A stretch of DNA of 64,000 nucleotides from positions 11,163 to 75,162 of the forward strand of contig JAUSJO010000006.1 of assembly GCA_030647205.1 (NCBI GenBank). Reading direction: 5' to 3'. A model generated the notes under the pieces. It did not search any database, was not told the DNA's origin, and saw nothing but the letters and a program-made list of their open reading frames with translations. The DNA comes from a bacterium (GTDB lineage Bacteria > Patescibacteriota > CPR2 > UBA1875 > JAJYID01). The translations under genes and the position numbers were made by a program. Numbering within the stretch: position 1 is the first letter of the stretch; every line of letters begins with the position of its first letter. Below, piece after piece: positions 1-64,000 of the stretch.

Positions 1-688
<688 letters not shown>

Positions 689-694
689 TTAATT

Positions 695-1042
695 TTAGTT
701 AATATCTATGTATAAATTGCACTCATGACAATGGTAGTCTCCCCCACCTAAATCCTTCATTCTTAATGCAACCTTATCTTTATCCCAACAATGAGGGCAA
801 AATGGCCCCTCCTTTGTTTCTTCTCCATCCTCAACTCTATTGATCCAATAACAACCGTGATCAAATTCTAAACTATTTTTTAACTCTAAATCTTCCTTTA
901 GTTTTCTGTTTTCTTTTTTTAATTCATAATTACTATCCTGCATCTCATTCATCTTTGCTTGCATCTCCAAAACCTGTTGATACAGCTCTATTTTCCCTGC
1001 TTCCTGTAATACTTTTCCGATTGTTTTAATGTCTATTCCCAT
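695..1042 (-). CDS. Hypothetical 115-aa protein with a coiled-coil N-half and a C-terminal CxxC-x16-CxxC zinc-ribbon, inserted between grpE and dnaK
   Basis: ORF track. It has a Cys pattern CPHC...CHEC and a K/E-rich heptad-like region. There is no J-domain HPD motif. Confidence 0.45.
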   Translation of the reverse strand: MGIDIKTIGKVLQEAGKIELYQQVLEMQAKMNEMQDSNYELKKENRKLKEDLELKNSLEFDHGCYWINRVEDGEETKEGPFCPHCWDKDKVALRMKDLGGGDYHCHECNLYIDIN

Positions 1043-1130
1043 TCTTTCTCCTTTTCTTGGCCTTTTGACCAGTTAATTTGTTTCCGTAATAATATACGCT
1101 AAAACGCCAAGAATTTTTCTAAAAAAGTTG

Positions 1131-1646
1131 CTATTTTGCCAATTTTACCTTGGCATACCTTAAAACCTTATCTTTATATATGTATCCGGGTTCGTATTCT
1201 TCTATAATCTCATTCGACTTCTTGCCTTTTGCCGGTTCCATGTGAATGGCTTCGTGCAGATTCGGGTCAAACATTTGCCCAACAGTTGGAATTCGGTTAA
1301 TCCCCATCTCATTCATCTTCGCTACGAACTGCTTCTCTACCGCTAGCATCCCTTGCGCCCATTCATTGCCCTCCAGTTCCTTCGGGAAATGGTTCCGCGC
1401 CCGTTCAAAGTTATCAAATACTTCAAGCAAATCTTTAATCGTCTCTAGCTTACCGTAATCAATCAGCTCCGCCTTCTCCTTCTCTACACGTTGTCTGTAA
1501 TTTATAAAGTCGGCCTGCGCCCGCTGAAGCATTTCTTTCAAGGCATTATTCTCTGCCTGAAGTTCCCCGGTTTTGTCATTCCCGTGAAGACGGGAATCCA
1601 GTCGGTCTTCCTTCTTGCCTTTATCTTTCTTATTTTTTTCCTTCAT
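1131..1646 (-). CDS. grpE: Nucleotide exchange factor GrpE
   Basis: 171-aa ORF with the typical GrpE layout: a long charged coiled-coil N-region, then a conserved C-terminal beta-region. It sits in the hrcA-grpE-dnaK order. Confidence 0.8.
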   Translation of the reverse strand: MKEKNKKDKGKKEDRLDSRLHGNDKTGELQAENNALKEMLQRAQADFINYRQRVEKEKAELIDYGKLETIKDLLEVFDNFERARNHFPKELEGNEWAQGMLAVEKQFVAKMNEMGINRIPTVGQMFDPNLHEAIHMEPAKGKKSNEIIEEYEPGYIYKDKVLRYAKVKLAK

Positions 1647-1706
1647 ACTTTTGTCTCTCTTAATCTATTTAAATTTCTATATCTAACTGTTCTACATTGT
1701 TTGTCT

Positions 1707-1733
1707 GGATTCCCGCCTCCGCGGGAATGACAG
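1707..1733. repeat. 27-bp palindromic hairpin repeat (ggattcccgcc tcc gcgggaatgacag), short member of the TGTCAT-terminated repeat family
   Basis: Reverse complement is ctgtcattcccgcggaggcgggaatcc, identical apart from one base to the copy at 28008-28034. Confidence 0.7.
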
Positions 1734-1745
1734 TGGTGGGGGTTA

Positions 1746-1855
1746 TTTGTCATTTCGACCGACACCACGCTAGTGGCGAGTGGAGAAATCCCTTTCCCTA
1801 TGTCTTTAAGGGATCCCTCGGCTTGTCCTTAGCAGGAAGTCGCTCGGGATGACAG
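1746..1855. repeat. MITE/RPE-like repeat copy A (~110 bp) with terminal inverted repeats TTGTCATTTCG ... CGGGATGACAG
   Basis: Shares tttgtcatttcgaccgac(a/t)(c/t)cacg...gagtggagaaatccctttccct with the copy at 29806-29909. The ends form an imperfect inverted repeat built on TGTCAT. Confidence 0.7.
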
Positions 1856-1864
1856 AACTAATTA

Positions 1865-2575
1865 TTAAACACTCAATTCACTCTCCAACAAATCCCGTGT
1901 TCTAAGTACCAGCGGTATTACCCTCTCATACGACATTCTAGTCGGTCCCAACACTCCGAGATACCCCCTTGTATTCTGAGGCAGCTGGACCCTAGAAACT
2001 ATCAGTGAACATCCGGCTGCTTTTCCTACAGGCGACTCGTTTCCTATTAAAACCATGAAATCCTTGGCTTTAGGCAGTTCCCGCAGTAATCCCTGTAAAT
2101 TATCTATCATATCTGCAACTCTGAGCACCTTATCGTTATCAAAGAATTCGGGTTGGCGAAAGAGATTTGCAAGACCATGAGAATATATCTCCTGACCCAT
2201 GGATGAAATGGCCACATTTCTGGTCATATCGGCAAGTGCCATAGCTGCCATGTCAAATCTGCGTTCAAAGTGCGAATGCATCGCCGCGATTCTACGCTCA
2301 AGGATATCTTCCTCACGCTTTGACACTTCCTTCTCTTCCTTCTGCACCATATCTACGAAGTAGCGGTAGCCCTTCTCAGTCGGAACTCGCCCGGCCGAGG
2401 TATGCGGGTGCATAATATAGCCATTCTCTTCCAGCAAAGCCATCTCAGCACGAATCGTGGCTGACGAGTAAGGAAATGAATACTTCTTCACCAAAGTCAA
2501 AGAACCTACCGGCTCCGCCGTACTCACATACTCTCTAACTATGGCCTCAAGGATAGCCTCACGCCTACTGGTCAT
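1865..2575 (-). CDS. hrcA: Heat-inducible transcription repressor HrcA
   Basis: 236-aa ORF with an N-terminal wHTH ([21 protein letters not shown]) typical of HrcA. It is first in the hrcA-grpE-dnaK operon and a CIRCE element sits upstream. Confidence 0.75.
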
Positions 2576-2697
2576 AAATCGCTCCGTAAATATGGGACTA
2601 GCGGTGATTTATAGTGATTTGTTGTGACTAGTTGTTTGACAATCAATCCCAATTAATCCCTATGAGCCACTACTTAACCCCCGCACCGTGATTGCTA

Positions 2698-2724
2698 TTA
2701 GCACTCTCGGTGTCCGAGTGCCAA
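2698..2724. promoter_or_regulatory. CIRCE operator (HrcA binding site) TTAGCACTC-N9-GAGTGCCAA
   Basis: Matches the CIRCE consensus TTAGCACTC-N9-GAGTGCTAA with one mismatch. It lies about 125 nt upstream of the hrcA start on the minus strand. Confidence 0.8.
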
Positions 2725-2807
2725 ACAAATATACCAAATCCCCAACCGGCTTGTCAAGAGATAATTTGTCTACTTGTTAGAATTTATAAAGAATTTATAA
2801 TTGTTTT

Positions 2808-3800
2808 ATGACTAAAGAAAATTCAAAAAATACCAAGAAAGAGCCATTATCAGTTTGCCTAGCTATATTGGGTAAATTTACATTGCCACCAGGAGTTCAG
2901 ATAATTAAAATCAAGGACTTCGAGATTGATTGCTTAATAAGCTACTCTTTCTCTTCGAATATAACATTTCAGGGTATGAAGTTAGAGCTAGAAACAGCAG
3001 ATTGCACAATTTTTAACCTTGAGCATAAAAACCACACCCAGAATGATCTTAAGCGAGTTATAAATACAGAAAAAATACTAGAGAAATCTCTTATGGCAGT
3101 CAGTGAGTTAGCACTTTGGTCAAAAGCAAAAGATTCTGCTCAAAAAATCACTCCTTACATAAGGCAGGTTGGAAGAGCCGATGTTAAATATTTTTTTACA
3201 ACAACCATGGATAGAGAATTAATCCTCTGGAAAAACGAACTATATTGGCAAAATATAGCTGGTATGCAATTATTGAGTGGCTTCCTCGGTAATATGGTAG
3301 TTACTAACGGACCCTCCACTAGCCCTCTGCCTTCTTCAACGCGGCGAATCTTAGGATCGCTAGATTTAATAAATCTAGGATTCTACTCCGAGTCATTTAT
3401 AACATCTTTTGCATTATTAGATGATTTACTGCAGGAAACTATAAAAGCCGGTTTGAAAAAGAAGAAGATGAGCAAGGATGAACAGGAAGCTTTGATACGG
3501 GGCATAAAAGAAAATAGATTAGCAATTTTTCTGAGCAGTGTTTTAAAGCTTTGTGGGTGGGTTAGCCTCGAAGAAGAGAATAAAGAATTATTTGCTCAAT
3601 TGAAGAAAGTTAATACAATACGTAATAATATTATGCATGGCTCCGCTCTTCTATCGAGAGAGGATGCATTAAAAAGCATTGGAACAATCTTGGATGTTAT
3701 CTTATTTTTAAAATCAAACCCCTTTGATTACATAATTGAAGATTTTCCCCCTCTAAATATCATTCAGCCAAAATTTTATAAAATTCCTAAAAGTAAATAA
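2808..3800 (+). CDS. Hypothetical 330-aa protein in an AT-rich islet, with a C-terminal HEPN-like motif (TIRNNIMHG = R-x4-H-G); possible Abi/defence-type RNase
   Basis: ORF track. GC content is visibly lower than in the flanking genes. There is an Rx4HG motif near the C-terminus. I recognise no other domain. Confidence 0.5.
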   Translation: MTKENSKNTKKEPLSVCLAILGKFTLPPGVQIIKIKDFEIDCLISYSFSSNITFQGMKLELETADCTIFNLEHKNHTQNDLKRVINTEKILEKSLMAVSELALWSKAKDSAQKITPYIRQVGRADVKYFFTTTMDRELILWKNELYWQNIAGMQLLSGFLGNMVVTNGPSTSPLPSSTRRILGSLDLINLGFYSESFITSFALLDDLLQETIKAGLKKKKMSKDEQEALIRGIKENRLAIFLSSVLKLCGWVSLEEENKELFAQLKKVNTIRNNIMHGSALLSREDALKSIGTILDVILFLKSNPFDYIIEDFPPLNIIQPKFYKIPKSK

Positions 3801-3882
3801 TCAAAATTAAAACCCCCAAGCACTTAAATTAAGTATTGGACAGGCGCTAATTAAAAACAAAGCAAAAGGGTTCTATTTTTGG

Positions 3883-4257
3883 CTAGTTTTCTAGAACATC
3901 TTGCATCGGGCCGAAGTAGTAGTCATCCCAGCCGGCGTCGATATCGGTAACTTCATCCTCCGGCACATCGGTTTGTGAGAAATTTATAGTGGTTTTCCCG
4001 CATCTTGTACTGAGCTCAAAAGTAACCTTTGAAGGCTTATCCCATTTCCCGCCATACCAGTCTTGAACCAGCTTCTTTTCTGGAATTACCTCTGTGTTTT
4101 TACCATAAATGTCCCCGCCCCAGAGAGAGAACTCTGTTCCAACCTGATCATCCATTATAGCCGGGCTTCCGCTCCACTCTTTGATAACTTGCGGATCAAC
4201 CAGCGCCTTCCAGACTTCGCCTATCGGCGCATTGTATTTATACTGTTTTGTAATCAT
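3883..4257 (-). CDS. SRPBCC superfamily protein (AHSA1/Aha1-like START domain)
   Basis: 124 aa. The pattern ...VWKALVDPQVIKEWSG...W..... is typical of the activator-of-Hsp90-ATPase homologue / polyketide-cyclase-like fold. Confidence 0.65.
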   Translation of the reverse strand: MITKQYKYNAPIGEVWKALVDPQVIKEWSGSPAIMDDQVGTEFSLWGGDIYGKNTEVIPEKKLVQDWYGGKWDKPSKVTFELSTRCGKTTINFSQTDVPEDEVTDIDAGWDDYYFGPMQDVLEN

Positions 4258-4365
4258 AGATCTATATTATATATAAAAAAGCAGCTTAACACTGTGCAAC
4301 TTAACAAAAATACCATGACAAAAGGGCGCCGATACGGCGCCCCCTCTTTGCTACCCTCTAGCCAG

Positions 4366-4839
4366 TTAAATCTTCAACTGGCCCTCTTCAACCTCTTTCT
4401 CAAGCCACTGCTGGCCGGGATCGAGGTTTTTGTATCTCATTTCCTCCCGGTCCAGCTCTTCCATGAGCCGATCCAGTTCTTCCAGAGAAGGACTGGGATA
4501 ATCCAGGTCTGGAATCTTCAGCCCCTCCGGAGGCAGAGGTGCATCAGGAGGCAGATCTTCCGAACCCGAAGGATCGAAAAGCCCCGTCGGAGGATAAGAC
4601 ATCTCTGGCATTGGAGGCTCCGATAGCGCTATGTCTCCGGGGTCGTCCAACGACCTCATGAAATCGATGCCTTCATCGTACCCATCGATGTGGCCAAGCG
4701 CATATGCCCCAAAGAGGCACATGAAGGCAACGAAAGTGAAAGAAACCACCAATGTTATCTTGTCCACAAGGCTAAATTTTTCGTTGTCTGTCAATGTTAT
4801 CTTATCTACAGGGCTCGATTTTTCGTTGTCTGTTTCCAA
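4366..4839 (-). CDS. Hypothetical membrane-anchored Pro/Asp/Glu-rich protein; the N-terminal region is encoded by a 42-bp tandem duplication
   Basis: ORF track. One TM segment (VVSFTFVAFMCLFGAYALG) and an acidic proline-rich tail. Tandem repeat at 4754-4837. Confidence 0.4.
   Translation of the reverse strand: METDNEKSSPVDKITLTDNEKFSLVDKITLVVSFTFVAFMCLFGAYALGHIDGYDEGIDFMRSLDDPGDIALSEPPMPEMSYPPTGLFDPSGSEDLPPDAPLPPEGLKIPDLDYPSPSLEELDRLMEELDREEMRYKNLDPGQQWLEKEVEEGQLKI
4754..4837. repeat. Two tandem copies of a 42-bp unit (gttatctt[g/a]tc[c/t]aca[a/g]ggct[a/c][a/g]atttttcgttgtctgt...)
   Basis: Direct reading of the sequence. It encodes the duplicated peptide ...SPVDKITLT / ...SLVDKITLV... Confidence 0.7.
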
Positions 4840-5048
4840 CTAATCCCCTTCCATAGTTTTGCATTATCAAAGATAACCTGAAAACTGACTATATTTTCGC
4901 CTCGATACTTAAGAGGGTTATTCAAGGTTCATGGCGGATATTATACATCAGATACTCGCTTTTGTCAATGGTTTTACGCATATGCTATTTGTATAATAGC
5001 CCAAACTCCCTTAACTCATAGCTCAATTTAGTGTAAAATGTACTGGCT

Positions 5049-6281
5049 ATGCAAGGAAAAAATATTTTGGTTATAGGCGGAGGAGCTTCAGGAATGATGG
5101 CGGCCATATCGGCGCTTGAAAACGGGGCTTCGGTTACTATTGCCGAAAAAGAAAACCGCCTTGGCAAGAAAGTGCTAGTTACGGGAAATGGCCGTTGCAA
5201 CGTGACAAATATGAATATCACGGCCGAAAACTATCATGGGGCAAATCCCCTTCTCACAAACAACATCTTCGCCCAGTTTGATAATAAACAAACTATCAGC
5301 TTTTTTAATAATCTTGGCGTGGTCACAAAGGTCGAGGAAAGAGGCCGGGTATTTCCTATGTCCGACCAAGCTTCGAGTGTTGTCGATATCCTCACCCACC
5401 GCCTGAAAGATCTCGGGGCAAAAATAATTTATGAAACAAAAGTTGAGGATATAAAAAAGATAGGTGACGAATTCAAAGTTAGATTTAGCAACAATACGGA
5501 AGCAGCTTTTGATAGAGTCGTCATCGCGGCCGGTGGAAAAGCAATGCCGGCCTTAGGCTCTGACGGGTCCGGATATACGTTGTCCGAATCTCTCGGTCAC
5601 ACAGTAACTCCCACTTGGCCTTCGCTAGTCCAGCTGCGACTGGAAGGAGGTTTCTTTAATGAAATAAAAGGCGTGAAAATAGATGGCTCTGCAGCCTTGG
5701 TGGCTAACGATAAGGCTGTCGCAAAGGAATCCGGAGAAATTCTTTTTACTCACTACGGCGTGTCCGGTCCGGCCATTTTGAAGCTAAGCCGGAAAGCTAA
5801 AGAGCACATTGTAGCCGGTGAAAAAGTTACCTTAAGGCTAACACTTCTGAATGGGCTTGATGAAGAAAAATTAGATAAATTCCTTGCAGATAGATTTAAC
5901 ATGCTACATAAAAAAGCAATAAAAACCAGCTTCCTAGGATTCCTGCAAAAACGCCTGATTCCAGAAGTCTTGAAGGCTGCGCAAATAGAAAATGCCGATA
6001 AAAAATGTGCTGAAATATCTGCAAATGAAAGAAAAAATATTGTCAAAACTCTCTTAGCCTGGGATTTTCCGGTCATAGATACCAACTCGTTCAAAGATGC
6101 TCAGGTAACAGCAGGCGGTGTAAATACAAATGAAGTTGACGCCAAAACATTAGAGTCAAAGATAGTCCCCGGTTTGTACTTCTGCGGAGAAGTTCTCGAC
6201 ATCGACGGTGACTCCGGCGGATATAACCTGCAATTTGCATGGTCCAGCGGATATATTGCCGGCAGAAGCGCGACAAAATAG
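5049..6281 (+). CDS. NAD(P)/FAD-dependent oxidoreductase, HI0933/BaiN (aminoacetone oxidase-like) flavoprotein family
   Basis: N-terminal Rossmann motif ILVIGGGASGMMAA and overall length and architecture (~410 aa) fit the HI0933 family (TIGR00275-like). Confidence 0.75.
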   Translation: MQGKNILVIGGGASGMMAAISALENGASVTIAEKENRLGKKVLVTGNGRCNVTNMNITAENYHGANPLLTNNIFAQFDNKQTISFFNNLGVVTKVEERGRVFPMSDQASSVVDILTHRLKDLGAKIIYETKVEDIKKIGDEFKVRFSNNTEAAFDRVVIAAGGKAMPALGSDGSGYTLSESLGHTVTPTWPSLVQLRLEGGFFNEIKGVKIDGSAALVANDKAVAKESGEILFTHYGVSGPAILKLSRKAKEHIVAGEKVTLRLTLLNGLDEEKLDKFLADRFNMLHKKAIKTSFLGFLQKRLIPEVLKAAQIENADKKCAEISANERKNIVKTLLAWDFPVIDTNSFKDAQVTAGGVNTNEVDAKTLESKIVPGLYFCGEVLDIDGDSGGYNLQFAWSSGYIAGRSATK

Positions 6282-6947
6282 CTAAAGATATTTGACCGCA
6301 TCAAGCCAGCCGGAAAGTTCAGACTGGTTTTGGACATAACCTCGGTAATCTATAGCCGTGCCTTTATGAATTCCCAAATGCAGATGCTTTCGTTCTCCTG
6401 ACGAATATTCACTATTTGCTGGCGCTAAGATAGCAACTTTATCACTAGCTTTGACCTCCAAGCCTAGAGAAACTTGCGACTGTCTGATATTTATATGTCC
6501 ATACAAGACGGTGACCGGCTGGTTTTTTATCGTGCAATCTTGAACTATTACACCCCCATAACCTTGAACTATTTCTTTAACGCGTATTTTCCCCGTACAG
6601 ACGGCGTAGACCGAAACATCTATACCAGCCTCCACAGAGGTAGTTTCAAAGTCTGTGCCGGTATGATAACCGGCGAACTTTTCCGGCTGGACAGGTGAAG
6701 TTTGAGGAGTAATGTATATACCGAACGGTTTTTTTGTAATTCTCGACTGCGCATCCGTAAGAGGCTGCATGAAGATCGGTTTCGGGGGCTGAGGCTGAAC
6801 TGTGTTTTGCTCTTTCGAAGTTTCACTTGGTTGACTGGGAATCTTCGTTTGTTTTGGATAATTTAAGACAGCAATAAAGGCTACTGCTATCAAGATAATA
6901 ACAATCATGCCAGCTGCAAAAAATTTATTTTTAAAAATATCCTTCAT
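6282..6947 (-). CDS. Membrane-anchored M23 family metallopeptidase (LytM domain)
   Basis: N-terminal TM helix, with HxxxD (YHTGTDF) and HxH (HLHLGIH) zinc-ligand motifs of M23 peptidases. Confidence 0.7.
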   Translation of the reverse strand: MKDIFKNKFFAAGMIVIILIAVAFIAVLNYPKQTKIPSQPSETSKEQNTVQPQPPKPIFMQPLTDAQSRITKKPFGIYITPQTSPVQPEKFAGYHTGTDFETTSVEAGIDVSVYAVCTGKIRVKEIVQGYGGVIVQDCTIKNQPVTVLYGHINIRQSQVSLGLEVKASDKVAILAPANSEYSSGERKHLHLGIHKGTAIDYRGYVQNQSELSGWLDAVKYL

Positions 6948-7057
6948 ACTTACTTATTCTACAATAGTTTGAATATTAAATTTCAGGCAAAAATACAAAA
7001 AAAGCCGGCGGGCTTTCCGAAATGAATCGGAAAATCCCGCCGCTAGTGCCATATTTT

Positions 7058-8206
7058 TTAGCCCATGGCTTGAGCCTTTCCTTCTGCTTCTGCCTCCGCT
7101 TCTTCGTACTCCCTTTCGAGAGTCATCATCAGTTCATGTACGGAGATAATCTCCGTTGCGCGCCAGGCGTTGACTCCTGCAAAAGCAAAACCATGCTTGA
7201 ACTTCCCCTTTTGCGCGCTTATTAGCACTGAAAAAATGCAGTAGGGACCTTTGTCTTGCTTGCAAGTCTTGACGCAGTGGACGGGGCAGACATCGGGGCT
7301 CGTCTTGACCTCCGGGTCGTTTATCTTGTCTACAAACTCGTTGCGGACTACCCGTCCATACATCCCCACGGGACTCAAGGTTAGTACAATATCCTCCTCT
7401 TTAGTATCTATATAGGTTTGGGGAAATCTTTCATTTGCGTCACATTCCTTGGTGGTAACAAAACGCGTGCCCATCTGAACACCGCTGGCTCCAGCACGCA
7501 TGATCCTTGAAATGTCCTCACCACTCCAGATACCACCTGCAGCGAAGACTGGGATGTTGATACTATTTCTGTCAATCCCGTATTCATCACAAAAAGAATC
7601 AATCGCCCCAAGTACTTCCACGACAAGTTTGTCCAAGGCATACTCTGGATTATCCTTCGGATCTGGATACTCCTCTGACGGCTTAAAGCCAATATGCCCA
7701 CCTGCCATCGGCCCTTCCACGACAAAGGCGTCAGGAAGACGCTCGTCGTGATGTCTCCACCAACTCTTCATGATAAGCCTCGCTACACGTCCAGACGACA
7801 CAATCGGTATCAACGCCGTATGACTGTTGTCGCCCGCAAGTTCTGGCAAGTCTAGTGGAAGTCCGGCCCCGGCAATGATGAAATCGATGCCTTCATCAAT
7901 ACCTGTTTTGACCATATCAGCATAGTTTGACAGTGCTACCATTACATTGATGCCGATCTTACCTTTCGTAAGCTTACGCGCTTTGCGTATCTCCTTCCTG
8001 AGCGCACGGATACTAGCCTCAGTGTAGTTAGAACGGAAATCCGGTTCATTAAAGGCAATGGCGGCAGCGGCAATCACACCGATACCTCCCTCGTTGGCAA
8101 CCGCAGAAGCAAGCCCAGAGAGAGAAATGCCAACACCCATACCTCCTTGAATAAGCGCCTTCTTGACCTTGTGCTTTCTTACTTGGACTTCGGGTATTCC
8201 AGTCAC
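7058..8206 (-). CDS. NAD(P)H-dependent flavin oxidoreductase, nitronate monooxygenase / enoyl-ACP reductase II (FabK)-like family
   Basis: The GGMGVGIS...GIGVIAAAA FMN-binding TIM-barrel signature is typical of the NMO/FabK family. 382 aa. Confidence 0.7.
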   Translation of the reverse strand: MTGIPEVQVRKHKVKKALIQGGMGVGISLSGLASAVANEGGIGVIAAAAIAFNEPDFRSNYTEASIRALRKEIRKARKLTKGKIGINVMVALSNYADMVKTGIDEGIDFIIAGAGLPLDLPELAGDNSHTALIPIVSSGRVARLIMKSWWRHHDERLPDAFVVEGPMAGGHIGFKPSEEYPDPKDNPEYALDKLVVEVLGAIDSFCDEYGIDRNSINIPVFAAGGIWSGEDISRIMRAGASGVQMGTRFVTTKECDANERFPQTYIDTKEEDIVLTLSPVGMYGRVVRNEFVDKINDPEVKTSPDVCPVHCVKTCKQDKGPYCIFSVLISAQKGKFKHGFAFAGVNAWRATEIISVHELMMTLEREYEEAEAEAEGKAQAMG

Positions 8207-8355
8207 TAGAATCAGCTCCTCATACTTTGTGAAGGAAACATTGGAAAATATTTATCAATGAGCTCGCACTCATTCAAAAGAATTGTGCAAAAAAATAGCT
8301 GAAAGCAAACCCTCAGCAAGTTGTATTATACATTAAACTATAAAAAATGGAAGCT

Positions 8356-9594
8356 CTAGTCCTTAGTCAGCTGCTCTATGACTTTCAACTCATCGCGAAG
8401 AAGCCGTGGCAAAAGGAAATTTTGCCGGACAACTTCTCTGCCTTTTTTGCCCATTTCATGAGCAATATCTTTATTTTGAATCAAATAAACTATTTTTTCA
8501 GCGCACTCTTCCTTTGAGTTAACTAAAAATCCGGTCTTGCCGTCTTCAATCTGCGTTGGTATCCCGCCGACATTACCACCAATCACAGGAGTTTCCTTCC
8601 AGAGAGCCTCCGAGACGGTCAAACCAAAGCCTTCTTTTGTAGACTTCTGCATAATAACATCAGAGTAAGTCTGGAAAGCATTCACCTCCAGGTCGTGTAC
8701 CCCGTCTTGGTTTGACAACAAAAAGATATCTTTATCACCGCTTGCATGTCTTTTGACTTCTTTAAATATTTGTTCTCCTTCCGGGTCATCATCCGCCATA
8801 GATCCAATCATAACCAGCTGTAGATTTGGAACCTTTGCTTTAGCTATTTTGTAAGATTCAACCACGCCAATCGGGTCTTTCCACGGATCAAAACGAGAAA
8901 CTTGGGTAGCTATCGGTCGAGTCGTGTCTACGCCAAACCTTTCGACTATTTTCTTTGCTTCTTTGCGGTTCATCAGCCTGTTTTTCTCACTAAGCGCATC
9001 TATCGCCGGCGGAATTATGAATATATTTTTATCCATCCCCTTTAATACGTAATCTGCCATTGTAAATATAGAAGCATCATACATATCAAGAAATTTCAAG
9101 AAGTAGTCGGCCACTTTCTGGTTCGGCTCCGACGTATCTATGTGGCACCTCCAAACCCACTTGGCGCCGTTTTTGCCGATACAGTTTATGATCTCAGCAG
9201 GCTGCGGATCGTGGATAAAGAAGACGTCATAGTCGCTCGGGTTTATTTGTTTAATCTGGTCAATGTTGCAGCTTGAGTAGACCTGCCACTCTTTGTCGGA
9301 GATTGTCAAAGGATTGCCTTGGAGCGCATTATGTATTTTTTTTGTAACATCAAAGAATGCCGGGTAAGCCGATATGGTTTTCCAATCAAATTTAAGATCT
9401 AAACTTTTTGCAAGAGGAATTTCCTTTTGAAGTATCTCTGCCACACCTCCGCCATAAGAGGTTGCGTTCACATGGCAGACCCTCACGTCACGAAGTTTTT
9501 GTGCAAGCTCATGAATCTCATCAAAAAGAGAGTCGTCGATGACTCCTTTGTAATCTTCTATAACAACGCTTGGTTTTGTTACAACACTTATCAT
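8356..9594 (-). CDS. GT4-family glycosyltransferase, possibly trehalose synthase (TreT)-like
   Basis: 412 aa. C-terminal GT-B motifs (EGFGLTVSEAL...PVIGGNVGGIP...DGKTGFLV) match the GT4 E-x7-E region. Length and N-half resemble TreT-like enzymes. The specific function is inferred only. Confidence 0.6.
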   Translation of the reverse strand: MISVVTKPSVVIEDYKGVIDDSLFDEIHELAQKLRDVRVCHVNATSYGGGVAEILQKEIPLAKSLDLKFDWKTISAYPAFFDVTKKIHNALQGNPLTISDKEWQVYSSCNIDQIKQINPSDYDVFFIHDPQPAEIINCIGKNGAKWVWRCHIDTSEPNQKVADYFLKFLDMYDASIFTMADYVLKGMDKNIFIIPPAIDALSEKNRLMNRKEAKKIVERFGVDTTRPIATQVSRFDPWKDPIGVVESYKIAKAKVPNLQLVMIGSMADDDPEGEQIFKEVKRHASGDKDIFLLSNQDGVHDLEVNAFQTYSDVIMQKSTKEGFGLTVSEALWKETPVIGGNVGGIPTQIEDGKTGFLVNSKEECAEKIVYLIQNKDIAHEMGKKGREVVRQNFLLPRLLRDELKVIEQLTKD

Positions 9595-9705
9595 ATTTTC
9601 AGTATAACAAATTCAAAATGCTTAGCAAGAACTGTATTTTTAAATGCAAAAAGGAGAGCTGACTGTATCTAAAAAGATTTTCTGAAATCTCTCCCTCTTT
9701 TCCGC

Positions 9706-10257
9706 TTACAATAGGGATTTAAGAACAAGTTCCTGTTCTTTCCAATCCTTGAACTCGACGCGTTCGCAGTTGTCAGGAAGCTGATCCTTGAAACGCTCAG
9801 GTATATTTCCGTTAACCCAAAGGTTGTCGGTAACGATATACTGCCTCATCTTTTTATCGATGCGACGAAAGATGTGAGTGTCACCACCCAAACCTTTGAA
9901 GCGCTTTGGACCATCGGTTTTTCCTCCATCGATATACTGTTTTCCATCGATACGGATTGACCATGGTTCATCTTTGAACGTGATCCGTTCGGTCCAGTAG
10001 TCGCAAGTGTGACAGAGCCCAGACTCCCATCTTTCGATGCGATCCTCAGCCCAAAGTCCACGAACATTCTCGACCTTACCGCAGACCTTACAAGTAATGA
10101 AATCGTCTCCGATTTCCTTTGAGATCTCGCTAATACGATCCCTAGCCGCACTGGCTATCTGTCGTTCCTGCGAGTACTTGTAGCTGCCAATGGCACTCCT
10201 TTCCTTATCTCTGAAGTCACGAACAACCTTAGCATACTTTTCCCGTAAGCCTTTCAT
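9706..10257 (-). CDS. Hypothetical protein with CxxC...CxxC zinc-ribbon
   Basis: ORF track. CKVCGK...CHTCDYW. No recognisable family. Confidence 0.45.
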   Translation of the reverse strand: MKGLREKYAKVVRDFRDKERSAIGSYKYSQERQIASAARDRISEISKEIGDDFITCKVCGKVENVRGLWAEDRIERWESGLCHTCDYWTERITFKDEPWSIRIDGKQYIDGGKTDGPKRFKGLGGDTHIFRRIDKKMRQYIVTDNLWVNGNIPERFKDQLPDNCERVEFKDWKEQELVLKSLL

Positions 10258-10345
10258 TTTTCCCCTTTCGTAGGGTTTTCCAAGGTTCTAGTAACATAAT
10301 AACAAATCGTAAGTGTCTTGTCAACACTTTCTTTTAAAATAAAAA

Positions 10346-11377
10346 TTAGAGTATAAACATCCCATCACCATAGGAGTAGAACCTATATCCCCGCTCAATC
10401 GCCTCTTTATAAACTCCTATCACTTTTTCTCTAGTCCAAAAAGCGCTTACCAAGAGTAAAAGTGATGACTTTGGTGTGTGAAAGTTCGTAATCATCGCGT
10501 CAACGAATCCGAACTTGTAACCAGGGTAAATGTAGATATTTGTTTCTCCTGATTTCGGCTTTAAAATACCGTTTTCTTGACATGACTCCAAAACCCTAAC
10601 GGTCGTTGTACCAACAGCAATGATTCTCCGGCCTTCTTTCTTTGCCTTGTTCAATTTGTTAGCTAAATCCACTGGCAGATCAAAGTATTCTGAGTGAATT
10701 TTGTGGTCCTCAATATTCTTAGTGCGAATCGGCTCAAAGGTCCCAAGCCCGACATGAAGGTCGACAAATCCTATATCACAGCCTTTATCCTCAATCTTCC
10801 GCATCAACTCGCTCGTAAAATGCAGTCCTGCCGTTGGCGCGGCAGAAGAACCCGGTTTATCTGCATAGATAGGTTGATAATCAGTAACGTCAGCTCGCTC
10901 ATCATGTTTCTCGTGACGCGCTTTTAAGATGTACGGTGGCAGTGGCATCTCTCCAATACGTTCAACTTCTCTCCAGAAACCATCACTGGAAAGATTGAAT
11001 TTTAATCTGAATACCCCTTCTATAACATCAACCACTTCCGCACTAAACCCATCGCTAAACTGAATCTCTGACCCAAGCCTTAGCCTCTTCCCCGGCCTTG
11101 CCATTGCCTGCCAGATACCGTGATCATCTTTAACCAACAGGACTTCAACGTTCTTCTCCCCAATCTGACCAAACAATCTTGCGGGGATAACTTTGGAGCT
11201 GTTAAAAACTAAGAAATCTCCCTTTTGCAAGAAATTCGGGAGATCATAAAAATGAGAATGGATGATTTTCCCTGTTTTTCTATCCGCTACTAAAAGATTC
11301 GCTGAGTCTCGCGGATCAGCCGGATGGGTAGCTATAAGATCTTCAGGCAAGTTAAAATCAAAGTCTCTAAGCAGCAT
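10346..11377 (-). CDS. queA: S-adenosylmethionine:tRNA ribosyltransferase-isomerase QueA
   Basis: MLLRDFDFNLPEDLIATHPA... N-terminus and full-length similarity pattern to QueA (343 aa). Confidence 0.85.
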   Translation of the reverse strand: MLLRDFDFNLPEDLIATHPADPRDSANLLVADRKTGKIIHSHFYDLPNFLQKGDFLVFNSSKVIPARLFGQIGEKNVEVLLVKDDHGIWQAMARPGKRLRLGSEIQFSDGFSAEVVDVIEGVFRLKFNLSSDGFWREVERIGEMPLPPYILKARHEKHDERADVTDYQPIYADKPGSSAAPTAGLHFTSELMRKIEDKGCDIGFVDLHVGLGTFEPIRTKNIEDHKIHSEYFDLPVDLANKLNKAKKEGRRIIAVGTTTVRVLESCQENGILKPKSGETNIYIYPGYKFGFVDAMITNFHTPKSSLLLLVSAFWTREKVIGVYKEAIERGYRFYSYGDGMFIL

Positions 11378-11378
11378 T

Positions 11379-11672
11379 CTAAAAGTTTAAGAATGGGTTT
11401 TTTGTTATATAACCAGGATTTTCTATACCTGAAGTGTCATATGTTGTATCAAAAAGTTTTTTTGTCCGGTTCTTATCAAAGGTGGCTGAAAGATTATCAA
11501 CTTCCTGCTTCGCAGTCGATACAACGTTTGCATCAGGTGCACGGTTTAAAAGAAAATATCCAAATGCGACAATAGATAACCCTACAACCAAAAAAACGAC
11601 TATAAAAATATAGGGCATCTTTTTTGAAAGATCCAACTCCGGTTTTTTAAAACTAATCGATGGTGTTTTCAT
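11379..11672 (-). CDS. Small membrane protein at the end of the pilus cluster (PilP-like position), hypothetical
   Basis: ORF track. Single TM segment. Position immediately after pilO. Confidence 0.35.
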   Translation of the reverse strand: MKTPSISFKKPELDLSKKMPYIFIVVFLVVGLSIVAFGYFLLNRAPDANVVSTAKQEVDNLSATFDKNRTKKLFDTTYDTSGIENPGYITKNPFLNF

Positions 11673-12265
11673 TTTTTTAAGTATGCGTTAACTTGTAAAA
11701 CTGCGTCAACCACATCTCCGGAAACGGTGATATCTTTAGAATATTTTACATCTCTTATTTCAACCAACCTGCCATAGTTTTCCATGTCTTTAAGCACCGA
11801 GTTAACGCCAGCATAGCTCCCGTGCAAAGTCACTTGGAACGGGAATATGTTGTAACCGTCAGCCTTTTGCGTCTGCGAACCATCCGGTTTGTCTTTTGAT
11901 GAGGAAGCACTTTTGCTTTGAGACCCTCCGACTTGGTAGGCACTAAAACTCAGTAAATTTTTGGTAGCCATGCCCTCTATATCTTTTAGAATCTTAGATA
12001 CTTCTTTCTCTTCCGGCAAATATTGCTCTAACTTGCTCTCCTCCAAAGACATGTCTCTCAAACTTCCCTCGAGTCCCGCCAAGGCCTCTATTTTCTTGTT
12101 ATTGTTCATTGAGATATATTTGTTTTTGCTGACTTCACGGCTGACATTGTTTAAAGCAAATATAAGGTAAGCACTTGCTAACAGGGTTACACAAACTACT
12201 CCCCCCAAGAACATGTAGAGCATCTTGTGAAATGACTTTGCGTTTAAGCCTTTTTCGTTTTTCAT
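11669..12265 (-). CDS. pilO: Type IV pilus assembly protein PilO-like
   Basis: N-terminal TM then coiled-coil then a periplasmic domain. It follows pilM-pilN in the conserved order. Confidence 0.55.
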   Translation of the reverse strand: MKNEKGLNAKSFHKMLYMFLGGVVCVTLLASAYLIFALNNVSREVSKNKYISMNNNKKIEALAGLEGSLRDMSLEESKLEQYLPEEKEVSKILKDIEGMATKNLLSFSAYQVGGSQSKSASSSKDKPDGSQTQKADGYNIFPFQVTLHGSYAGVNSVLKDMENYGRLVEIRDVKYSKDITVSGDVVDAVLQVNAYLKK

Positions 12266-12864
12266 TTTGTCGCTCCTTTTAAAGTCGCACTCTTTTCCAG
12301 TTTTGCGTTCATAGTAAAGATGTTTACTGTCGTTCCTTGTTTGACCGGATCATCGGTTTCTTTTATCGAGTCAATGTTAACATCTGAAAAGGCGTCTGTA
12401 TTCTCCAGAGCATCCCGGAAAAGCCCTATATCGTTTTTTACTTTTGCATAGCCTGAAATTTTCAGTGTATCATTTTGAGTTTCCACAATAGAAAGGTATA
12501 TGCCTTCAGGAGTATTTTTATCCAAATACAGATCAAATTTGGTGAAATATTTATAACCCAACCTTATTTTATCAATGCTTTTTGCCTTATCATCGATTTT
12601 TTTCTTTTCCTCAATTATCGGCTTATAGTTATCAATAACCTTGCTTGATTCATCTATTTCTTTAAGGAAAAATCTATTACTGTTTAAAAGAGATACTCCG
12701 CAAATCAGAAATGCCACCAAAGCAAACAAGCAAAGCAAGACAACCACTTTAAGATATCTCAAAGCTATTTTGTTTTTTCTGGAGAAGCTGATATTCTCCT
12801 TTAGGTCTTCCGGCAAAAGATTGATGGTAATCATTTTACGCTCCCTCCAATGAGCGAAGCGCAA
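12262..12864 (-). CDS. pilN: Type IV pilus assembly protein PilN
   Basis: INLLP motif near the N-terminus, a single TM segment, and a position downstream of pilM. Confidence 0.65.
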   Translation of the reverse strand: MRFAHWRERKMITINLLPEDLKENISFSRKNKIALRYLKVVVLLCLFALVAFLICGVSLLNSNRFFLKEIDESSKVIDNYKPIIEEKKKIDDKAKSIDKIRLGYKYFTKFDLYLDKNTPEGIYLSIVETQNDTLKISGYAKVKNDIGLFRDALENTDAFSDVNIDSIKETDDPVKQGTTVNIFTMNAKLEKSATLKGATK

Positions 12865-13945
12865 GCCCTATAGCGTTTGCAAATGCAGGAGCTTCAGACT
12901 TCGGTACGGGTTTCAAGGGATAAGTGTCAATATTTACCCATGGATTGCCTATTTTGACTTCTATACCTAGAGAATTTGCCAAGTACTCTGTAAGACCTAC
13001 AAGGTTTGATGCTCCGCCGCATAGAACCACCTTGGCTGTTTTTTTCTCAAACCTTTCATCGTGATATTTGATAACTTTTTGCATTTCGTTATTTAGATTT
13101 TCCAGCTCCGGCTGCAACAAGCTTTCTATTTTTTTATCTTTTAGCCCCTTAGAAAACAGCAACTTATCTGCCTCTTTCTTCTCAACTTTTAATCCTGAAA
13201 TTATAAGATCAATCCACGCTTTCCCGCCTATATCAAGACTGTCTGAAAGCCTGAGCGTATGGTCATAAAAGCCAAGGTTTGTGGATCTCGCTCCGATATC
13301 GGCAACCAACATCACTTCATCATGCTCTTTGTTTGAAACAAGTGCTCTGATAACAGACACGAGGCTAGTTTCTATCGCTTCCGGCTGCAAGCCTAGTCTC
13401 TCAAAAAGCTGAACATACGAGTTTACTATTGCAAGCGGTGCCGCAACCAAAAGAACATCATTCATATCTTCTTTGGTAGCAGACGGCCCCAAAACCTGAA
13501 AGTCAATCGTAAGGTCAGTCAAAGCCATAGGGATTGACTGGTCAGCCTCCCACATTACCGCTTCTTTAAGCTCCTTCTCGGCTAACTTAGGCAACTCCAG
13601 AACTCTGGTAAAAATATTTTTATCAGGGATAGAGGCGATAACCTTCTCTACTGAAAACTTACCTTCCTGTGTTTCGGTCATCATTTCCCTAATAATTTTC
13701 ACCATTTTATCGTGATCGGAAATAATGCCTTCTATTACAAGATTATCAGGGAGCTCTCTGGACTCATAGCCCATAAGTTTGGTGAGTGACTTCTTTTTCT
13801 TCAGCTGGACAATCTTAACAGAGCTGGCACCAATATCCAGCCCCAAACAATCCTTCTGCTTATATATAAGTTCCTGTTTCGACAAAAGTCTTCCCTCCTT
13901 ACCACTTCTGATTATAAAGAATAAGCCGTGTTTGGTAAATGACAA
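12836..13945 (-). CDS. pilM: Type IV pilus assembly ATPase-like protein PilM (actin-like fold)
   Basis: LGLDIGASSVKIVQL N-terminal actin/FtsA-like motif, ~350 aa, in pilMNO order. Confidence 0.75.
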   Translation of the reverse strand: MSFTKHGLFFIIRSGKEGRLLSKQELIYKQKDCLGLDIGASSVKIVQLKKKKSLTKLMGYESRELPDNLVIEGIISDHDKMVKIIREMMTETQEGKFSVEKVIASIPDKNIFTRVLELPKLAEKELKEAVMWEADQSIPMALTDLTIDFQVLGPSATKEDMNDVLLVAAPLAIVNSYVQLFERLGLQPEAIETSLVSVIRALVSNKEHDEVMLVADIGARSTNLGFYDHTLRLSDSLDIGGKAWIDLIISGLKVEKKEADKLLFSKGLKDKKIESLLQPELENLNNEMQKVIKYHDERFEKKTAKVVLCGGASNLVGLTEYLANSLGIEVKIGNPWVNIDTYPLKPVPKSEAPAFANAIGLALRSLEGA

Positions 13946-13948
13946 TTG

Positions 13949-15202
13949 CTAAGGCGGTGTTATCTCTTGCCATTCTTTTATACTCCATGTGCCGCCAGGT
14001 CCGCCCGCAAAGTTAACGTTAGCCAAACCCGATTCATAGTCTATCTTACCACCACCCGTAAGATACAGTGTCTGTCCTGTCATGGCAACGATCTTGCCTC
14101 CTCCGGAAAATTTCATCGATCCGTAATATGCGTAAAGCGCAAGTTTTTCGGCCTCAAGACCACCCGTAAAACCTATAGCCGAACTGCCCTCAGAGTTTTC
14201 TGTACTAGTTGAAATAAAAAGTATATAAGCATTACTTGAATTGCTCAAAAATTTTGATTTTGTAGAACCTGCTCCTATATCTATTTTGCCATCCACTATT
14301 ACAATGGTTCCATTTGACCCCATTGAATCGTCAATCTTCCAATAACCGCCAGTAAGAGTGAGATTTCCATGTATATACAGAGGCCCGAGCAAATTTATCT
14401 TTTGACTAGTGCTTGACATATTCATGTCTCCCACAATCTCCTTAGGTCCAAGGTCTGTATACGTCCCAGTTGAAGGAGGCGAATAGTTACCCGATATAGT
14501 TCCACCAGCTCTGGCTATGTTTTTCCATGAATTTAAATCAATCTGAGGGAGATCAACTGGACTGGCAGGAGATGTTTTTACCCCGTCTATTGTATCATGA
14601 GGATCGGATATACTTCCCACCGCCCAAGCATCTCCTCTATCATGAATATTCGCAGAGGCAGCAGAAACAGAAATTCCGCCGTTTGAATACAGACTACCCT
14701 CAACCTCCGCATTACCAGTTACAAATATCCCGCCGCTTCCGGCTTGAATCGCATAGTTAAACGAAGCATTCTCAGTAACCGGTTTGTCGCTAATCTTCAC
14801 CTTTATAGCCTTTTTGAACTTCGGATTTGCCTTTGTAGGAACGTAGGCAGTAGAAATAATATATTTATTGCCGGGGTCAATGGGGGTAACGGTGACATCA
14901 AACTCTCCACCTGAAATACTTGAGTTACCGGTTTCTCCTGAATAAGAAAGGTTATGACCTTTTAGCTCCCACATGGCCTTGTTAACCCCCGCTTCAGCGA
15001 TGTTCAGGGCAATATTCTTTTGATAAGATCGGCTAACAGATAGCCTGTTTTCAAGAGAAAGAGCTGCGGCCGCTAGTAGAAAAGAAGAAAGCACTGTCAG
15101 CATAATGACAAAAACTGCAATTATAGACCCCCGACTATTTCTAATATATTGAAATCTGATGTCTCTACTCACTATTCCTCCTTTTAGCCTCTGCCGTAAC
15201 AT
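13949..15202 (-). CDS. Pilus-associated large protein (putative PilX/PilY-like minor pilin or tip adhesin), N-terminal TM and a Gly/Ser/Thr-rich beta-rich body
   Basis: ORF track. A hydrophobic N-terminal segment followed by repetitive G/S/T/N-rich sequence. Located between pseudopilins and pilM. Confidence 0.4.
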   Translation of the reverse strand: MLRQRLKGGIVSRDIRFQYIRNSRGSIIAVFVIMLTVLSSFLLAAAALSLENRLSVSRSYQKNIALNIAEAGVNKAMWELKGHNLSYSGETGNSSISGGEFDVTVTPIDPGNKYIISTAYVPTKANPKFKKAIKVKISDKPVTENASFNYAIQAGSGGIFVTGNAEVEGSLYSNGGISVSAASANIHDRGDAWAVGSISDPHDTIDGVKTSPASPVDLPQIDLNSWKNIARAGGTISGNYSPPSTGTYTDLGPKEIVGDMNMSSTSQKINLLGPLYIHGNLTLTGGYWKIDDSMGSNGTIVIVDGKIDIGAGSTKSKFLSNSSNAYILFISTSTENSEGSSAIGFTGGLEAEKLALYAYYGSMKFSGGGKIVAMTGQTLYLTGGGKIDYESGLANVNFAGGPGGTWSIKEWQEITPP

Positions 15203-15758
15203 TGATTGTTTGCGTCTGCCCTTGACCGGTGTTTTGGATTGTTAGACTAGTATTTACCATGGTACTACTTGGCGGCGCCTGGTCATAGGAAAATACTAAA
15301 GAACTAACATTATCTAAAATTACCTGATCCAGGTTATTTTGTCCATGGAGCCGACTGCTCACATTATCCGACAAGACCAGCTTATGAAGATTACTTCCCT
15401 CTATGTAATAGATGATATGGTCATACACTTTCTGTGAACCGCTGTAAAGAAAGATGTCTGAGTTATCAATGGCTGGTATGTCCAGAATAAGTGTTGTCGC
15501 TCCGCCCGTATAACCGGCATACGCTTCTCCCACCTTAGCACTCAGTTTAACATTTTCATTGATACCTTCCAAAACGCTCTTTGATTCTACTTGCAACTTC
15601 GACTTTCGCATCTCTTTACCAGAAGAAATCGTCCCGTTCATATACATATCGCCAAGAACCACTACCATCATAGAGATGATCACGAGCGCAATCGTCACCT
15701 CAATAAGAGTGAATCCTTTTTTATTATCCTTAAAGTGAAATTTCATTTTTCCTCTCAA
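15165..15758 (-). CDS. Prepilin-type N-terminal cleavage/methylation domain protein (pseudopilin)
   Basis: KGFTLIEVTIALVIISMMVVVL class-III signal (G|FTLIE). Confidence 0.65.
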   Translation of the reverse strand: MRGKMKFHFKDNKKGFTLIEVTIALVIISMMVVVLGDMYMNGTISSGKEMRKSKLQVESKSVLEGINENVKLSAKVGEAYAGYTGGATTLILDIPAIDNSDIFLYSGSQKVYDHIIYYIEGSNLHKLVLSDNVSSRLHGQNNLDQVILDNVSSLVFSYDQAPPSSTMVNTSLTIQNTGQGQTQTINVTAEAKRRNSE

Positions 15759-15789
15759 TCCTCAATACTACATACTCAAATACCGGTCT

Positions 15790-16179
15790 TCATCTGGCTA
15801 TCAATGTAGTCAGAGTGACTGTTTCCGTTTTGTTTTTTTCGGTAAAGTTGACATCAACTTTAGCTTTTATGATATCTGTTTCTGCTAATCCGTCACCGTT
15901 TATATCGGTACTAATTGTAATTACACCGCTGCCTCTCGGGACAGAAGGTGTCTGGAATGTTCCGCTGGCAAGAGAATCAAAAGAAGTGTTCCTTAGATTT
16001 TCTATTTCTTTATGTGCCGCTTCATAGGCCTGAAGACGTGTTTTCGACTCAGCATTCTGGACCATGTTCTCGGTAATCATGGGGAGCAAAGTCACTACAA
16101 ATAGCGATAAGACAATAACTAAAATAATTACCTCCATCAAGGTCACTCCTTCTTGATTTTTCAAAAGAGCTCGTTTCAT
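15790..16179 (-). CDS. Prepilin-type pseudopilin
   Basis: EGVTLMEVIILVIVLSLFVV N-terminal prepilin motif. Confidence 0.6.
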   Translation of the reverse strand: MKRALLKNQEGVTLMEVIILVIVLSLFVVTLLPMITENMVQNAESKTRLQAYEAAHKEIENLRNTSFDSLASGTFQTPSVPRGSGVITISTDINGDGLAETDIIKAKVDVNFTEKNKTETVTLTTLIAR

Positions 16180-16250
16180 ATCTTCATTATAAACATTTCA
16201 GGAAATAAAAAACAGCCCCGATTAAATGAGCTGTTTTTTAAAACAGTATA

Positions 16251-16631
16251 CTACTGTTTGTTCTTCAGAGTTGTAAGAACGGTTGTTCCATCGTCCTTAT
16301 AGGCAATAAGAGTATAGTCAGCAGAACTAGCCTGTGAGTAAGAGTAAGCAGCGTTACTCTTCGGATCTACAGGAAGAGTAGTGTTAGCAAATTTACTCTG
16401 GACACAAGTGTTAGTTAAGCTTGCCGGATATGAGTTGGTGTTGTCAGTGAAACAATCCTCAAGAGCTGTTTGGATTCTTGAGATATCCGCATTCCTCTTA
16501 GCATCGTTAGCTTTTGATTTGTTACCACTTGTTGCGCCGATAACGATCAAAATAAGGATACCCAAGATAACAACAACTATCAAAAGTTCGATCAATGTAA
16601 AACCTTGTCTATTTTGTAACTTTTTTAACAT
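16251..16631 (-). CDS. pilA: Type IV major pilin PilA
   Basis: QGFTLIELLIVVVILGILILIVI canonical type IVa pilin N-terminus. 126 aa. Confidence 0.75.
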   Translation of the reverse strand: MLKKLQNRQGFTLIELLIVVVILGILILIVIGATSGNKSKANDAKRNADISRIQTALEDCFTDNTNSYPASLTNTCVQSKFANTTLPVDPKSNAAYSYSQASSADYTLIAYKDDGTTVLTTLKNKQ

Positions 16632-16741
16632 TTTTCACCTCCTTCCCGCCCTCCTTAGGCTTGCGCCTACCACCGGGTCTTTATATTTCGTTTGTGCTGT
16701 AATTATATGTTTAGCTTCTTAAGCTTGTCAATGACAAATAC

Positions 16742-17956
16742 TTAGTTGATATTTTGAGTTGCCGTATAAATCGGCGTGATAATGGAAATAACAATAAAAC
16801 CAATGGCGATCCCCACTACTATCATTATAACCGGCTCTATGATACTTGATATATTTTTGGTAAAGTTATCGATCTGGCGTTCATAAAACTCAGCCACTTT
16901 TATGAGCATCTTATCTAGATTACCAGTCTCTTCCCCGACTCCAACCATCTGAGAAACCATAACAGGGAAAACCTTCGATTGTTTCATCGGATCAGCAAGA
17001 GGAGAACCGTTTTTTACCTTTTCCGCAACTTTCCTCACCTCATCCGAAAAAACAACGTTTTTTGTGGAACGCGACACTACGTCTAGAGCCTCCAAAACAG
17101 AAACACCACTTGAAAGCAGAGAACCTAACGTTCTCGAAAACCTGGCCAGGTTGAACTTCAACGCAATCTTGCCGATAATGGGAAGTTTTAGAATAATTTT
17201 GTGCAAACCCCATTTCAGTTTCTCATTTTTTTGAAATGCAAGGTATACTCCAACTATGAGAGCAACTGCCCCAATAGCCATAAAAACGCCATATTTAAGC
17301 ATTGCACGACTTGTCCCTATTAAAATCACTGTTGAAAGAGGAAGTTTGGCTCCCAGTTCACTAAAGAGACCTGCTATGGAAGGAACAACCTTTACCATAA
17401 GGAAGATAACCGCCCCGATCATCGCCGTTAAAATAACAATTGGGTAAGTTAGAGCTCCCTTTATCTTTGCGACTAGCTCATGGTCTTTCTGTGTTTGTAC
17501 CGCAAGCTCTTCCAAGGTCTTATCGAGAGTTCCTCCTGTTTCACCACTTCTTACCATGTTGATAAATACCGGAGAAAAATATTTGGATTGTTTCTCAAGC
17601 GCCCCGGATAAAGACTGTCCGCCTTCAATGTCTCTAAGTATCCCATCTGAGATCTTCCTCATCGTACCTTTTGTGGACTGTTCTTTTATAATATTTATAG
17701 ACTGAGTAAGCGGGACACCGGAGTTTATGAGCGTTGAAAGCTCCTCACAAAACATCATTTTATCACCCAAAGAAAAATGATCAAAGATATTGATGCCTTT
17801 TAGTTTGCCGCCAACACTATTGTCTTTTGTTATGACAATAGGGGTAATGCCATTATTCCCCAGAAGTGTTGCCGCCTCATCTCGGTTGATAGCATCTATA
17901 ACGCCCTTTGCCGTGTTGCCATCCTTACCCTTGCCAGTGTAGTTAAACTTTGCCAT
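16742..17956 (-). CDS. pilC: Type IV pilus inner-membrane platform protein PilC (GspF family)
   Basis: 404 aa with two GspF repeats and three TM regions. It sits between pilB and pilA. Confidence 0.85.
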   Translation of the reverse strand: MAKFNYTGKGKDGNTAKGVIDAINRDEAATLLGNNGITPIVITKDNSVGGKLKGINIFDHFSLGDKMMFCEELSTLINSGVPLTQSINIIKEQSTKGTMRKISDGILRDIEGGQSLSGALEKQSKYFSPVFINMVRSGETGGTLDKTLEELAVQTQKDHELVAKIKGALTYPIVILTAMIGAVIFLMVKVVPSIAGLFSELGAKLPLSTVILIGTSRAMLKYGVFMAIGAVALIVGVYLAFQKNEKLKWGLHKIILKLPIIGKIALKFNLARFSRTLGSLLSSGVSVLEALDVVSRSTKNVVFSDEVRKVAEKVKNGSPLADPMKQSKVFPVMVSQMVGVGEETGNLDKMLIKVAEFYERQIDNFTKNISSIIEPVIMIVVGIAIGFIVISIITPIYTATQNIN

Positions 17957-19905
17957 TATTCCTGTGTTACCCTTATTATTTCTTCAATGGACGTGATACC
18001 GCCTAAAACTTTCGTAAAACCATCCTGGTACATATTTATAAATCCGGTTTTCCCTGCTTCTTCCACTAGCTCTTCTTCGGATGCTTTTCTAACTATCATA
18101 GAACCCATTTCATCGGTTATCTCTATGACTTCATAAATCCCGAGCCTACCTTTGTAACCGGTCTGCTCGCATTTATTACATCCTACGGGCTTATAAAGCT
18201 TTAGGGAAAACTTATCGGTTTTGCCCAGTTTTGATCTGCAAGACCTGGGGTCCGTTTTTGTAAATATTTCCTGGCGGACCTCTCTCCCTGTTTTTTCGGA
18301 AACTTTATCTAGCAGTTCTGTTTCTTCTTCTAGGATCTGTAGTATCGATTTCTTGCCAATCGACGCTTTGACTGACTCAATATCTTTAGATTCCAGCCCT
18401 AAATCATTGAGCTTCTTTTTTTCTTTATCGCCTGTTTCGATATTTAAAAGCTCTTCTTTCAAACCAAAATCACAAATAATTTTTTCGAGACCCTTGCCGT
18501 CTAGTGAATATTCCTCCCGACAATCAGGACAAAGCTTTCTCACTAAACGCTGACCGATTACTGTATTGACCGTAGAAGCAATCAGGAACGGCTCCGACCC
18601 CATATCTTCAAGTCTTGGTAGTGCACCGGCCGCTGAGTTTGTATGCAAGGTTGAAAGCACAACATGACCGGTCAAGGCGGCATGGATAGCCATCTCGGCC
18701 GTTTCTTTATCACGAACCTCTCCAACCATTATAACGTCCGGGTCTTGCCTTAGAAGCGCCCTTAGACCCGATGCAAAAGTCATGCCGACAGCAGTGTTTA
18801 CCTGGGTCTGATTCACACCCGGAATCCTATACTCTACCGGGTCCTCTACAGTCGAAATATTCACGCCGATATCGTTGATAAGCGTCAAGAGACTATACAG
18901 GGTAGTTGATTTTCCTGAGCCGGTCGGACCGGTGACAAGTGTCATTCCGTGCGCCCGGTGCAAATTCTTTTTGATAATTCCAAGCGCAAGGCCTCGAAAC
19001 CCTAGCTCCTCTAATGATGCCGCCTTTGTTGATTCATCTAGAATTCTCATCACAACTTTTTCACCATCCATGACAGGCAGGGTTGAAACACGGATTGAAA
19101 TATTTTTCCCGGCTAAGTTTAGCTTTATTCTCCCGTCCTGAGGTATACGATGTTCGTCAATTCTTAAGTTCGAAAGGATCTTTACCCTTGTCACTATCGA
19201 AGGGAGTATTTGCCTCGGCAGGGTCATGGTATCACGAAGAACACCATCAATTCTGTATCTAACTTGGATGAAAGTCTCTCTGGGTTCTATGTGGACGTCT
19301 GAAGCGCGTGACTTAACTGCGTACTCCAAGATTATATTCACTGCTCTTGCAATAGGAGCTTCCTGAACAATTTCCCGAACAGAATCAGCGGTGGCCGTAT
19401 CTTCAAGCTCTTCTTCCTCAATAGAAATTTCCTTGTTTTCCTGAATTGCCTTAGAAATTTCCTCTGAAAACTCTGCCTTATACTGATCTAAAACATAGTC
19501 AATCTCGGTTTGGGAAGTAATAAATATCTTTAGACTTTTCCCGAATTTCTTTTTTATGAACTGTGTCGCCTGGATGTCTTCCGGATCGCTCATGGCAAGT
19601 GAGAATTTGCCATCTTCACCTACCTCAAAAACAACCGTAGAGTACTTTCTTGCAATCTTCTCCGGAAGATTTTTTAAAACCTTTTTATCTACCTGGACTT
19701 CCGATAGGTCAACGTAACGGATTCCTATTTCTTCTCCGTAGAGTTTGGTAAGATCTCTGTCTGAGACAACCTTCTTGCTTATAAGGAGAGTCTGTAAATC
19801 AACCTTGCTTTCAGCAGCTTCTTTTTGATAATCACTAAACTTGTCCTCTGTTAAAAGGTTATTTTCAATTAAGAGTTTTTTCAGCTGATCTTCGTTTATA
19901 TGCAT
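17956..19905 (-). CDS. pilB: Type IV pilus assembly ATPase PilB (GspE family)
   Basis: Walker A GPTGSGKST, Asp box, His box, and a tetracysteine motif (CPDC...CNKC). 649 aa with an N-terminal GspII_E_N-like region. Confidence 0.85.
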   Translation of the reverse strand: MHINEDQLKKLLIENNLLTEDKFSDYQKEAAESKVDLQTLLISKKVVSDRDLTKLYGEEIGIRYVDLSEVQVDKKVLKNLPEKIARKYSTVVFEVGEDGKFSLAMSDPEDIQATQFIKKKFGKSLKIFITSQTEIDYVLDQYKAEFSEEISKAIQENKEISIEEEELEDTATADSVREIVQEAPIARAVNIILEYAVKSRASDVHIEPRETFIQVRYRIDGVLRDTMTLPRQILPSIVTRVKILSNLRIDEHRIPQDGRIKLNLAGKNISIRVSTLPVMDGEKVVMRILDESTKAASLEELGFRGLALGIIKKNLHRAHGMTLVTGPTGSGKSTTLYSLLTLINDIGVNISTVEDPVEYRIPGVNQTQVNTAVGMTFASGLRALLRQDPDVIMVGEVRDKETAEMAIHAALTGHVVLSTLHTNSAAGALPRLEDMGSEPFLIASTVNTVIGQRLVRKLCPDCREEYSLDGKGLEKIICDFGLKEELLNIETGDKEKKKLNDLGLESKDIESVKASIGKKSILQILEEETELLDKVSEKTGREVRQEIFTKTDPRSCRSKLGKTDKFSLKLYKPVGCNKCEQTGYKGRLGIYEVIEITDEMGSMIVRKASEEELVEEAGKTGFINMYQDGFTKVLGGITSIEEIIRVTQE

Positions 19906-19923
19906 TTGTCCCCTCCCAGAGAC

Positions 19924-20562
19924 TTAAATAGCGGTTTTCCCACCCGTATTTTCTTGTTCTGCGCTAGAACTATCCACTCCGGACTCTGGCACCACAGTGT
20001 CCGGTCCAGAAACTGATCGTACTTCTTCGGCGCCATATTTTTCCTTTATCTCCATTATTTTCTTTGCCGTAGCATACGGATCTTTGACTTTTTCAAAAGT
20101 AAAATTCATTTTCTCCCCGGCAGTCTGAACAACAATATCACCATAATGTAAAAATGACTGCAAAATACCGTGCTGGGTTGCAGAAACATCTTGAATGTCC
20201 TCAAGCGAAAGTTCTGATATTTTTCGTGAGAAAAGGCCGAGCTGATCTATATCAACAAGATTTTGATTCGTCACTATCTGAACATTCAGATAATTGACTA
20301 GCCATGAAACATATACAAAAAGAACAGTAAAAAGCATAAAGGTACTGACCAGTGCCACAGCGATTCCTGCTAAGGCATTATTTTCTGAAACCAAGCTCAC
20401 TCTCCCCATTTGTGAGTACAAGATTATACAAGATAAGATAACCACAACACCAAGTAACACTGGCGAAATATAAACTATCCAGTGCCTTCTTGTGATCATC
20501 AGCACCTCTTCTCCCTCCTTCTGGGTAGCAAAATATTTGCGATGGGGAATTATTTCTTCCAT
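19924..20562 (-). CDS. Membrane protein with bacterial PH-like (YdbS/DUF304-like) domain, hypothetical
   Basis: Two TM helices followed by a ~100-aa soluble domain. Family assignment is tentative. Confidence 0.4.
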   Translation of the reverse strand: MEEIIPHRKYFATQKEGEEVLMITRRHWIVYISPVLLGVVVILSCIILYSQMGRVSLVSENNALAGIAVALVSTFMLFTVLFVYVSWLVNYLNVQIVTNQNLVDIDQLGLFSRKISELSLEDIQDVSATQHGILQSFLHYGDIVVQTAGEKMNFTFEKVKDPYATAKKIMEIKEKYGAEEVRSVSGPDTVVPESGVDSSSAEQENTGGKTAI

Positions 20563-20564
20563 GA

Positions 20565-20780
20565 TTAAAAGTTAATCTCTATTGGCTCCGACCAGTTGAC
20601 TTGATAAAGCATAAAAAATGAAAATAACAAAATAGCTACGCTTGCCCAAACATAGATATAAATCCCAAGCTTCATTTTGCTCTTCGGATCATAATATTCG
20701 ATATTATGGTAAATGGCGACTCCCGAACCGATAATCCACAAAATCACGAAAACAAAATAAATAATCAGTATTATAAGCAT
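20565..20780 (-). CDS. Small (71-aa) two-TM membrane protein
   Basis: ORF track, strongly hydrophobic. Confidence 0.35.
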   Translation of the reverse strand: MLIILIIYFVFVILWIIGSGVAIYHNIEYYDPKSKMKLGIYIYVWASVAILLFSFFMLYQVNWSEPIEINF

Positions 20781-20827
20781 ATTCTAATTATAAACCTAAA
20801 TAGCTAAAATCAAAACTGAAAATCAGT

Positions 20828-21349
20828 CTACTTCCTCTTTCTTGAGAACTTGCAACCGCAGTATTTCTGTAAATAAAGCTCTAATCCTCTTGAGATCTCT
20901 CGTGATTCCTTGTAAAGCGGTCTGAAATCTTGATAATAAAACTTTATCCCAAATTCTTTACCGGCTTCTTCTCCAATCTCTTTTAATTTATCATGGTACT
21001 GAAATGGACTGATAAGAAGAGTGGTTGAGAAATGCGAGAAACCATTTTCACTGGCATACTCAGCAGTCCTGGCTAACCTTTGCTTATAACAAAGCAGACA
21101 CCTGTCCGGCTTGGTTTTTGTATCGCCAATATACTCAAAAAAATCATCTCTCTCCTGTTCGGGCACAATTAGTCCAATCCCGTTGAATTCTACTACTTTC
21201 TTTGCCGAAGCTAACCTTTGTTCAAACTCCGTCTCCGGATAAATATTCGGATTGAAGTAAAACCCCAAAACATCAAACTTAGTATTTAAGTTTGGTATTA
21301 TTGGCGCCGAGCATGGTCCGCAACAAATGTGAAGTAAAAGTTTTTCCAT
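20828..21349 (-). CDS. queH: Epoxyqueuosine reductase QueH (DUF208)
   Basis: MEKLLLHICCGPCSAPIIP... the HxCCxPC signature of QueH. The listed ORF (to 21667) is an upstream in-frame extension. The true start is taken at the ATG complement at 21347-21349. Confidence 0.75.
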   Translation of the reverse strand: MEKLLLHICCGPCSAPIIPNLNTKFDVLGFYFNPNIYPETEFEQRLASAKKVVEFNGIGLIVPEQERDDFFEYIGDTKTKPDRCLLCYKQRLARTAEYASENGFSHFSTTLLISPFQYHDKLKEIGEEAGKEFGIKFYYQDFRPLYKESREISRGLELYLQKYCGCKFSRKRK

Positions 21350-21406
21350 ATTTAACCTTGTTGTATTATAATGTATGCAGCGAATCTTTGAAAAGCTTGG
21401 GAGGGT

Positions 21407-22384
21407 ATTATTTATACGATAAGCGAGAACGGTCTTCGCCGTTTGGCTGAAAGTCTCATAAAAAAATATGATGTCTATGGTCCTGTTAACACGCATGATG
21501 AGGCCGTCTTTTCGAAATATACTTTCAAAAAAATTGGAGCAGGCGATAAAGTAGAGCTTCACTACGGTGTAACGACCGTTCCGCCGACTAAATATCTCTT
21601 TCCGGTGAGGGAAGACATTCTTTATTTCAAAAATAATAAGGAAGTTTTTAAAGACAGTGAAAATCAAAAACCAAGAATCCTCTTTGGGCTTAACTTAGCC
21701 GATCTTGAAGGTATCGACAGGCTTGACAAAGAGTTTTCAGGTCCGATCCAAGACGAGGTTTATGCAAAAAACCATGAAAATACCTACCTTTTTAGCATCG
21801 ACCACTTTGACCCGGAACCTGAAACCTCATACGACCTTCACTTCAAAAAGAAAGACGACAGATATGAAGTTACCACAGGTTCTGCCTTCGGAAGAGAGAT
21901 AGTTGCAGGAAATCCGCTTTTTAGAGAAACAAAGAAAGAGAGTCTCAAAACTTTCGAACCAAAGAAGAGCCCTATTCACAACCTCGATCTTTATAAAATT
22001 ATTGAAAAGTCAAAAGATGATCCTATCTGGGATAAACTGACCGAAACTTGTTTTGGTTGTGGTATCTGCACCTATGTCTGTCCGGTTTGCTATTGCTTTG
22101 AAACAGAGGACAAAGTGAAAGTTGAAGGAATAAAAAAATGCGAAGGTTGCCGCAAACGCCGTTGGGACTCCTGCATGCTTGCCGACTTTGCCTCAATATC
22201 AAGCCATGATTTCAGGCCTGAGCTTCGAGATAGAATCTATAATTGGTATCACCATAAATTCGTAAGAACACCGAAAGAGCATGGTTTTGTAGGCTGTATC
22301 GACTGCGGAAGATGCATTGTCTACTGCCCGGCAAGGATTAACTTCCACGAAACGCTTACTTATTTAATAAAAAAATACTCATGA
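21407..22384 (+). CDS. hydB: Group 3b [NiFe]-hydrogenase beta subunit (sulfhydrogenase HydB-like, 2x[4Fe-4S])
   Basis: CFGCGICTYVCPVC and CIDCGRCIVYCP ferredoxin-like motifs. The N-terminus aligns with archaeal HydB starting upstream of the TTG at 21443. Likely start is ATT at 21407/21410, 3-6 nt after GGGAGGG; the alternative is TTG at 21443. Confidence 0.75.
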   Translation: MIYTISENGLRRLAESLIKKYDVYGPVNTHDEAVFSKYTFKKIGAGDKVELHYGVTTVPPTKYLFPVREDILYFKNNKEVFKDSENQKPRILFGLNLADLEGIDRLDKEFSGPIQDEVYAKNHENTYLFSIDHFDPEPETSYDLHFKKKDDRYEVTTGSAFGREIVAGNPLFRETKKESLKTFEPKKSPIHNLDLYKIIEKSKDDPIWDKLTETCFGCGICTYVCPVCYCFETEDKVKVEGIKKCEGCRKRRWDSCMLADFASISSHDFRPELRDRIYNWYHHKFVRTPKEHGFVGCIDCGRCIVYCPARINFHETLTYLIKKYS

Positions 22385-22391
22385 AAATACA

Positions 22392-22463
22392 TTTGTCATT
22401 CCGGACTCGATCCGGAATCTATATCAATAAAATCTGGATCCTGAATCAAGTTCAGGATGACAG
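22392..22463. repeat. MITE/RPE-like repeat copy C (~72 bp; tttgtcattccggactcgatccggaatc ... ggatgacag) in the hydB-hydG intergenic spacer
   Basis: The TGTCAT termini and tgtcattcc-hairpin-ggaat architecture are shared with the other copies. Confidence 0.65.
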
Positions 22464-22472
22464 CGGGGTAAG

Positions 22473-23291
22473 ATGAAAAACTGTAAAACATGTGATTTCA
22501 AACTTAAAGAAGCAACTGTTGTCAAAGCAGAGAGCCTTTGCCGCGACATAATATCGCTTCGCATCAAGCTAAACAAAGGAAACCTTGAGTTTATCCCGGG
22601 ACAGTTTATCATGCTATCACTTTTTGGATATGGCGAGATACCTGTCGGCATCACCACCACTCCTGACAAAAAAACATATTTTGAGGTTGCAGTGCGTAGC
22701 GTCGGGACAGTGACAAGAGCCATCAACCGGCTGAAAAAGGGCGACAAAATTGGCGTCAGAGGCCCTTATGGAAACGGTTACGATGTTGAAGAGTTACACG
22801 ATAAAGACTTAGTAATTATATCCGGCGGACTTGGGATAGCCCCTTTGAGGTCTTTGATTGAATACGTTGGCGGACATAAGAGAAAATTCAAAAGCCTGCA
22901 AATACTTTACGGCGCGAAGAATCCTGATGAGATTTTGTATGACCGCGAACTCTTTGCGTGCGATAAGTTTGCCCGCGTCATGCTGACAGTTGATGAGAAA
23001 AATGGTCCTTGGGGAGGCCTAACCGGCATTATCACGACTCACATTGATAAACTCAGAATAACCCCCGACCTCAAGGTTATCATGTGCGGTCCTCCGATAA
23101 TGTATAAGTTTGTTATCCCGGAACTTGAAAAGTTCGGCATACCCGATGAAGATATCCAAATCCTTTTGGAAAGGCGGATGAAATGCGGCATCGGCAAGTG
23201 CCAGCACTGCACATTTGGCGACAAATATGTCTGCCTGGACGGACCGGTGTTTAAATATTCGCAAATAAAAGATAATTTGGAAGCAATATAA
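22473..23291 (+). CDS. hydG: Group 3b hydrogenase gamma subunit (FAD/NAD(P)-binding, [2Fe-2S]; HydG-like)
   Basis: Ferredoxin-NADP reductase-like fold, with the C-terminal CGIGKCQHC...C cluster motif typical of PyrK/HydG-type electron-transfer subunits. Confidence 0.8.
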   Translation: MKNCKTCDFKLKEATVVKAESLCRDIISLRIKLNKGNLEFIPGQFIMLSLFGYGEIPVGITTTPDKKTYFEVAVRSVGTVTRAINRLKKGDKIGVRGPYGNGYDVEELHDKDLVIISGGLGIAPLRSLIEYVGGHKRKFKSLQILYGAKNPDEILYDRELFACDKFARVMLTVDEKNGPWGGLTGIITTHIDKLRITPDLKVIMCGPPIMYKFVIPELEKFGIPDEDIQILLERRMKCGIGKCQHCTFGDKYVCLDGPVFKYSQIKDNLEAI

Positions 23292-23758
23292 TGGCAAATC
23301 TAGAGCAGCTGAGAAGTATGCTTCTTCAAAAAAACCAAACTGTTACCGAGATAGAAATGACAAGTGGCAACTATGATACTGACGGGAAGTTAATTGAAAA
23401 CGAGGTGCCAACACTGACAACAGATTTTTGCGAGATAGGAGCCTATAACAACACTTGCTATTTTACGTTCATTCTCGATTCCTGTTCATTCTCACAGAAG
23501 CTCTTAGAGCAGATAAAAGATTATGATAAGATGCATATATACGGTTTCAAAAATTTTCTAACAGACTTATACCCTAAAAGATGTTTTTCATATAAAAAAT
23601 TTGATGAAGAAATCAAAAAAGATGATTATGTTCAGATTCAATTCAATTTTGAAAACATCGGACCAAAGGACATATTAGATAAATATCTTAGCTTGAAATC
23701 TATTTTTGTAAGTACCGATGCCACAGTAATTAACCAAATAACACACAAATTCAAATGA
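23291..23758 (+). CDS. Unknown 155-aa protein (gene X) encoded inside the hydrogenase operon between gamma and delta subunits
   Basis: Its start overlaps the hydG stop (TAATG) and its stop overlaps the hydD start (ATGA). AT-rich. No recognisable domain. Confidence 0.55.
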   Translation: MANLEQLRSMLLQKNQTVTEIEMTSGNYDTDGKLIENEVPTLTTDFCEIGAYNNTCYFTFILDSCSFSQKLLEQIKDYDKMHIYGFKNFLTDLYPKRCFSYKKFDEEIKKDDYVQIQFNFENIGPKDILDKYLSLKSIFVSTDATVINQITHKFK

Positions 23759-24498
23759 AAAGCCCAAAACCTAAAATAGCAATTTTTGACCTGACCGACT
23801 GTGAAGGCTGTGAACTTCAGATGTTAAATCTGAAAGGCAGGCTTTTGAAACTAGCAGAATTAGTTGACATTCCTATCTGGCGGCTGGCAAAGTCACCGGC
23901 AGAGTTCGGCCCTTTTGATATTTCGTTTATAGAAGGCACGCCGATGAGCAAAGATGATATCGCGGTTGCCAAAAAAGTACGTGAAAGGTCAAAAAAAGTT
24001 GTCGCTCTTGGCGCATGCGCCCACCTCGGCGGAGTACCTGCAGAACTTGATGAGACAAAACGAGATAAGTTTATGAAGGAGGTTTACGGGGGAAACTATA
24101 AAACATCCTCAAAAGCAGCCAAACCCCTTTCCGCATATATACACGTTGACTACTTCATACACGGCTGTCCGATAGACCTCGACGAAGCCGAAAGAGTTAT
24201 AGTTGATCTTTTGATGGATAAAAACCCTGTCGGACCTTCCACTCCGGTTTGTCTTGAATGCAAAGAAAAAGAAAATCCTTGCGTGCTTTTAAAGGGCGAG
24301 CCGTGCCAAGGACCAATAACCGAGGGCGGATGCAAGGCCGTTTGCCCATCAAATGGACTTCGTTGCTGGGGATGCCAGGGACATACAAAAAATGCGAATG
24401 TTGGGGCGATGGAAAAGAGTTTGGAACGAATCGGCTATAAAGATCAGGCCGAAAACATCATGGGAGCATTTACTAAAGAGCGTGGGGAGAAAAAATGA
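23755..24498 (+). CDS. hydD: [NiFe]-hydrogenase small (delta) subunit
   Basis: IAIFDLTDCEGC proximal-cluster motif, with further Cys ligands (GACAHLGG..., HGCP, CLEC, CQGPITEGGCKAVCP). Confidence 0.8.
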   Translation: MKSPKPKIAIFDLTDCEGCELQMLNLKGRLLKLAELVDIPIWRLAKSPAEFGPFDISFIEGTPMSKDDIAVAKKVRERSKKVVALGACAHLGGVPAELDETKRDKFMKEVYGGNYKTSSKAAKPLSAYIHVDYFIHGCPIDLDEAERVIVDLLMDKNPVGPSTPVCLECKEKENPCVLLKGEPCQGPITEGGCKAVCPSNGLRCWGCQGHTKNANVGAMEKSLERIGYKDQAENIMGAFTKERGEKK

Positions 24499-25748
24499 AA
24501 GATTTACTAGACAAATATATTTGCAGGATTGAAGGTCATGGCTATCTCAAGCTCTCATACGAACATGCCAAAGTTCAGCTTGTTGTAGACGAAGGTGAGA
24601 GGCTTTTTGAAAAACTTTTAATCGGGCGCCCATACTCTGATGCGCCGTTTATCACCGCTCGCATTTGCGGTGTCTGCCCCACCGCCCATACTCTTGCCTC
24701 CATCTCGGCTTTGGAAAATGCATTCGGCATCAATGTAAATAAAGATATAGAGACACTTCGAAAGGTTTTGCTCGCAGGACAAATAATCCAGTCTCACGCG
24801 CTTCACATTTTCTTTCTTGCCGCTCCTGACTATATCGGGCTCGATAATGCCCTCGAACTTGCCGACAAAAAACCGGAAGTTTTTAAGATTGCGCTTTCAC
24901 TAAAAGAAATTGGGGATGACATAGTCCGAACCATCGGCGGACGTCAGGTCCACCCGGTCACTCCAACGGTCGGCGGATTTACAAATAAATTTGATAAGAA
25001 AGTTTTGCAGGATTTAAGGAAAAGAGTTGAAGGCAACATGCACTTTGCCCTTGAAGCGCTGGATCTGGTCGGGAAATTTAAATATCCAAACTTTGAACAC
25101 GAAACTCAGAACTTTGCCCTTACAAACTGGGGAACTTATGCATTTTTGAACGGCAAAATCACCTCAAACAAGGGGCTTAAAACCGATGTTCAAAACTATG
25201 AGCTAAACATTAAAGAGAAGGTTCTGGAGTATTCAAGCGCCAAACATGCCACACATAATAAAGAAAGTTTCATGGTTGGATCTCTATCACGAGTAAATCT
25301 GCAAGCCGACAAACTAAATCCAAAAGCAAAGAAAGCAGTTCATCATTTCAAGGGAATCAGTTTTCCGAGTTCAAATCCTTACCATATCAACCTTGCCCAA
25401 GCAGTGGAAACAGTACATTTCATGGAAGAAGTTGTTCAATGCCTAGATACTCTCATCAATGGACGCGCGCTGATCCTAAAAAGTCCATATAAAGTAAAAG
25501 CATCATCAGCTGCGGGAGCCATCGAGGCGCCTCGCGGAACACTCTATCATTATTATGAAATTGACGCTAAAGGTATCATCAAAGACTGCGACATTATCAC
25601 GCCAACAGTACAAAATCTCGAAGATATAGAGAAAAGTGCAGAATACATCTTAGAAAACACTAAAGATTTGCCCGAAAAAGAGCGCTATCACCTTCTCGAA
25701 ATGCTCGTCCGCGCCTATGACCCCTGCATTACCTGCTCAGTACACTAA
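24495..25748 (+). CDS. hydA: [NiFe]-hydrogenase large (alpha) subunit
   Basis: N-terminal RICGVCPTAH (L1) motif and C-terminal DPCITCSVH (L2) motif. The protein ends exactly at the conserved His, with no C-terminal extension. Confidence 0.85.
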   Translation: MKDLLDKYICRIEGHGYLKLSYEHAKVQLVVDEGERLFEKLLIGRPYSDAPFITARICGVCPTAHTLASISALENAFGINVNKDIETLRKVLLAGQIIQSHALHIFFLAAPDYIGLDNALELADKKPEVFKIALSLKEIGDDIVRTIGGRQVHPVTPTVGGFTNKFDKKVLQDLRKRVEGNMHFALEALDLVGKFKYPNFEHETQNFALTNWGTYAFLNGKITSNKGLKTDVQNYELNIKEKVLEYSSAKHATHNKESFMVGSLSRVNLQADKLNPKAKKAVHHFKGISFPSSNPYHINLAQAVETVHFMEEVVQCLDTLINGRALILKSPYKVKASSAAGAIEAPRGTLYHYYEIDAKGIIKDCDIITPTVQNLEDIEKSAEYILENTKDLPEKERYHLLEMLVRAYDPCITCSVH

Positions 25749-25809
25749 GATAAAGGACGAGGTCTAATAGACCTCGTCCTTTGTTATACATAATAATGTT
25801 CATGAACCC

Positions 25810-26505
25810 TCAACCTGCATAGGCGGCTAAGTTCTTTGTCTCGCCATTTGCATAATATGCGGTAAAGTTCACTACATCATAAGCAGAAAGTGGAGCGATG
25901 CCAAACACGCTGCCACTATCCATCATGATAAGATTATTATTTGGGATCAGTAATGGCGCCATACCTACTGGTGTATGCCCCACAATAAGCCTCTTAGGGA
26001 AACTGTAGTTCACAGTTTCACAATAGGCCGCGAGGTCCGGTATCCAGAGCTTTGTTTCGGCGCTGGTCCTCGCTCTCGGCATAAAGCCTGCGTGTGCATA
26101 AAGAGCCTGCTTCGTCTCGAGATGGATAACGGTGTTTTTATGCAACCATCGTCCCGCTGCAAGCAAAGACTCTTTGGTCCGAAAAGATTCAATAGTAGCA
26201 AGACCACCATGTTTCTCAAAGAACCCTTCCTCATATTCGCAAACGCTCTCGATACCAAGATAATCAAAAAGCATGTCTTCATGATTGCCTCTTACTATAA
26301 ATACCCGGTCCGGCATGGACTCTTTCATCTCCCTGATTTTTTCGACTACTTCTCGAGACTGCAGTCCCCGATCAATTAAATCGCCAAGAAAGATAATCTT
26401 ATCTTCTGGGCATATCGGGCCAATAGTCTTTAAGAGGTCAACAAAATCATCGAAACAACCATGAATATCCCCTATCGAGATCTCTCTCGGCTCCACTCTC
26501 ATCAC
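25810..26505 (-). CDS. Metallophosphoesterase (PPP-family Ser/Thr phosphatase / ApaH-like)
   Basis: GDIHG...GDLIDRG...GNHE calcineurin-like phosphoesterase motifs. Confidence 0.75.
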   Translation of the reverse strand: MMRVEPREISIGDIHGCFDDFVDLLKTIGPICPEDKIIFLGDLIDRGLQSREVVEKIREMKESMPDRVFIVRGNHEDMLFDYLGIESVCEYEEGFFEKHGGLATIESFRTKESLLAAGRWLHKNTVIHLETKQALYAHAGFMPRARTSAETKLWIPDLAAYCETVNYSFPKRLIVGHTPVGMAPLLIPNNNLIMMDSGSVFGIAPLSAYDVVNFTAYYANGETKNLAAYAG

Positions 26506-26623
26506 CCCCCTGATGTATATAATTTAACAAGGAACTTACGGACAACCATTATAGAAGATAACTACAAATAGGTCAACTTAATAAGCCCTCCTCATTTAGC
26601 ATAATCTAATGTAATATTGGGAC

Positions 26624-26839
26624 ATGTGTTTAGCGTTTCCGGGCAAGATTTTAAAGATTCAAGGCGACAAGTCAGTCGTTGATTTTGATGGCGTAGAAAA
26701 AGAAGTTAACATTTCCTTGATTAAGGGCGCAAAAGTTGATGAATATGTCATGGTTCATGCCGGTTTTGCCATCCAGATAATGGGCAAAAAGGACGCTCTG
26801 GAAGTTTTCAAGCTCTATAAAGAAGCTGAGGGAAAATGA
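26624..26839 (+). CDS. hypC: Hydrogenase maturation factor HypC
   Basis: 71 aa starting MCLAFPGKI... (the essential N-terminal Cys2 of HypC/HupF). Confidence 0.8.
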   Translation: MCLAFPGKILKIQGDKSVVDFDGVEKEVNISLIKGAKVDEYVMVHAGFAIQIMGKKDALEVFKLYKEAEGK

Positions 26840-27870
26840 GTGAACAAGAAGTTCTAAAAGACATACACACCCTCGCCAAGAAGATTGGCCGAAATGTGAA
26901 CCTGATGGAAGTTTGCGGTACTCATACCCAAGCTGTAGCCAGAGCAGGGCTAAAGTCACTTTTGCCAAAAAATGTTCATCTGACTACCGGCCCCGGCTGT
27001 CCGGTCTGTGTCACAGCTCAAGAAGATATAGACGCTATCGTTTCTCTAGCTCTCGCCGGCATTCCCGTAGCCACTTATGGGGATATGATGAGAGTTCCGG
27101 GAAGCTTTGGCAGTCTAGATCAAGCTCGGGAAAAGGGCGCCCAAGTGTTTGATATCTATTCAACAGAAGAAGCACTTGAAATCCAAAAGGAATATCCTGA
27201 CTTAGTATTCTTTGGTCTTGGTTTTGAAACAACCGCCCCCATGAGCGCTTTTGCTATCCAAAAGGGATTAGTTATCTATCCTACCCACAAACTTTTTCTG
27301 CCCGCCATGAAAGCCTTGCTTGAAATCGGCGAACTGAAAATAGACGGCTACATCTGCCCCGGACATGTTTCAGCAATTATCGGCTCTAAACCCTATGAAG
27401 AAATGAGAGTACCACAAGTGATTACCGGCTTTCAACCTGACGACATTTTGGTCGCTATCTATATGCTGCTCAAGCAACTAGCTGAAGATCGAGCCGATGT
27501 AGAAAACGAATATGTCCGCCTTGTTAAAGAAGGTGGAAATCCGGAAGCTTTGAACCAAATATTCGAGGTTTTCGAAGAGTCAGATGGAAACTGGCGGGGA
27601 TTTGGTACCATTCCCGGTTCGGGGCTTAAAATAAAAGAAAAATATAAAGCCTTTGATGCTAGACTTAAGTATAAAGATATATTAGATAGAGTTGACTTTT
27701 CAAAGTCTCGGAAACCGACCGCTTGCAAATGCGGAGAGATTATAAGGGGGCTAAAAAGTCCAACAGATTGCCCGGTATTTAAGAAAGGTTGCACGCCTGA
27801 CAAACCTATCGGTCCATGCATGGTTTCGGTCGAGGGTGCTTGCAACGTGGAGTATCGATATGGTAAATGA
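26836..27870 (+). CDS. hypD: Hydrogenase maturation factor HypD
   Basis: CGTHT, GPGCPVCV and C-terminal CxxC...C motifs of HypD. 344 aa. Confidence 0.85.
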   Translation: MSEQEVLKDIHTLAKKIGRNVNLMEVCGTHTQAVARAGLKSLLPKNVHLTTGPGCPVCVTAQEDIDAIVSLALAGIPVATYGDMMRVPGSFGSLDQAREKGAQVFDIYSTEEALEIQKEYPDLVFFGLGFETTAPMSAFAIQKGLVIYPTHKLFLPAMKALLEIGELKIDGYICPGHVSAIIGSKPYEEMRVPQVITGFQPDDILVAIYMLLKQLAEDRADVENEYVRLVKEGGNPEALNQIFEVFEESDGNWRGFGTIPGSGLKIKEKYKAFDARLKYKDILDRVDFSKSRKPTACKCGEIIRGLKSPTDCPVFKKGCTPDKPIGPCMVSVEGACNVEYRYGK

Positions 27871-28873
27871 CGAGTCAATAGAACTGGATCACGGCGGTGG
27901 CGGATATAAGTCCTGGGAACTGCTTCAGGATATCCGCGGAGCTTTGAAATCCAGGGGTAAATGGCAAAACTGTGAGGATGATGCCGCCGTTTACGACCTA
28001 TCCTCTTCTGTCATTCCCGCGAAGGCGGGAATCCATTCAAAATTGGTTTTTACTAGCGACGCTTTTATAGTTGAGCCAATATTCTTCCCCGGTGGAGATA
28101 TCGGGAAGATTGCCATGTGCGGAACTATTAACGACCTTTCCGTCATGGGAGCAAAACCTCTCGGCATTTCCCTGAGTATCGTCATGGAAGAAGGATTTTC
28201 AAAAACTGATTTGATGAAGATTATGCGCTCAATAAATAAAGTTTCTGAAGAATCAGGCGTTCCGGTCGTCACTGGCGACACCAAAGTTATGCAAAAAGGA
28301 AAGATCGATAAAATAGAAATCACTACCGCCGGAGTCGGCCTAGCTGATCGTGTCATCGAGAATAAAGGGATCAAAGCTGGAGATGTGATTATCTCCTCCG
28401 GTGACCTTGGTGAACATGCTGTTACCCTCCTTGCCAGCAGGTTTAACTACAAAACAAAGATAATCAGCGACTCCAAACCTTTGAATAAGGAAATTGAGAA
28501 AGTTGGTGAGTATCTAAATGCCTGCAAAGACCCGACCCGAGGAGGACTCGCCGCCAATATCGTAGAAATGGCCAATAAATCTAGGGTAAAGATTGTTTTA
28601 GATGAGAAAACCTTGCCCTACAAGAAAGAAACTGTCGCTGTCTCTGAACTGCTCGGCATAGATATATTTGCGCTTGCAAGTGAGGGCCGTTTCATCGCTA
28701 GCGTTTCCCCAAAAAATGCCGATAAAGTCTTAGAAATTTTAAAGAAATTTAATAATGAAGCCAAAGTAATCGGCCATGCAGAGGCCGGCTCTGGCGTATA
28801 CCTCAAAACCAAACTTGGCGCCCTCCGCCCTATCGAGATGCCGAAAGGAAAACTAATTCCCAGAATTTGTTAA
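27860..28873 (+). CDS. hypE: Hydrogenase maturation carbamoyl dehydratase HypE (contains an in-frame 27-bp palindromic repeat insertion)
   Basis: IELDHGGGG..., FFPGGDIGKIAMCGTINDL..., C-terminal PRIC. It aligns to E. coli HypE end to end, with about 5 extra residues (IPAKAGIH) that coincide with the repeat at 28008-28034. The start is taken at the ATG at 27860 (the ORF track starts at 27836). Confidence 0.85.
   Translation: MVNDESIELDHGGGGYKSWELLQDIRGALKSRGKWQNCEDDAAVYDLSSSVIPAKAGIHSKLVFTSDAFIVEPIFFPGGDIGKIAMCGTINDLSVMGAKPLGISLSIVMEEGFSKTDLMKIMRSINKVSEESGVPVVTGDTKVMQKGKIDKIEITTAGVGLADRVIENKGIKAGDVIISSGDLGEHAVTLLASRFNYKTKIISDSKPLNKEIEKVGEYLNACKDPTRGGLAANIVEMANKSRVKIVLDEKTLPYKKETVAVSELLGIDIFALASEGRFIASVSPKNADKVLEILKKFNNEAKVIGHAEAGSGVYLKTKLGALRPIEMPKGKLIPRIC
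28008..28034. repeat. 27-bp palindromic hairpin repeat (ctgtcattcccgcgaaggcgggaatcc) inside hypE
   Basis: Near-identical to the reverse complement of 1707-1733. It encodes VIPAKAGIH in frame. Confidence 0.7.
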
Positions 28874-28876
28874 AAC

Positions 28877-29092
28877 ATGAAGAATAAATCAGTCAAAATT
28901 ATCTATAAAAACTTTCGAGGTGAAGTTACTACTCGTGAAATTATCCCTGACCATATTCGGTTTGAAGGTACACAGTGGCACAAGGAGCCTCAATGGACAC
29001 TGCATGCATTTGATATAGAGAAAAAAGCTATACGATATTTCGCAATAAAAGATATTCAAGAATGGTTAACAGACAGTACCGACAAGAAATAA
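28877..29092 (+). CDS. Hypothetical 71-aa protein immediately downstream of hypE
   Basis: ORF track. There is a 3-nt gap after hypE. No recognisable family. Confidence 0.4.
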   Translation: MKNKSVKIIYKNFRGEVTTREIIPDHIRFEGTQWHKEPQWTLHAFDIEKKAIRYFAIKDIQEWLTDSTDKK

Positions 29093-30264
29093 ACTATCTG
29101 CCCCAAAGAAATTCCAGCGTCTCCTCTCGGTATTTCCCGACTAACTATAACTCCTTTAGAAACCAAGTATTCAGAGATGATTTTATTATTTGCGACTCCT
29201 CCGGCAAAGAATATCTGTTTCTTGCCCCCTCTTTTCTGGCAAATATCCCACAATCCTTTAGCCAAATACATTTGGGCAGTTGCCGCTAATCTTTCCTTAT
29301 CCTTATCAAGATTATTTATCAAATATTCAAAAAGCGGTGTCGTTTGAAGCTCAAAAGTGCCATCGACTCCCCTAGCTTCCGGCTCTATTTCATATGGTTT
29401 GCCAGAGTTTTTCTCCAAGTTCTCAATCGGCGCATGTTTATATTCTCTTTCATTTCCTGAAAAACCAAGAAGTACCGAAACTGCATCCAAAACTCTACCA
29501 GTGCTTGAAGTTTCCAGGCAGTTAAACCCCTCCTTATGTTGATTCCATAAAAGTTCAAATTCATTTTTGTCGTAATATTCTTTTACAAATTCATAAGCCT
29601 CATCTTTCTTCATGAATTTGCCTAGAATACTGATAATCATTCTCGCCGGTTCCTTTATAGCCAGTTCTCCTCCAATCAATGTCTGGTTTTCAAGATGTCC
29701 TATTCTTTTTTCTCCGCCATTTGAAAATTCAAAGACTTCCCCGCCCCAGATCTTTTCGTCAAGCCCATAACCAGTGCCATCGCAAGCAATGCCAATAAAT
29801 CCGTATTTGTCATTTCGACCGACTTCACGGAGTGACGAGTGGAGAAATCCCTTTCCCTCTTTGCTAAGAGATTCTTCGACTCCGCTATCGCTACGCTCAG
29901 AATGACAAGACTGAGTTATCATGTTATCCCCGACCGCAGAAAAGATGTGGGCCAAGTGATGCTGGACTTGGACAAACTCCACACCAAATTTACTTGCCAG
30001 CTCTTTGCCCCACTTCGTTGTATGAAATAAAGGATGAAGATCGCAAATAATGATATCTGGCTTGCCATTTTTATCTATAAAATCCAAAACGGCTCTCTTA
30101 AAATTTGAAAGATTTTTATTATCCAAGAGGTCGCCAAACCCGTCTCGAAAACAAACCTTCCCCTCCTTATAAAAAGAAAAGTTGCCATCAGACTCCGGGC
30201 CCAAGGCAAGAATAGTTCGATTACTTTCTAAATTAACAGTCCAAGACTTCATTTGCAGTGACAA
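29056..30264 (-). CDS. hypF: HypF-like carbamoyltransferase, Kae1/YgjD-like C-terminal domain only (no acylphosphatase, Zn-finger or YrdC domains), carrying an in-frame MITE-like insertion
   Basis: ILALGPESDGNFSF..., HHLAHIFSAVGD..., FFAGGVANNKII resemble the C-terminal Kae1-like domain of HypF. 402 aa versus ~750 for full HypF. Repeat copy B (29806-29909) lies inside and is translated as ...QSCHSERSDSGVEESLSKEGKGFLHSSLREVGRNDKYG... Confidence 0.6.
   Translation of the reverse strand: MSLQMKSWTVNLESNRTILALGPESDGNFSFYKEGKVCFRDGFGDLLDNKNLSNFKRAVLDFIDKNGKPDIIICDLHPLFHTTKWGKELASKFGVEFVQVQHHLAHIFSAVGDNMITQSCHSERSDSGVEESLSKEGKGFLHSSLREVGRNDKYGFIGIACDGTGYGLDEKIWGGEVFEFSNGGEKRIGHLENQTLIGGELAIKEPARMIISILGKFMKKDEAYEFVKEYYDKNEFELLWNQHKEGFNCLETSSTGRVLDAVSVLLGFSGNEREYKHAPIENLEKNSGKPYEIEPEARGVDGTFELQTTPLFEYLINNLDKDKERLAATAQMYLAKGLWDICQKRGGKKQIFFAGGVANNKIISEYLVSKGVIVSREIPRGDAGISLGQIVYFLSVLSVNHS
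29806..29909. repeat. MITE/RPE-like repeat copy B (~104 bp; TTGTCATTTCG ... CAGAATGACAAG) inside the hypF-like gene
   Basis: Shares its 5' ~60 nt with copy A (1746-1855). Terminal inverted repeats ttgtcattt / aatgacaag. Confidence 0.7.
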
Positions 30265-30458
30265 TGAGTATCTTTAATTAGGTTTAAAATAGTCCTAGCC
30301 TCACTCTCGGGCAAGGTTGCGATAGCTAGCTTGTCATGAGCTAAAATCCAATCGCCTTTTTTAACATTTGAGAGCAACTGAATAGAAATCTTTGATTTAC
30401 CTGCATATACAAAGTTCTTTTCGACTTTCTCTACTTGTACCGGTGTCGCCAAGCACAT
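30249..30458 (-). CDS. hypC: Second HypC/HupF-family hydrogenase maturation factor
   Basis: MCLATPVQVEKV... (Cys2 start) ~69 aa. The listed ORF has a 5-codon upstream extension. Confidence 0.7.
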   Translation of the reverse strand: MCLATPVQVEKVEKNFVYAGKSKISIQLLSNVKKGDWILAHDKLAIATLPESEARTILNLIKDTHCHCK

Positions 30459-30614
30459 AATATAAGTTCCCAATTAAATAATCCTAACTGCTAAAAGTAT
30501 ATCACTAAAAAATATATCTAAAAAGCAAAACCCCGCAAGTTTGCGTTTTGCTTTTTGCAAACCTACGGGGCAGTTTTTTTGAAATACGGTAATGATGAGC
30601 TGACATCCTAAATA

Positions 30615-30893
30615 CTATTGGCCTCCTTCAAGTTCATTTTTTCCCTTTTCGGCGGTCTTTCCTTTGCCATAAGGACAGATGGTGTCTGTGCTAAGCCCGG
30701 TGCTACAAATGATAGTTTTACCACCTTCATTTCTGGTACCATCACACTCTCCGCATTTAACAGGAACAATGTGTATATCAAGGCTTGGGATGGTAATGGT
30801 CTTTCCCTTAGACAGACTTTCTCTCAAGAAAAGCCCGGCCATGCAGTCCCTGACTTTATTAAAGTACTCCTTCTTCTCCTCCATTATCGCCAT
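30615..30893 (-). CDS. Hypothetical small Cys-rich protein (CGEC...CSTG...CPYG)
   Basis: ORF track, with start moved to MAIMEEKK. It is not a convincing HypA because it lacks the paired CxxC motifs and the MHE N-terminus. Confidence 0.3.
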   Translation of the reverse strand: MAIMEEKKEYFNKVRDCMAGLFLRESLSKGKTITIPSLDIHIVPVKCGECDGTRNEGGKTIICSTGLSTDTICPYGKGKTAEKGKNELEGGQ

Positions 30894-30904
30894 CTTGCCC
30901 CCCC

Positions 30905-31270
30905 TCAATGTTTCCCGGCATATCGCAGACGTATACCCAAAGACATAGTAGGGCATAACGCCCACACTACTAGCTTAACCAGAGCTATCTTTGCCTTGCC
31001 ACTCTCGCTATACTTGAGATCCAGATGCATCTCCTCCCGAAAATGTTTTACACCAAGAAGCGCCATTGTCTTAGGATTTAGCGGCTTCATAGATACACCA
31101 AGGATGAAATTGATTTTCTTCGCCCTCTCCATGGCTTGCCGATGTCTCAGACGACAAAGCTCAAGTTCATATTTCTCCTCTGTAGTAAGCTCCATGAGAG
31201 GAAACTTCCTTGCATACTCCTTAAAGCCCGCTCTCACAGATGCGATATCATTTGGTTTTACCCGCTCCAT
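30905..31270 (-). CDS. Hypothetical protein
   Basis: ORF track only. Confidence 0.3.
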   Translation of the reverse strand: MERVKPNDIASVRAGFKEYARKFPLMELTTEEKYELELCRLRHRQAMERAKKINFILGVSMKPLNPKTMALLGVKHFREEMHLDLKYSESGKAKIALVKLVVWALCPTMSLGIRLRYAGKH

Positions 31271-31279
31271 CTATCCTCC

Positions 31280-31720
31280 TTAACTATTGTCTGTAATGAG
31301 TTTCTGTTGTATCCTCCCTGAGAAAAAGAGAATTTTTTCTCTCTCCTCCGGCTGAAAATACGACAGCACTTTCTCCGCATGATCTTTTGACTCTGTCGAA
31401 TGATTTACAAACGCTTCATTTGACCCGTGGTTTAAAACATAGAGATATCCCCATCTTTCCATGAGCCCTAAAGCGGTTGTTATTTCCGGACTTCTCGGAG
31501 TAGTCTCGCCTGAAGAAAATGTGATACCCCTATCCGCAAAAAACTGAGGATATTCATCAGCTAGTTCACGAAAAGCCGCGTGCATCAGATCCTCATCGTA
31601 CGGAAACTTCTGGTCTGGAAACTCACTTAAAATAACAAACATTAGATCTGAGGAATATATTTCTGCACCTGCCATTTTCTGGCCTCCTAATATTGGGTTT
31701 TCAAGGAGCACCCTCCCCAT
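31280..31720 (-). CDS. Hypothetical protein
   Basis: ORF track only. Confidence 0.4.
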   Translation of the reverse strand: MGRVLLENPILGGQKMAGAEIYSSDLMFVILSEFPDQKFPYDEDLMHAAFRELADEYPQFFADRGITFSSGETTPRSPEITTALGLMERWGYLYVLNHGSNEAFVNHSTESKDHAEKVLSYFQPEEREKILFFSGRIQQKLITDNS

Positions 31721-31771
31721 TCATTACTGATTATTTTACTATAGAATAATCGTTTTGTCGAAAAAGAAAAA

Positions 31772-31799
31772 GCCCCGAAGTTTTTAAAAACTTCGGGGC
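31772..31799 (-). terminator. Rho-independent terminator (perfect 12-bp stem gccccgaagttt / aaacttcggggc) for the 31812-32564 gene
   Basis: On the minus strand the hairpin is followed by tttttctttttc. The palindromic stem could also act bidirectionally. Confidence 0.7.
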
Positions 31800-31811
31800 C
31801 TGAAAGTACAC

Positions 31812-32564
31812 TTATAACCAGCTCAGAACCCATCTGGCTCCAAGGTCAACAAACACAAGAGCAAAAAGGGGAGCCATAAGGGAGAACCATGCTCTAAAGA
31901 AGAGACAAACCGAATAGAGTTTCGCCTCAAAGCAAATCTCTCCATTAGAACGGATCGGCTTGATAGAGAGCAGATCACCAACAAAGAACTGCCAGAGTTT
32001 CCTTAAAAATCCCCCTTTGAGCATATTTACGCGCGCTTTGCGTTCCCGTATACGGACAACCACAAACCAGATGACTGAGCTGATAGCTATCAATACACTC
32101 ATGGCTATAAGGTAGCCATATATGTATGGAGCAAGATTGTCCGCAAAGTTCTCTCTGGGAATCATGGAAGCTATCCAGGTAACAAGGGAATCTGCGCCTT
32201 TCAACATTAGCCAGACGCATGACACAATGACCATGATCACAGATATTAAAAATTCTGCGAAAATGACCCTTTCGTCTCCTTCATCCCTGGATGTACGTAT
32301 CATCCAAATCACAAATGACATGCCGGCCAATGATATGGCCAGCAAAACAAGAGGATATACTATGCCGTACTGGTCCAGAAACGAAACAAAGAAAAACGAC
32401 GTAACTGCCCCTTGCTCGCCTCCCTTACTCAATGCTATCAGAGGCAAAGAAAGAACGAGAGATATGGCCGCGATAACAAACGACCATGATATCAGTCGGT
32501 ATAGTGCTTTCTCTAGGCCTTTCGGCGGACTTGCCTTGTAATCTATCGCCTGATCAATTGCCAT
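31812..32564 (-). CDS. Polytopic membrane protein, hypothetical
   Basis: ORF track, ~6 predicted TM helices. Confidence 0.45.
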   Translation of the reverse strand: MAIDQAIDYKASPPKGLEKALYRLISWSFVIAAISLVLSLPLIALSKGGEQGAVTSFFFVSFLDQYGIVYPLVLLAISLAGMSFVIWMIRTSRDEGDERVIFAEFLISVIMVIVSCVWLMLKGADSLVTWIASMIPRENFADNLAPYIYGYLIAMSVLIAISSVIWFVVVRIRERKARVNMLKGGFLRKLWQFFVGDLLSIKPIRSNGEICFEAKLYSVCLFFRAWFSLMAPLFALVFVDLGARWVLSWL

Positions 32565-32820
32565 TTTGAGCCACCTCCTTTTCTTCGAAAGTTATCACTT
32601 TCTTGAATGCTCTCTCCACGATCCCGGATAGTTTGTCAGATGCGATAACCACTACCACGATAATTATCGAGGACATGAAGATAGCAAAAGGGATCGCTGA
32701 GGCATTAGGGATACGCATCGTGTAGTCTATAATCTTAAGCCCAAGATAGAGGCAGCCGTACATCAAACCATATCCTGCCACCCACCACAACCATTTGTGT
32801 TGTTTCAGAACGATCGGCAT
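32554..32820 (-). CDS. Small membrane protein
   Basis: ORF track, 2-3 TM helices. Confidence 0.35.
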   Translation of the reverse strand: MPIVLKQHKWLWWVAGYGLMYGCLYLGLKIIDYTMRIPNASAIPFAIFMSSIIIVVVVIASDKLSGIVERAFKKVITFEEKEVAQNGN

Positions 32821-32832
32821 CAGATCCCTCCT

Positions 32833-33321
32833 TCATTGAGTGTAGATGTTGTATTCATCTGTAATCTCCAGGATCGGAGTCAGCTCTTCTGCAGTAACTA
32901 CTCGGAAAGCTTTCCGGAGCATCTCAACGTTTTCTAGTCGCATGTACAAAGATGCATCTAGATCCTCGAGATCACATGGTTCAGTGCTATCAGCTATTAG
33001 TCGGTGGTCATCTCCGGAATGAACTTCAATGAATCCGCATGGCTGGTTGTCGTCTCCTGCCCGCAAGCAATCCTTCAAGGTTTGCCCATGGACCCACTTG
33101 GCCAGCTCCAGGAACTTAAGCGCCCTTACCGCTATAATCACCGAGCGCTGCTCTCCTGACTCAAAGGCCAGAGTAAGCTCCGGGTTTCGACCAGCGGTCA
33201 TGAGACCGATACCGATCCGATGTGTCCCGCCGGAATCATTTATCCCGATAAACGGAATCGTCTTTAACCGGTTGCCAAAAACAAACTTCTCACTTTCTTC
33301 ACTTCGGGAAACTATGATCAT
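32833..33321 (-). CDS. Hypothetical soluble protein (~163 aa)
   Basis: The ORF track entry (to 33504) has a Cys/His-rich implausible N-extension. The start is taken at MIIVSRSEE, where an ATGA overlap with the upstream gene occurs. Confidence 0.4.
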   Translation of the reverse strand: MIIVSRSEESEKFVFGNRLKTIPFIGINDSGGTHRIGIGLMTAGRNPELTLAFESGEQRSVIIAVRALKFLELAKWVHGQTLKDCLRAGDDNQPCGFIEVHSGDDHRLIADSTEPCDLEDLDASLYMRLENVEMLRKAFRVVTAEELTPILEITDEYNIYTQ

Positions 33322-33632
33322 CAGATTACTCCTTTGTTCCTTGTCCGCGACCTTCGGTATGCCAAGACAGATAATGTGATAACAACCGCACAAAGTATTG
33401 CTAAAAACGCAGCTACATAATCCATGAAGTTCCAGAACGTTTCGTATGGCACGTTTCTGAAACAATAGGCAGAAATAATAATGCCCATGAAGATGACTGC
33501 CCAAATAGACGCCGCTTTAAGGGTTTCTTTCAATATAAACATTAGATCCCACCTCCATCGATGTTTTTTCAAAGAACTGCTTGTTTTTAAAGCTATAAAG
33601 TTGATTTTATCACATTTATCACCTTTTAGCAA
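33321..33632 (-). CDS. Small membrane protein
   Basis: ORF track, 3 TM helices. Confidence 0.4.
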   Translation of the reverse strand: MLKGDKCDKINFIALKTSSSLKKHRWRWDLMFILKETLKAASIWAVIFMGIIISAYCFRNVPYETFWNFMDYVAAFLAILCAVVITLSVLAYRRSRTRNKGVI

Positions 33633-33660
33633 TAGAAAAGAGCCCTGTGAAGGAAAAATA

Positions 33661-33984
33661 TCACAGGGCCCCGCCGCACTTTTTGCATGTCTTTAGGTGT
33701 GGGTATTCAATCATATCGGTTAGCGGGCTTGCATAAATGCGGCCACGCAGTTTCCAATATTCATACCTTTTGTCCCTCGTTCTTTCATTTTCCCCTTCGG
33801 GATAGAACTTACAGGAACATTTGCTGCCTTTGTTTCTCTGTTTTGATCTCGTTGCTTCGGCTACTGCGCCAAAAGCAATAGTTATAGCAAAAAACATTAA
33901 AGATATCACGGTTGAAAGTGTGCTGCAAAAACCACTCAAAAAGTGTTTCGAGTGCTTCTTTACTTTTTGAGCCAAAGTACTCAC
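33661..33984 (-). CDS. Membrane-anchored protein with C-terminal zinc-ribbon
   Basis: A TM helix, then CSCK...CKKCGG. Confidence 0.4.
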   Translation of the reverse strand: MSTLAQKVKKHSKHFLSGFCSTLSTVISLMFFAITIAFGAVAEATRSKQRNKGSKCSCKFYPEGENERTRDKRYEYWKLRGRIYASPLTDMIEYPHLKTCKKCGGAL

Positions 33985-34050
33985 CTCCTTAAAATCCTGT
34001 ATTTTTTAGAGACGTGAAAAATATCCTAACATAAACCAAGCCTAAAAATC

Positions 34051-34063
34051 AAGGATAATCCTT
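34051..34063. promoter_or_regulatory. Perfect palindrome AAGGATAATCCTT ~55 nt upstream of the zinc transporter gene (candidate Zur-type operator)
   Basis: Read directly from the sequence. Position relative to the ZIP transporter start at 34117. Confidence 0.35.
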
Positions 34064-34116
34064 ACCAGGCTAATTGTTAAATTGCAAAAATTTGTTTATG
34101 CGCCTACTATATTCTT

Positions 34117-34860
34117 ATGGTAAGTAATCTTCTTTCTGTAATTATGTATTCGCTTATTGCCGGACTGGCGACATATCTTTCAGCGCAGTTTGTCATAAGG
34201 GACAAAAAGCTTTCTACTAAAAAAGTGATTTATTTTGTTAGCTTTTCTGCCGGCGCCCTTTTTTCTTTGGCATTTTTTCATCTAATACCCGAGGCGCTTG
34301 ATTTAAACCCAAAAAATGCGCTTTATGCTACAGTTGGCGCCTTTGTTCTCTTCTATTTCCTAGAGCAACAAATCATGATGCACTCCTGCGAGGAAGAAAA
34401 ATGCTCCCATCACCATGTCGACAAAAGCAAAGGTCTGGTTGGACTTTGGGGGATTCTGCTGCACTCTCTCATTGACGGCGCGCTTATCGGCATCGGATTT
34501 GAAGTAAACTTTGCCCTTGGGCTCGTCACTGCCCTTGCAGTTTTGGTCCACAAAATACCGGATGGCATATCCGTCTCGAGCATTATGCTCCATAGCGGAT
34601 TTACAAAAAAAGACACTAGTAGAAATTCTTCACTTGTAGCTATTGCTACTCCTATCGGAGCAATTCTAGCCTACTTTCTCCTCCGTGGAGTTTCAAATGA
34701 TTGGATTGGTTTAGCGCTCGGCTTTTCTGCAGGCACATTCCTCTACATCTCCGCCAGCGACCTCATCCCCGAAACACACGAAAATGTAAACTGGCTAAAT
34801 GGGTTCTTTGTGGTTTTGGGTATCATAGCGATAGTATTTACTAAGATATTGATAACATAG
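34117..34860 (+). CDS. zupT: ZIP family zinc transporter (ZupT-like)
   Basis: 8 TM helices, a His-rich loop (CSHHHVD), and HSLIDGALIG / HKIPDG ZIP signature motifs. Confidence 0.8.
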   Translation: MVSNLLSVIMYSLIAGLATYLSAQFVIRDKKLSTKKVIYFVSFSAGALFSLAFFHLIPEALDLNPKNALYATVGAFVLFYFLEQQIMMHSCEEEKCSHHHVDKSKGLVGLWGILLHSLIDGALIGIGFEVNFALGLVTALAVLVHKIPDGISVSSIMLHSGFTKKDTSRNSSLVAIATPIGAILAYFLLRGVSNDWIGLALGFSAGTFLYISASDLIPETHENVNWLNGFFVVLGIIAIVFTKILIT

Positions 34861-34886
34861 AAACTACCGCCTATCCTCGTAAATAA

Positions 34887-35441
34887 CTACCTAAACTGGT
34901 TTACTTGCTGCAGTATTGCCTCTAGGTCGTCTGCAGCTCCGGCTATCTTCTCTTCACCTGTTGCTACTCGTCCTTCTCGTCTCCCTAAACTATCATACTC
35001 CGTAAGTGACCATTCAAAACAGTCTCTCAGTGCTGATATATTGAGTTGCTTGTTTTCGTAACTAGAAAATATTGATTTTAGAGGAACACGGGAGTTTAAA
35101 GTTTCAAGCGCTTTAGCCTCTTCGTTTTTCATCCCAGCCTGTCTTTTTTTAACTTCATCATAATAGTATAAACTTGCCCTAATAAGGTTCTGCCCCTCTT
35201 GTGCTTGTCTACCTATTAAATTCGCTTCACTAGAAGTTTTCCCCTGTATTGGTAGTTTATCCAAATTATTAACAAAGTTTTTAAAATCAGAACTCTTATA
35301 AAGATCGCTAATGTCGCCAAATCTTTGAAATTTCTCGATTTCAGAGACATCTTTGTAAGGCTTTTTTCCTATTTGTTGTTCACTAGGAGACTCTATACTT
35401 GATGACCCATCCTCTGTATTAAAATTGCCTATCTCGGTCAT
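34887..35441 (-). CDS. Hypothetical protein
   Basis: ORF track. Confidence 0.4.
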   Translation of the reverse strand: MTEIGNFNTEDGSSSIESPSEQQIGKKPYKDVSEIEKFQRFGDISDLYKSSDFKNFVNNLDKLPIQGKTSSEANLIGRQAQEGQNLIRASLYYYDEVKKRQAGMKNEEAKALETLNSRVPLKSIFSSYENKQLNISALRDCFEWSLTEYDSLGRREGRVATGEEKIAGAADDLEAILQQVNQFR

Positions 35442-35482
35442 ATCGCTTCTCCACGGTTAGTGTTTTGATTATATATCAATTA

Positions 35483-37261
35483 CTACTTCTTCAAAAGCTT
35501 TACAAAAACATCTGAAGGAATAGAAACTCTGCCGATCTGGGCCATTTTTTTCTTGCCTTTCTTTTGCTTTTCGAGAAGTTTTCTTTTTCTAGTTACATCA
35601 CCTCCATAGAGTTTGGCCGTTACGTCCTTGCGGTAAGGAGAGATATCTTCGCGAGCGACAATCTTACCGCCAAGGGCCGCCTGCAAAGTGATTTTGAACG
35701 CCTGTTTTGGTATCAGATCTTTCAACTTTGTGACTATTTTCTGCCCTTGCCCAAATGCCTCGTCTCTATGAACTATCATTGAGAGCGTATCAGCCGGCTC
35801 CCCCGAGATAAGTATGTCCATTTTAACCAAGTCTGATGCTCGAAAGCCTATCATTTCGTAGCTGAGAGAAGCGTAACCAGAAGAAACACTCTTAAGATCG
35901 TCATAGTAGTCGGTAACTATCCCAGAAAGTGGCGCTTCAAAGGTGATGAGGGCGGTATTCTCCTCAAGGTAGCTGATATTTTTCATGGCTCCGCGTTTAC
36001 CTTGGGTCAGTTCCATTATCCGCCCAACATATTCCTTCGGTGTAACCACCTCAAGTTTGAGCCACGGCTCGCGGATTTCGTTTATCTCTGAGCGATCCGG
36101 CATATCGGCCGGGCTTTTGATCAAGAGCACTTCACCGCTTGTTCTTGCTATCTCATATGAAACGCTCGGAGTAGTAATTATTAAGTTTAATCCAAACTCA
36201 CGCTCTAGCCTTTCTTTCACTATCTCCATATGAAGAAGCCCAAGGAATCCGCAACGAAATCCAAAGCCTAAAGAAACAGAATTCTCCGGTTCATAAACAA
36301 GAGCCGAGTCGGACAGTTGCAGCTTGGAAAGAGCTTCGCGCAAAACCTGATAATCTTCGCCGGAAGTAGTGAAAAGCCCGGTAAAAACAAATGGCATCAC
36401 TTTCTTGTAGCCGGGCAGAGGATCTTTCGCAGGAGCAGAGTTTAGTGTGACCGTATCTCCAACTCTTGCCTCGGATACATCTTTCAAGCCCGTAACAATA
36501 TAGCCAATTTCTCCGCATGTTAGGTCGTTTTTGGGATGAAAATCAGGCGTTAAGTAGCCTATTTCGAGTGTCTCACCCTGTGTATTCGTCGCCATCATTT
36601 TCAGCTTATCACCTTTAGTAATTTTCCCGTCAAAAATGCGGACATAAGTAATTACACCTCTATAGCTATCAAAAAATGAATCAAAAATGAGCGCCTTTGT
36701 CTCGCCGTCAGGGCTCCCTTTTGGTGCCGGCACTTTCTCAATAATCCTATCTAAAATATGTGTCACTCCCTCACCGGTTTTTCCTGAGGCCAAGATTATT
36801 TCATCCTCGCTTATTCCCAGCAAATCGATAATTTCCTTTGAAACTTTTTCCGGCTCGGCATGAGGAAGGTCAATCTTGTTTACCACTGGGATTATTTCCA
36901 AGCCCTGATCGATCGCCATGGTTAATGTGGTGAGCGTCTGCGCCTCAATTCCTTGAGAAGCATCGACAACTAGGATTGCCCCGTCAACAGCCGAGAGAGA
37001 ACGCGAAACCTCATATGAAAAGTCGACATGACCGGGAGTGTCTATCAGGTTTAGAATATTTCCCTTATACTCCATTCTCGCCGGCTGCAGCTTGATAGTG
37101 ATGCCGCGCTCCTGCTCAAGCTCCATAGTATCAAGCATCTGTTTTTTCATATCACGTTTTTGTATGGTGCCGGTCACTTCCAAAAAACGGTCAGCCAAAG
37201 TCGACTTACCGTGATCAATGTGAGCTATGATGCAAAAATTTCTAATATTTTCTTGTTTCAT
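35483..37261 (-). CDS. lepA: Translation elongation factor 4 (LepA)
   Basis: NFCIIAHIDHGKSTLADR G-domain motifs. 592 aa with the LepA-specific C-terminal region. Confidence 0.9.
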   Translation of the reverse strand: MKQENIRNFCIIAHIDHGKSTLADRFLEVTGTIQKRDMKKQMLDTMELEQERGITIKLQPARMEYKGNILNLIDTPGHVDFSYEVSRSLSAVDGAILVVDASQGIEAQTLTTLTMAIDQGLEIIPVVNKIDLPHAEPEKVSKEIIDLLGISEDEIILASGKTGEGVTHILDRIIEKVPAPKGSPDGETKALIFDSFFDSYRGVITYVRIFDGKITKGDKLKMMATNTQGETLEIGYLTPDFHPKNDLTCGEIGYIVTGLKDVSEARVGDTVTLNSAPAKDPLPGYKKVMPFVFTGLFTTSGEDYQVLREALSKLQLSDSALVYEPENSVSLGFGFRCGFLGLLHMEIVKERLEREFGLNLIITTPSVSYEIARTSGEVLLIKSPADMPDRSEINEIREPWLKLEVVTPKEYVGRIMELTQGKRGAMKNISYLEENTALITFEAPLSGIVTDYYDDLKSVSSGYASLSYEMIGFRASDLVKMDILISGEPADTLSMIVHRDEAFGQGQKIVTKLKDLIPKQAFKITLQAALGGKIVAREDISPYRKDVTAKLYGGDVTRKRKLLEKQKKGKKKMAQIGRVSIPSDVFVKLLKK

Positions 37262-37342
37262 GAAAGTAAATTATAGCAGAAAAAGAGCCAAATTTCGAGC
37301 TTATGTGAAAAAGAAAAGGCGACAACTTTGAAGTTATCGCCT

Positions 37343-38281
37343 TTAGATAAGGATAGGTGAATTTGCCTGTCTAACTATCTTTTGTACTCTCCAGAAACGC
37401 AGAATTGCAGCCGAACTTATGTATACAGACGATGCACCGGCGTAATAGGCAAGATCAACATCCTCTGGGCAAAGTATGCCTCCGCCTAAGTTGATCGGCT
37501 TGGTAAAGCCTAGTGATCTGGCAACTCCAACCATTTCAACTGCGAGAGGAAACAAGGGCTTACCTGATAGAGATCCACCGCCATATTTGGCTAGAGGAGA
37601 TACATCACTTCCCCAGGCTTCTTGCCAGTCAACGAGTGATGACCCAAAGGGGATACTGTTGATCATGCAAAGAGCATCGCAGTATGGGTTCTCCTCAAGA
37701 TCCATTATTATATCCGTCGGATCAGGTTCAAGACCAAACTTCACCATCAAGGGTACATGAAGCTTGCCGGCTATCTCAAGTACATCCTCTAGATATTGGT
37801 AGAGTTTATAGAGACTACAGTCAGAGTTCGGACATGAAACATTGATCTGAATCCCAAACGGCGCCTTGAAACCACCTCTATAGCGCTCGATGAGCTCCAC
37901 CATTTTCTTCATTTCTTGATCCGGCTTTTCACTTATAGTCATGACCGAAATGAAGAAAGGCTCTGTTCTTTTTTGCCACTCACCTGCTCTTAGCAATGCT
38001 TCCAGACCTGGGTTTGAAAGGCTAATGGCATTTAGGACCGACCCCTTTCGAAACTTAACCCGTATTGCTCTCGGCAATAATCCTTTCGGGCGAAAGTTAT
38101 CCTTTAAGGGAAGATTTCCTCCTTGAGGTTCAAGTGTTGCGGTTTTTGCAACAAATGTAATACCATCGAAGCTTCCGCCAACATGCTTTGTGACTCTGTG
38201 ATACCAATAGCCCTCTCCAAAAAATCCCTGGACTCCGGACCCACCAAGAACGTTTCCAAAATCAATGCCACGAAGCTTCAT
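37343..38281 (-). CDS. Dihydroorotate dehydrogenase (class 1)-like / dihydropyrimidine dehydrogenase-like TIM-barrel flavoprotein
   Basis: NxSCPN active-site motif (INVSCPNSD), GLxNPG (ISLSNPG), and C-terminal GGGI FMN-binding motif. Confidence 0.6.
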   Translation of the reverse strand: MKLRGIDFGNVLGGSGVQGFFGEGYWYHRVTKHVGGSFDGITFVAKTATLEPQGGNLPLKDNFRPKGLLPRAIRVKFRKGSVLNAISLSNPGLEALLRAGEWQKRTEPFFISVMTISEKPDQEMKKMVELIERYRGGFKAPFGIQINVSCPNSDCSLYKLYQYLEDVLEIAGKLHVPLMVKFGLEPDPTDIIMDLEENPYCDALCMINSIPFGSSLVDWQEAWGSDVSPLAKYGGGSLSGKPLFPLAVEMVGVARSLGFTKPINLGGGILCPEDVDLAYYAGASSVYISSAAILRFWRVQKIVRQANSPILI

Positions 38282-38379
38282 ACAAGTTCACCCCCCTTAT
38301 TTTGTAAGGTACATTTGAGCAACAAAAAAGCTGAGATTACCCTCAGCACTTTTATTCTATCATTTCGGAACTTAAAAAG

Positions 38380-40017
38380 CTACTTTGCGCTGCCTTTACC
38401 AATCCTCATTTTCTCGAGAACAAACTTAATCTCCTCGCATTTGAAAAGCCATGCAAGAAAAAAGTAGCAGATACCCCCCAAGGCTACTGCCCCGGTTGTT
38501 TGCAAGAAGAGACCGGTAACTTTCTCGGTACTGGTCACGGCATCAAAAAGATACAGTGAATAGTGGACAACAAGCCCCATAGCTATAGAAGCGATGACGA
38601 GGCGAGTCGTAGACTCAAATATTTTATGGTCAGGATCTAAAATACCAATCTTTTCATGTAAGAAAACTGCAAGGAGAATAACATTCACTATGCCGGCGAT
38701 TGAGAACGCTAAAGCTACACCAGCCACCCCTAAACCCCAAAGCGGAACGAAAGGAAGAGTGATAGAAAGAATAGCATTTACTATCATGACTATAACACCG
38801 ATGTAAAATGGGGTTTTAGTGTCCTGAATAGCAAAGAACGCCTTGTACAAAAGCGGTATCATCCCCTGGGCAATCAGTCCAAAAGAGAAAAAAAGCAGCG
38901 TTTTTGTAGTCCAGTAGGTAGCTTCCCAGTCAAAGTTACCTGTTCCAAATACTAGACGAATTATTTGCGCCCTCAAAACTATTACTCCAATAGTGGCAGG
39001 GATCATAAAGAAAAGAATACGGCGCGCGCTCCATGAGAACCTACTCATAAACTCGTCCATATCTTTTTTGGCATAACTCTCCGAAAGCGCCGGAAAGATT
39101 GCCGTTGCTATGGCAATACCAAAGATAACCGTAGGGACAGTTTGAATGTTGTTAGCATAGTTAAGTTCGCTGATACTACCTGCGGCCAAAAAAGAAAGAA
39201 CAATAGTGTCAACAACCAGGTTAATTTGGCTGGTTCCAATCGTCAAAGTCCTTGGCACCATCATCTTGAATATTCTGGCTATCTCACCCTTTTTAAAATC
39301 AATGATCGGTTTCCATCTGTATCCGGTTCGAAGAGTAGATGGGAGCTGGACAAGAACAGTCATGAAGGCACCAGCGGCAGCACCAATAGCAGGAGCATAT
39401 ATTGAAGGATGGAACTTATCGACCAGAAATATCATGGAAAGAATAATGGAAATATTATAAACAATCGGGACCAGAGAATAAGCGACAAATCTTTTGTGGG
39501 AGTTCAAGATTCCACTGAGTATACCTGAAATAGCAAAGAAGATGGGTGACAAAAGCATAATCCTTATCATATTTACGGTTGTAGAGTAGACATTAAAGCT
39601 AGTCTCTATTTTTTGGTTGAAAAAGCCGGGCAAAAGTAAAGGGACCAGCTTAGGTGCAAGCACAAAAACCACCACGCAAAAAACAACCGCGCCAAGAAGC
39701 ATAAAGTTTAAGAAAGAGTTAGCAAACTTCTGTACATCCTCCTTCTTTTCCTTGGTCATCTTTTCAATGAAAATAGGGATAAAGACACTGGAGACAGCTC
39801 CCAATATCAGAAGGTTGAATATCAGATCAGGAATTCTGAATGAGGCGTAAAATATATCTGTCTCATGTCCGGCACCGAAATGACCGGCTATAAGACGTTC
39901 TCTAAAGAGTCCCAAGATGTTTGAAACAAGACCAGTAACCGCCAAAATGATAGCTGCCGCAGAGACGGTTAGCTTTTTGTCCCAGATTAAGTACAAAAAT
40001 TTTTTAACTCTAGTCAC
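38380..40017 (-). CDS. murJ: Lipid II flippase MurJ (MviN)
   Basis: 545 aa, 14 TM helices, and a conserved N-terminal region (AAAIILAVTGLVSNILGLFRERLIAGHFGAG...). Confidence 0.85.
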   Translation of the reverse strand: MTRVKKFLYLIWDKKLTVSAAAIILAVTGLVSNILGLFRERLIAGHFGAGHETDIFYASFRIPDLIFNLLILGAVSSVFIPIFIEKMTKEKKEDVQKFANSFLNFMLLGAVVFCVVVFVLAPKLVPLLLPGFFNQKIETSFNVYSTTVNMIRIMLLSPIFFAISGILSGILNSHKRFVAYSLVPIVYNISIILSMIFLVDKFHPSIYAPAIGAAAGAFMTVLVQLPSTLRTGYRWKPIIDFKKGEIARIFKMMVPRTLTIGTSQINLVVDTIVLSFLAAGSISELNYANNIQTVPTVIFGIAIATAIFPALSESYAKKDMDEFMSRFSWSARRILFFMIPATIGVIVLRAQIIRLVFGTGNFDWEATYWTTKTLLFFSFGLIAQGMIPLLYKAFFAIQDTKTPFYIGVIVMIVNAILSITLPFVPLWGLGVAGVALAFSIAGIVNVILLAVFLHEKIGILDPDHKIFESTTRLVIASIAMGLVVHYSLYLFDAVTSTEKVTGLFLQTTGAVALGGICYFFLAWLFKCEEIKFVLEKMRIGKGSAK

Positions 40018-41857
40018 TCTTTTTTACCTTGTCTATCTTCGCCATGAGTTTTTCGAAATCTTCTCCTTCGATGGTTTCTTTTTCTACCAATGTCTTTGCG
40101 ATAAGATCTAACTTTGTACGGTTTTTCTTTAGAATTTCCATGGATTTGTTGTAGCATTCCATAATAGCCTTGTTTGTTTCCTCATCAATAATAGCTGCTA
40201 TCTCCTCGGAGTAGTTTTTGTTGTGTTCGGTCAGTTCCTTACCTAAAAATACCTGCTCTTCTTGATGGCCGTAGACTTGCGGACCCAGTTTTTCGTTCAT
40301 ACCGTATTTAACAGCCATATTGCGGGCCATTTTAGTAGCTTTTTCGATATCGTTTGAGGCGCCGGTTGTAATCTCGTTGAAGACCAACTCTTCAGCTGCT
40401 CTTCCTCCCATTGACATTGTTATCTCATCATAGATTTTTGATTTGGTCAAAAGTTTCAAATCCTCTTTCGGCAAGCTCCAAGTAACCCCAAGTGCCATTC
40501 CTCTAGAAATAACAGATATCTTATGAATAGGATCAGCGTTTGGTAGAAGATGTCCAACGATAGCATGACCTGCTTCATGATAGGCAATTATGTCTTTTTC
40601 ATGCTTGTTTAGAGCATTGCTTTTTCTTTCTGGACCAAGCAAAACCTTTTCTGTAGCAGAGCTTAGATCAGCCATGGTAATTTCTTTTCTATTTTTACGT
40701 GCAGTGAGAATTGCTGCCTCATTCATCAGGTTCTCAAGATCAGCTCCAGAAAAACCAGGGGTTTGTTTGGCAATCGTTTCCAGATCTGTATCTTTGGCCA
40801 AAGGCTTGCCTCCTGCATGAACCTTCAAGATCGCCTCACGAGCCTTAACATCGGGCATATCAAGCACAATCCTTCGGTCAAATCTGCCAGGACGCAGAAG
40901 CGCCGGGTCAAGAACATCAGGCCTGTTTGTTGCTGCCATCACAATAACGTTTGTCCCCTTTTCAAAGCCATCCATTTCAACTAGTATCTGGTTTAACGTC
41001 TGTTCCCGTTCGTCATGAGAACCACCAAGACCACTGCCGCGCTGCCGGCCAACGGCATCTATTTCATCGATAAATATGATACATGGAGCATTTTTCTTTG
41101 CTCGATTGAAAAGATCTCTTACACGACTAGCTCCTACTCCGACAAACATTTCGACAAACTCAGAACCAGATATTGAGAAAAACGGCACATCAGCCTCACC
41201 GGCAACTGCTCTTGCAAGAAGGGTTTTGCCTGTTCCGGGACTACCAAAAAGGAGCACACCCTTTGGTATTTTGGCACCCAAGTTCAAGAATTTCTTTGGA
41301 TACTTTAAGAACTCGACGATCTCTTCAAGCTCTTCTTTTGCTTCTTCACTCCCGGCAACCTCCTTAAAGGTCACTTTTTTCTTTGTTTTGTCATATACTT
41401 GCGGCTTCGATTTCCCAAATCCCATTGCCTGATTTGATGCCCCTTGCGATTGGCGAATGAAAAAGTAAAGGATACCTCCAATTAACAACACTGGTATAAT
41501 CGTCTGGATAAGGATACCGATCCAAAGCGAACTACTGCTTGAAGACTTTGAATCTATACTAACTTTACTTGGGTCAATCTGCTCCACTCCCAAGAATTTT
41601 AGAACATCAGTAATTTTCTCACTTTCATTGATTGACGAGGTTTGTTTTTTCCCGTCTTCTAAAGTAATAGTGACTTTACTTCCTTCTTGTGTGATATTTT
41701 TGACTTTGTTGTCCTTGACTTCTTGGGCCACTTTTGATATATCAACTTTTTCGATATTCTGAGTTGGAATATAGAAAGAGTACACTGCTGCCATGATCAG
41801 TATGATAGTTATAAAAATTAAGATAGCTCGATTATTTTTCTTCATTGGTTTTTTCAT
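40010..41857 (-). CDS. ftsH: ATP-dependent zinc metalloprotease FtsH
   Basis: Two N-terminal TM helices, an AAA module ([29 protein letters not shown]) and an HEAGHA zinc motif. Confidence 0.9.
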
Positions 41858-43190
41858 ATCTAATTGTTGCCTCTAAACTTACTAAGTCCTTATTACTTTT
41901 ATATTCAGGATTGAATCTGATACCCGGGATCCAGATAACTTCATCTTTCGCACTCACGACAATCGGATAACTGTCTCTCATCTCGCGCGGAACTTTTACA
42001 TCTATAAACACATCCTGTAGACTTTTAGTTCTGCCCGAGCCGATTGCAATCCTATCTCCGGCCTTTCTACATCTTACACGTAACGTAGGCGTTTTTTTAA
42101 TGTCTAAAAATACTAAATTTTTGTCTTCTACAGTATTTTTTCCATCTAATTTGCCTAAAAAAAGCCTCCAGCTGCCAAAAAAAGCTTCCTCACCCATCTT
42201 CAACCTTATGATTTTTGGCTTCTCTGTGGGACTTTTTGCTTCTTTTCTAATTTCCAGTTTATCATAAGTCCGCCTCACAATCAATCCTTCTCCCAAGTGA
42301 ATTTCTTTTGTCCCGTCAGCCGTTTTCAAAAGCTTCTGCATATCTTCGATGTTTCTCCTTGAAACATCCTTAAGATCTCCCTTCACATACCGAACAGATT
42401 CCCTCAAAATCTCTGATTGTAGATATGGGTTGATTTTAACTAGTTCCTCTACCGAGAAAAAAACTGCATCCCTTGCCTCTTTGACCAACTGTTTATAGTG
42501 TTTTTTTGTAATGCTTGAAATTACGTCATCCGCATCCCGTAAATCTTGGATTTCCCGTGCGAGCGTTTGTACGAAGTCCAGGTTAATTTTTTCAAACTCA
42601 GGGATAACTTTGTGGCGAATGAGATTTCTTTTGATAGTCAGGTCTTTGTTCGTAATATCCTCGACGAATTCTAGACTATTCTCCTTGGCGTATTTTTCGA
42701 TCTCTCTCCTCGTTGAAAAAAGGAGGGGTCGGATCAAACCTCCATTCTTAGGTTTCATAGAAACAAGACCGGTCAGCCCACTGCCTCTGGAAAGATTGAG
42801 AAAAAACGTCTCAACAAGATCATTTTTATGGTGTGCAACGGCAACTTTCTTCATTTTTTCCTGCTTACAGATCTCATTAAAAAAATCATAACGGATATCC
42901 CGAGCTTTTTCCTCAATATTACCGCCTGCAAGCTTAACTTTCTCCTCAAAGAATGGTAATTCATACTTTTTAGCCAAGTCTTTTACAAATTTATTATCTT
43001 TATCGGCTTCTTTTCTGAGCCCGTAGTTCACATGAGCAATTGCAATATGGATGCCCAATTTATTCTGTAATTTAGATAGGATATCCAAAAGAACAACTGA
43101 GTCAACTCCGCCGGACACGCCAACCAAAATCCGGTCGCCCTTTCGAATCAAATTATTGTTTCCCGAGTACGCTAAAAAGTCATCAATCAT
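41832..43190 (-). CDS. tilS: tRNA(Ile)-lysidine synthetase TilS
   Basis: PP-loop SGGVDS near the N-terminus. 452 aa with a TilS C-terminal domain. Confidence 0.85.
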   Translation of the reverse strand: MIDDFLAYSGNNNLIRKGDRILVGVSGGVDSVVLLDILSKLQNKLGIHIAIAHVNYGLRKEADKDNKFVKDLAKKYELPFFEEKVKLAGGNIEEKARDIRYDFFNEICKQEKMKKVAVAHHKNDLVETFFLNLSRGSGLTGLVSMKPKNGGLIRPLLFSTRREIEKYAKENSLEFVEDITNKDLTIKRNLIRHKVIPEFEKINLDFVQTLAREIQDLRDADDVISSITKKHYKQLVKEARDAVFFSVEELVKINPYLQSEILRESVRYVKGDLKDVSRRNIEDMQKLLKTADGTKEIHLGEGLIVRRTYDKLEIRKEAKSPTEKPKIIRLKMGEEAFFGSWRLFLGKLDGKNTVEDKNLVFLDIKKTPTLRVRCRKAGDRIAIGSGRTKSLQDVFIDVKVPREMRDSYPIVVSAKDEVIWIPGIRFNPEYKSNKDLVSLEATIRYEKTNEEK

Positions 43191-43222
43191 AGTTGAATTT
43201 TAAATTAATTTAAAAAATCCGT

Positions 43223-43474
43223 TTAGTACTTAATTCTAAGGAAAAGAATTATTGAAGCAAGAACAGTAGTTATAGAGTTGCCAATGATTAAAGGATAAGA
43301 GTGTGTAAGAATGCCGTAACTCAACCAAAGTATTTGTCCTGTTAGCAGGATTATATACATAATCAAAGATAGATCCTTTGCCGACTTTGTCCTTATTGCT
43401 TTTATCACCTGGGGGATAAAAGAGGTGGTAGTAAAGATGGCTGCCAAAAACCCTATTGAACTAACTTCGTTCAT
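43223..43474 (-). CDS. Small membrane protein
   Basis: ORF track, 3 TM helices. Confidence 0.35.
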   Translation of the reverse strand: MNEVSSIGFLAAIFTTTSFIPQVIKAIRTKSAKDLSLIMYIILLTGQILWLSYGILTHSYPLIIGNSITTVLASIILFLRIKY

Positions 43475-43497
43475 AAAGACTCCTAAAAATTTTCATA

Positions 43498-43574
43498 TCT
43501 GGTAGCGGGGGAAGGATTCGAACCTCCGACCTCCGGGTTATGAGCCCGACGAGCTGCCACTGCTCTACCCCGCG
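43498..43574 (-). tRNA. tRNA-Met (anticodon CAU), initiator-type
   Basis: Cloverleaf can be read by hand: T-loop GGTTCGAATCC, anticodon loop CTCATAA, three consecutive G:C pairs at the base of the anticodon stem, and a 1:72 mismatch (C1/U72). Encoded CCA. Confidence 0.8.
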
Positions 43575-43623
43575 TCGCAAATGCCATTCTAGCAGGGTTG
43601 AGCTCTTTTTTCAAGCCTTTACC

Positions 43624-44001
43624 CTACTCTTCCTTTTTTTGGGGGAACAAGAAGTTCCACCATTTTTGGGGATTTGAGATCTTTTCTTTATGCACGTCTT
43701 TTTTCTGTTCTTCGCCTTCGGGCCCGGCAGTTATAACCAGCACTTGCTCGCCCGGTTTTTGATATCCGAGACGCTCCCTCATAACCCTTTCCTTATAGCT
43801 CTCAGTTTTATAGTATAAAATCTTATTTTGAAGGTTTGTATTCTCTGCCTCCAAAACATCTACTTCCCTTTGAAGATTCTTTTCGATGCCGTTAAACTTG
43901 ATATTCTGATAAATAGTCTTTCCAACCAAAAAGAATATGTAAACAAGGAAGGCTATCCCCCCAATTTTTATAAGCTTCTCTTTTAAATCACCTTTATTCA
44001 T
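43624..44001 (-). CDS. ftsB: Septum formation initiator family protein (FtsB/DivIC-like)
   Basis: An N-terminal TM helix, a coiled-coil (LEAENTNLQNKILYYK), and a C-terminal RERLGYQKPGEQV motif typical of FtsB/DivIC. Confidence 0.6.
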   Translation of the reverse strand: MNKGDLKEKLIKIGGIAFLVYIFFLVGKTIYQNIKFNGIEKNLQREVDVLEAENTNLQNKILYYKTESYKERVMRERLGYQKPGEQVLVITAGPEGEEQKKDVHKEKISNPQKWWNFLFPQKKEE

Positions 44002-44099
44002 TTATTCACGTTGAAAATACTGCTTTTTTAAAGTATAATATGTAAGTTAAATGTACTTTCAATTATAGAACATTACCCCATAATTTGCATTACTAAAAG

Positions 44100-44175
44100 G
44101 GGCCCGTAGCTCAGCGGTTAGAGCAGTCGGCTCATAACCGATTGGTCGTTGGTTCGATTCCAACCGGGCCCACCA
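44100..44175 (+). tRNA. tRNA with anticodon CAU, tRNA-Ile2 (lysidine-modified, TilS substrate)-like
   Basis: GGGCCCGTAGCTCAGCGGTTAGAGCAGTCGGCTCATAACCGATTGGTCGTTGGTTCGATTCCAACCGGGCCCACCA closely parallels E. coli ileX (GGCCCCTTAGCTCAGTGGTTAGAGCAGGCGACTCATAATCGCTTGGTCGCTGGTTCAAGTCC...). Confidence 0.7.
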
Positions 44176-44179
44176 ATAT

Positions 44180-44256
44180 GGCAGGGTAGCTCAGTTGGTT
44201 AGAGCACAGGACTCATAAGCCTGAGGTCGTGGGTTCGAATCCCACCCCTGCTACCA
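44180..44256 (+). tRNA. tRNA-Met (anticodon CAU), elongator-type
   Basis: GGCAGGGTAGCTCAGTTGGTTAGAGCACAGGACTCATAAGCCTGAGGTCGTGGGTTCGAATCCCACCCCTGCTACCA resembles the elongator metT pattern. No GGG/CCC anticodon-stem signature. Confidence 0.75.
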
Positions 44257-44260
44257 AAAA

Positions 44261-44288
44261 ATACCGAGAGAGAGGTATTTTTTATTTT
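44261..44288 (+). terminator. Hairpin (ataccgagagagaggtat) plus a T-run after the tRNA pair
   Basis: Read from the sequence. Confidence 0.5.
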
Positions 44289-44353
44289 ACGCTACTCTTG
44301 ATATTTAACGGTGATGTGCTAAAATTATTTAAAATATAAAAAAGGAGGCTTAA

Positions 44354-44719
44354 GTGTCAAAGGTATTAATAGTAAGTTCCGACAGGTCATCTATAAAGCT
44401 CTACCAAACAGCCATTAACTTTCAGAGGATTGAAACAATTGTTGCGGGCAGCGCCGAAGAGGCTATCACTATGCTTGACCAAAAACCAAGCTTGATTCTT
44501 ATAGATATCTTAACCCCTGACTTAAAAGACATAAACCTAATAAAAGAAATTCAAGAAAAAGACAAAGTCCCTCTAATAATTATTGCTGATATTAAAAGAA
44601 ATCACGCATTGAGTGAACATTCCATAGAGGGAGCATGCGAATACTTATCAAAATCGGACACATCGGTCGGAGATATCATCAAAAAAGTAAGAAAGGCTAT
44701 AGACGAGGATACGGCTTAA
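44354..44719 (+). CDS. Standalone response-regulator receiver (CheY-like) domain protein, GTG start
   Basis: KVLIVSSD...LILIDIL...KDKVPLIIIAD... receiver-domain pattern. The acidic pocket is partly degenerate (SD instead of DD). Confidence 0.55.
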   Translation: MSKVLIVSSDRSSIKLYQTAINFQRIETIVAGSAEEAITMLDQKPSLILIDILTPDLKDINLIKEIQEKDKVPLIIIADIKRNHALSEHSIEGACEYLSKSDTSVGDIIKKVRKAIDEDTA

Positions 44720-44738
44720 CTTTAACTTCAACCATCCT

Positions 44739-45221
44739 TTAAACACCCTTCGGGGTGTTTTTTATTATAAGCCAAGAGTTTTTACCACCATAACCACTGG
44801 TTTTAATCAAGGTATATCTGCCTTTCGCCTTTTTTCCTTCTAATATGAACTCGATAATTTTTTCATCTCTTTTTATGAGCTCATACTTGCCTGAATCCCA
44901 TATTTTGACTGCCCCTGCTCCATAGCTCCCCTCAGGTATTTCTCCCTCAAAGTCTATATAATCAACCGGGTGATCCTCCACTTCCACGGCTAATCTTTTC
45001 TCACCGACTTCTTCCGGTATCCCTTTTGGCACTGCCCAACTTTTCAGGACAATAGTATCTGAATTTAAATCTTCAGCCATTTCAAGCCGAAAATCCCAGT
45101 GCAACTGAGAGGCATGATGCTCCTGAACCGCAAAACGACCTTGTCCGCCCTTAACCGCTTTTGCCTCCGGTTCGGGCGTCTTTGTAAAATTTCTTTTTTC
45201 TTTATATTTTTCTAGGGCCAT
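44739..45221 (-). CDS. Standalone DNA ligase D-type 3'-phosphoesterase (PE) domain protein
   Basis: KRNFTKTPEP...RFAVQEHHASQLHWDFRLE...SWAVPKGIP...KRLAVEVEDHPVDYIDFEGEIPEGSYGAGAVKIWDSGKYE matches the LigD PE domain signature almost motif for motif. Confidence 0.7.
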   Translation of the reverse strand: MALEKYKEKRNFTKTPEPEAKAVKGGQGRFAVQEHHASQLHWDFRLEMAEDLNSDTIVLKSWAVPKGIPEEVGEKRLAVEVEDHPVDYIDFEGEIPEGSYGAGAVKIWDSGKYELIKRDEKIIEFILEGKKAKGRYTLIKTSGYGGKNSWLIIKNTPKGV

Positions 45222-45862
45222 TTTTTAATATTCTTTAGCTCATCTAATATATAGTTCCAGTTTAGATTATTAAAGTATGCATCTATGTAGTCTTTTCGTT
45301 TTGTGCCGTAATCCATAAAGTATGCATGCTCATAAACATCTAGAACGATGACCGGCTTGGCGTTCCATACCCCACCATGGGAGTGCCAGTCGCCAAGACC
45401 ATTATAAAGCCTTTTTTCATCTAAATCATAGTACAAAACCGCCCATCCGCGCGAAGCAAGTCCCAGCCCATGAAACTCTTCCTGCCAGTTCTCAAAACTG
45501 CCGAAATCTTTAGCAAATATCTTCCTTATTTCATCCGGTACCGTTCCATCTCCCCCTAATCCTAGAAAATAAGATTCATGAAGCTTAACCCCATTTAAAG
45601 CAAAACTTTCCTCTAGTTTCAGTTCGCGATAATCGTTGTATGTTGCATTCGGCAGCCCCTCAAATCCTCCTGCCAGCTTTTCACGAATTTCATTTACCTT
45701 GCCAACATACCCTTTATATAATACATCAAAATGTTCGGCTACCTGCTCTTTCGAGATACCATTTAACTTTTTGTAATCCAGTTCTATTGGAACTAACTTT
45801 TCCATCATGCCTCCTTTTTTAACTATTTCCATCATTTTAGGAGGCTCCTGAGACACAAACAT
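45212..45862 (-). CDS. sod: Fe/Mn superoxide dismutase
   Basis: C-terminal DVYEHAYFMDYGTKRKDYIDAYFNNLNW (the DVWEHAYY...NW signature) and N-terminal LDYKKL...H. The true start is probably the internal MMEKL (~45805). Confidence 0.8.
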   Translation of the reverse strand: MFVSQEPPKMMEIVKKGGMMEKLVPIELDYKKLNGISKEQVAEHFDVLYKGYVGKVNEIREKLAGGFEGLPNATYNDYRELKLEESFALNGVKLHESYFLGLGGDGTVPDEIRKIFAKDFGSFENWQEEFHGLGLASRGWAVLYYDLDEKRLYNGLGDWHSHGGVWNAKPVIVLDVYEHAYFMDYGTKRKDYIDAYFNNLNWNYILDELKNIKKWP

Positions 45863-46262
45863 TGTTTGAAATTACAATTTAGCTCTTAACCCGGCATGAT
45901 TTTTTTCAAAAAAAGGATGATCCGAATAATCTCTAATGCGACTATCGAAGATAAAGTGAGGATAAAGTGAACGAAGATTTTGAAAATAATGTTGTCTGAG
46001 CGTTCTAGCGAGTTCATTTTTTCAAACCTAAGTGAACTGAAATCCGACACTTTATCGCCGCCATAAGTCGCGATTTTTACTCCACTTTTTCTAAAAAAGT
46101 GGAAGAATGAATTTTTGCTATCAAAAAGTAGATAAATGATAATAACTGTGATAGCAGATTTAATCGGTCTGGATTCCGGATCAAGTCCGGAATAACAAGA
46201 TGAGATCCTCCGTACCTCAGGATGACAAAGTAAGTACCGGGTGAAGTTCTAATAAGAGCTGT

Positions 46263-46646
46263 TTATTTGTGTTGGCTCAACCAAGCTTTGAGCGGTTCTT
46301 TTTCCTGAAACCCTTCAAGTCGAGCACCATCTTTTTGAGAAATAAACTCCGGCGTTCCTTTGATTTTGTATTGATCTGCCACTCCAGGATTTTCCAAAGT
46401 GTTCATCGGCTTAAACCTAAAGCCCTCTTTTGCAAGTTCCGTCAAAATCGGCTTTTCTTGGATGCAATGAGAACAGTTTGGCGAGTAAAAATACATTACA
46501 TTGGCGTTATCGTCGAAGTAAGGCTCTATCTTTGTTCGGCTTGTATTATCGCTCGGCTTATTCTCAGAAACCTTCAAATAGCCTATGGCTCCGATAAAAC
46601 CGACAAGCAAAATACCTACTACAATGTATGGGATAAACTTCTTCAT
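46263..46646 (-). CDS. Membrane-anchored thioredoxin-fold thiol:disulfide oxidoreductase (CSHC active site)
   Basis: An N-terminal TM helix and a YFYSPNCSHC CxxC motif. Confidence 0.6.
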   Translation of the reverse strand: MKKFIPYIVVGILLVGFIGAIGYLKVSENKPSDNTSRTKIEPYFDDNANVMYFYSPNCSHCIQEKPILTELAKEGFRFKPMNTLENPGVADQYKIKGTPEFISQKDGARLEGFQEKEPLKAWLSQHK

Positions 46647-46647
46647 T

Positions 46648-47313
46648 TTAGATAAACCATTTGATCAATATTACACCAAGAACCGTCATTATTATACCCA
46701 TCGCCAGTTTCATATGGTTTTTCTCCCGCTCCTGCCAGTCCATCAGTTTCATCGCCACTCTCCGGTTCGTCGTAACAGCATAAATCAGTATCAACGGCAT
46801 CACAAACATCAGGTTATATATCAAGAGATATACAAAACCTTGAACAAACGTAGTCTTGTCGGACAAAAGACCAAGAGTCGTCACATAAATACCGCCAGAA
46901 CAAGGGAACTCGCTTATTCCGACCAAAACCCCAACCACGGCAGCCGCGGGAAGAGTCGCCTTATATGTCCACTTTAAGATTAACTGGCGAGCAGAATATG
47001 GAATCTTTGTACTAAAAATACTGTTTGGGAAGAAGTAATCTTTAATAGAGAGAACACCGACCAAGATGATTATTCCGGCTCCGATACGACTAATTAAGTG
47101 AGGTACTCCAAAAAATTGAATAACCCTTATCATCCCAAGACCGATAAGAAGATACGATACATAGATAGCAAGAATATAAACTAGGCTTATCTGAAAAACA
47201 TGCTTTTTTTCCTTTTTGAGCATGAAAAGCATTGAAAGAAATATCAAAAATATCCCGATGGCACAGGGATTGAAACTGTCTATTAGCCCATTTATAATAA
47301 CTAAAGCCAACAT
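46648..47313 (-). CDS. ccdA: Cytochrome c-type biogenesis / disulfide-transfer membrane protein CcdA (DsbD transmembrane-domain family)
   Basis: LIDSFNPCAIG and ISEFPCSGGIY conserved Cys motifs. 6 TM helices. Confidence 0.7.
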   Translation of the reverse strand: MLALVIINGLIDSFNPCAIGIFLIFLSMLFMLKKEKKHVFQISLVYILAIYVSYLLIGLGMIRVIQFFGVPHLISRIGAGIIILVGVLSIKDYFFPNSIFSTKIPYSARQLILKWTYKATLPAAAVVGVLVGISEFPCSGGIYVTTLGLLSDKTTFVQGFVYLLIYNLMFVMPLILIYAVTTNRRVAMKLMDWQEREKNHMKLAMGIIMTVLGVILIKWFI

Positions 47314-47409
47314 AGTACTTAACTAGGATAAGACAGATTCGATAATTTTTCAATTTAAATCTTTGCCCAAAGGTAGTAAACTATTTCTATTAAAAGATAA
47401 GGGGTAAAA

Positions 47410-47679
47410 ATGAAAGAGCTTGGAGAGAATACTTCAGAAAGAAAAAACCAGTGGTTAACCGATGAAGAAAACGATAATCTCGATCGACTGAATAATATAC
47501 CAAATCCCACTCATAAGGAGCTCGAGGGGAAAACACGGCTTTTACTGCTTGCTGATTTAAGAAAGAGAAAAAGTGAGGGGAAAGAATTTGAAGATGAGAC
47601 TGAAGAGCGCATTATTAATGGATTAAAGAGAACTTTCGCTCCGGATATAACTGATAACGATATAAACAGAGAAATTTAA
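47410..47679 (+). CDS. Hypothetical small acidic protein
   Basis: ORF track. Confidence 0.35.
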   Translation: MKELGENTSERKNQWLTDEENDNLDRLNNIPNPTHKELEGKTRLLLLADLRKRKSEGKEFEDETEERIINGLKRTFAPDITDNDINREI

Positions 47680-47695
47680 GATTATTTCACTTAAT

Positions 47696-47718
47696 AAAAC
47701 CCGCTAAATGCGGGTTTT
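47696..47718. terminator. Bidirectional rho-independent terminator hairpin (aaaacccgc taaat gcgggtttt) between convergent genes
   Basis: A perfect 9-bp stem flanked by A/T runs on both sides. Confidence 0.65.
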
Positions 47719-47721
47719 ATT

Positions 47722-48489
47722 TTATGTGTTGACCGGACATGGAACTTCCTGCAGTTTGAAGGCAATATCAGCCATTCTCTTTTTCACAGTCTCAATGTCT
47801 CTCTTTTTAAGTCCTTGGCCGATCAGTTCTCTTTCGCTCTTTCCGTCTTCAACAAGGCCTTTTATGATCCGGTCTGCTGTCTCATAAGTAATCCCAAGCT
47901 CATCTTCATCGGTCTGCCCTTCCCATAGATCAGCCGTAGGCGGTTTTTCAATGATTTCTTTCGGTACGCCCAGGAATCTTGCCAGTTGTCTTACCTGAGT
48001 CTTGTAAAGATCTCTGATCAGCTCTATGTCTGAAACCTCGTCTCCTGCTTTTGTAAAATAAGCAAAGTAGTGTTCTGTCTTGTTTTCAGTCCCTAGCACA
48101 ATCGCCTTCTCTCGAGCTGCCGTATCATACAGAGTTATCATCCTGGACCTGGCAGCAATATTCCCAATACACTTTCCGTTATCCGTTTTTAAAATTTCCT
48201 TAAATGCATTGACCGCGGGTGAAATATCGACCTCCCTTAAATCTTTCACTTCAAACTTTTTAGCAACTGTCACAGCGTGGTCGCGGGATTTTCCCCCAGC
48301 TTCACCATTTGGCATCATGACCGCTATGATTCTATCAGCGCCAATAGCTCTCTCGGCGAGCGCGAGCGCAACAGCCGAGTCGATACCACCGGACAAACCT
48401 ATCACGACTTTTTCAATATTATTTTTTGCCATGTAATCTTTCAAGAAGTTACATGCTTTGTCCGCAAATTCTTTTTCGTTTAGTTCCAT
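47722..48489 (-). CDS. nadE: Ammonia-dependent NAD+ synthetase NadE
   Basis: PP-loop GLSGGIDSAV. ~255 aa with no glutaminase domain. Confidence 0.85.
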   Translation of the reverse strand: MELNEKEFADKACNFLKDYMAKNNIEKVVIGLSGGIDSAVALALAERAIGADRIIAVMMPNGEAGGKSRDHAVTVAKKFEVKDLREVDISPAVNAFKEILKTDNGKCIGNIAARSRMITLYDTAAREKAIVLGTENKTEHYFAYFTKAGDEVSDIELIRDLYKTQVRQLARFLGVPKEIIEKPPTADLWEGQTDEDELGITYETADRIIKGLVEDGKSERELIGQGLKKRDIETVKKRMADIAFKLQEVPCPVNT

Positions 48490-48575
48490 TGTCTTTCTCC
48501 TTTATTATTTTAATATTTTCTTTCTAATAACTAAATTTGGTTTTGGGCGGGCGCTTTCGCGCCCGCCCGCTTGTT

Positions 48576-49799
48576 TTACAGATAATCCCTCAGATTGTGG
48601 CGAATGAGATTGTCAGAGATTTTAACACCTCTGGTCGCATTATCCAATACCTCAGGATCGACTACACGAGACAACTCCCGGCCTTCCTTGGCAAAAGCAT
48701 TTAGCTTGCCACCATTGAAGAAACCAACTGCATCTGCAGTGTAGTTGCACTGGCCTTGGTTGAGGTAGTAGGCCGCTTGTTCACCGATGCCGACGATATC
48801 AGCGCCAGCTTCCCGGTATTTCTTGATGTCTTCAAGCTTTATGCCGCTTGAGACAACGAGTTTGAAATCAGCCATTCCGGCCTGATCCAACATTTCACGG
48901 GTCTTTTGAACCACGTGCAGCTTCATACCGGCATCGCTTCCTGAGTTTCCGCCGATAACCGCATCAACAACCGGCTCATCATCCAGATCGGCCTTTGAGA
49001 TATCCATACGGCCGCCCGCCAGTTTGATGCCGAGCATTTCGCACGCTTTCTTGGTTGCTCGGAATGTTTCAAAGCAACCGACACTTCTTGTCACAAAGTC
49101 GCCGAGTACAAAGAGTGGCACATTGGGGTTAGCCCTATGAAAGGCGATAGTAGCGCGAATAGTAGCGGCAACGCCCGGATTATCCGTAACCTCTGCGATA
49201 ACTCTCTCCGTCCGGTCATCGAGCCTTAAAGCCCCCCACATTGCGATTTGGGAGTGGCTTTCCGTGCCAATAACCTTGTCGGCCCAACGCGGAACAGTGG
49301 AGATTATCTCTCCTTCTGATAAGGCTCTTGTAGCAATTGCCAGGTCTTCCTGAGCAAGGTATCTTGCTCCCATGAAGACCCATGGCAACTCGTCCTCATC
49401 ATGAGGGAAGTCAGCCGCGAGGGTCCGAAAACGTGTACCGGTCGTCAGATAATGCAGCAGCGTCTCATTTACTAAGAGACTTCTTGCCGGACCTTCCATG
49501 GTCATCGCCGTTTCGTGCTTCTTGAGAGCATGTCCCTCCGGAACAGAGTAGATCGTGATTGAATCGACATCGTCCGGATGGACTAAGGATGCTAGGGCGC
49601 TCAGGAATTCTTTAACTCCAAAGAACCTTGCCCCTTCGTAACGCTGAAAGAGCCGCCAAAATCCGATAGGATTCTGGTTCTCGGCCGCAAGCGCCTTGAT
49701 GCCTCGTGGAAGATAGATATCGACATCGTCAAATGTCAGTTTCGGCTTTAATGTGTTTACCTTGATGGTCATTTTGTGTCCTTTCTTTTCGCGTACCAC
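48576..49799 (-). CDS. pncB: Nicotinate (or nicotinamide) phosphoribosyltransferase family protein
   Basis: ~400 aa with type II PRTase-family architecture. Context with nadE, pncA and Nudix. Assignment is at family level only. Confidence 0.6.
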   Translation of the reverse strand: MVREKKGHKMTIKVNTLKPKLTFDDVDIYLPRGIKALAAENQNPIGFWRLFQRYEGARFFGVKEFLSALASLVHPDDVDSITIYSVPEGHALKKHETAMTMEGPARSLLVNETLLHYLTTGTRFRTLAADFPHDEDELPWVFMGARYLAQEDLAIATRALSEGEIISTVPRWADKVIGTESHSQIAMWGALRLDDRTERVIAEVTDNPGVAATIRATIAFHRANPNVPLFVLGDFVTRSVGCFETFRATKKACEMLGIKLAGGRMDISKADLDDEPVVDAVIGGNSGSDAGMKLHVVQKTREMLDQAGMADFKLVVSSGIKLEDIKKYREAGADIVGIGEQAAYYLNQGQCNYTADAVGFFNGGKLNAFAKEGRELSRVVDPEVLDNATRGVKISDNLIRHNLRDYL

Positions 49800-50335
49800 T
49801 GTTTTAACAGCAGAAGATTGCCAAACACTTTGTACCCCACTTCTTCACTCTTGGACATTTCCAAAAGCGTTTCATATGCCGTATCAATGGGTAAAAGAAG
49901 TGGTTTTGTCTGTTCGTTGGCTAGTGGCTCTCGGACTTTGACCGCACCACTGGCAACAACCAGAGATACTCTCTCATCTGTTATGCCGGGTGAGTTAACT
50001 AGCCCTCTGTCTCCACCGATTAAAACCTCTGCGTCTTTAACCTCAAATCCTGTCTCTTCCATCAGTTCTCTGACTGCGGTTTCTAACGTTCCTTCACCGT
50101 CAATGTCCAGAAGTCCTGCCGGAAACTCTATTGTGTCTGAGGCGATCAGTGGTCTTGGCTGCTTAACAAGGATAATCTCTTCATCCTCGGTAATAGCGAC
50201 TATAATCACCGCCTGTGGTGTAGAGCGCCGGACGCCAAACCATTTTTTGTTTGTGTCTTTGAAATCTTCATATTCAAGCTCAACGAATCTGGCGAATGGC
50301 GTTTCAGCCAAAACTTTCTCTTCTACTATTTTCAT
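49769..50335 (-). CDS. NUDIX hydrolase, ADP-ribose pyrophosphatase-like
   Basis: Nudix box GLLDIDGEGTLETAVRELMEETGFEV. Confidence 0.75.
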   Translation of the reverse strand: MKIVEEKVLAETPFARFVELEYEDFKDTNKKWFGVRRSTPQAVIIVAITEDEEIILVKQPRPLIASDTIEFPAGLLDIDGEGTLETAVRELMEETGFEVKDAEVLIGGDRGLVNSPGITDERVSLVVASGAVKVREPLANEQTKPLLLPIDTAYETLLEMSKSEEVGYKVFGNLLLLKQWYAKRKDTK

Positions 50336-50374
50336 TTTGTATCTCCTTTTTCTCTATTCTACCTCAATAGGTTT

Positions 50375-50492
50375 TCAAGGTACATTTTTTGGTGATCCTT
50401 ATCGGACCATGTTGTGAGGGGAATCCGACGGTTGCCGGACGCATGCCATTGCTTTAATCCCCCATTCTTTTTGGAAAAGAATAGCCTTTGTT
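50375..50492 (-). promoter_or_regulatory. Conserved ~115-nt element, copy 1: a 38-nt core (tcaaggtacattttttggtgatccttatcggaccatgt) plus hairpins, upstream of the nudix-pncB-nadE operon
   Basis: Near-identical core and the same hairpin architecture as at 50955-51068. The core ends at a TTGAAA -35-like hexamer when read on the minus strand. Confidence 0.55.
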
Positions 50493-50501
50493 TTAAGCTG
50501 C

Positions 50502-50786
50502 TTAGTTGAGAGCCATTTCGGCTTCGACTGCTTGTGTCATACCGCAGATCACGCACTTCTTGACGAAGCGAACCGTGATATCGTCCGGAGCGACCAAACC
50601 CTTACCTTGCCACTTTGCTTCCGGAATCTCCGTAATAGGATCGAAAACGAATTTCGTGAAAGAGTGCAGGCAAGTGCCCTCAATCATCTTCAGTGTGGTT
50701 TTTTGCCGCTTAAGAAAATCCTGAGCCGCCTCGATGTCTCTTTCAGTATCTGCGATGATCCTTCTGAGTGTTTCTGTATTAGCCAT
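50502..50786 (-). CDS. Hypothetical ~94-aa Cys-containing protein (C...CVICG)
   Basis: ORF track (GTG start at 50795; ATG at 50786). Second gene of a two-gene unit downstream of element copy 2. Confidence 0.35.
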   Translation of the reverse strand: MANTETLRRIIADTERDIEAAQDFLKRQKTTLKMIEGTCLHSFTKFVFDPITEIPEAKWQGKGLVAPDDITVRFVKKCVICGMTQAVEAEMALN

Positions 50787-50791
50787 TTCAA

Positions 50792-50905
50792 TCACTCCTC
50801 TTTTCTCTCAATTTTTTCCATAACCGTTGCCAAATCTCTCTCAAGCTTTGAGATGCGTTCCTGCATGGTCATCGGCCTTACAAAAATCTTTTCTCCCTTA
50901 GCCAT
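50792..50905 (-). CDS. Small ORF (37 aa, MAKGEKIFVRPMTMQERISKLERDLATVMEKIERKEE), not in the ORF track
   Basis: ATG 6 nt after GAAAGGCGG. Its stop (TGA) lies next to the downstream gene's GTG/ATG starts. Confidence 0.3.
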   Translation of the reverse strand: MAKGEKIFVRPMTMQERISKLERDLATVMEKIERKEE

Positions 50906-50954
50906 AACAACCGCCTTTCTCAAAAATTTTGATAATCACTAACAGCTTAAGCTC

Positions 50955-51068
50955 TCAAGGTACATTTGTTGGTGATCCTTATCGGACCATGTATGGAGGG
51001 GATCCCCGGGCTTTTGCCCGGGGTGCTTTGCTAAAGCATTATTCCCCTCGCTTCTTTTTAAAGAAGCA
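50955..51068 (-). promoter_or_regulatory. Conserved ~115-nt element, copy 2, upstream of the small-ORF operon
   Basis: Core tcaaggtacatttgttggtgatccttatcggaccatgt, then a P1 stem (gagggga/tcccctc) enclosing two hairpins, and a distal hairpin gcttcttt/aaagaagc. The arms covary with copy 1 (attctttt/aaaagaat). Confidence 0.55.
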
Positions 51069-51091
51069 GCTACAAGATAGGTATCAGCTGT

Positions 51092-51877
51092 CTAAGGTGC
51101 GGTGAAGAATCCACCGGACGTAACAGCCGACTGGCTAACTTGTATAATAGAATCGCTTACCTGTTGGAAGATCTTCCGGATCTCGGAAGGGCTTGTGCCA
51201 ACCGCGATAACGTCATTGAAACCGATCTCGTCAGCAAGACGCTGCACCTCAGCTTCATCCATCATGCCGTATGTGGTAAAACCGACATAGGCGAGAATGA
51301 ATGTCTCTTGAGCGAGAAGGGCCTTGGTGACCTTTCTGACTTCTGTGTTCGTAACTCTTGAACTGTTATCTTCACCATCGGAGAAGACTACAACCACGTT
51401 CTTGGTACGAACACCGTTGGATCTCAGCTGCTGGCCATAAGCGACTATGCCACTTAAGCCTTTGAGAACCGTGTCGTAAAGCGCTGTCCCGCCGTTCGGG
51501 AAGTAGCTGTTATCCAGATTGGGCGCTTGTTCAACCGGCAGGTAGTCGTGAACTAGATCCGATTGGGTATTGAAAATCCAGTCGGAAATGAAGATGCTCT
51601 CTGCCTTTTTGGAACCCCTCAAGGCATCAAGCAGACCTTCATAGCTCTGAACCACTACGTCACGCGCGCCGCTCATCGAGCCGCTACCGTCATGAATGAC
51701 AGAGACTAGTGTAACCTCGTCCTCGGGGATAAGGTCGATCTCTGTACCTTGACAGCCAGCAAGCGCTACTGCATCGAGGTTTGCTACCATGATCTGACTT
51801 GCCTGTTCATCCAGGCCATCTTCTACTGCTTCCTCGAAGAGATCGTTGACATCATTCATATCAGCCATTTTTGTCAC
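51092..51877 (-). CDS. von Willebrand factor A (vWA) domain protein, TerY-like
   Basis: MIDAS motif DGSGSMSG. Cytoplasmic, ~260 aa. Last gene of the PP2C-kinase-pncA-vWA operon. Confidence 0.7.
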   Translation of the reverse strand: MTKMADMNDVNDLFEEAVEDGLDEQASQIMVANLDAVALAGCQGTEIDLIPEDEVTLVSVIHDGSGSMSGARDVVVQSYEGLLDALRGSKKAESIFISDWIFNTQSDLVHDYLPVEQAPNLDNSYFPNGGTALYDTVLKGLSGIVAYGQQLRSNGVRTKNVVVVFSDGEDNSSRVTNTEVRKVTKALLAQETFILAYVGFTTYGMMDEAEVQRLADEIGFNDVIAVGTSPSEIRKIFQQVSDSIIQVSQSAVTSGGFFTAP

Positions 51878-51891
51878 CTCCTCCTTTTACG

Positions 51892-52881
51892 TTAGCCGAT
51901 CGGATCGGTAGATTTGACTAGCCGTACGCCGAGCTTTTCCATTTCGGCGAGTTCGGCATTGGCGATTTCATCGAACGGAACATCGGGATGTTCCACCGAA
52001 GAGGTGCAGTCCATCAGAAAACGGATTTTGCCGAGGATATCATCCTGACCGGCAAAGTGGTTTACGATGGAGCGCATCGTATCCAGCACACAGTGGCTTT
52101 TCGCCTCGCCGGCTACATAAACCAGGTCGTGTCTGGCAACAAGGTCCAGAAACGGAGTGTTTAAGTCACCGGCCGGGTGCTTGGGATACTTTACTTCGGG
52201 TTCTACGATGGAGTAGTTTTCCGTCTGCGGGATAGAACCCTTGACGAGGAAAACCGGCTGCGAACGCCTGGCAGCGGAGTGGAAGGCAATTGCCTCCATC
52301 AGATTCGGCACCAGTGCCTGACCGGGAGTGCCGATCATGCAGTGGAAGGGCCAGATCATCAGGGTCTTCTTGCCGCCCTTGTCGAGCTCTGTCAGGTATT
52401 TCCGCGTCCATACGGGATCGACTACAGGCCTCCACTTACCATCCTCCACGTCTTTCAGCGTGATCATCGTGTAGGGAGCAGGTGGATTCCCGTTCTCATC
52501 TACCCACCATGTGGAGTAGAAGATCTGAACGGGGATATGCGAGTCGATGCTCGAGGCGATGGTCGTCACTTGATCCAGATTCCGAAAAATCCAGTCAACT
52601 GTCCTTTCTACATCACCGAGAGCATTTGTTACCGGAAGGGCGCCGTTCGGGAAGACGAAGTCGACCTGGAAATCTACATTTACCAGGATGACTTTCTGCT
52701 TATCCTCAGTGGCCGGAGCCACGTTCTGCCGGCGGCCTTCTTCCGTTGCTTCTTGGACCTTCGGTAGTACGAGAGATCCCAAAGTAGAGGGATCATAGAA
52801 AGCTGGAGCTTTCATCTTTTGTTCCTCCTTTTGGAAGTAGTTTTTGGATTTGGCTAACAAGTTTATTTTGCCTTGCCTCAC
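51892..52881 (-). CDS. pncA: Nicotinamidase PncA (isochorismatase-family cysteine hydrolase) with N-terminal extension
   Basis: ILVNVDFQVDF (catalytic Asp region), IWPFHCMIGTPGQAL (PncA WPxHC signature), VAGEAKSHCVLDT (catalytic Cys). Its start overlaps the kinase stop by 4 nt. Confidence 0.7.
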   Translation of the reverse strand: MRQGKINLLAKSKNYFQKEEQKMKAPAFYDPSTLGSLVLPKVQEATEEGRRQNVAPATEDKQKVILVNVDFQVDFVFPNGALPVTNALGDVERTVDWIFRNLDQVTTIASSIDSHIPVQIFYSTWWVDENGNPPAPYTMITLKDVEDGKWRPVVDPVWTRKYLTELDKGGKKTLMIWPFHCMIGTPGQALVPNLMEAIAFHSAARRSQPVFLVKGSIPQTENYSIVEPEVKYPKHPAGDLNTPFLDLVARHDLVYVAGEAKSHCVLDTMRSIVNHFAGQDDILGKIRFLMDCTSSVEHPDVPFDEIANAELAEMEKLGVRLVKSTDPIG

Positions 52882-54722
52882 CTCTTTCTTATCAGGAATA
52901 CTTTATTGTCGCTTACGACAACGATATTCCCCTGAAAGCCGTGGAGTTTTTCATCTCCCTGGATGAATTTGTCAGTTCCGGTAAACTCGAAAGTGCTACC
53001 TTTTGTGAGAGACTTTCCTTTTAGCCCATTTGCCGTGGCAAAAAGAAGCGAACCATTACCTAGGGTCGCACCCTGTAAGTTACCGTGATCTTCATCATTG
53101 TATGGTTCACGACTCTTAAAGAGAGAAACGCCTTTGTCACTTATATAATCAAGTAGGACAAATGCTTTACCTTTCTTTTTCGTCTCACGGATAACCAGAG
53201 TGCCCTTGGTGTCAAACCGGGCATTTAAGGAAACTAGCTTCTCGCCTTTCTCGAGTTCCCTAACATCAGCTTCATAACTGGCTCCGTTTATCAGGACCCG
53301 GTAGACCCACTTATCGAATATCCGACTAACCACTACGAGCTTTTCTTTGTCACCAACAGTTTCTCCATGAAACCAGGTCTGTTCATCGGCTATAGTGGTA
53401 ACAGTTCTGCTAACGAGATTCCCTGCCATCATTTCTGACTTTAGGAGAATACCGCCGGCCGCTCTGTATAGTGAGTCTTTAGTGCCGGATTTTACGGGAT
53501 AGTTTTGGAACAAATCGGTTGTGGTTTTTGTAACCACTGAACCATCATCTGTATCCAAGACTATCAGTCGCTCGGAGCCTTTTCTCAACAAAATTACTTT
53601 GTCGAGAGCAATGTCGAAACCCAGATCGGGAGCTACGGGGAAAAGAACAGTCTTCTGTGTTTTTCCTCCTCTCCATGTATGTAGCACTGCCATTCCATTC
53701 TCGTAGGCAATAGCATAAAGCTTGTTGCCAACTAGTTTGGAGTAGATAAAATGCCCGGACGTCTCAGAAATCATAGATATCTCATAGTCGAGAATAATCT
53801 TCTGATTTATTACAAACGCCGACTTTGTGCTGCATACCGGGCACTGACGCCTACTGTGAGGAAAATACTCATGACACTTAGGACATTCTATTAAGATGCC
53901 GTTATATTCCTCGAGAATGTTCTTTGGAAGTTGGCCTATACGGCCTTTTTCGAAAGTTTTCTCGAAGTATTCAAGCAGTGCGTCAGAAAGTATTTCCCTA
54001 CTTAGGGCAAATTTCGGATAACGCACATCTTTATCAAATGCAGTTACTTTCTTTTTTGCCCTTTCGGTCAGCTGGTTTATCTTGGGGTGAACACCTCCGT
54101 AAGGATGGACTAGAAGTAGTGAACGGAACAGAAGCACTGCGAAGCTGTACCAGTCCGTCTCGGGGGTAAAGACCAAACCACTGGTAAGATCTTTATTATA
54201 GAGAGCCGGACTTAGGAATGGCTCTGTTGCCACTTGGCAAGGAAACCGATCAAACTGAAAGCTATCTACATCTATGAAATAGACTTGGTCTTTCAGGAAG
54301 ATCTCGTTTAAGTCATTTAAGTCTCCAACCACGAAGCCGGCTCTGTGCAGTTTTTCAACTGTACTATAAGCATTCAGAAAGACATCAGTAACATCTTTGA
54401 TATTGATTCCGCTGGTTTTTCTGAAGTTTCGATTGCTCAGTTTCGCCAGCGGTTCTGCCCCAGGATCAGCAAGTGGCATCATATATCCAACCACTCTGCC
54501 GTTTCCTTCCGCTTTTACCAGTTCACGAGGTGCAAGCACCCGATCCGGTAAAAGCGGCCCTTTCTTGAGGAGAGCTTGCAGTTTCTGTGTTTTTTCTCTG
54601 CTCGGCTTGTGGAATATCTTGTATGCAGCCTTTCCTTTCTTTATTACTACTGCCTCGCCACCGGTTCCCAGCACATCTTTCGGGTTGAGATTGATGACTT
54701 TTCCCTGCACCACGACTCTCAT
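52878..54722 (-). CDS. Protein kinase-like (Ser/Thr kinase fold) protein with central zinc-ribbon and a large C-terminal beta-rich domain
   Basis: Gly-loop LGTGGEAVVIKKGKAAYKIF, catalytic-loop-like HRAGFVVGDLNDLN, and a DFG-like IDVDSF. Then CPKCHEYFPHSRRQCPVC. 614 aa. Confidence 0.65.
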   Translation of the reverse strand: MRVVVQGKVINLNPKDVLGTGGEAVVIKKGKAAYKIFHKPSREKTQKLQALLKKGPLLPDRVLAPRELVKAEGNGRVVGYMMPLADPGAEPLAKLSNRNFRKTSGINIKDVTDVFLNAYSTVEKLHRAGFVVGDLNDLNEIFLKDQVYFIDVDSFQFDRFPCQVATEPFLSPALYNKDLTSGLVFTPETDWYSFAVLLFRSLLLVHPYGGVHPKINQLTERAKKKVTAFDKDVRYPKFALSREILSDALLEYFEKTFEKGRIGQLPKNILEEYNGILIECPKCHEYFPHSRRQCPVCSTKSAFVINQKIILDYEISMISETSGHFIYSKLVGNKLYAIAYENGMAVLHTWRGGKTQKTVLFPVAPDLGFDIALDKVILLRKGSERLIVLDTDDGSVVTKTTTDLFQNYPVKSGTKDSLYRAAGGILLKSEMMAGNLVSRTVTTIADEQTWFHGETVGDKEKLVVVSRIFDKWVYRVLINGASYEADVRELEKGEKLVSLNARFDTKGTLVIRETKKKGKAFVLLDYISDKGVSLFKSREPYNDEDHGNLQGATLGNGSLLFATANGLKGKSLTKGSTFEFTGTDKFIQGDEKLHGFQGNIVVVSDNKVFLIRKR

Positions 54723-54725
54723 TTC

Positions 54726-55451
54726 TCACCCTCCTTCCGTCTGGATTTTCTCGATCGTTATCAAGGTTGCATCGTCTGAGAAGTGCTTTTTCTTTGAGTA
54801 AACGTTTAAGAGGCGCTGAACTCCATTTGGATGTTCTTTGCCCCAGAACTCGTTTATCAGCTCCGGCTCAAAGCCGTCACTTGCTATGGCAACTCTCTGA
54901 ACTTTCTGCAGATTAACCTCTATCCTCTTGAAACTGACTTGCTTTCCGAATAGACGGTAAGCGAAGTAGGCCGGTGTGTTATCCTCATCAATGACGAGAA
55001 CATCATCATCAATGAATATAGTTCCATCACCGCTTGAGAATATCACCAGTTTTTTTCCGTCAGTCACAAACCCTAAAATAGTGGCCAAGAGATTATCTTG
55101 GACAAATGGAGTCTGCCACCAGCCCCTTGAAAGTTCATCGAGAAAATCACCTGTTGAATCTTCGATGTGATCAACGATCTCTTCCAAGGACCATCTTTGG
55201 CATATTCTCGGAACTGTGCTTTCACCAAGAATGCTTACTACCCTTTGAACAATGAGATTTGCCCCGACCTCGCTGGTCTTGGCGCTCCCGCATCCATCAG
55301 AGAGAATACCCGCTCGGAGGATTTTTGGTTCTCCGAACAGCGACTTGATTGGTTCCGGCTCATAGATCTGGTAAGCATCCTGACAGTTTTTACCTATCAA
55401 GGAATGTTGCCTTCCTATAACCTTGCCTCCCCTTATTCTAAGAGTGTCCAT
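54726..55451 (-). CDS. PP2C-family (PPM) Ser/Thr protein phosphatase
   Basis: GRQHSLIGKNCQDAY (the RxxxxNxDA motif), SDGCGS, IASDGF, DDATLI. Confidence 0.75.
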   Translation of the reverse strand: MDTLRIRGGKVIGRQHSLIGKNCQDAYQIYEPEPIKSLFGEPKILRAGILSDGCGSAKTSEVGANLIVQRVVSILGESTVPRICQRWSLEEIVDHIEDSTGDFLDELSRGWWQTPFVQDNLLATILGFVTDGKKLVIFSSGDGTIFIDDDVLVIDEDNTPAYFAYRLFGKQVSFKRIEVNLQKVQRVAIASDGFEPELINEFWGKEHPNGVQRLLNVYSKKKHFSDDATLITIEKIQTEGG

Positions 55452-55561
55452 TTTGCTTCCCTTCTATAGGTTTTAGCGATTCTTTTGTCAAAGTCCTCAT
55501 TGGTTTGATATTATCGCTCCTTTGTAATTGTTACACATACACTAACTCTTTCTATCAATAT

Positions 55562-55582
55562 ATAGTGTTTATATAACACTAT
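55562..55582. promoter_or_regulatory. 21-bp palindrome aTAGTGTTtatatAACACTAt (candidate NrtR-type operator, site 1) upstream of the PP2C-kinase-pncA-vWA operon
   Basis: Perfect 8-bp arms. The same half-sites recur at 55611-55629 and 57647-57665. Confidence 0.55.
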
Positions 55583-55610
55583 CTATTCTGGTTATAAAAT
55601 ACACAATGAT

Positions 55611-55629
55611 TAGTGTATATGTGACACTA
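55611..55629. promoter_or_regulatory. Palindrome TAGTGT-atatgtg-ACACTA (candidate operator, site 2)
   Basis: Read from the sequence. Lies 49 bp from site 1. Confidence 0.5.
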
Positions 55630-55697
55630 TTATACGCTCTTAAAAATCGTTGTCAAGAACTTTTTTCAAAAAAGTCTTATTTTCCCCTATTTCGTGC

Positions 55698-56384
55698 TTA
55701 TTTCTTTAAGAATTGTCCAAATGGATTGCTAATAAATCGAATGTCTTTGTCCGTGAACTGATACATTATTGCCGGACGATGAGCGCCACCCTCTTTCATC
55801 TTTGTGGCCTTGATCATTCCGGTACTTAGGATCTTTCTTCTGAAGTTTCTTTTATCGATATCCCGACCCAAAACTATCTCATAAACTTTCTGAAGATCTG
55901 TCAAAGAAAAGTATTTGGGGAGCAAACTATAAACAACATTTGTATATTCCATTTTCCAGACTAATCTTTTTGTCGCATAGCTCAGTATTTCATTATGATC
56001 AAAAGCGAGTTTTGGAATCTTTTTTAAAGGCTGCCATTTCAATCCTTTAGTATCTTTACCGTTTTTAGCAGACACTGCTTCGGCGCTGACAAGGGCAAAG
56101 TAAGCAATGGAAATTACTCTTCCTCTTGGATCTCTTTTTGGGTCACCAAACGTATAGAGCTGCTCCAGATAGACGTCCTTTACTCCTGTTTTTTCGAATA
56201 AAGTTCTCTGAGCCGCCTCTTCGAGATCTTCTTTTTCACCTACAAAACCTCCCGGAAGAGACCATCCTTCCGGTCCATATGTCCTCTCTACCGTTAAAAC
56301 ATTCAGCTCGTCGTCAATGATCGTAAAGATAACTACGTCCGTAGCAACTGATGGAGGGATAAAATTGTCTTTTTTTCTGCTCAT
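55698..56384 (-). CDS. nrtR: Nudix-related transcriptional regulator NrtR-like (Nudix domain plus C-terminal winged helix)
   Basis: Degenerate Nudix box GGFVGEKEDLEEAAQRTLFEKTGV. C-terminal LTDLQKVYEIVLGRDIDKRNFRRKILSTGMIKAT...GGAHRPAIMYQF matches the NrtR wHTH pattern as I recall it. Sits within an NAD-metabolism neighbourhood. Confidence 0.6.
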   Translation of the reverse strand: MSRKKDNFIPPSVATDVVIFTIIDDELNVLTVERTYGPEGWSLPGGFVGEKEDLEEAAQRTLFEKTGVKDVYLEQLYTFGDPKRDPRGRVISIAYFALVSAEAVSAKNGKDTKGLKWQPLKKIPKLAFDHNEILSYATKRLVWKMEYTNVVYSLLPKYFSLTDLQKVYEIVLGRDIDKRNFRRKILSTGMIKATKMKEGGAHRPAIMYQFTDKDIRFISNPFGQFLKK

Positions 56385-56776
56385 TATATTGCTCCTATGC
56401 TTTTCATATATTCTTCATATCTTCTGACAAACTCCTCGATATCATCTTTGTATACCCTAACTTCATGATAATCATCCGGATTGCCCTTTATCCCAATTCC
56501 ATCCCCTAAATAGGGGTATTCATCAGAAAAATTTTTGTTAATATAGCGGCTGCCGTACTGGCTTTGTTTGCCTAAAAGATCATGCGATATCACACCAAAT
56601 TTTACAAATCCTTCCTGATCTATTTCTGCAAAAATTTCCGGTAATTCTCCACCTCTGTTTTTTCTATGCCAATCATCATTTTCCTTTGCTTTCTCTAGAG
56701 CTTCTAACACCCGAGTATGCAAATCCTTTTCTTGAACCTCCTCTTGTCCTTCTTCTGTTTTTGGTATTTCTCCCAT
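56384..56776 (-). CDS. Hypothetical 130-aa protein between nadK and nrtR
   Basis: ORF track. Its stop overlaps the nrtR start. Confidence 0.4.
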   Translation of the reverse strand: MGEIPKTEEGQEEVQEKDLHTRVLEALEKAKENDDWHRKNRGGELPEIFAEIDQEGFVKFGVISHDLLGKQSQYGSRYINKNFSDEYPYLGDGIGIKGNPDDYHEVRVYKDDIEEFVRRYEEYMKSIGAI

Positions 56777-56807
56777 ATGTTTGATTTAACTACTATTTAA
56801 ATTTTCC

Positions 56808-57647
56808 TCAGTTTTTGTCATATGCTCTGACGGCTACATTATGGTTAGATAAGTTAAACTTTTTCTCTAACGCCTCATAAAAATGATCTTTGTTAAAAAG
56901 AACCATACGATAATAATGAGATTTTCTAAGCTTCACCACATCTCCCTCTTTTAGAGGAATACCCTTTGATCCGTCAACAGAAAGAAATGCTTCTTCTCCC
57001 TCGATATTTTTAAGCTCAGTAACCTCCGTCTCAGGCACCAGGATTGTGGGGACAGGAAGTCCCTGCGGGCATATGGAAGTGACAAAGAAACATTTTACAC
57101 CCGGAGCGGCAATAGGCCCCCCGGCAGAAAGGTTATATGCGGTGGAACCTGTTGTCGTAGAAACCAAAACGCCGTCTCCTCTAAACTTTACCCGATGAGT
57201 GCCACCCACAGAAACCCCGACAGTTACAACCGAAGATAATCCCTTCACCACTACATCATTTACAACATAATCTGACCTGACAAGATTGCCCCCACTCATA
57301 AGGTCAGCTAAGATCCCGACCCTTTCCTGCAAATGATAATCTTTGCCTTCTTCGCCCTTAACAAATTGAAGAACCTTCTCGGCCGCATCCTCTTCCTCAA
57401 CCACCGCTAGAAATCCTACTCTACCGGCATTAACACCTAAAATAGGGATGTCTTTTTCTTTGGCAAATCGTATTGCTTCTATAATAGTACCGTCACCACC
57501 AATAGCAATAACCGCCTGAACGTCATGATCAGCTTCTTTTGCCGGAACGACTTCTACACCTTCTTTATCCAAAGCAGAGGCAATTACCTTTGAGATCTTG
57601 ACTGCTTTTTCCCTGCCCTCATTTACAACTACTGCTATTTTTTTCAT
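56808..57647 (-). CDS. nadK: NAD+ kinase NadK (PpnK)
   Basis: GGDGT, NDVVV and TTTGSTAYNLSAGGPI motifs. The start is taken at MKKIAVVV (the ORF track extends 15 codons further, to 57692). Confidence 0.8.
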   Translation of the reverse strand: MKKIAVVVNEGREKAVKISKVIASALDKEGVEVVPAKEADHDVQAVIAIGGDGTIIEAIRFAKEKDIPILGVNAGRVGFLAVVEEEDAAEKVLQFVKGEEGKDYHLQERVGILADLMSGGNLVRSDYVVNDVVVKGLSSVVTVGVSVGGTHRVKFRGDGVLVSTTTGSTAYNLSAGGPIAAPGVKCFFVTSICPQGLPVPTILVPETEVTELKNIEGEEAFLSVDGSKGIPLKEGDVVKLRKSHYYRMVLFNKDHFYEALEKKFNLSNHNVAVRAYDKN

Positions 57648-57665
57648 AGTGTTATTATAACACAT
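57647..57665. promoter_or_regulatory. Palindrome TAGTGTTattatAACACA (candidate operator, site 3), abutting the nadK start and containing a TATAAT -10-like hexamer on the minus strand
   Basis: Same half-sites as sites 1 and 2. Also sits in the divergent region shared with the NMNAT-like/MTase gene. Confidence 0.5.
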
Positions 57666-57742
57666 CATATCAAAGTGTCTATTGATCTTCATGCCTCAAA
57701 GATCTAATGCTATAATAACTGAGAAGGCATAACTATAAATCT

Positions 57743-59344
57743 ATGACATATATATTATTTCCCGGCAGACATCACCTCCTAACAAACTTTCAATTTGATT
57801 ATCTAAATCAAATAGCCAAAGAAGGGTTAGCGGGTATAAAAGATATTGATGGTAAATCCTTCTCGCCAAACGAGAAAGTTGATGAAGTTGTTTTCGCTAT
57901 TACCTCTGCAAATCACGCAAATACCAGAAGGAATCCATTGCCGCTATATCAAAGAGCAATGGCTGTCCAAGATTTCTCGCACGATCTCCCTATAAAAACC
58001 ACGATATACGATATTAACGATATCGGGGTCAGCGAGAGCTTTGCCGACTATGTTCTAAAGAGAATCTATAGCCGCAGTGAGGGAAGCCTAAAACTAACTC
58101 CCGATAATACTATTGTCGCATGCTCTACACCTGTGCTTGAAATGTACAAGAAACTAGGCTTTAGGATCTTACCCGTAGAACTCCTATCCAAAGATTTCAA
58201 AAGATATGCAGACAATTTGCCATGGGAAATAATCGAAGAAGTCGCAAATATCCAAGACAACTGGATGGAGAATAAACTATATAAGGGAAAAACCCATCCA
58301 GCCTCGAAAAGACTATGGGAAACTTATGATATTGGAGACAAAGTCCAGCAGCTCTTTAGAGACACTATAATAGGAGAAGATGGCGATATTACAGAGACTA
58401 GAGATTACAATACCTATGTGCGTTCCATGGATCATAGTACCGAACAAAAATACTCCGAAACTTCAAGTTTTGTCAAACCGGGGAGAATTGGCGACATCGG
58501 ATGTGCCGTAGGATCATGGATCAAGTTTGCCTGCCAAGACTCAAGACTGGCAGAGTCAGATTTCTATGGGATAGAAGTGACTAGAAAACTCTACGATATT
58601 TGCGAACAAAGAAAGGATAATGGAGAGTTTTCTAGTGATTACGTGTTTTTCTCAAGAAAAAATGCCATAACCGGCCTGGTCTTTGAACCCGATAGCATGG
58701 ATAGTATCCTAACATCATCCCTAACTCATGAGATAGAATCTTATGGAGGCAGAGGAGATCTTCTTAAATTTATTAAAAACCGAGCTGCCGAGTTAAATGA
58801 GGGGGGACGATGGATAAACAGGGACGTTGTCGGCCCGGACGATGGTAGCAAAACTGTATATTTGGAGCTAAACTCTTCAGATGGAAGGAATGATGACTAT
58901 GATCAAGCAATTGGAAACCGAGATAAGTTAAAGGAATATTTAGACGGTCTATCTACTTATGCTAAATTTTTACGATTCTCCAAAGATTTTAGGAAAAATG
59001 AAAGCGAGCAGGTCAAATATGAAGCTGTCTCTATTGATAATAAAAACCTGATTAAACTACAGCTAAAAGATGCCTGTGAGTTTGTGACTAAAAAGGACTA
59101 TACCGACAACTGGCAAAGTGAAATGCATGAGACTTTCTGTTTCTGGAGTTTTGATGACTGGAAACAACACTTGGAAAAGGCCGGGTTAAAGGTTCATCCG
59201 CAATCAAAAGCTTTCGTAAATCCGTGGGTAATCAAGAAGCGGGTCCAAGGGAAAGTAAAACTCTATACACTACAAGACAAAACACTAAATGAAATCGATT
59301 ATCCTGTCAGTAATATGGTCTTAGTCGCCGAGAAACGCCATTAG
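57743..59344 (+). CDS. Fusion protein: N-terminal NMNAT-like (cytidylyltransferase-fold, NadM-like) domain plus C-terminal class I SAM-dependent methyltransferase domain
   Basis: N-terminus ILFPGRHHLL... and VVFAITSANHANTRRNPLPLYQRAMAV align to archaeal NMNAT IGIGSAQ.SHT.KNPFTAGER..M. C-terminus has MTase motif I (IGDIGCAVGSW), post-I acidic (FYGIEV), motif II and motif III (LNEGGRWI). Confidence 0.55.
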   Translation: MTYILFPGRHHLLTNFQFDYLNQIAKEGLAGIKDIDGKSFSPNEKVDEVVFAITSANHANTRRNPLPLYQRAMAVQDFSHDLPIKTTIYDINDIGVSESFADYVLKRIYSRSEGSLKLTPDNTIVACSTPVLEMYKKLGFRILPVELLSKDFKRYADNLPWEIIEEVANIQDNWMENKLYKGKTHPASKRLWETYDIGDKVQQLFRDTIIGEDGDITETRDYNTYVRSMDHSTEQKYSETSSFVKPGRIGDIGCAVGSWIKFACQDSRLAESDFYGIEVTRKLYDICEQRKDNGEFSSDYVFFSRKNAITGLVFEPDSMDSILTSSLTHEIESYGGRGDLLKFIKNRAAELNEGGRWINRDVVGPDDGSKTVYLELNSSDGRNDDYDQAIGNRDKLKEYLDGLSTYAKFLRFSKDFRKNESEQVKYEAVSIDNKNLIKLQLKDACEFVTKKDYTDNWQSEMHETFCFWSFDDWKQHLEKAGLKVHPQSKAFVNPWVIKKRVQGKVKLYTLQDKTLNEIDYPVSNMVLVAEKRH

Positions 59345-59358
59345 AAAAGTCTATGTCT

Positions 59359-60339
59359 TCATTTTTTAATGAGACCCGGAAACATAACATCAGCAAGATA
59401 ACTTGCTACATTTCTCGATTTTCCTTTACCCGGCATCATGTGCATGCTCAGTCCCGGGTTTGAGTTGACCTCAACAATACCATAACTAGACTTTGTTTGT
59501 GGCTCATCAATGTTTTCGGTCATTATATCTAAACCAATAAAAGGTAAACCTTGAAAAACATCTAACACTTTTTGAGCAATGTCGATAACTGAACTATGCA
59601 CTTCATCTGTAACGTCTTCACTCACTCCTCCCTTAGCCAAGTTTGAGGTCTTTCTTAAATAAATCTTTTCATCTTTTTTTGGTATATACCTGAGATCTTT
59701 ACCAGACTCCTTAAGAAAATTATCAACCTGCCTGTCAAACACAATTGGACAGAGATATCTTTTTTTACGGTCGTCCCTCTTTTTTGACTCGATCTCACCC
59801 AACTCACTTATATTATGTTTACCGTCACCTATAACATGAGCTGGGTCTCTATTAAGAACAGCGTACTTTCCTTCTATAGTAATAAAAACCCGATATTCTT
59901 TGCCGGGGAGATGTTTTTCTACAAGGAAGAGCGTGTTTACACCTGTTTCTTCTTCTAAGTGGTTGACGGCCGACACAAGTTCTCTTTCATTTTTTATCTC
60001 TACAAAAACACTGTCGCCATGAGAACCCCAGTTTGGTTTGACAACTACCGGAAATCCAATCTTTTGAGCGTACTCTACAGCTTCCTTAAATGAATGCGCG
60101 CTAAAAACTTCTCCTTCCGGAGCGCTGATTCCATTTTTCCGAAGAAGATTTTTCGTAAGATATTTATCAGCAGTCATTTTAACCAGATTATAGGGTGAGA
60201 GAGAACTGAACCTATCCAAAAGGAACTCCTTTCGCCCCTCATAAATTACTTCAATGAGTTCTATTTCCGGGTCAGCATCTCTAACTTTGGCCCCACGTCT
60301 TTTAAGTTCATCGACTAGAAGTTTTTGATTGGTATGCAT
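59359..60339 (-). CDS. ATP-grasp family ligase (cyanophycin-synthetase N-terminal / RimK-like)
   Basis: GFPVVVKPNWGSHGDSVFV, HVIGDGKHNISELGE, EVNSNPG are ATP-grasp hallmark segments. Confidence 0.7.
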   Translation of the reverse strand: MHTNQKLLVDELKRRGAKVRDADPEIELIEVIYEGRKEFLLDRFSSLSPYNLVKMTADKYLTKNLLRKNGISAPEGEVFSAHSFKEAVEYAQKIGFPVVVKPNWGSHGDSVFVEIKNERELVSAVNHLEEETGVNTLFLVEKHLPGKEYRVFITIEGKYAVLNRDPAHVIGDGKHNISELGEIESKKRDDRKKRYLCPIVFDRQVDNFLKESGKDLRYIPKKDEKIYLRKTSNLAKGGVSEDVTDEVHSSVIDIAQKVLDVFQGLPFIGLDIMTENIDEPQTKSSYGIVEVNSNPGLSMHMMPGKGKSRNVASYLADVMFPGLIKK

Positions 60340-60371
60340 CTTACCTGTCGAGTATTAAATGTGGCATCTTC

Positions 60372-60890
60372 CTAAGATGACTCACCATTACTATTGATTA
60401 TCAAGCCTCTCCCCGTAGATCTTCCCCCACCGTACCTTCCTCGGTCTGCGCTACCCGACTCACCAGAGGAGTTGCTAGTATTAAATACACCCTTCACTCT
60501 ACCCCCACTCCCTGACTCGTCACTCTTTTCTCTAGAAGACTTACTTTCTGACCTTTGGGCTCTACTGGCTTCCGATTCCCCCATATCACGAGCTGACGAC
60601 TCTCCCTTTTCTGCCTTCCGCTCACCCTCACTATCTGATAACTCTTTCTTTTTTTGATCGATCGTGCGATCAAGTATCTGATTGTCTAAAATCCTCGCCT
60701 TGTCGAAATCTCCGGCATCGAGCGCTTTTCTAAGAGCCCTACGCAGGTCTTTAAGACTCTGGCGCTCCTTATCAGAAAATTCACGGTTAATCTCACCTCT
60801 AGTTCCCTTTTCACCTTTACGGACAATACCCCCTGACTCACCGCTTGTTTCTCGGGGTGATTCGCCTCCTTCACTCATTCTCTCCAACAT
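60372..60890 (-). CDS. Low-complexity S/E/R/G-rich (predicted disordered) protein
   Basis: ORF track. Compositionally biased. Confidence 0.35.
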   Translation of the reverse strand: MLERMSEGGESPRETSGESGGIVRKGEKGTRGEINREFSDKERQSLKDLRRALRKALDAGDFDKARILDNQILDRTIDQKKKELSDSEGERKAEKGESSARDMGESEASRAQRSESKSSREKSDESGSGGRVKGVFNTSNSSGESGSADRGRYGGGRSTGRGLIINSNGESS

Positions 60891-60936
60891 GTTCTCTCTC
60901 CCAATTAGTTAAATTTATAATAACACTGAGACCACA

Positions 60937-61620
60937 CTACTTGCAATAAATAGCTACCTTATGCTCTATTTTGCTGCCTTGGACCCTATGTTTTGCTTCT
61001 TTCCCCCATATAAAACCTATAACTTTTCTTGCCTCATCTAGATCCTTAAATTCAAAAAATGTTGTGAAATGCGAGTACTCTCTGAAGCCGTTTTTAACCA
61101 ACCATTCGTTATATTTTTTAGTTCTTTCCAAGGGATCGTTGGTCCTTCCTCTTATTTGTTCAAACTCACCACCTGTATCGTTCTCGACTAAAAATATTTT
61201 GCCTCTCGGCTTCAAGGTTCTTTCAATGTTACAAAGTATATCCTTCCTTCTCTTTTCGTCCTCAACCGTCCCCAATACCCAAGAAGCAAGAGCCACGTCT
61301 ATACTTTTGGATGGTAGCTTCATATCCTCTGCCTGAGTATGCACAAAGTCTATATTATCGTACCCATCAGTGTCTTTTTCTGCCAAGCTAAGCTGATCTT
61401 TCGAGGCGTCAAGAGCCACAATCTTCGGAGCATACGGAGCAAACAGTTTTGTATATTTACCAGAACCGCAACCAAGATCTAGGAGTGTCTTACCTTTCAT
61501 TTCTGAAAGTAATGTTTCAAATATCTTGCCAGGTGCATCCTCTCTTGCACTGAAAAGCCGATAGATCCCGGCCTCTTCATAATAACTTTTCGACTTTTCC
61601 CCTAGACTATACTTCTTCAT
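60937..61620 (-). CDS. Class I SAM-dependent methyltransferase
   Basis: Motif I LLDLGCGSGKYT, post-I acidic residue (ALDAS), motif II/III. Confidence 0.75.
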   Translation of the reverse strand: MKKYSLGEKSKSYYEEAGIYRLFSAREDAPGKIFETLLSEMKGKTLLDLGCGSGKYTKLFAPYAPKIVALDASKDQLSLAEKDTDGYDNIDFVHTQAEDMKLPSKSIDVALASWVLGTVEDEKRRKDILCNIERTLKPRGKIFLVENDTGGEFEQIRGRTNDPLERTKKYNEWLVKNGFREYSHFTTFFEFKDLDEARKVIGFIWGKEAKHRVQGSKIEHKVAIYCK

Positions 61621-61621
61621 A

Positions 61622-63538
61622 TTACACCTTTACTTTCTCGAGATAGGCGATCGCATCCCGATACCCCTTGCCCATAGCACTATCAAAAACAAATTCTTTA
61701 TACCTTGTCCCTTCTATCCCCCCAAACACTTCTTTCCGTCTCTTATGATCGTTGATTTCATTTCTTTTCTTTGAATTATTTTTACTATCGAAGTCATAAA
61801 TATAAGCGAACACTATTTTCCCACCAGTTTTTAATTTTCCCAACAATACAGAGACAATCAGATTCTTAAATTCCGACAAATAATCATCCGTGTTAAACAT
61901 CAGATGCGTATAATCAGAGATATTTGAAAGAATTATAAGATCAAACGTTTCATGCCCGTCTAACTCTTGCCCTAAATTCTTAAGCGATGAAGAAACCCAG
62001 TGATAGCAACCTTCCTTTATGCGTTTTTGAGCCTTACTATATATAACTTCATTCTCCAGATAGAGATTATTGCTTACTTTCCTCTGCTTCTCGTCATATA
62101 TGTTGTTAAATATTTCTGATTCGCGGAGTTTTTCCCCATTGAAATCGAAACGTTCGTAAGCCTGATTAAAAAAATATCTGGCCTGAAAGGATATATCTCC
62201 TTTAACTTCATTGTAGTTATTATACGAAAGAACCTCTTCTCCTTTATCCCTCATTAAAAAATTCTTAAAGGTATTAAGTCCATGACTCTTAAGATAGGCT
62301 ACTTTAAGCTCGGTAAAGTATTGAGCTAAAAGATTTATATCGAAACATTTTACATTATTTGCGCCTAGAAGATACGCATTGATAAGGTGGTCTCCTGAAG
62401 CTCCTACGGTCAGTACGCTCTTTTCTTTAAAATCAAACTTAGGGAAATAGCCTGCTATATTTTCCGTTGTGAAAGAGTAAATCTTGTTATACTCACTGAA
62501 TTTAGGACGCCCGGTTGTCTCATGCAGATGCTCTTCAAAAAAACTGTCAAGTTTCTGCGCGTCTTTTGTCTCATCGATCGCTTCCATCGGACAGTAATCA
62601 ATATTTGCCAAAGCAAGGCGGTCGACCAGAGAACGGTAAGACGATATCTCTTTTGATTTTAGAATCTCATCTAGCCCGTATTTGTGTAAATCTTTGCCAC
62701 TTACATACTGAGGGGCTCTTTCCGTAACCCAAGTACAAGGTGAGACACGACCCTTATGATCTATCGATAGAAATTTATCACCCCCCGGACAAACTCCATC
62801 AACTTTTTCTCCTATCTTTTCGGTAAAACTATGACTTACTTTTATATGTTCCTTGTATTTTTTTGTCAGTATTTCTATCTCATTTTTTAGATCAGTAGCT
62901 AATCTTAAAGAAATAAGATTTTTATTGCCTCTTAGCCTCCCCACTGGCTCAAGCCGAGAGAAGATCACCTCATCTACCCCCAAATCAATGCAAAGCTTGA
63001 CCATATTTTCCATTTTCTCTTCATTTTGAGCAAATATTAAAGAACCCACTCTCGTATATAAACCGTGTTTGACTAGGCTTTTTATCCCTTTAGTTGTTCT
63101 CTCGAAGGACTTTTCTCCTCTCACAATCTCATTTAGTTCTGGCGTGCAGCCGTCTAAGCCAACATGTATCATACTAATATTTAGTTTTTTTAGTTTACTT
63201 GCCAGCTCATCATCGATGACTGACGCATTTGTGGAAATATCAGTCTTTAATCCAACCTTATCGGCAAATATCATTAGTTCTAAGATGTCTTCTCTCAAGA
63301 ATGGTTCTCCCCCAGTAATCTTGAGGTGCGTTATCCCGGCGCTCTTTAGATCTTTGATACATTTTTTCACTTCTCCAGTACTAAGCTCGTCTTTTGGCTT
63401 TTTGGCGGTAGAGCTGAAGATGCAGTGAGGACATCTATAGTTGCATCTGTTGGTTATCTCCCAAATCACTCTCCCTCCATCCTCCGGGATTCGAAATAGA
63501 CAAAATGCATATTTATTTTTTGTAGATATTTTTACCAT
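61622..63538 (-). CDS. Radical SAM / SPASM(twitch)-domain protein fused to a C-terminal SAM-MTase-like (Rossmann) domain
   Basis: CNYRCPHC (CxxxCxxC), ITGGEPFL, auxiliary-cluster region CPGGDKFLSIDHKGRVSPC...C. The C-terminal ~300 aa have MTase-like motifs VLTVGASGD, FDLIILSNISDY and LKTGGKIVFAY. Confidence 0.7.
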   Translation of the reverse strand: MVKISTKNKYAFCLFRIPEDGGRVIWEITNRCNYRCPHCIFSSTAKKPKDELSTGEVKKCIKDLKSAGITHLKITGGEPFLREDILELMIFADKVGLKTDISTNASVIDDELASKLKKLNISMIHVGLDGCTPELNEIVRGEKSFERTTKGIKSLVKHGLYTRVGSLIFAQNEEKMENMVKLCIDLGVDEVIFSRLEPVGRLRGNKNLISLRLATDLKNEIEILTKKYKEHIKVSHSFTEKIGEKVDGVCPGGDKFLSIDHKGRVSPCTWVTERAPQYVSGKDLHKYGLDEILKSKEISSYRSLVDRLALANIDYCPMEAIDETKDAQKLDSFFEEHLHETTGRPKFSEYNKIYSFTTENIAGYFPKFDFKEKSVLTVGASGDHLINAYLLGANNVKCFDINLLAQYFTELKVAYLKSHGLNTFKNFLMRDKGEEVLSYNNYNEVKGDISFQARYFFNQAYERFDFNGEKLRESEIFNNIYDEKQRKVSNNLYLENEVIYSKAQKRIKEGCYHWVSSSLKNLGQELDGHETFDLIILSNISDYTHLMFNTDDYLSEFKNLIVSVLLGKLKTGGKIVFAYIYDFDSKNNSKKRNEINDHKRRKEVFGGIEGTRYKEFVFDSAMGKGYRDAIAYLEKVKV

Positions 63539-64000
63539 TTTTATAACCTATCTTTTCTATTATCTCTTGCACCAAACATTCATAACTGTCTCTACCCGGA
63601 TCCTTTGTTGTATCAAAAACTTTTACCATTTTACCTTGGTTCTGTGCTATTTCTAATCTTTTCTTGTCCAGCGACCTGTAAAAGTCGACCCTCTGTAAAA
63701 GCTGGTCGTCTGACATATCTTGGCTTCTCTTTAAACGACCAAGCTGTACGTCATTGGCACAAGTCAGTATGAGAATATTCCCCTTAACAAGTGGCAGAAA
63801 ACCATCTTCAACCAGCATAGCCCATTCTACAGCAGTAACTCCTTCTGAATCATTCTGCCGGATAATCTCTTTCTTAATGAAGGGGTTTATGGTTTCTTTA
63901 AAAATTATCATTTTTTCTTCATCTGCGAATACCTTGCTTCCCAAATCAAGTAAGTCAATAAAAAAATCCGGACTTTCAGAGTTCAAATCAAGCGCTTCTG
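63513..64000 (-). CDS. Hypothetical protein, N-terminus outside the window (in-frame open to position 64000)
   Basis: ORF track (TTG at 63986), with no stop upstream before the window end. Overlaps the rSAM gene start by 26 nt. Confidence 0.35.
   Translation of the reverse strand, partial: EALDLNSESPDFFIDLLDLGSKVFADEEKMIIFKETINPFIKKEIIRQNDSEGVTAVEWAMLVEDGFLPLVKGNILILTCANDVQLGRLKRSQDMSDDQLLQRVDFYRSLDKKRLEIAQNQGKMVKVFDTTKDPGRDSYECLVQEIIEKIGYKNGKNIYKK

What the first reader, a model, noticed from the sequence alone, without database searches (positions are those of the whole stretch)
59359..64000. Operon-like cluster: radical SAM/SPASM-MTase-like fusion, SAM methyltransferase, disordered Ser/Glu/Arg-rich protein, ATP-grasp ligase
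Five minus-strand genes with 2-46-nt gaps or overlaps. The 638-aa protein joins a radical SAM core (CxxxCxxC) and a SPASM/twitch auxiliary-cluster region to a ~300-aa Rossmann/MTase-like domain, an unusual fusion. It is followed by a standalone class I MTase, a 172-aa low-complexity S/E/R/G-rich protein and an ATP-grasp ligase of the cyanophycin-synthetase/RimK type. rSAM-SPASM enzymes and ATP-grasp ligases are the signature maturases of RiPPs (sactipeptide/ranthipeptide and graspetide classes) and of peptide or protein tail modifications. The Ser/Glu-rich protein, or an unannotated small ORF, could be the substrate. This may be a previously undescribed peptide/protein modification or small-molecule pathway.
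Basis: inference. Interest (0 to 1): 0.55.

Follow-up and report, generated by a model that had tools for sequence, protein, structure and literature searches.

The report
Six-gene cassette modifying a repeat protein
The five genes are most of a six-gene cassette found in very different uncultured bacteria and archaea: four enzyme proteins that use SAM (including a fusion of two enzyme domains), a kinase, and an ATP-dependent ligase, sitting beside a disordered protein whose only conserved feature is a repeated Gly/Ser-Glu-Ser motif, which is probably their substrate; the chemistry is unknown and appears undescribed.

Summary
All five minus-strand ORFs and their domain calls hold: a radical SAM (rSAM) domain with one auxiliary cluster fused to a DUF3419/BtaA-like domain, a class I methyltransferase, a 172-aa low-complexity protein, and an ATP-grasp ligase like the cyanophycin synthetase G domain. 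The fifth gene, cut by the window end, is a CoaE-like P-loop kinase. A sixth gene, a B12-binding rSAM, lies just beyond the window.

Of 49 related loci with enough flanking sequence, 41 carry the DUF3419 domain, B12-rSAM, ATP-grasp and methyltransferase. These loci come from Patescibacteria, DPANN archaea, Bdellovibrionales, Alphaproteobacteria, Melainabacteria and gut Firmicutes. Kinase, rSAM, DUF3419 and methyltransferase are repeatedly fused.

The key result is a variable protein, usually directly upstream of the ATP-grasp, that carries 1-19 copies of [G/S]-E-[S/T], often followed by R. Among 1,272 ORFs in 68 loci, the 49 most motif-dense all lie in the cassette. Three of four loci fetched afterwards had the predicted protein.

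The cassette most likely modifies the invariant Glu of a dedicated substrate protein. The chemistry is inferred only. It is not a sactipeptide, ranthipeptide or graspetide system. No curated family or paper was found. Interest is fairly high.

The parts
63513..64000 (-). CoaE-like P-loop kinase, 3' part only. The gene is 224 aa and its start lies about 190 nt beyond the window end.
   Evidence: Pfam CoaE scores 1e-5 on the window fragment. The full gene read on the identical contig L001 (1818-2492) scores CoaE 3.5e-11 and carries the P-loop GVTGGIGTGKS. It falls below the NCBIfam equivalog cut-off (41 vs 65.6 bits). It is fused to the rSAM domain in many homologues.
62579..63538 (-). Radical SAM core plus one auxiliary Fe-S cluster region (twitch/SPASM-like), residues 1-320 of the 638-aa fusion protein.
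   Evidence: Radical_SAM scores 5e-29 and SPASM 2.8e-4. Conserved Cys are C13, C32, C36, C39, C250, C268 and C316. The AF2 model has pLDDT 93.7. The best structural matches are SkfB, BlsE, SuiB, PqqE, anSME and viperin. The best PDB sequence match is SkfB at 2.6e-25.
61622..62491 (-). DUF3419/BtaA-like class I SAM-binding domain, residues about 350-638 of the fusion protein, plus the stop codon.
   Evidence: PF11899 scores 8.9e-5 here and matches 67 of 67 homologues, best 2e-20. The domain model has pLDDT 95.5. Foldseek finds only distant class I SAM enzymes, the best being spermine synthase at E 1e-5 and TM about 0.4. The domain also occurs as a stand-alone protein of about 300 aa in other genomes.
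60937..61620 (-). Class I SAM-dependent methyltransferase (227 aa).
   Evidence: Methyltransf_11 scores 8.6e-19, and no NCBIfam model reaches its cut-off. It is present in 43 of 49 related loci on the same strand. It is fused to rSAM-DUF3419 in some homologues, such as P0023.
60372..60890 (-). Candidate substrate: a 172-aa disordered protein with no Cys and eight [G/S/D]-E-S sites (GGESP, SGESG, KGESS, MGESE, RSESK, SDESG, SGESG and C-terminal NGESS).
   Evidence: It has no Pfam, NCBIfam or PADLOC family. It has 7 [GS]ES motifs against 1.05 expected, and 0 of 1000 shuffles reach that count. Motif-bearing proteins occupy the same position in related loci. Compared with the 89%-identical cassette L082, the reading frame is kept through in-frame indels and the GES-bearing ends are conserved while the middle diverges.
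60801..60890 (-). N-terminal motif zone of the candidate substrate (residues 1-30, containing GGESP and SGESG).
   Evidence: 27 of 30 residues are identical to L082, while the middle of the protein diverges.
60375..60623 (-). C-terminal motif zone of the candidate substrate (residues 90-172, six E-S sites, ending NGESS).
   Evidence: The last 45 or so residues are almost identical to L082.
59359..60339 (-). Stand-alone ATP-grasp ligase of the cyanophycin synthetase G-domain / GshAB C-terminal type (326 aa).
   Evidence: NCBIfam cyanophycin synthetase scores 7e-72 over profile positions 210-473 only. PDB CphA1 entry 7wac scores 2.3e-47. It is the best-conserved cassette protein, with a median of 47% identity, and is found in 46 of 49 loci.

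Best explanation
The five window genes are most of a self-contained, horizontally spread six-gene cassette. Its members are:
- a B12-binding rSAM (just outside the window);
- a CoaE-like P-loop kinase;
- an rSAM/auxiliary-cluster domain fused to a DUF3419 domain;
- a class I methyltransferase;
- a repeat-motif protein;
- an ATP-grasp ligase like the cyanophycin synthetase G domain.

The 172-aa S/E/R/G-rich protein is the dedicated substrate. Across phyla and domains its only conserved feature is a short linear motif: a small residue, then an invariant Glu, then usually Ser or Thr and often Arg. The motif occurs in 1-19 copies in a disordered stretch. The enzymes therefore probably recognise the motif itself rather than a leader peptide, and they decorate the Glu and/or its neighbours at several sites.

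Shown here:
- the conserved gene set and its repeated gene fusions;
- the motif, its positional linkage to the ATP-grasp and its specificity to the cassette;
- the enzyme folds and families.

Inferred from homology, not shown:
- The ATP-grasp activates a carboxylate as an acyl phosphate and forms an amide. The most likely carboxylate is the Glu gamma-carboxylate or a newly installed one.
- The DUF3419 domain and the methyltransferase act like BtaA and BtaB: they transfer a SAM-derived 3-amino-3-carboxypropyl (ACP) group and then methylate it.
- The two rSAM enzymes carry out radical C-H chemistry, and the B12 enzyme probably C-methylates.
- The kinase phosphorylates a hydroxyl on the substrate or on an attached group.

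The order of steps and the final structure are unknown.
For: Cassette conservation. Of 49 family loci with enough flanking sequence, 47 have DUF3419, 48 the B12-rSAM, 46 the ATP-grasp, 43 the methyltransferase and at least 38 the kinase. Nearly all hits are on one strand (one ATP-grasp hit is not), and 41 loci have the DUF3419 domain, B12-rSAM, ATP-grasp and methyltransferase. The loci come from Patescibacteria, DPANN archaea, Bdellovibrionales, Alphaproteobacteria, Gastranaerophilales, and gut Clostridia, Bacilli and Tenericutes, plus Margulisbacteria.

Gene fusions. Kinase-rSAM, kinase-rSAM-DUF3419, rSAM-DUF3419-methyltransferase and four-domain fusions all occur.

Substrate evidence.
- A variable ORF lies directly upstream of the ATP-grasp in nearly every locus.
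- It carries repeated [G/S]ES motifs: 257 motifs in the 54 candidate proteins kept (53 locus ORFs plus the window protein), with Arg next in 76%, and most proteins are reached by 0 of 1000 shuffles.
- Of 1,272 ORFs in 68 loci, the 49 most motif-dense are all inside the cassette on its strand. All 45 ORFs with at least 3 motifs and at least 2 per 100 aa are in the cassette, one per locus, and none lies outside.
- In an out-of-sample test, three of four newly fetched loci had the predicted ORF starting MSES... The fourth had a tail ending ...GYGSNE on a neighbouring protein.
- The GES-bearing ends are conserved between the window and its 89%-identical relative, while the middle diverges.

Enzyme evidence.
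- The rSAM domain is closest in sequence and fold to the peptide maturases SkfB, SuiB, PqqE and anSME.
- The ATP-grasp matches the CphA1 G domain in the PDB at 2.3e-47.
- BtaA is the DUF3419 enzyme that transfers ACP from SAM in betaine-lipid synthesis (PMC10491745 and PMC10685587).

Absence of other conserved neighbours. All-against-all clustering found no other conserved neighbour, including no protease, exporter or release hydrolase.
Against: - No modification has been observed. Every chemical step is inferred by analogy.
- There is no recognisable RiPP recognition element (RRE), leader peptide, protease or exporter.
- Some loci lack a clear motif ORF or have a reduced cassette (L005, L040, L063).
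- Others carry only a single terminal Glu on a large protein (L003, L004, L142).
- The rSAM fold is about equally close to the nucleoside/nucleotide-acting enzymes BlsE, viperin and MoaA. The kinase belongs to a nucleotide-kinase family. Nudix or NrtR genes often lie nearby. A nucleotide substrate is therefore not excluded.
- The residue after Glu is Asn in some Alphaproteobacteria and is absent when Glu is C-terminal. This argues against Ser as the essential site.
- The DUF3419 domain cannot be told apart from a methyltransferase by fold.
Confidence: 0.6

Rival explanations
1. Carrier-protein pathway, working like LysW and other amino-group carrier proteins (AmCP). The ATP-grasp tethers a small amine or amino acid to the gamma-carboxylate of the motif Glu. 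The kinase, rSAM enzymes, DUF3419 domain and methyltransferase then build a small molecule on that tether, and the product is later released. The repeat protein would be a scaffold, not the end product.
For: - Glu after a small residue is invariant, and some proteins end in ...GASGE...YSSGE...TGGE or ...GSNE. This recalls the C-terminal Glu attachment site of LysW (own knowledge).
- AmCP-gamma-linked intermediates are established (PMC11726168).
- An ATP-grasp plus a kinase acting on a tethered substrate matches the LysX/LysZ logic (own knowledge).
- The non-motif part of the protein varies freely.
Against: - No release hydrolase, reductase or aminotransferase is conserved in the loci.
- Up to 19 sites per protein would be unusual for a carrier.
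- There is no LysW-like zinc-ribbon domain and no Pfam or NCBIfam hit.
- The ATP-grasp is CphA-like (7e-72), not LysX-like (1.3e-15).
- The kinase is a P-loop hydroxyl/nucleotide kinase, not an amino-acid kinase.
Confidence: 0.17
2. Small-molecule or nucleotide pathway, such as a modified nucleoside or peptidyl nucleoside, or a viperin-plus-kinase-like product. The enzymes would act on a soluble metabolite, and the repeat protein would be a regulator, a chaperone or unrelated.
For: - The kinase is of the CoaE (adenosine 3'-OH) type and is fused to the rSAM domain.
- The rSAM domain resembles BlsE, viperin and MoaA nearly as well as it resembles peptide maturases, and it matches PADLOC pVip models at 72-75 bits.
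- Nudix or NrtR genes flank the cassette in several lineages, and the window has an adjacent NAD gene island.
Against: - This does not explain why a protein whose only conserved feature is a short motif is kept next to the ATP-grasp across domains of life.
- The pVip match is weaker than the matches to SPASM-type maturases (124 bits to MftC).
- No scaffold-building enzyme is conserved.
- The NAD genes are not conserved with the cassette.
Confidence: 0.12
3. Protein-primed polymer. The CphA-like ATP-grasp would grow an amino-acid chain from the Glu carboxylates of the repeat protein, as a cyanophycin-like or polyglutamylation-like tail, and the other enzymes would tailor it.
For: - The ATP-grasp is strongly similar to the chain-extending G domain of CphA1.
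- The targets are Glu-rich disordered tails, as for RimK and tubulin ligases (own knowledge; RimK in PMC10375531, listed).
Against: - The CphA N and M domains are absent (the match covers profile positions 210-473 only).
- This gives no role to four SAM-using domains and a kinase.
Confidence: 0.06
4. Housekeeping RNA, ribosomal-protein or lipid modification, such as a wybutosine-like tRNA pathway or a betaine lipid. The repeat protein would be incidental.
For: - An rSAM enzyme, an ACP transferase and methyltransferases together resemble the wybutosine enzyme set (own knowledge).
- DUF3419's only characterised member acts on a lipid.
- Foldseek lists some rRNA and tRNA methylases among distant matches.
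Against: - The distribution is patchy and crosses domains of life, and relaxase genes lie next to the cassette in gut Clostridia.
- No RNA-binding domains were found.
- The RNA-methylase matches are weak (TM about 0.35, about 10% identity).
- The dedicated motif protein is left unexplained.
Confidence: 0.04

Closest known systems
BtaA/BtaB (betaine lipid DGTS synthesis)
   Same: A DUF3419-family SAM enzyme is paired, and sometimes fused, with a class I methyltransferase. BtaA transfers 3-amino-3-carboxypropyl (ACP) from SAM (PMC10491745; DUF3419 annotation of BTA1 in PMC10685587).
   Different: - Here the DUF3419 domain is fused to a radical SAM domain.
- It sits in an operon with a kinase, a B12-rSAM, an ATP-grasp and a motif protein.
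- No lipid genes are present.
- The window protein scores below Pfam's cut-off.
- ACP transfer is untested.
Radical SAM peptide maturases with SPASM/twitch domains (SkfB, SuiB, PqqE, anSME)
   Same: These are the best sequence and fold matches of the rSAM half. They share CxxxCxxC and extra Cys for an auxiliary cluster. The enzyme is encoded next to its presumed substrate.
   Different: - There is no N-terminal RRE/PqqD-like domain.
- Only about 4 auxiliary Cys are present (one cluster).
- The substrate has no Cys in the window and no fixed aromatic partner.
- The rSAM domain is fused to a SAM-binding Rossmann domain.
Cyanophycin synthetase CphA1 (G domain) and GshAB C-terminal domain
   Same: The ATP-grasp matches the CphA1 G domain in the PDB at 2.3e-47. 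It presumably uses the same acyl-phosphate amide-ligation chemistry.
   Different: It is stand-alone at 326 aa, with no N or M domain, so it is not a cyanophycin synthetase. The acceptor and the donor are unknown.
LysW / amino-group carrier protein systems
   Same: An ATP-grasp and a kinase are encoded with a small acidic-tailed protein whose Glu could be an attachment point (PMC11726168; own knowledge for LysW, LysX and LysZ).
   Different: - There are many sites instead of one.
- There is no zinc-ribbon domain.
- The ATP-grasp and kinase belong to different families.
- No release hydrolase is present.
Diphthamide pathway (Dph2, Dph5, Dph6)
   Same: The logic is the same, from own knowledge: ACP from SAM is placed on a protein side chain, then methylated, then its carboxylate undergoes ATP-dependent amidation.
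   Different: The enzymes are unrelated. The diphthamide target is one His of EF2. This resemblance is recalled, not tested.
Microcin C maturation (MccD/MccE)
   Same: It is a ribosomal peptide pathway that uses a SAM-dependent ACP transferase (PMC10491745).
   Different: - MccD is described as not homologous to BtaA.
- No MccB-like adenylating enzyme is present here.
- Microcin C has a single C-terminal site.
His-Xaa-Ser repeat system (HxsA with rSAM HxsB/HxsC)
   Same: It is a short tripeptide repeat protein encoded with radical SAM maturases (own knowledge of TIGRFAM/NCBIfam descriptions).
   Different: The motif and the enzyme set differ. No NCBIfam Hxs model matched any cassette protein.
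Prokaryotic viperin-kinase pairs (pVip)
   Same: A nucleotide-type kinase is linked or fused to an rSAM enzyme. PADLOC pVip models match the rSAM core at 72-75 bits.
   Different: - The match is generic and weaker than the matches to SPASM maturases.
- The extra auxiliary cluster, DUF3419 domain, ATP-grasp and motif protein have no counterpart.
- The family is absent from the viral contigs searched.

Membership tests
Radical SAM superfamily | CxxxCxxC motif for the SAM-binding 4Fe-4S cluster in a partial TIM barrel | tested here: met
   C32, C36 and C39 are conserved in over 90% of homologues. Pfam Radical_SAM scores 5e-29. The fold matches SkfB, PqqE and MoaA.
SPASM/twitch subgroup | C-terminal Cys-rich extension binding one (twitch) or two (SPASM) auxiliary clusters | tested here: met
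   PF13186 scores 21.6 bits against a cut-off of 21.5, and 52 of 67 homologues match. Only C250, C268 and C316 (plus C13) are conserved, which fits one auxiliary cluster, so the domain is twitch-like.
DUF3419 / BtaA family | Sequence match to PF11899 | tested here: met
   67 of 67 homologues match, best 2e-20. The window protein alone scores 22.3 bits, below the 28.2-bit cut-off.
DUF3419 / BtaA family | Transfer of 3-amino-3-carboxypropyl from SAM (MTA released) | not testable with these tools
   The fold is a class I SAM binder with no close solved relative. The best match is spermine synthase (TM about 0.4), followed by methyltransferases. This cannot separate alkyl transfer from methyl transfer.
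RiPP pathway (general) | Gene-encoded precursor next to its modifying enzymes | tested here: met
   A motif protein is adjacent to the ATP-grasp in about 50 loci, and the motif is specific to the cassette.
RiPP pathway (general) | Leader/core organisation with a recognition element, and a protease or exporter for release | tested here: not met
   No conserved leader is shared across lineages. No RRE domain was detected. No conserved protease or transporter was found.
Sactipeptide / ranthipeptide | Cys residues in the core to form thioether links | tested here: not met
   The window's 172-aa protein has no Cys, and Cys is not part of the conserved motif.
Graspetide | Graspetide-type ATP-grasp forming side-chain esters or amides within a conserved Thr/Ser-Asp/Glu core | tested here: not met
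   The best ATP-grasp matches are the cyanophycin synthetase G domain (7e-72) and GshAB (2.5e-50). RimK-type matches are far weaker (PDB matches). Ring formation is not testable.
Cyanophycin synthetase (CphA1) | N domain, ATP-grasp G domain and Mur-ligase-like M domain in one protein of about 870 aa | tested here: not met
   Only profile positions 210-473 of 871 match, the protein is 326 aa, and the score of 243 bits is far below the 877-bit cut-off.
Dephospho-CoA kinase (CoaE) | Equivalog-level match to TIGR00152 | tested here: not met
   The score is 41.4 bits against a cut-off of 65.55. PDB CoaE matches reach only 4e-4 to 1e-3. The P-loop motif is present and Pfam CoaE scores 43.6 against a cut-off of 27. 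It is therefore CoaE-like, not CoaE.
B12-binding radical SAM (class B) | N-terminal cobalamin-binding domain plus radical SAM core | tested here: inconclusive
   Radical_SAM scores 6e-21. B12-binding scores 31.0 bits, just under the 32.1-bit cut-off. The best NCBIfam relatives are BchE, the MCR glutamine C-methyltransferase, HpnJ and PhpK, all far below their cut-offs. This gene lies outside the window.
LysW-type amino-group carrier protein | Small zinc-ribbon protein with an acidic tail ending in Glu, partnered with a LysX-type ATP-grasp | tested here: not met
   The motif proteins have no family hit. The LysX match of the ATP-grasp is weak (1.3e-15, against 7e-72 for CphA). A terminal Glu is present in only some proteins.
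Anti-phage defence systems (PADLOC) | Specific match to a defence-system model set | tested here: not met
   Only generic pVip, mad2 and PDC-M51A matches to the rSAM or methyltransferase cores were found. The kinase, the ATP-grasp and the motif protein had no match.

The most novel reading that the evidence does not exclude
This is a new class of multi-site protein modification centred on Glu. A dedicated disordered protein carrying G-E-S(R) repeats would receive a composite group built from SAM and ATP. That group might be an aminocarboxypropyl-derived betaine, or a nucleoside-containing moiety amide-linked to the Glu side chain. A five-enzyme cassette that has moved between bacteria and archaea, mostly small-genome uncultured lineages, would make it. 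The enzyme combination (rSAM fused to a BtaA-like domain, a CoaE-like kinase and a free CphA G domain) would then represent chemistry not yet seen in RiPPs or protein modification.
Probability: 0.45. Interest if true: 0.85.

Novelty: new variant of a known kind. Interest (0 to 1): 0.68.

Why it matters
If the reading is right, this is an uncharacterised enzyme set with a ready-made, short and easily synthesised substrate motif (G-E-S-R). That makes the chemistry directly testable in vitro.

- It would give a first function to the bacterial and archaeal branch of DUF3419. About 780 clusters at 50% identity match at E below 1e-10.
- It would give a function to a free-standing cyanophycin synthetase G domain.
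- It would give a function to a CoaE-like kinase fused to a radical SAM enzyme.

The distribution is also notable. The cassette is found in Patescibacteria, DPANN archaea, predatory Bdellovibrionales and Micavibrio-like bacteria, Melainabacteria and reduced gut Firmicutes. It is absent from the cultured-organism plasmid set and from the viral contigs searched. This points to a transferable trait of host-associated or small-genome microbes that has escaped study because none of its carriers is cultured.

Tried and rejected
- **Unannotated small precursor ORF in the window.** Rejected. The intergenic gaps are 1, 46 and 32 nt, and the only ORFs on the opposite strand overlap real genes.
- **Phage or plasmid origin.** There are no true family members in IMG/VR viral contigs (only rSAM cores at 31% identity or less) or in PLSDB plasmids.
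- **Defence system.** PADLOC gives only generic rSAM and methyltransferase matches.
- **Identifying the C-terminal domain by structure.** The model is confident, but Foldseek finds no close solved relative. A profile search of PDB sequences hits only the rSAM half.
- **Curated families for the motif protein.** None in Pfam or NCBIfam.
- **Literature.** No paper combines DUF3419 with radical SAM, or GESR with radical SAM. Searches on ACP transfer in RiPPs, on CPR/DPANN RiPPs and on BtaA with ATP-grasp returned nothing on this cassette.
- **The convergent 533-aa gene, NAD kinase and NrtR as cassette members.** Rejected as core parts. They are kept only in the 89% relative L082. Elsewhere there is one weak partial match, in L010.
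- **Ser as the modified residue.** Weakened. The position after Glu is Asn in some Alphaproteobacteria, Thr in L006, and absent when Glu is C-terminal.
- **Nudix linkage.** Nudix genes are enriched near the cassette, but only in 13 of 68 loci, mostly related Firmicutes. Kept as a lead only.
- **Promoter and terminator scans.** These gave no more sites than shuffled sequence.

Full report
**1. The observation**

The five minus-strand ORFs are present as described. They are 63513-63986, 61622-63538 (638 aa), 60937-61620 (227 aa), 60372-60890 (172 aa) and 59359-60339 (326 aa). They are joined by a 26-nt overlap and by gaps of 1, 46 and 32 nt.

Pfam and NCBIfam confirm the domain calls:
- The 638-aa protein has a radical SAM core (5e-29, Cys32/36/39), a weak SPASM match and a weak DUF3419 match.
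- The 227-aa protein is a Methyltransf_11 class I methyltransferase.
- The 326-aa protein matches the ATP-grasp part of cyanophycin synthetase (7e-72, profile positions 210-473 of 871) and the C-terminal half of GshAB.
- The 172-aa protein matches nothing.

The fifth ORF is the 3' part of a CoaE-like P-loop kinase cut by the window end. An identical public contig (L001) shows the full 224-aa kinase. Upstream of it lies a sixth gene, a radical SAM enzyme with a B12-binding domain.

The NCBI record of the 638-aa protein starts 23 codons late. It thereby loses a conserved Cys13 and the FCLFRIP segment, which is internal in kinase-rSAM fusion homologues.

**2. A conserved, mobile cassette**

A protein search found more than 200 homologues of the rSAM-DUF3419 protein. 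Many are fused to a CoaE domain, to a Methyltransf_11 domain, or to both. All 67 aligned full-length members match DUF3419 (best 2e-20), and 52 match SPASM.

A scan of one genome per species returned 80 loci. tblastn with the window's proteins gave the following counts:
- 68 loci are true family members.
- Of the 49 with enough flanking sequence, 47 have DUF3419, 48 the B12-rSAM, 46 the ATP-grasp, 43 the methyltransferase and at least 38 the kinase.
- The kinase is the most divergent part.
- Nearly all hits are on one strand (one ATP-grasp hit is not).

The hosts are Patescibacteria (Peribacteria and Peregrinibacteria), DPANN archaea (Woese-, Pace- and Nanoarchaeota), Bdellovibrionales, Alphaproteobacteria including Micavibrio, Gastranaerophilales, many gut Clostridia, Bacilli and Tenericutes MAGs, and Margulisbacteria.

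All-against-all clustering of the ORFs in these loci found no other conserved neighbour. In particular there is no protease, transporter or hydrolase. Six gut Clostridia loci have a relaxase-like gene about 3 kb upstream. The family is absent from the viral contigs and plasmid records searched. The C-terminal domain alone has 784 relatives at E below 1e-10 among 1.84 billion cluster representatives, both fused and stand-alone.

**3. The repeat protein is the likely substrate**

In nearly every locus a variable ORF of about 50-490 aa lies directly upstream of the ATP-grasp. These proteins differ widely in their non-repeat parts:
- Firmicutes versions have a coiled-coil-like helix.
- DPANN versions have a domain of about 100 aa.
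- Two Peribacteria versions have four tandem domains.

All of them share repeated [G/S]-E-S motifs. Examples are MSESRGGESRSYSSY...GESRSSGESR in Clostridia, C-terminal GESRW in Bacilli and Tenericutes, up to 19 GESR/GESK units in a Nanoarchaeote, and GESG/GGES in Patescibacteria.

The window protein carries GGESP, SGESG, KGESS, MGESE, RSESK, SDESG and SGESG, and it ends NGESS. That is 7 [GS]ES motifs against 1.05 expected, and 0 of 1000 shuffles reach that count. Across the 54 candidate proteins kept (53 locus ORFs plus the window protein) there are 257 motifs, with Arg following in 76%.

Specificity is very strong. Of 1,272 ORFs in the 68 loci, the 49 with the highest motif density all lie within the cassette on its strand. 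All 45 ORFs with at least 3 motifs and at least 2 per 100 aa are cassette members, one per locus, and none lies outside.

As an out-of-sample test I fetched four further homologue loci. Three had the predicted ORF before the ATP-grasp: MSESVDNDGESYS..., MSESSSYGESSWGSNNGGESSS... and MSSESSTGVFSGESYV.... The Margulisbacteria locus instead had a 630-aa protein upstream of the B12-rSAM. It ends ...SSGYGSNE, like the Peribacteria proteins that end ...GASGE and ...YSSGE.

Variants show that only the Glu after a small residue is invariant: SENL/GENL in Alphaproteobacteria, GETP in L006, GESP in L009 and the window, and a terminal Glu in some.

Against the 89%-identical relative L082, the window gene keeps its reading frame through two in-frame 4-codon indels. 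It shows 25 synonymous and 33 non-synonymous codon differences. The GES-bearing N- and C-terminal zones stay almost unchanged while the middle diverges. It is therefore a real gene whose motif zones are under constraint.

**4. What the enzymes are**

- *Full-length fusion protein.* The AF2 model is confident (pLDDT 93.7). Its rSAM half is closest to SkfB, BlsE, SuiB, PqqE, anSME, viperin and MoaA. By sequence profile, SkfB is best (2.6e-25). Four conserved extra Cys fit one auxiliary cluster.
- *C-terminal domain.* Modelled alone, it has pLDDT 95.5. It is a class I SAM-binding fold with a large helical insert and no close solved relative. Spermine synthase, an aminopropyl transferase, is the top hit at TM about 0.4, followed by assorted methyltransferases. 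The only characterised DUF3419 enzyme, BtaA, transfers 3-amino-3-carboxypropyl from SAM in betaine-lipid synthesis.
- *ATP-grasp.* It matches the CphA1 G domain in the PDB at 2.3e-47 but lacks the N and M domains.
- *Kinase.* It has the CoaE P-loop but is below the equivalog cut-off.
- *B12-rSAM.* It is nearest BchE, the MCR glutamine C-methyltransferase, HpnJ and PhpK, all far below their cut-offs.

**5. Most likely mechanism**

Three things are shown here: a fixed enzyme set with repeated fusions, a dedicated neighbouring protein defined only by a Glu-centred motif, and the enzyme folds.

The rest is inferred. The motif protein is the substrate, recognised through the motif itself. I infer motif recognition because no leader or RRE is shared between lineages while the enzymes stay 40-50% identical.

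By homology, the individual roles would be as follows:
- The ATP-grasp forms an amide at a carboxylate. The invariant Glu side chain is the obvious candidate, and a carboxylate delivered by ACP transfer is the alternative.
- The DUF3419 domain and the methyltransferase act like BtaA and BtaB.
- The two rSAM enzymes do radical C-H chemistry or C-methylation.
- The kinase phosphorylates a hydroxyl.

The triad of ACP transfer, methylation and ATP-dependent amidation recalls diphthamide. That resemblance comes from memory and is a lead, not a test. I put 0.6 on "dedicated substrate modified at the motif" and much less on any single chemical step.

**6. Rivals**

- *LysW-like carrier scheme (0.17).* It fits the invariant Glu, the terminal-Glu variants and the ATP-grasp-plus-kinase pairing. 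It lacks a release enzyme, a LysW fold and a LysX-type ligase, and up to 19 sites per protein is unusual for a carrier.
- *Nucleotide or small-molecule pathway independent of the repeat protein (0.12).* It is favoured by the nucleotide-type kinase, the similar closeness of the rSAM fold to BlsE, viperin and MoaA, and nearby Nudix or NrtR genes. It does not explain the motif protein.
- *Protein-primed polymer (0.06) and housekeeping RNA or lipid modification (0.04).* Both are less likely, for the reasons given in the rival entries.

**7. Comparison with known systems, and novelty**

The system works most like a RiPP or protein-modification cassette. It fails the tests for sactipeptides and ranthipeptides (no Cys), for graspetides (wrong ATP-grasp clade), for cyanophycin synthetase (G domain only), for true CoaE, for LysW systems and for PADLOC defence systems.

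No NCBIfam model (release of June 2026) reaches its cut-off for any component. No paper in the searched library links these parts. I rate it a new variant of a known kind, namely enzyme cassettes that modify a gene-encoded substrate. Its chemistry is probably new.

**8. Limits**

Nothing here shows a modification. The MAG-derived loci are not phylogenetically independent within the gut Firmicutes. tblastn with genetic code 11 misses loci that use other codes, such as L019. The Nudix, NrtR and macro-domain links are suggestive only.

Noticed in passing
window 47722-59344: NAD-related genes sit next to the cassette. They are NAD synthase NadE (47722-48489), the NrtR regulator (55698-56384), NAD kinase (56808-57692) and a convergent 533-aa protein (57743-59344, + strand). 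The 533-aa protein has a weak NMN-adenylyltransferase-like N-terminus (NCBIfam 1e-3) and a methyltransferase-like C-terminus. The 89%-identical relative L082 has the same neighbours, but other lineages do not.
   Followed up: partly
L022, L024, L026, L027, L029, L067 (gut Clostridia); L057-L061, L064 (Bacilli); L142 9582-10505; window 55698-56384: Nudix-family genes often lie beside the cassette. Same-strand Nudix hydrolases of about 180 aa sit directly before or after it in gut Clostridia. NrtR-like proteins lie about 4 kb downstream in Bacilli and about 3 kb downstream in the window. A convergent Nudix gene follows the cassette in Margulisbacteria. Nudix-box ORFs occur in 13 of 68 loci and are denser within 2 kb of the cassette. 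This may hint at a nucleotide-linked group, but the loci are not independent.
   Followed up: partly
L142 2050-3942: In the Margulisbacteria locus, the 630-aa protein just upstream of the B12-rSAM has a weak, apparently split Macro-domain match (E 1.2e-3) and a coiled coil. Its tail is rich in Ser, Tyr and Gly and ends ...GYGSNE. It may be that lineage's substrate.
   Followed up: partly
window 63470-63538: The NCBI protein record for the rSAM fusion (P0001, 615 aa) starts at Val24. The longer ATG start is supported by the conserved FCLFRIP segment and Cys13, which are internal in kinase-rSAM fusion homologues.
   Followed up: yes
L015-L018, L031, L048, about 3 kb upstream of the cassette: A relaxase-like (plasmid mobilisation type) gene of 335-428 aa lies upstream of the cassette in six gut Firmicutes loci. 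This suggests carriage on mobilisable elements.
   Followed up: no
L057, L058, L060, L061, about 14000-15700: Four to five tandem paralogous small proteins of about 86-110 aa, with CxxC...CPCC motifs, lie between the cassette methyltransferase and an NrtR-like gene in Bacilli loci. Their function is unknown.
   Followed up: no
L010 3160-3885: In a Bdellovibrionales locus, a 157-aa ORF is followed in another reading frame by a 79-aa ORF with six GES-type motifs, just upstream of the B12-rSAM. Its N-terminal part looks, by eye, like the N-domain of the DPANN motif proteins. This could be a frameshift in the assembly or a split substrate gene.
   Followed up: no
L019; P0023 and P0032: Some family members come from organisms that use an alternative genetic code. 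L019 is broken into short ORFs under code 11. P0023 is labelled gcode 4 and shows Trp where Gly is expected. Such loci are under-counted in my ORF-based tallies.
   Followed up: no
window 43500-44256: Three tRNA-Met (CAT anticodon) genes are clustered here: one on the minus strand and two in tandem on the plus strand.
   Followed up: no
window 52878-55451: A PP2C-type phosphatase gene (54726-55451; PP2C_2 hit on record for the identical gene in L001) is followed by a 614-aa protein with no Pfam match.
   Followed up: no
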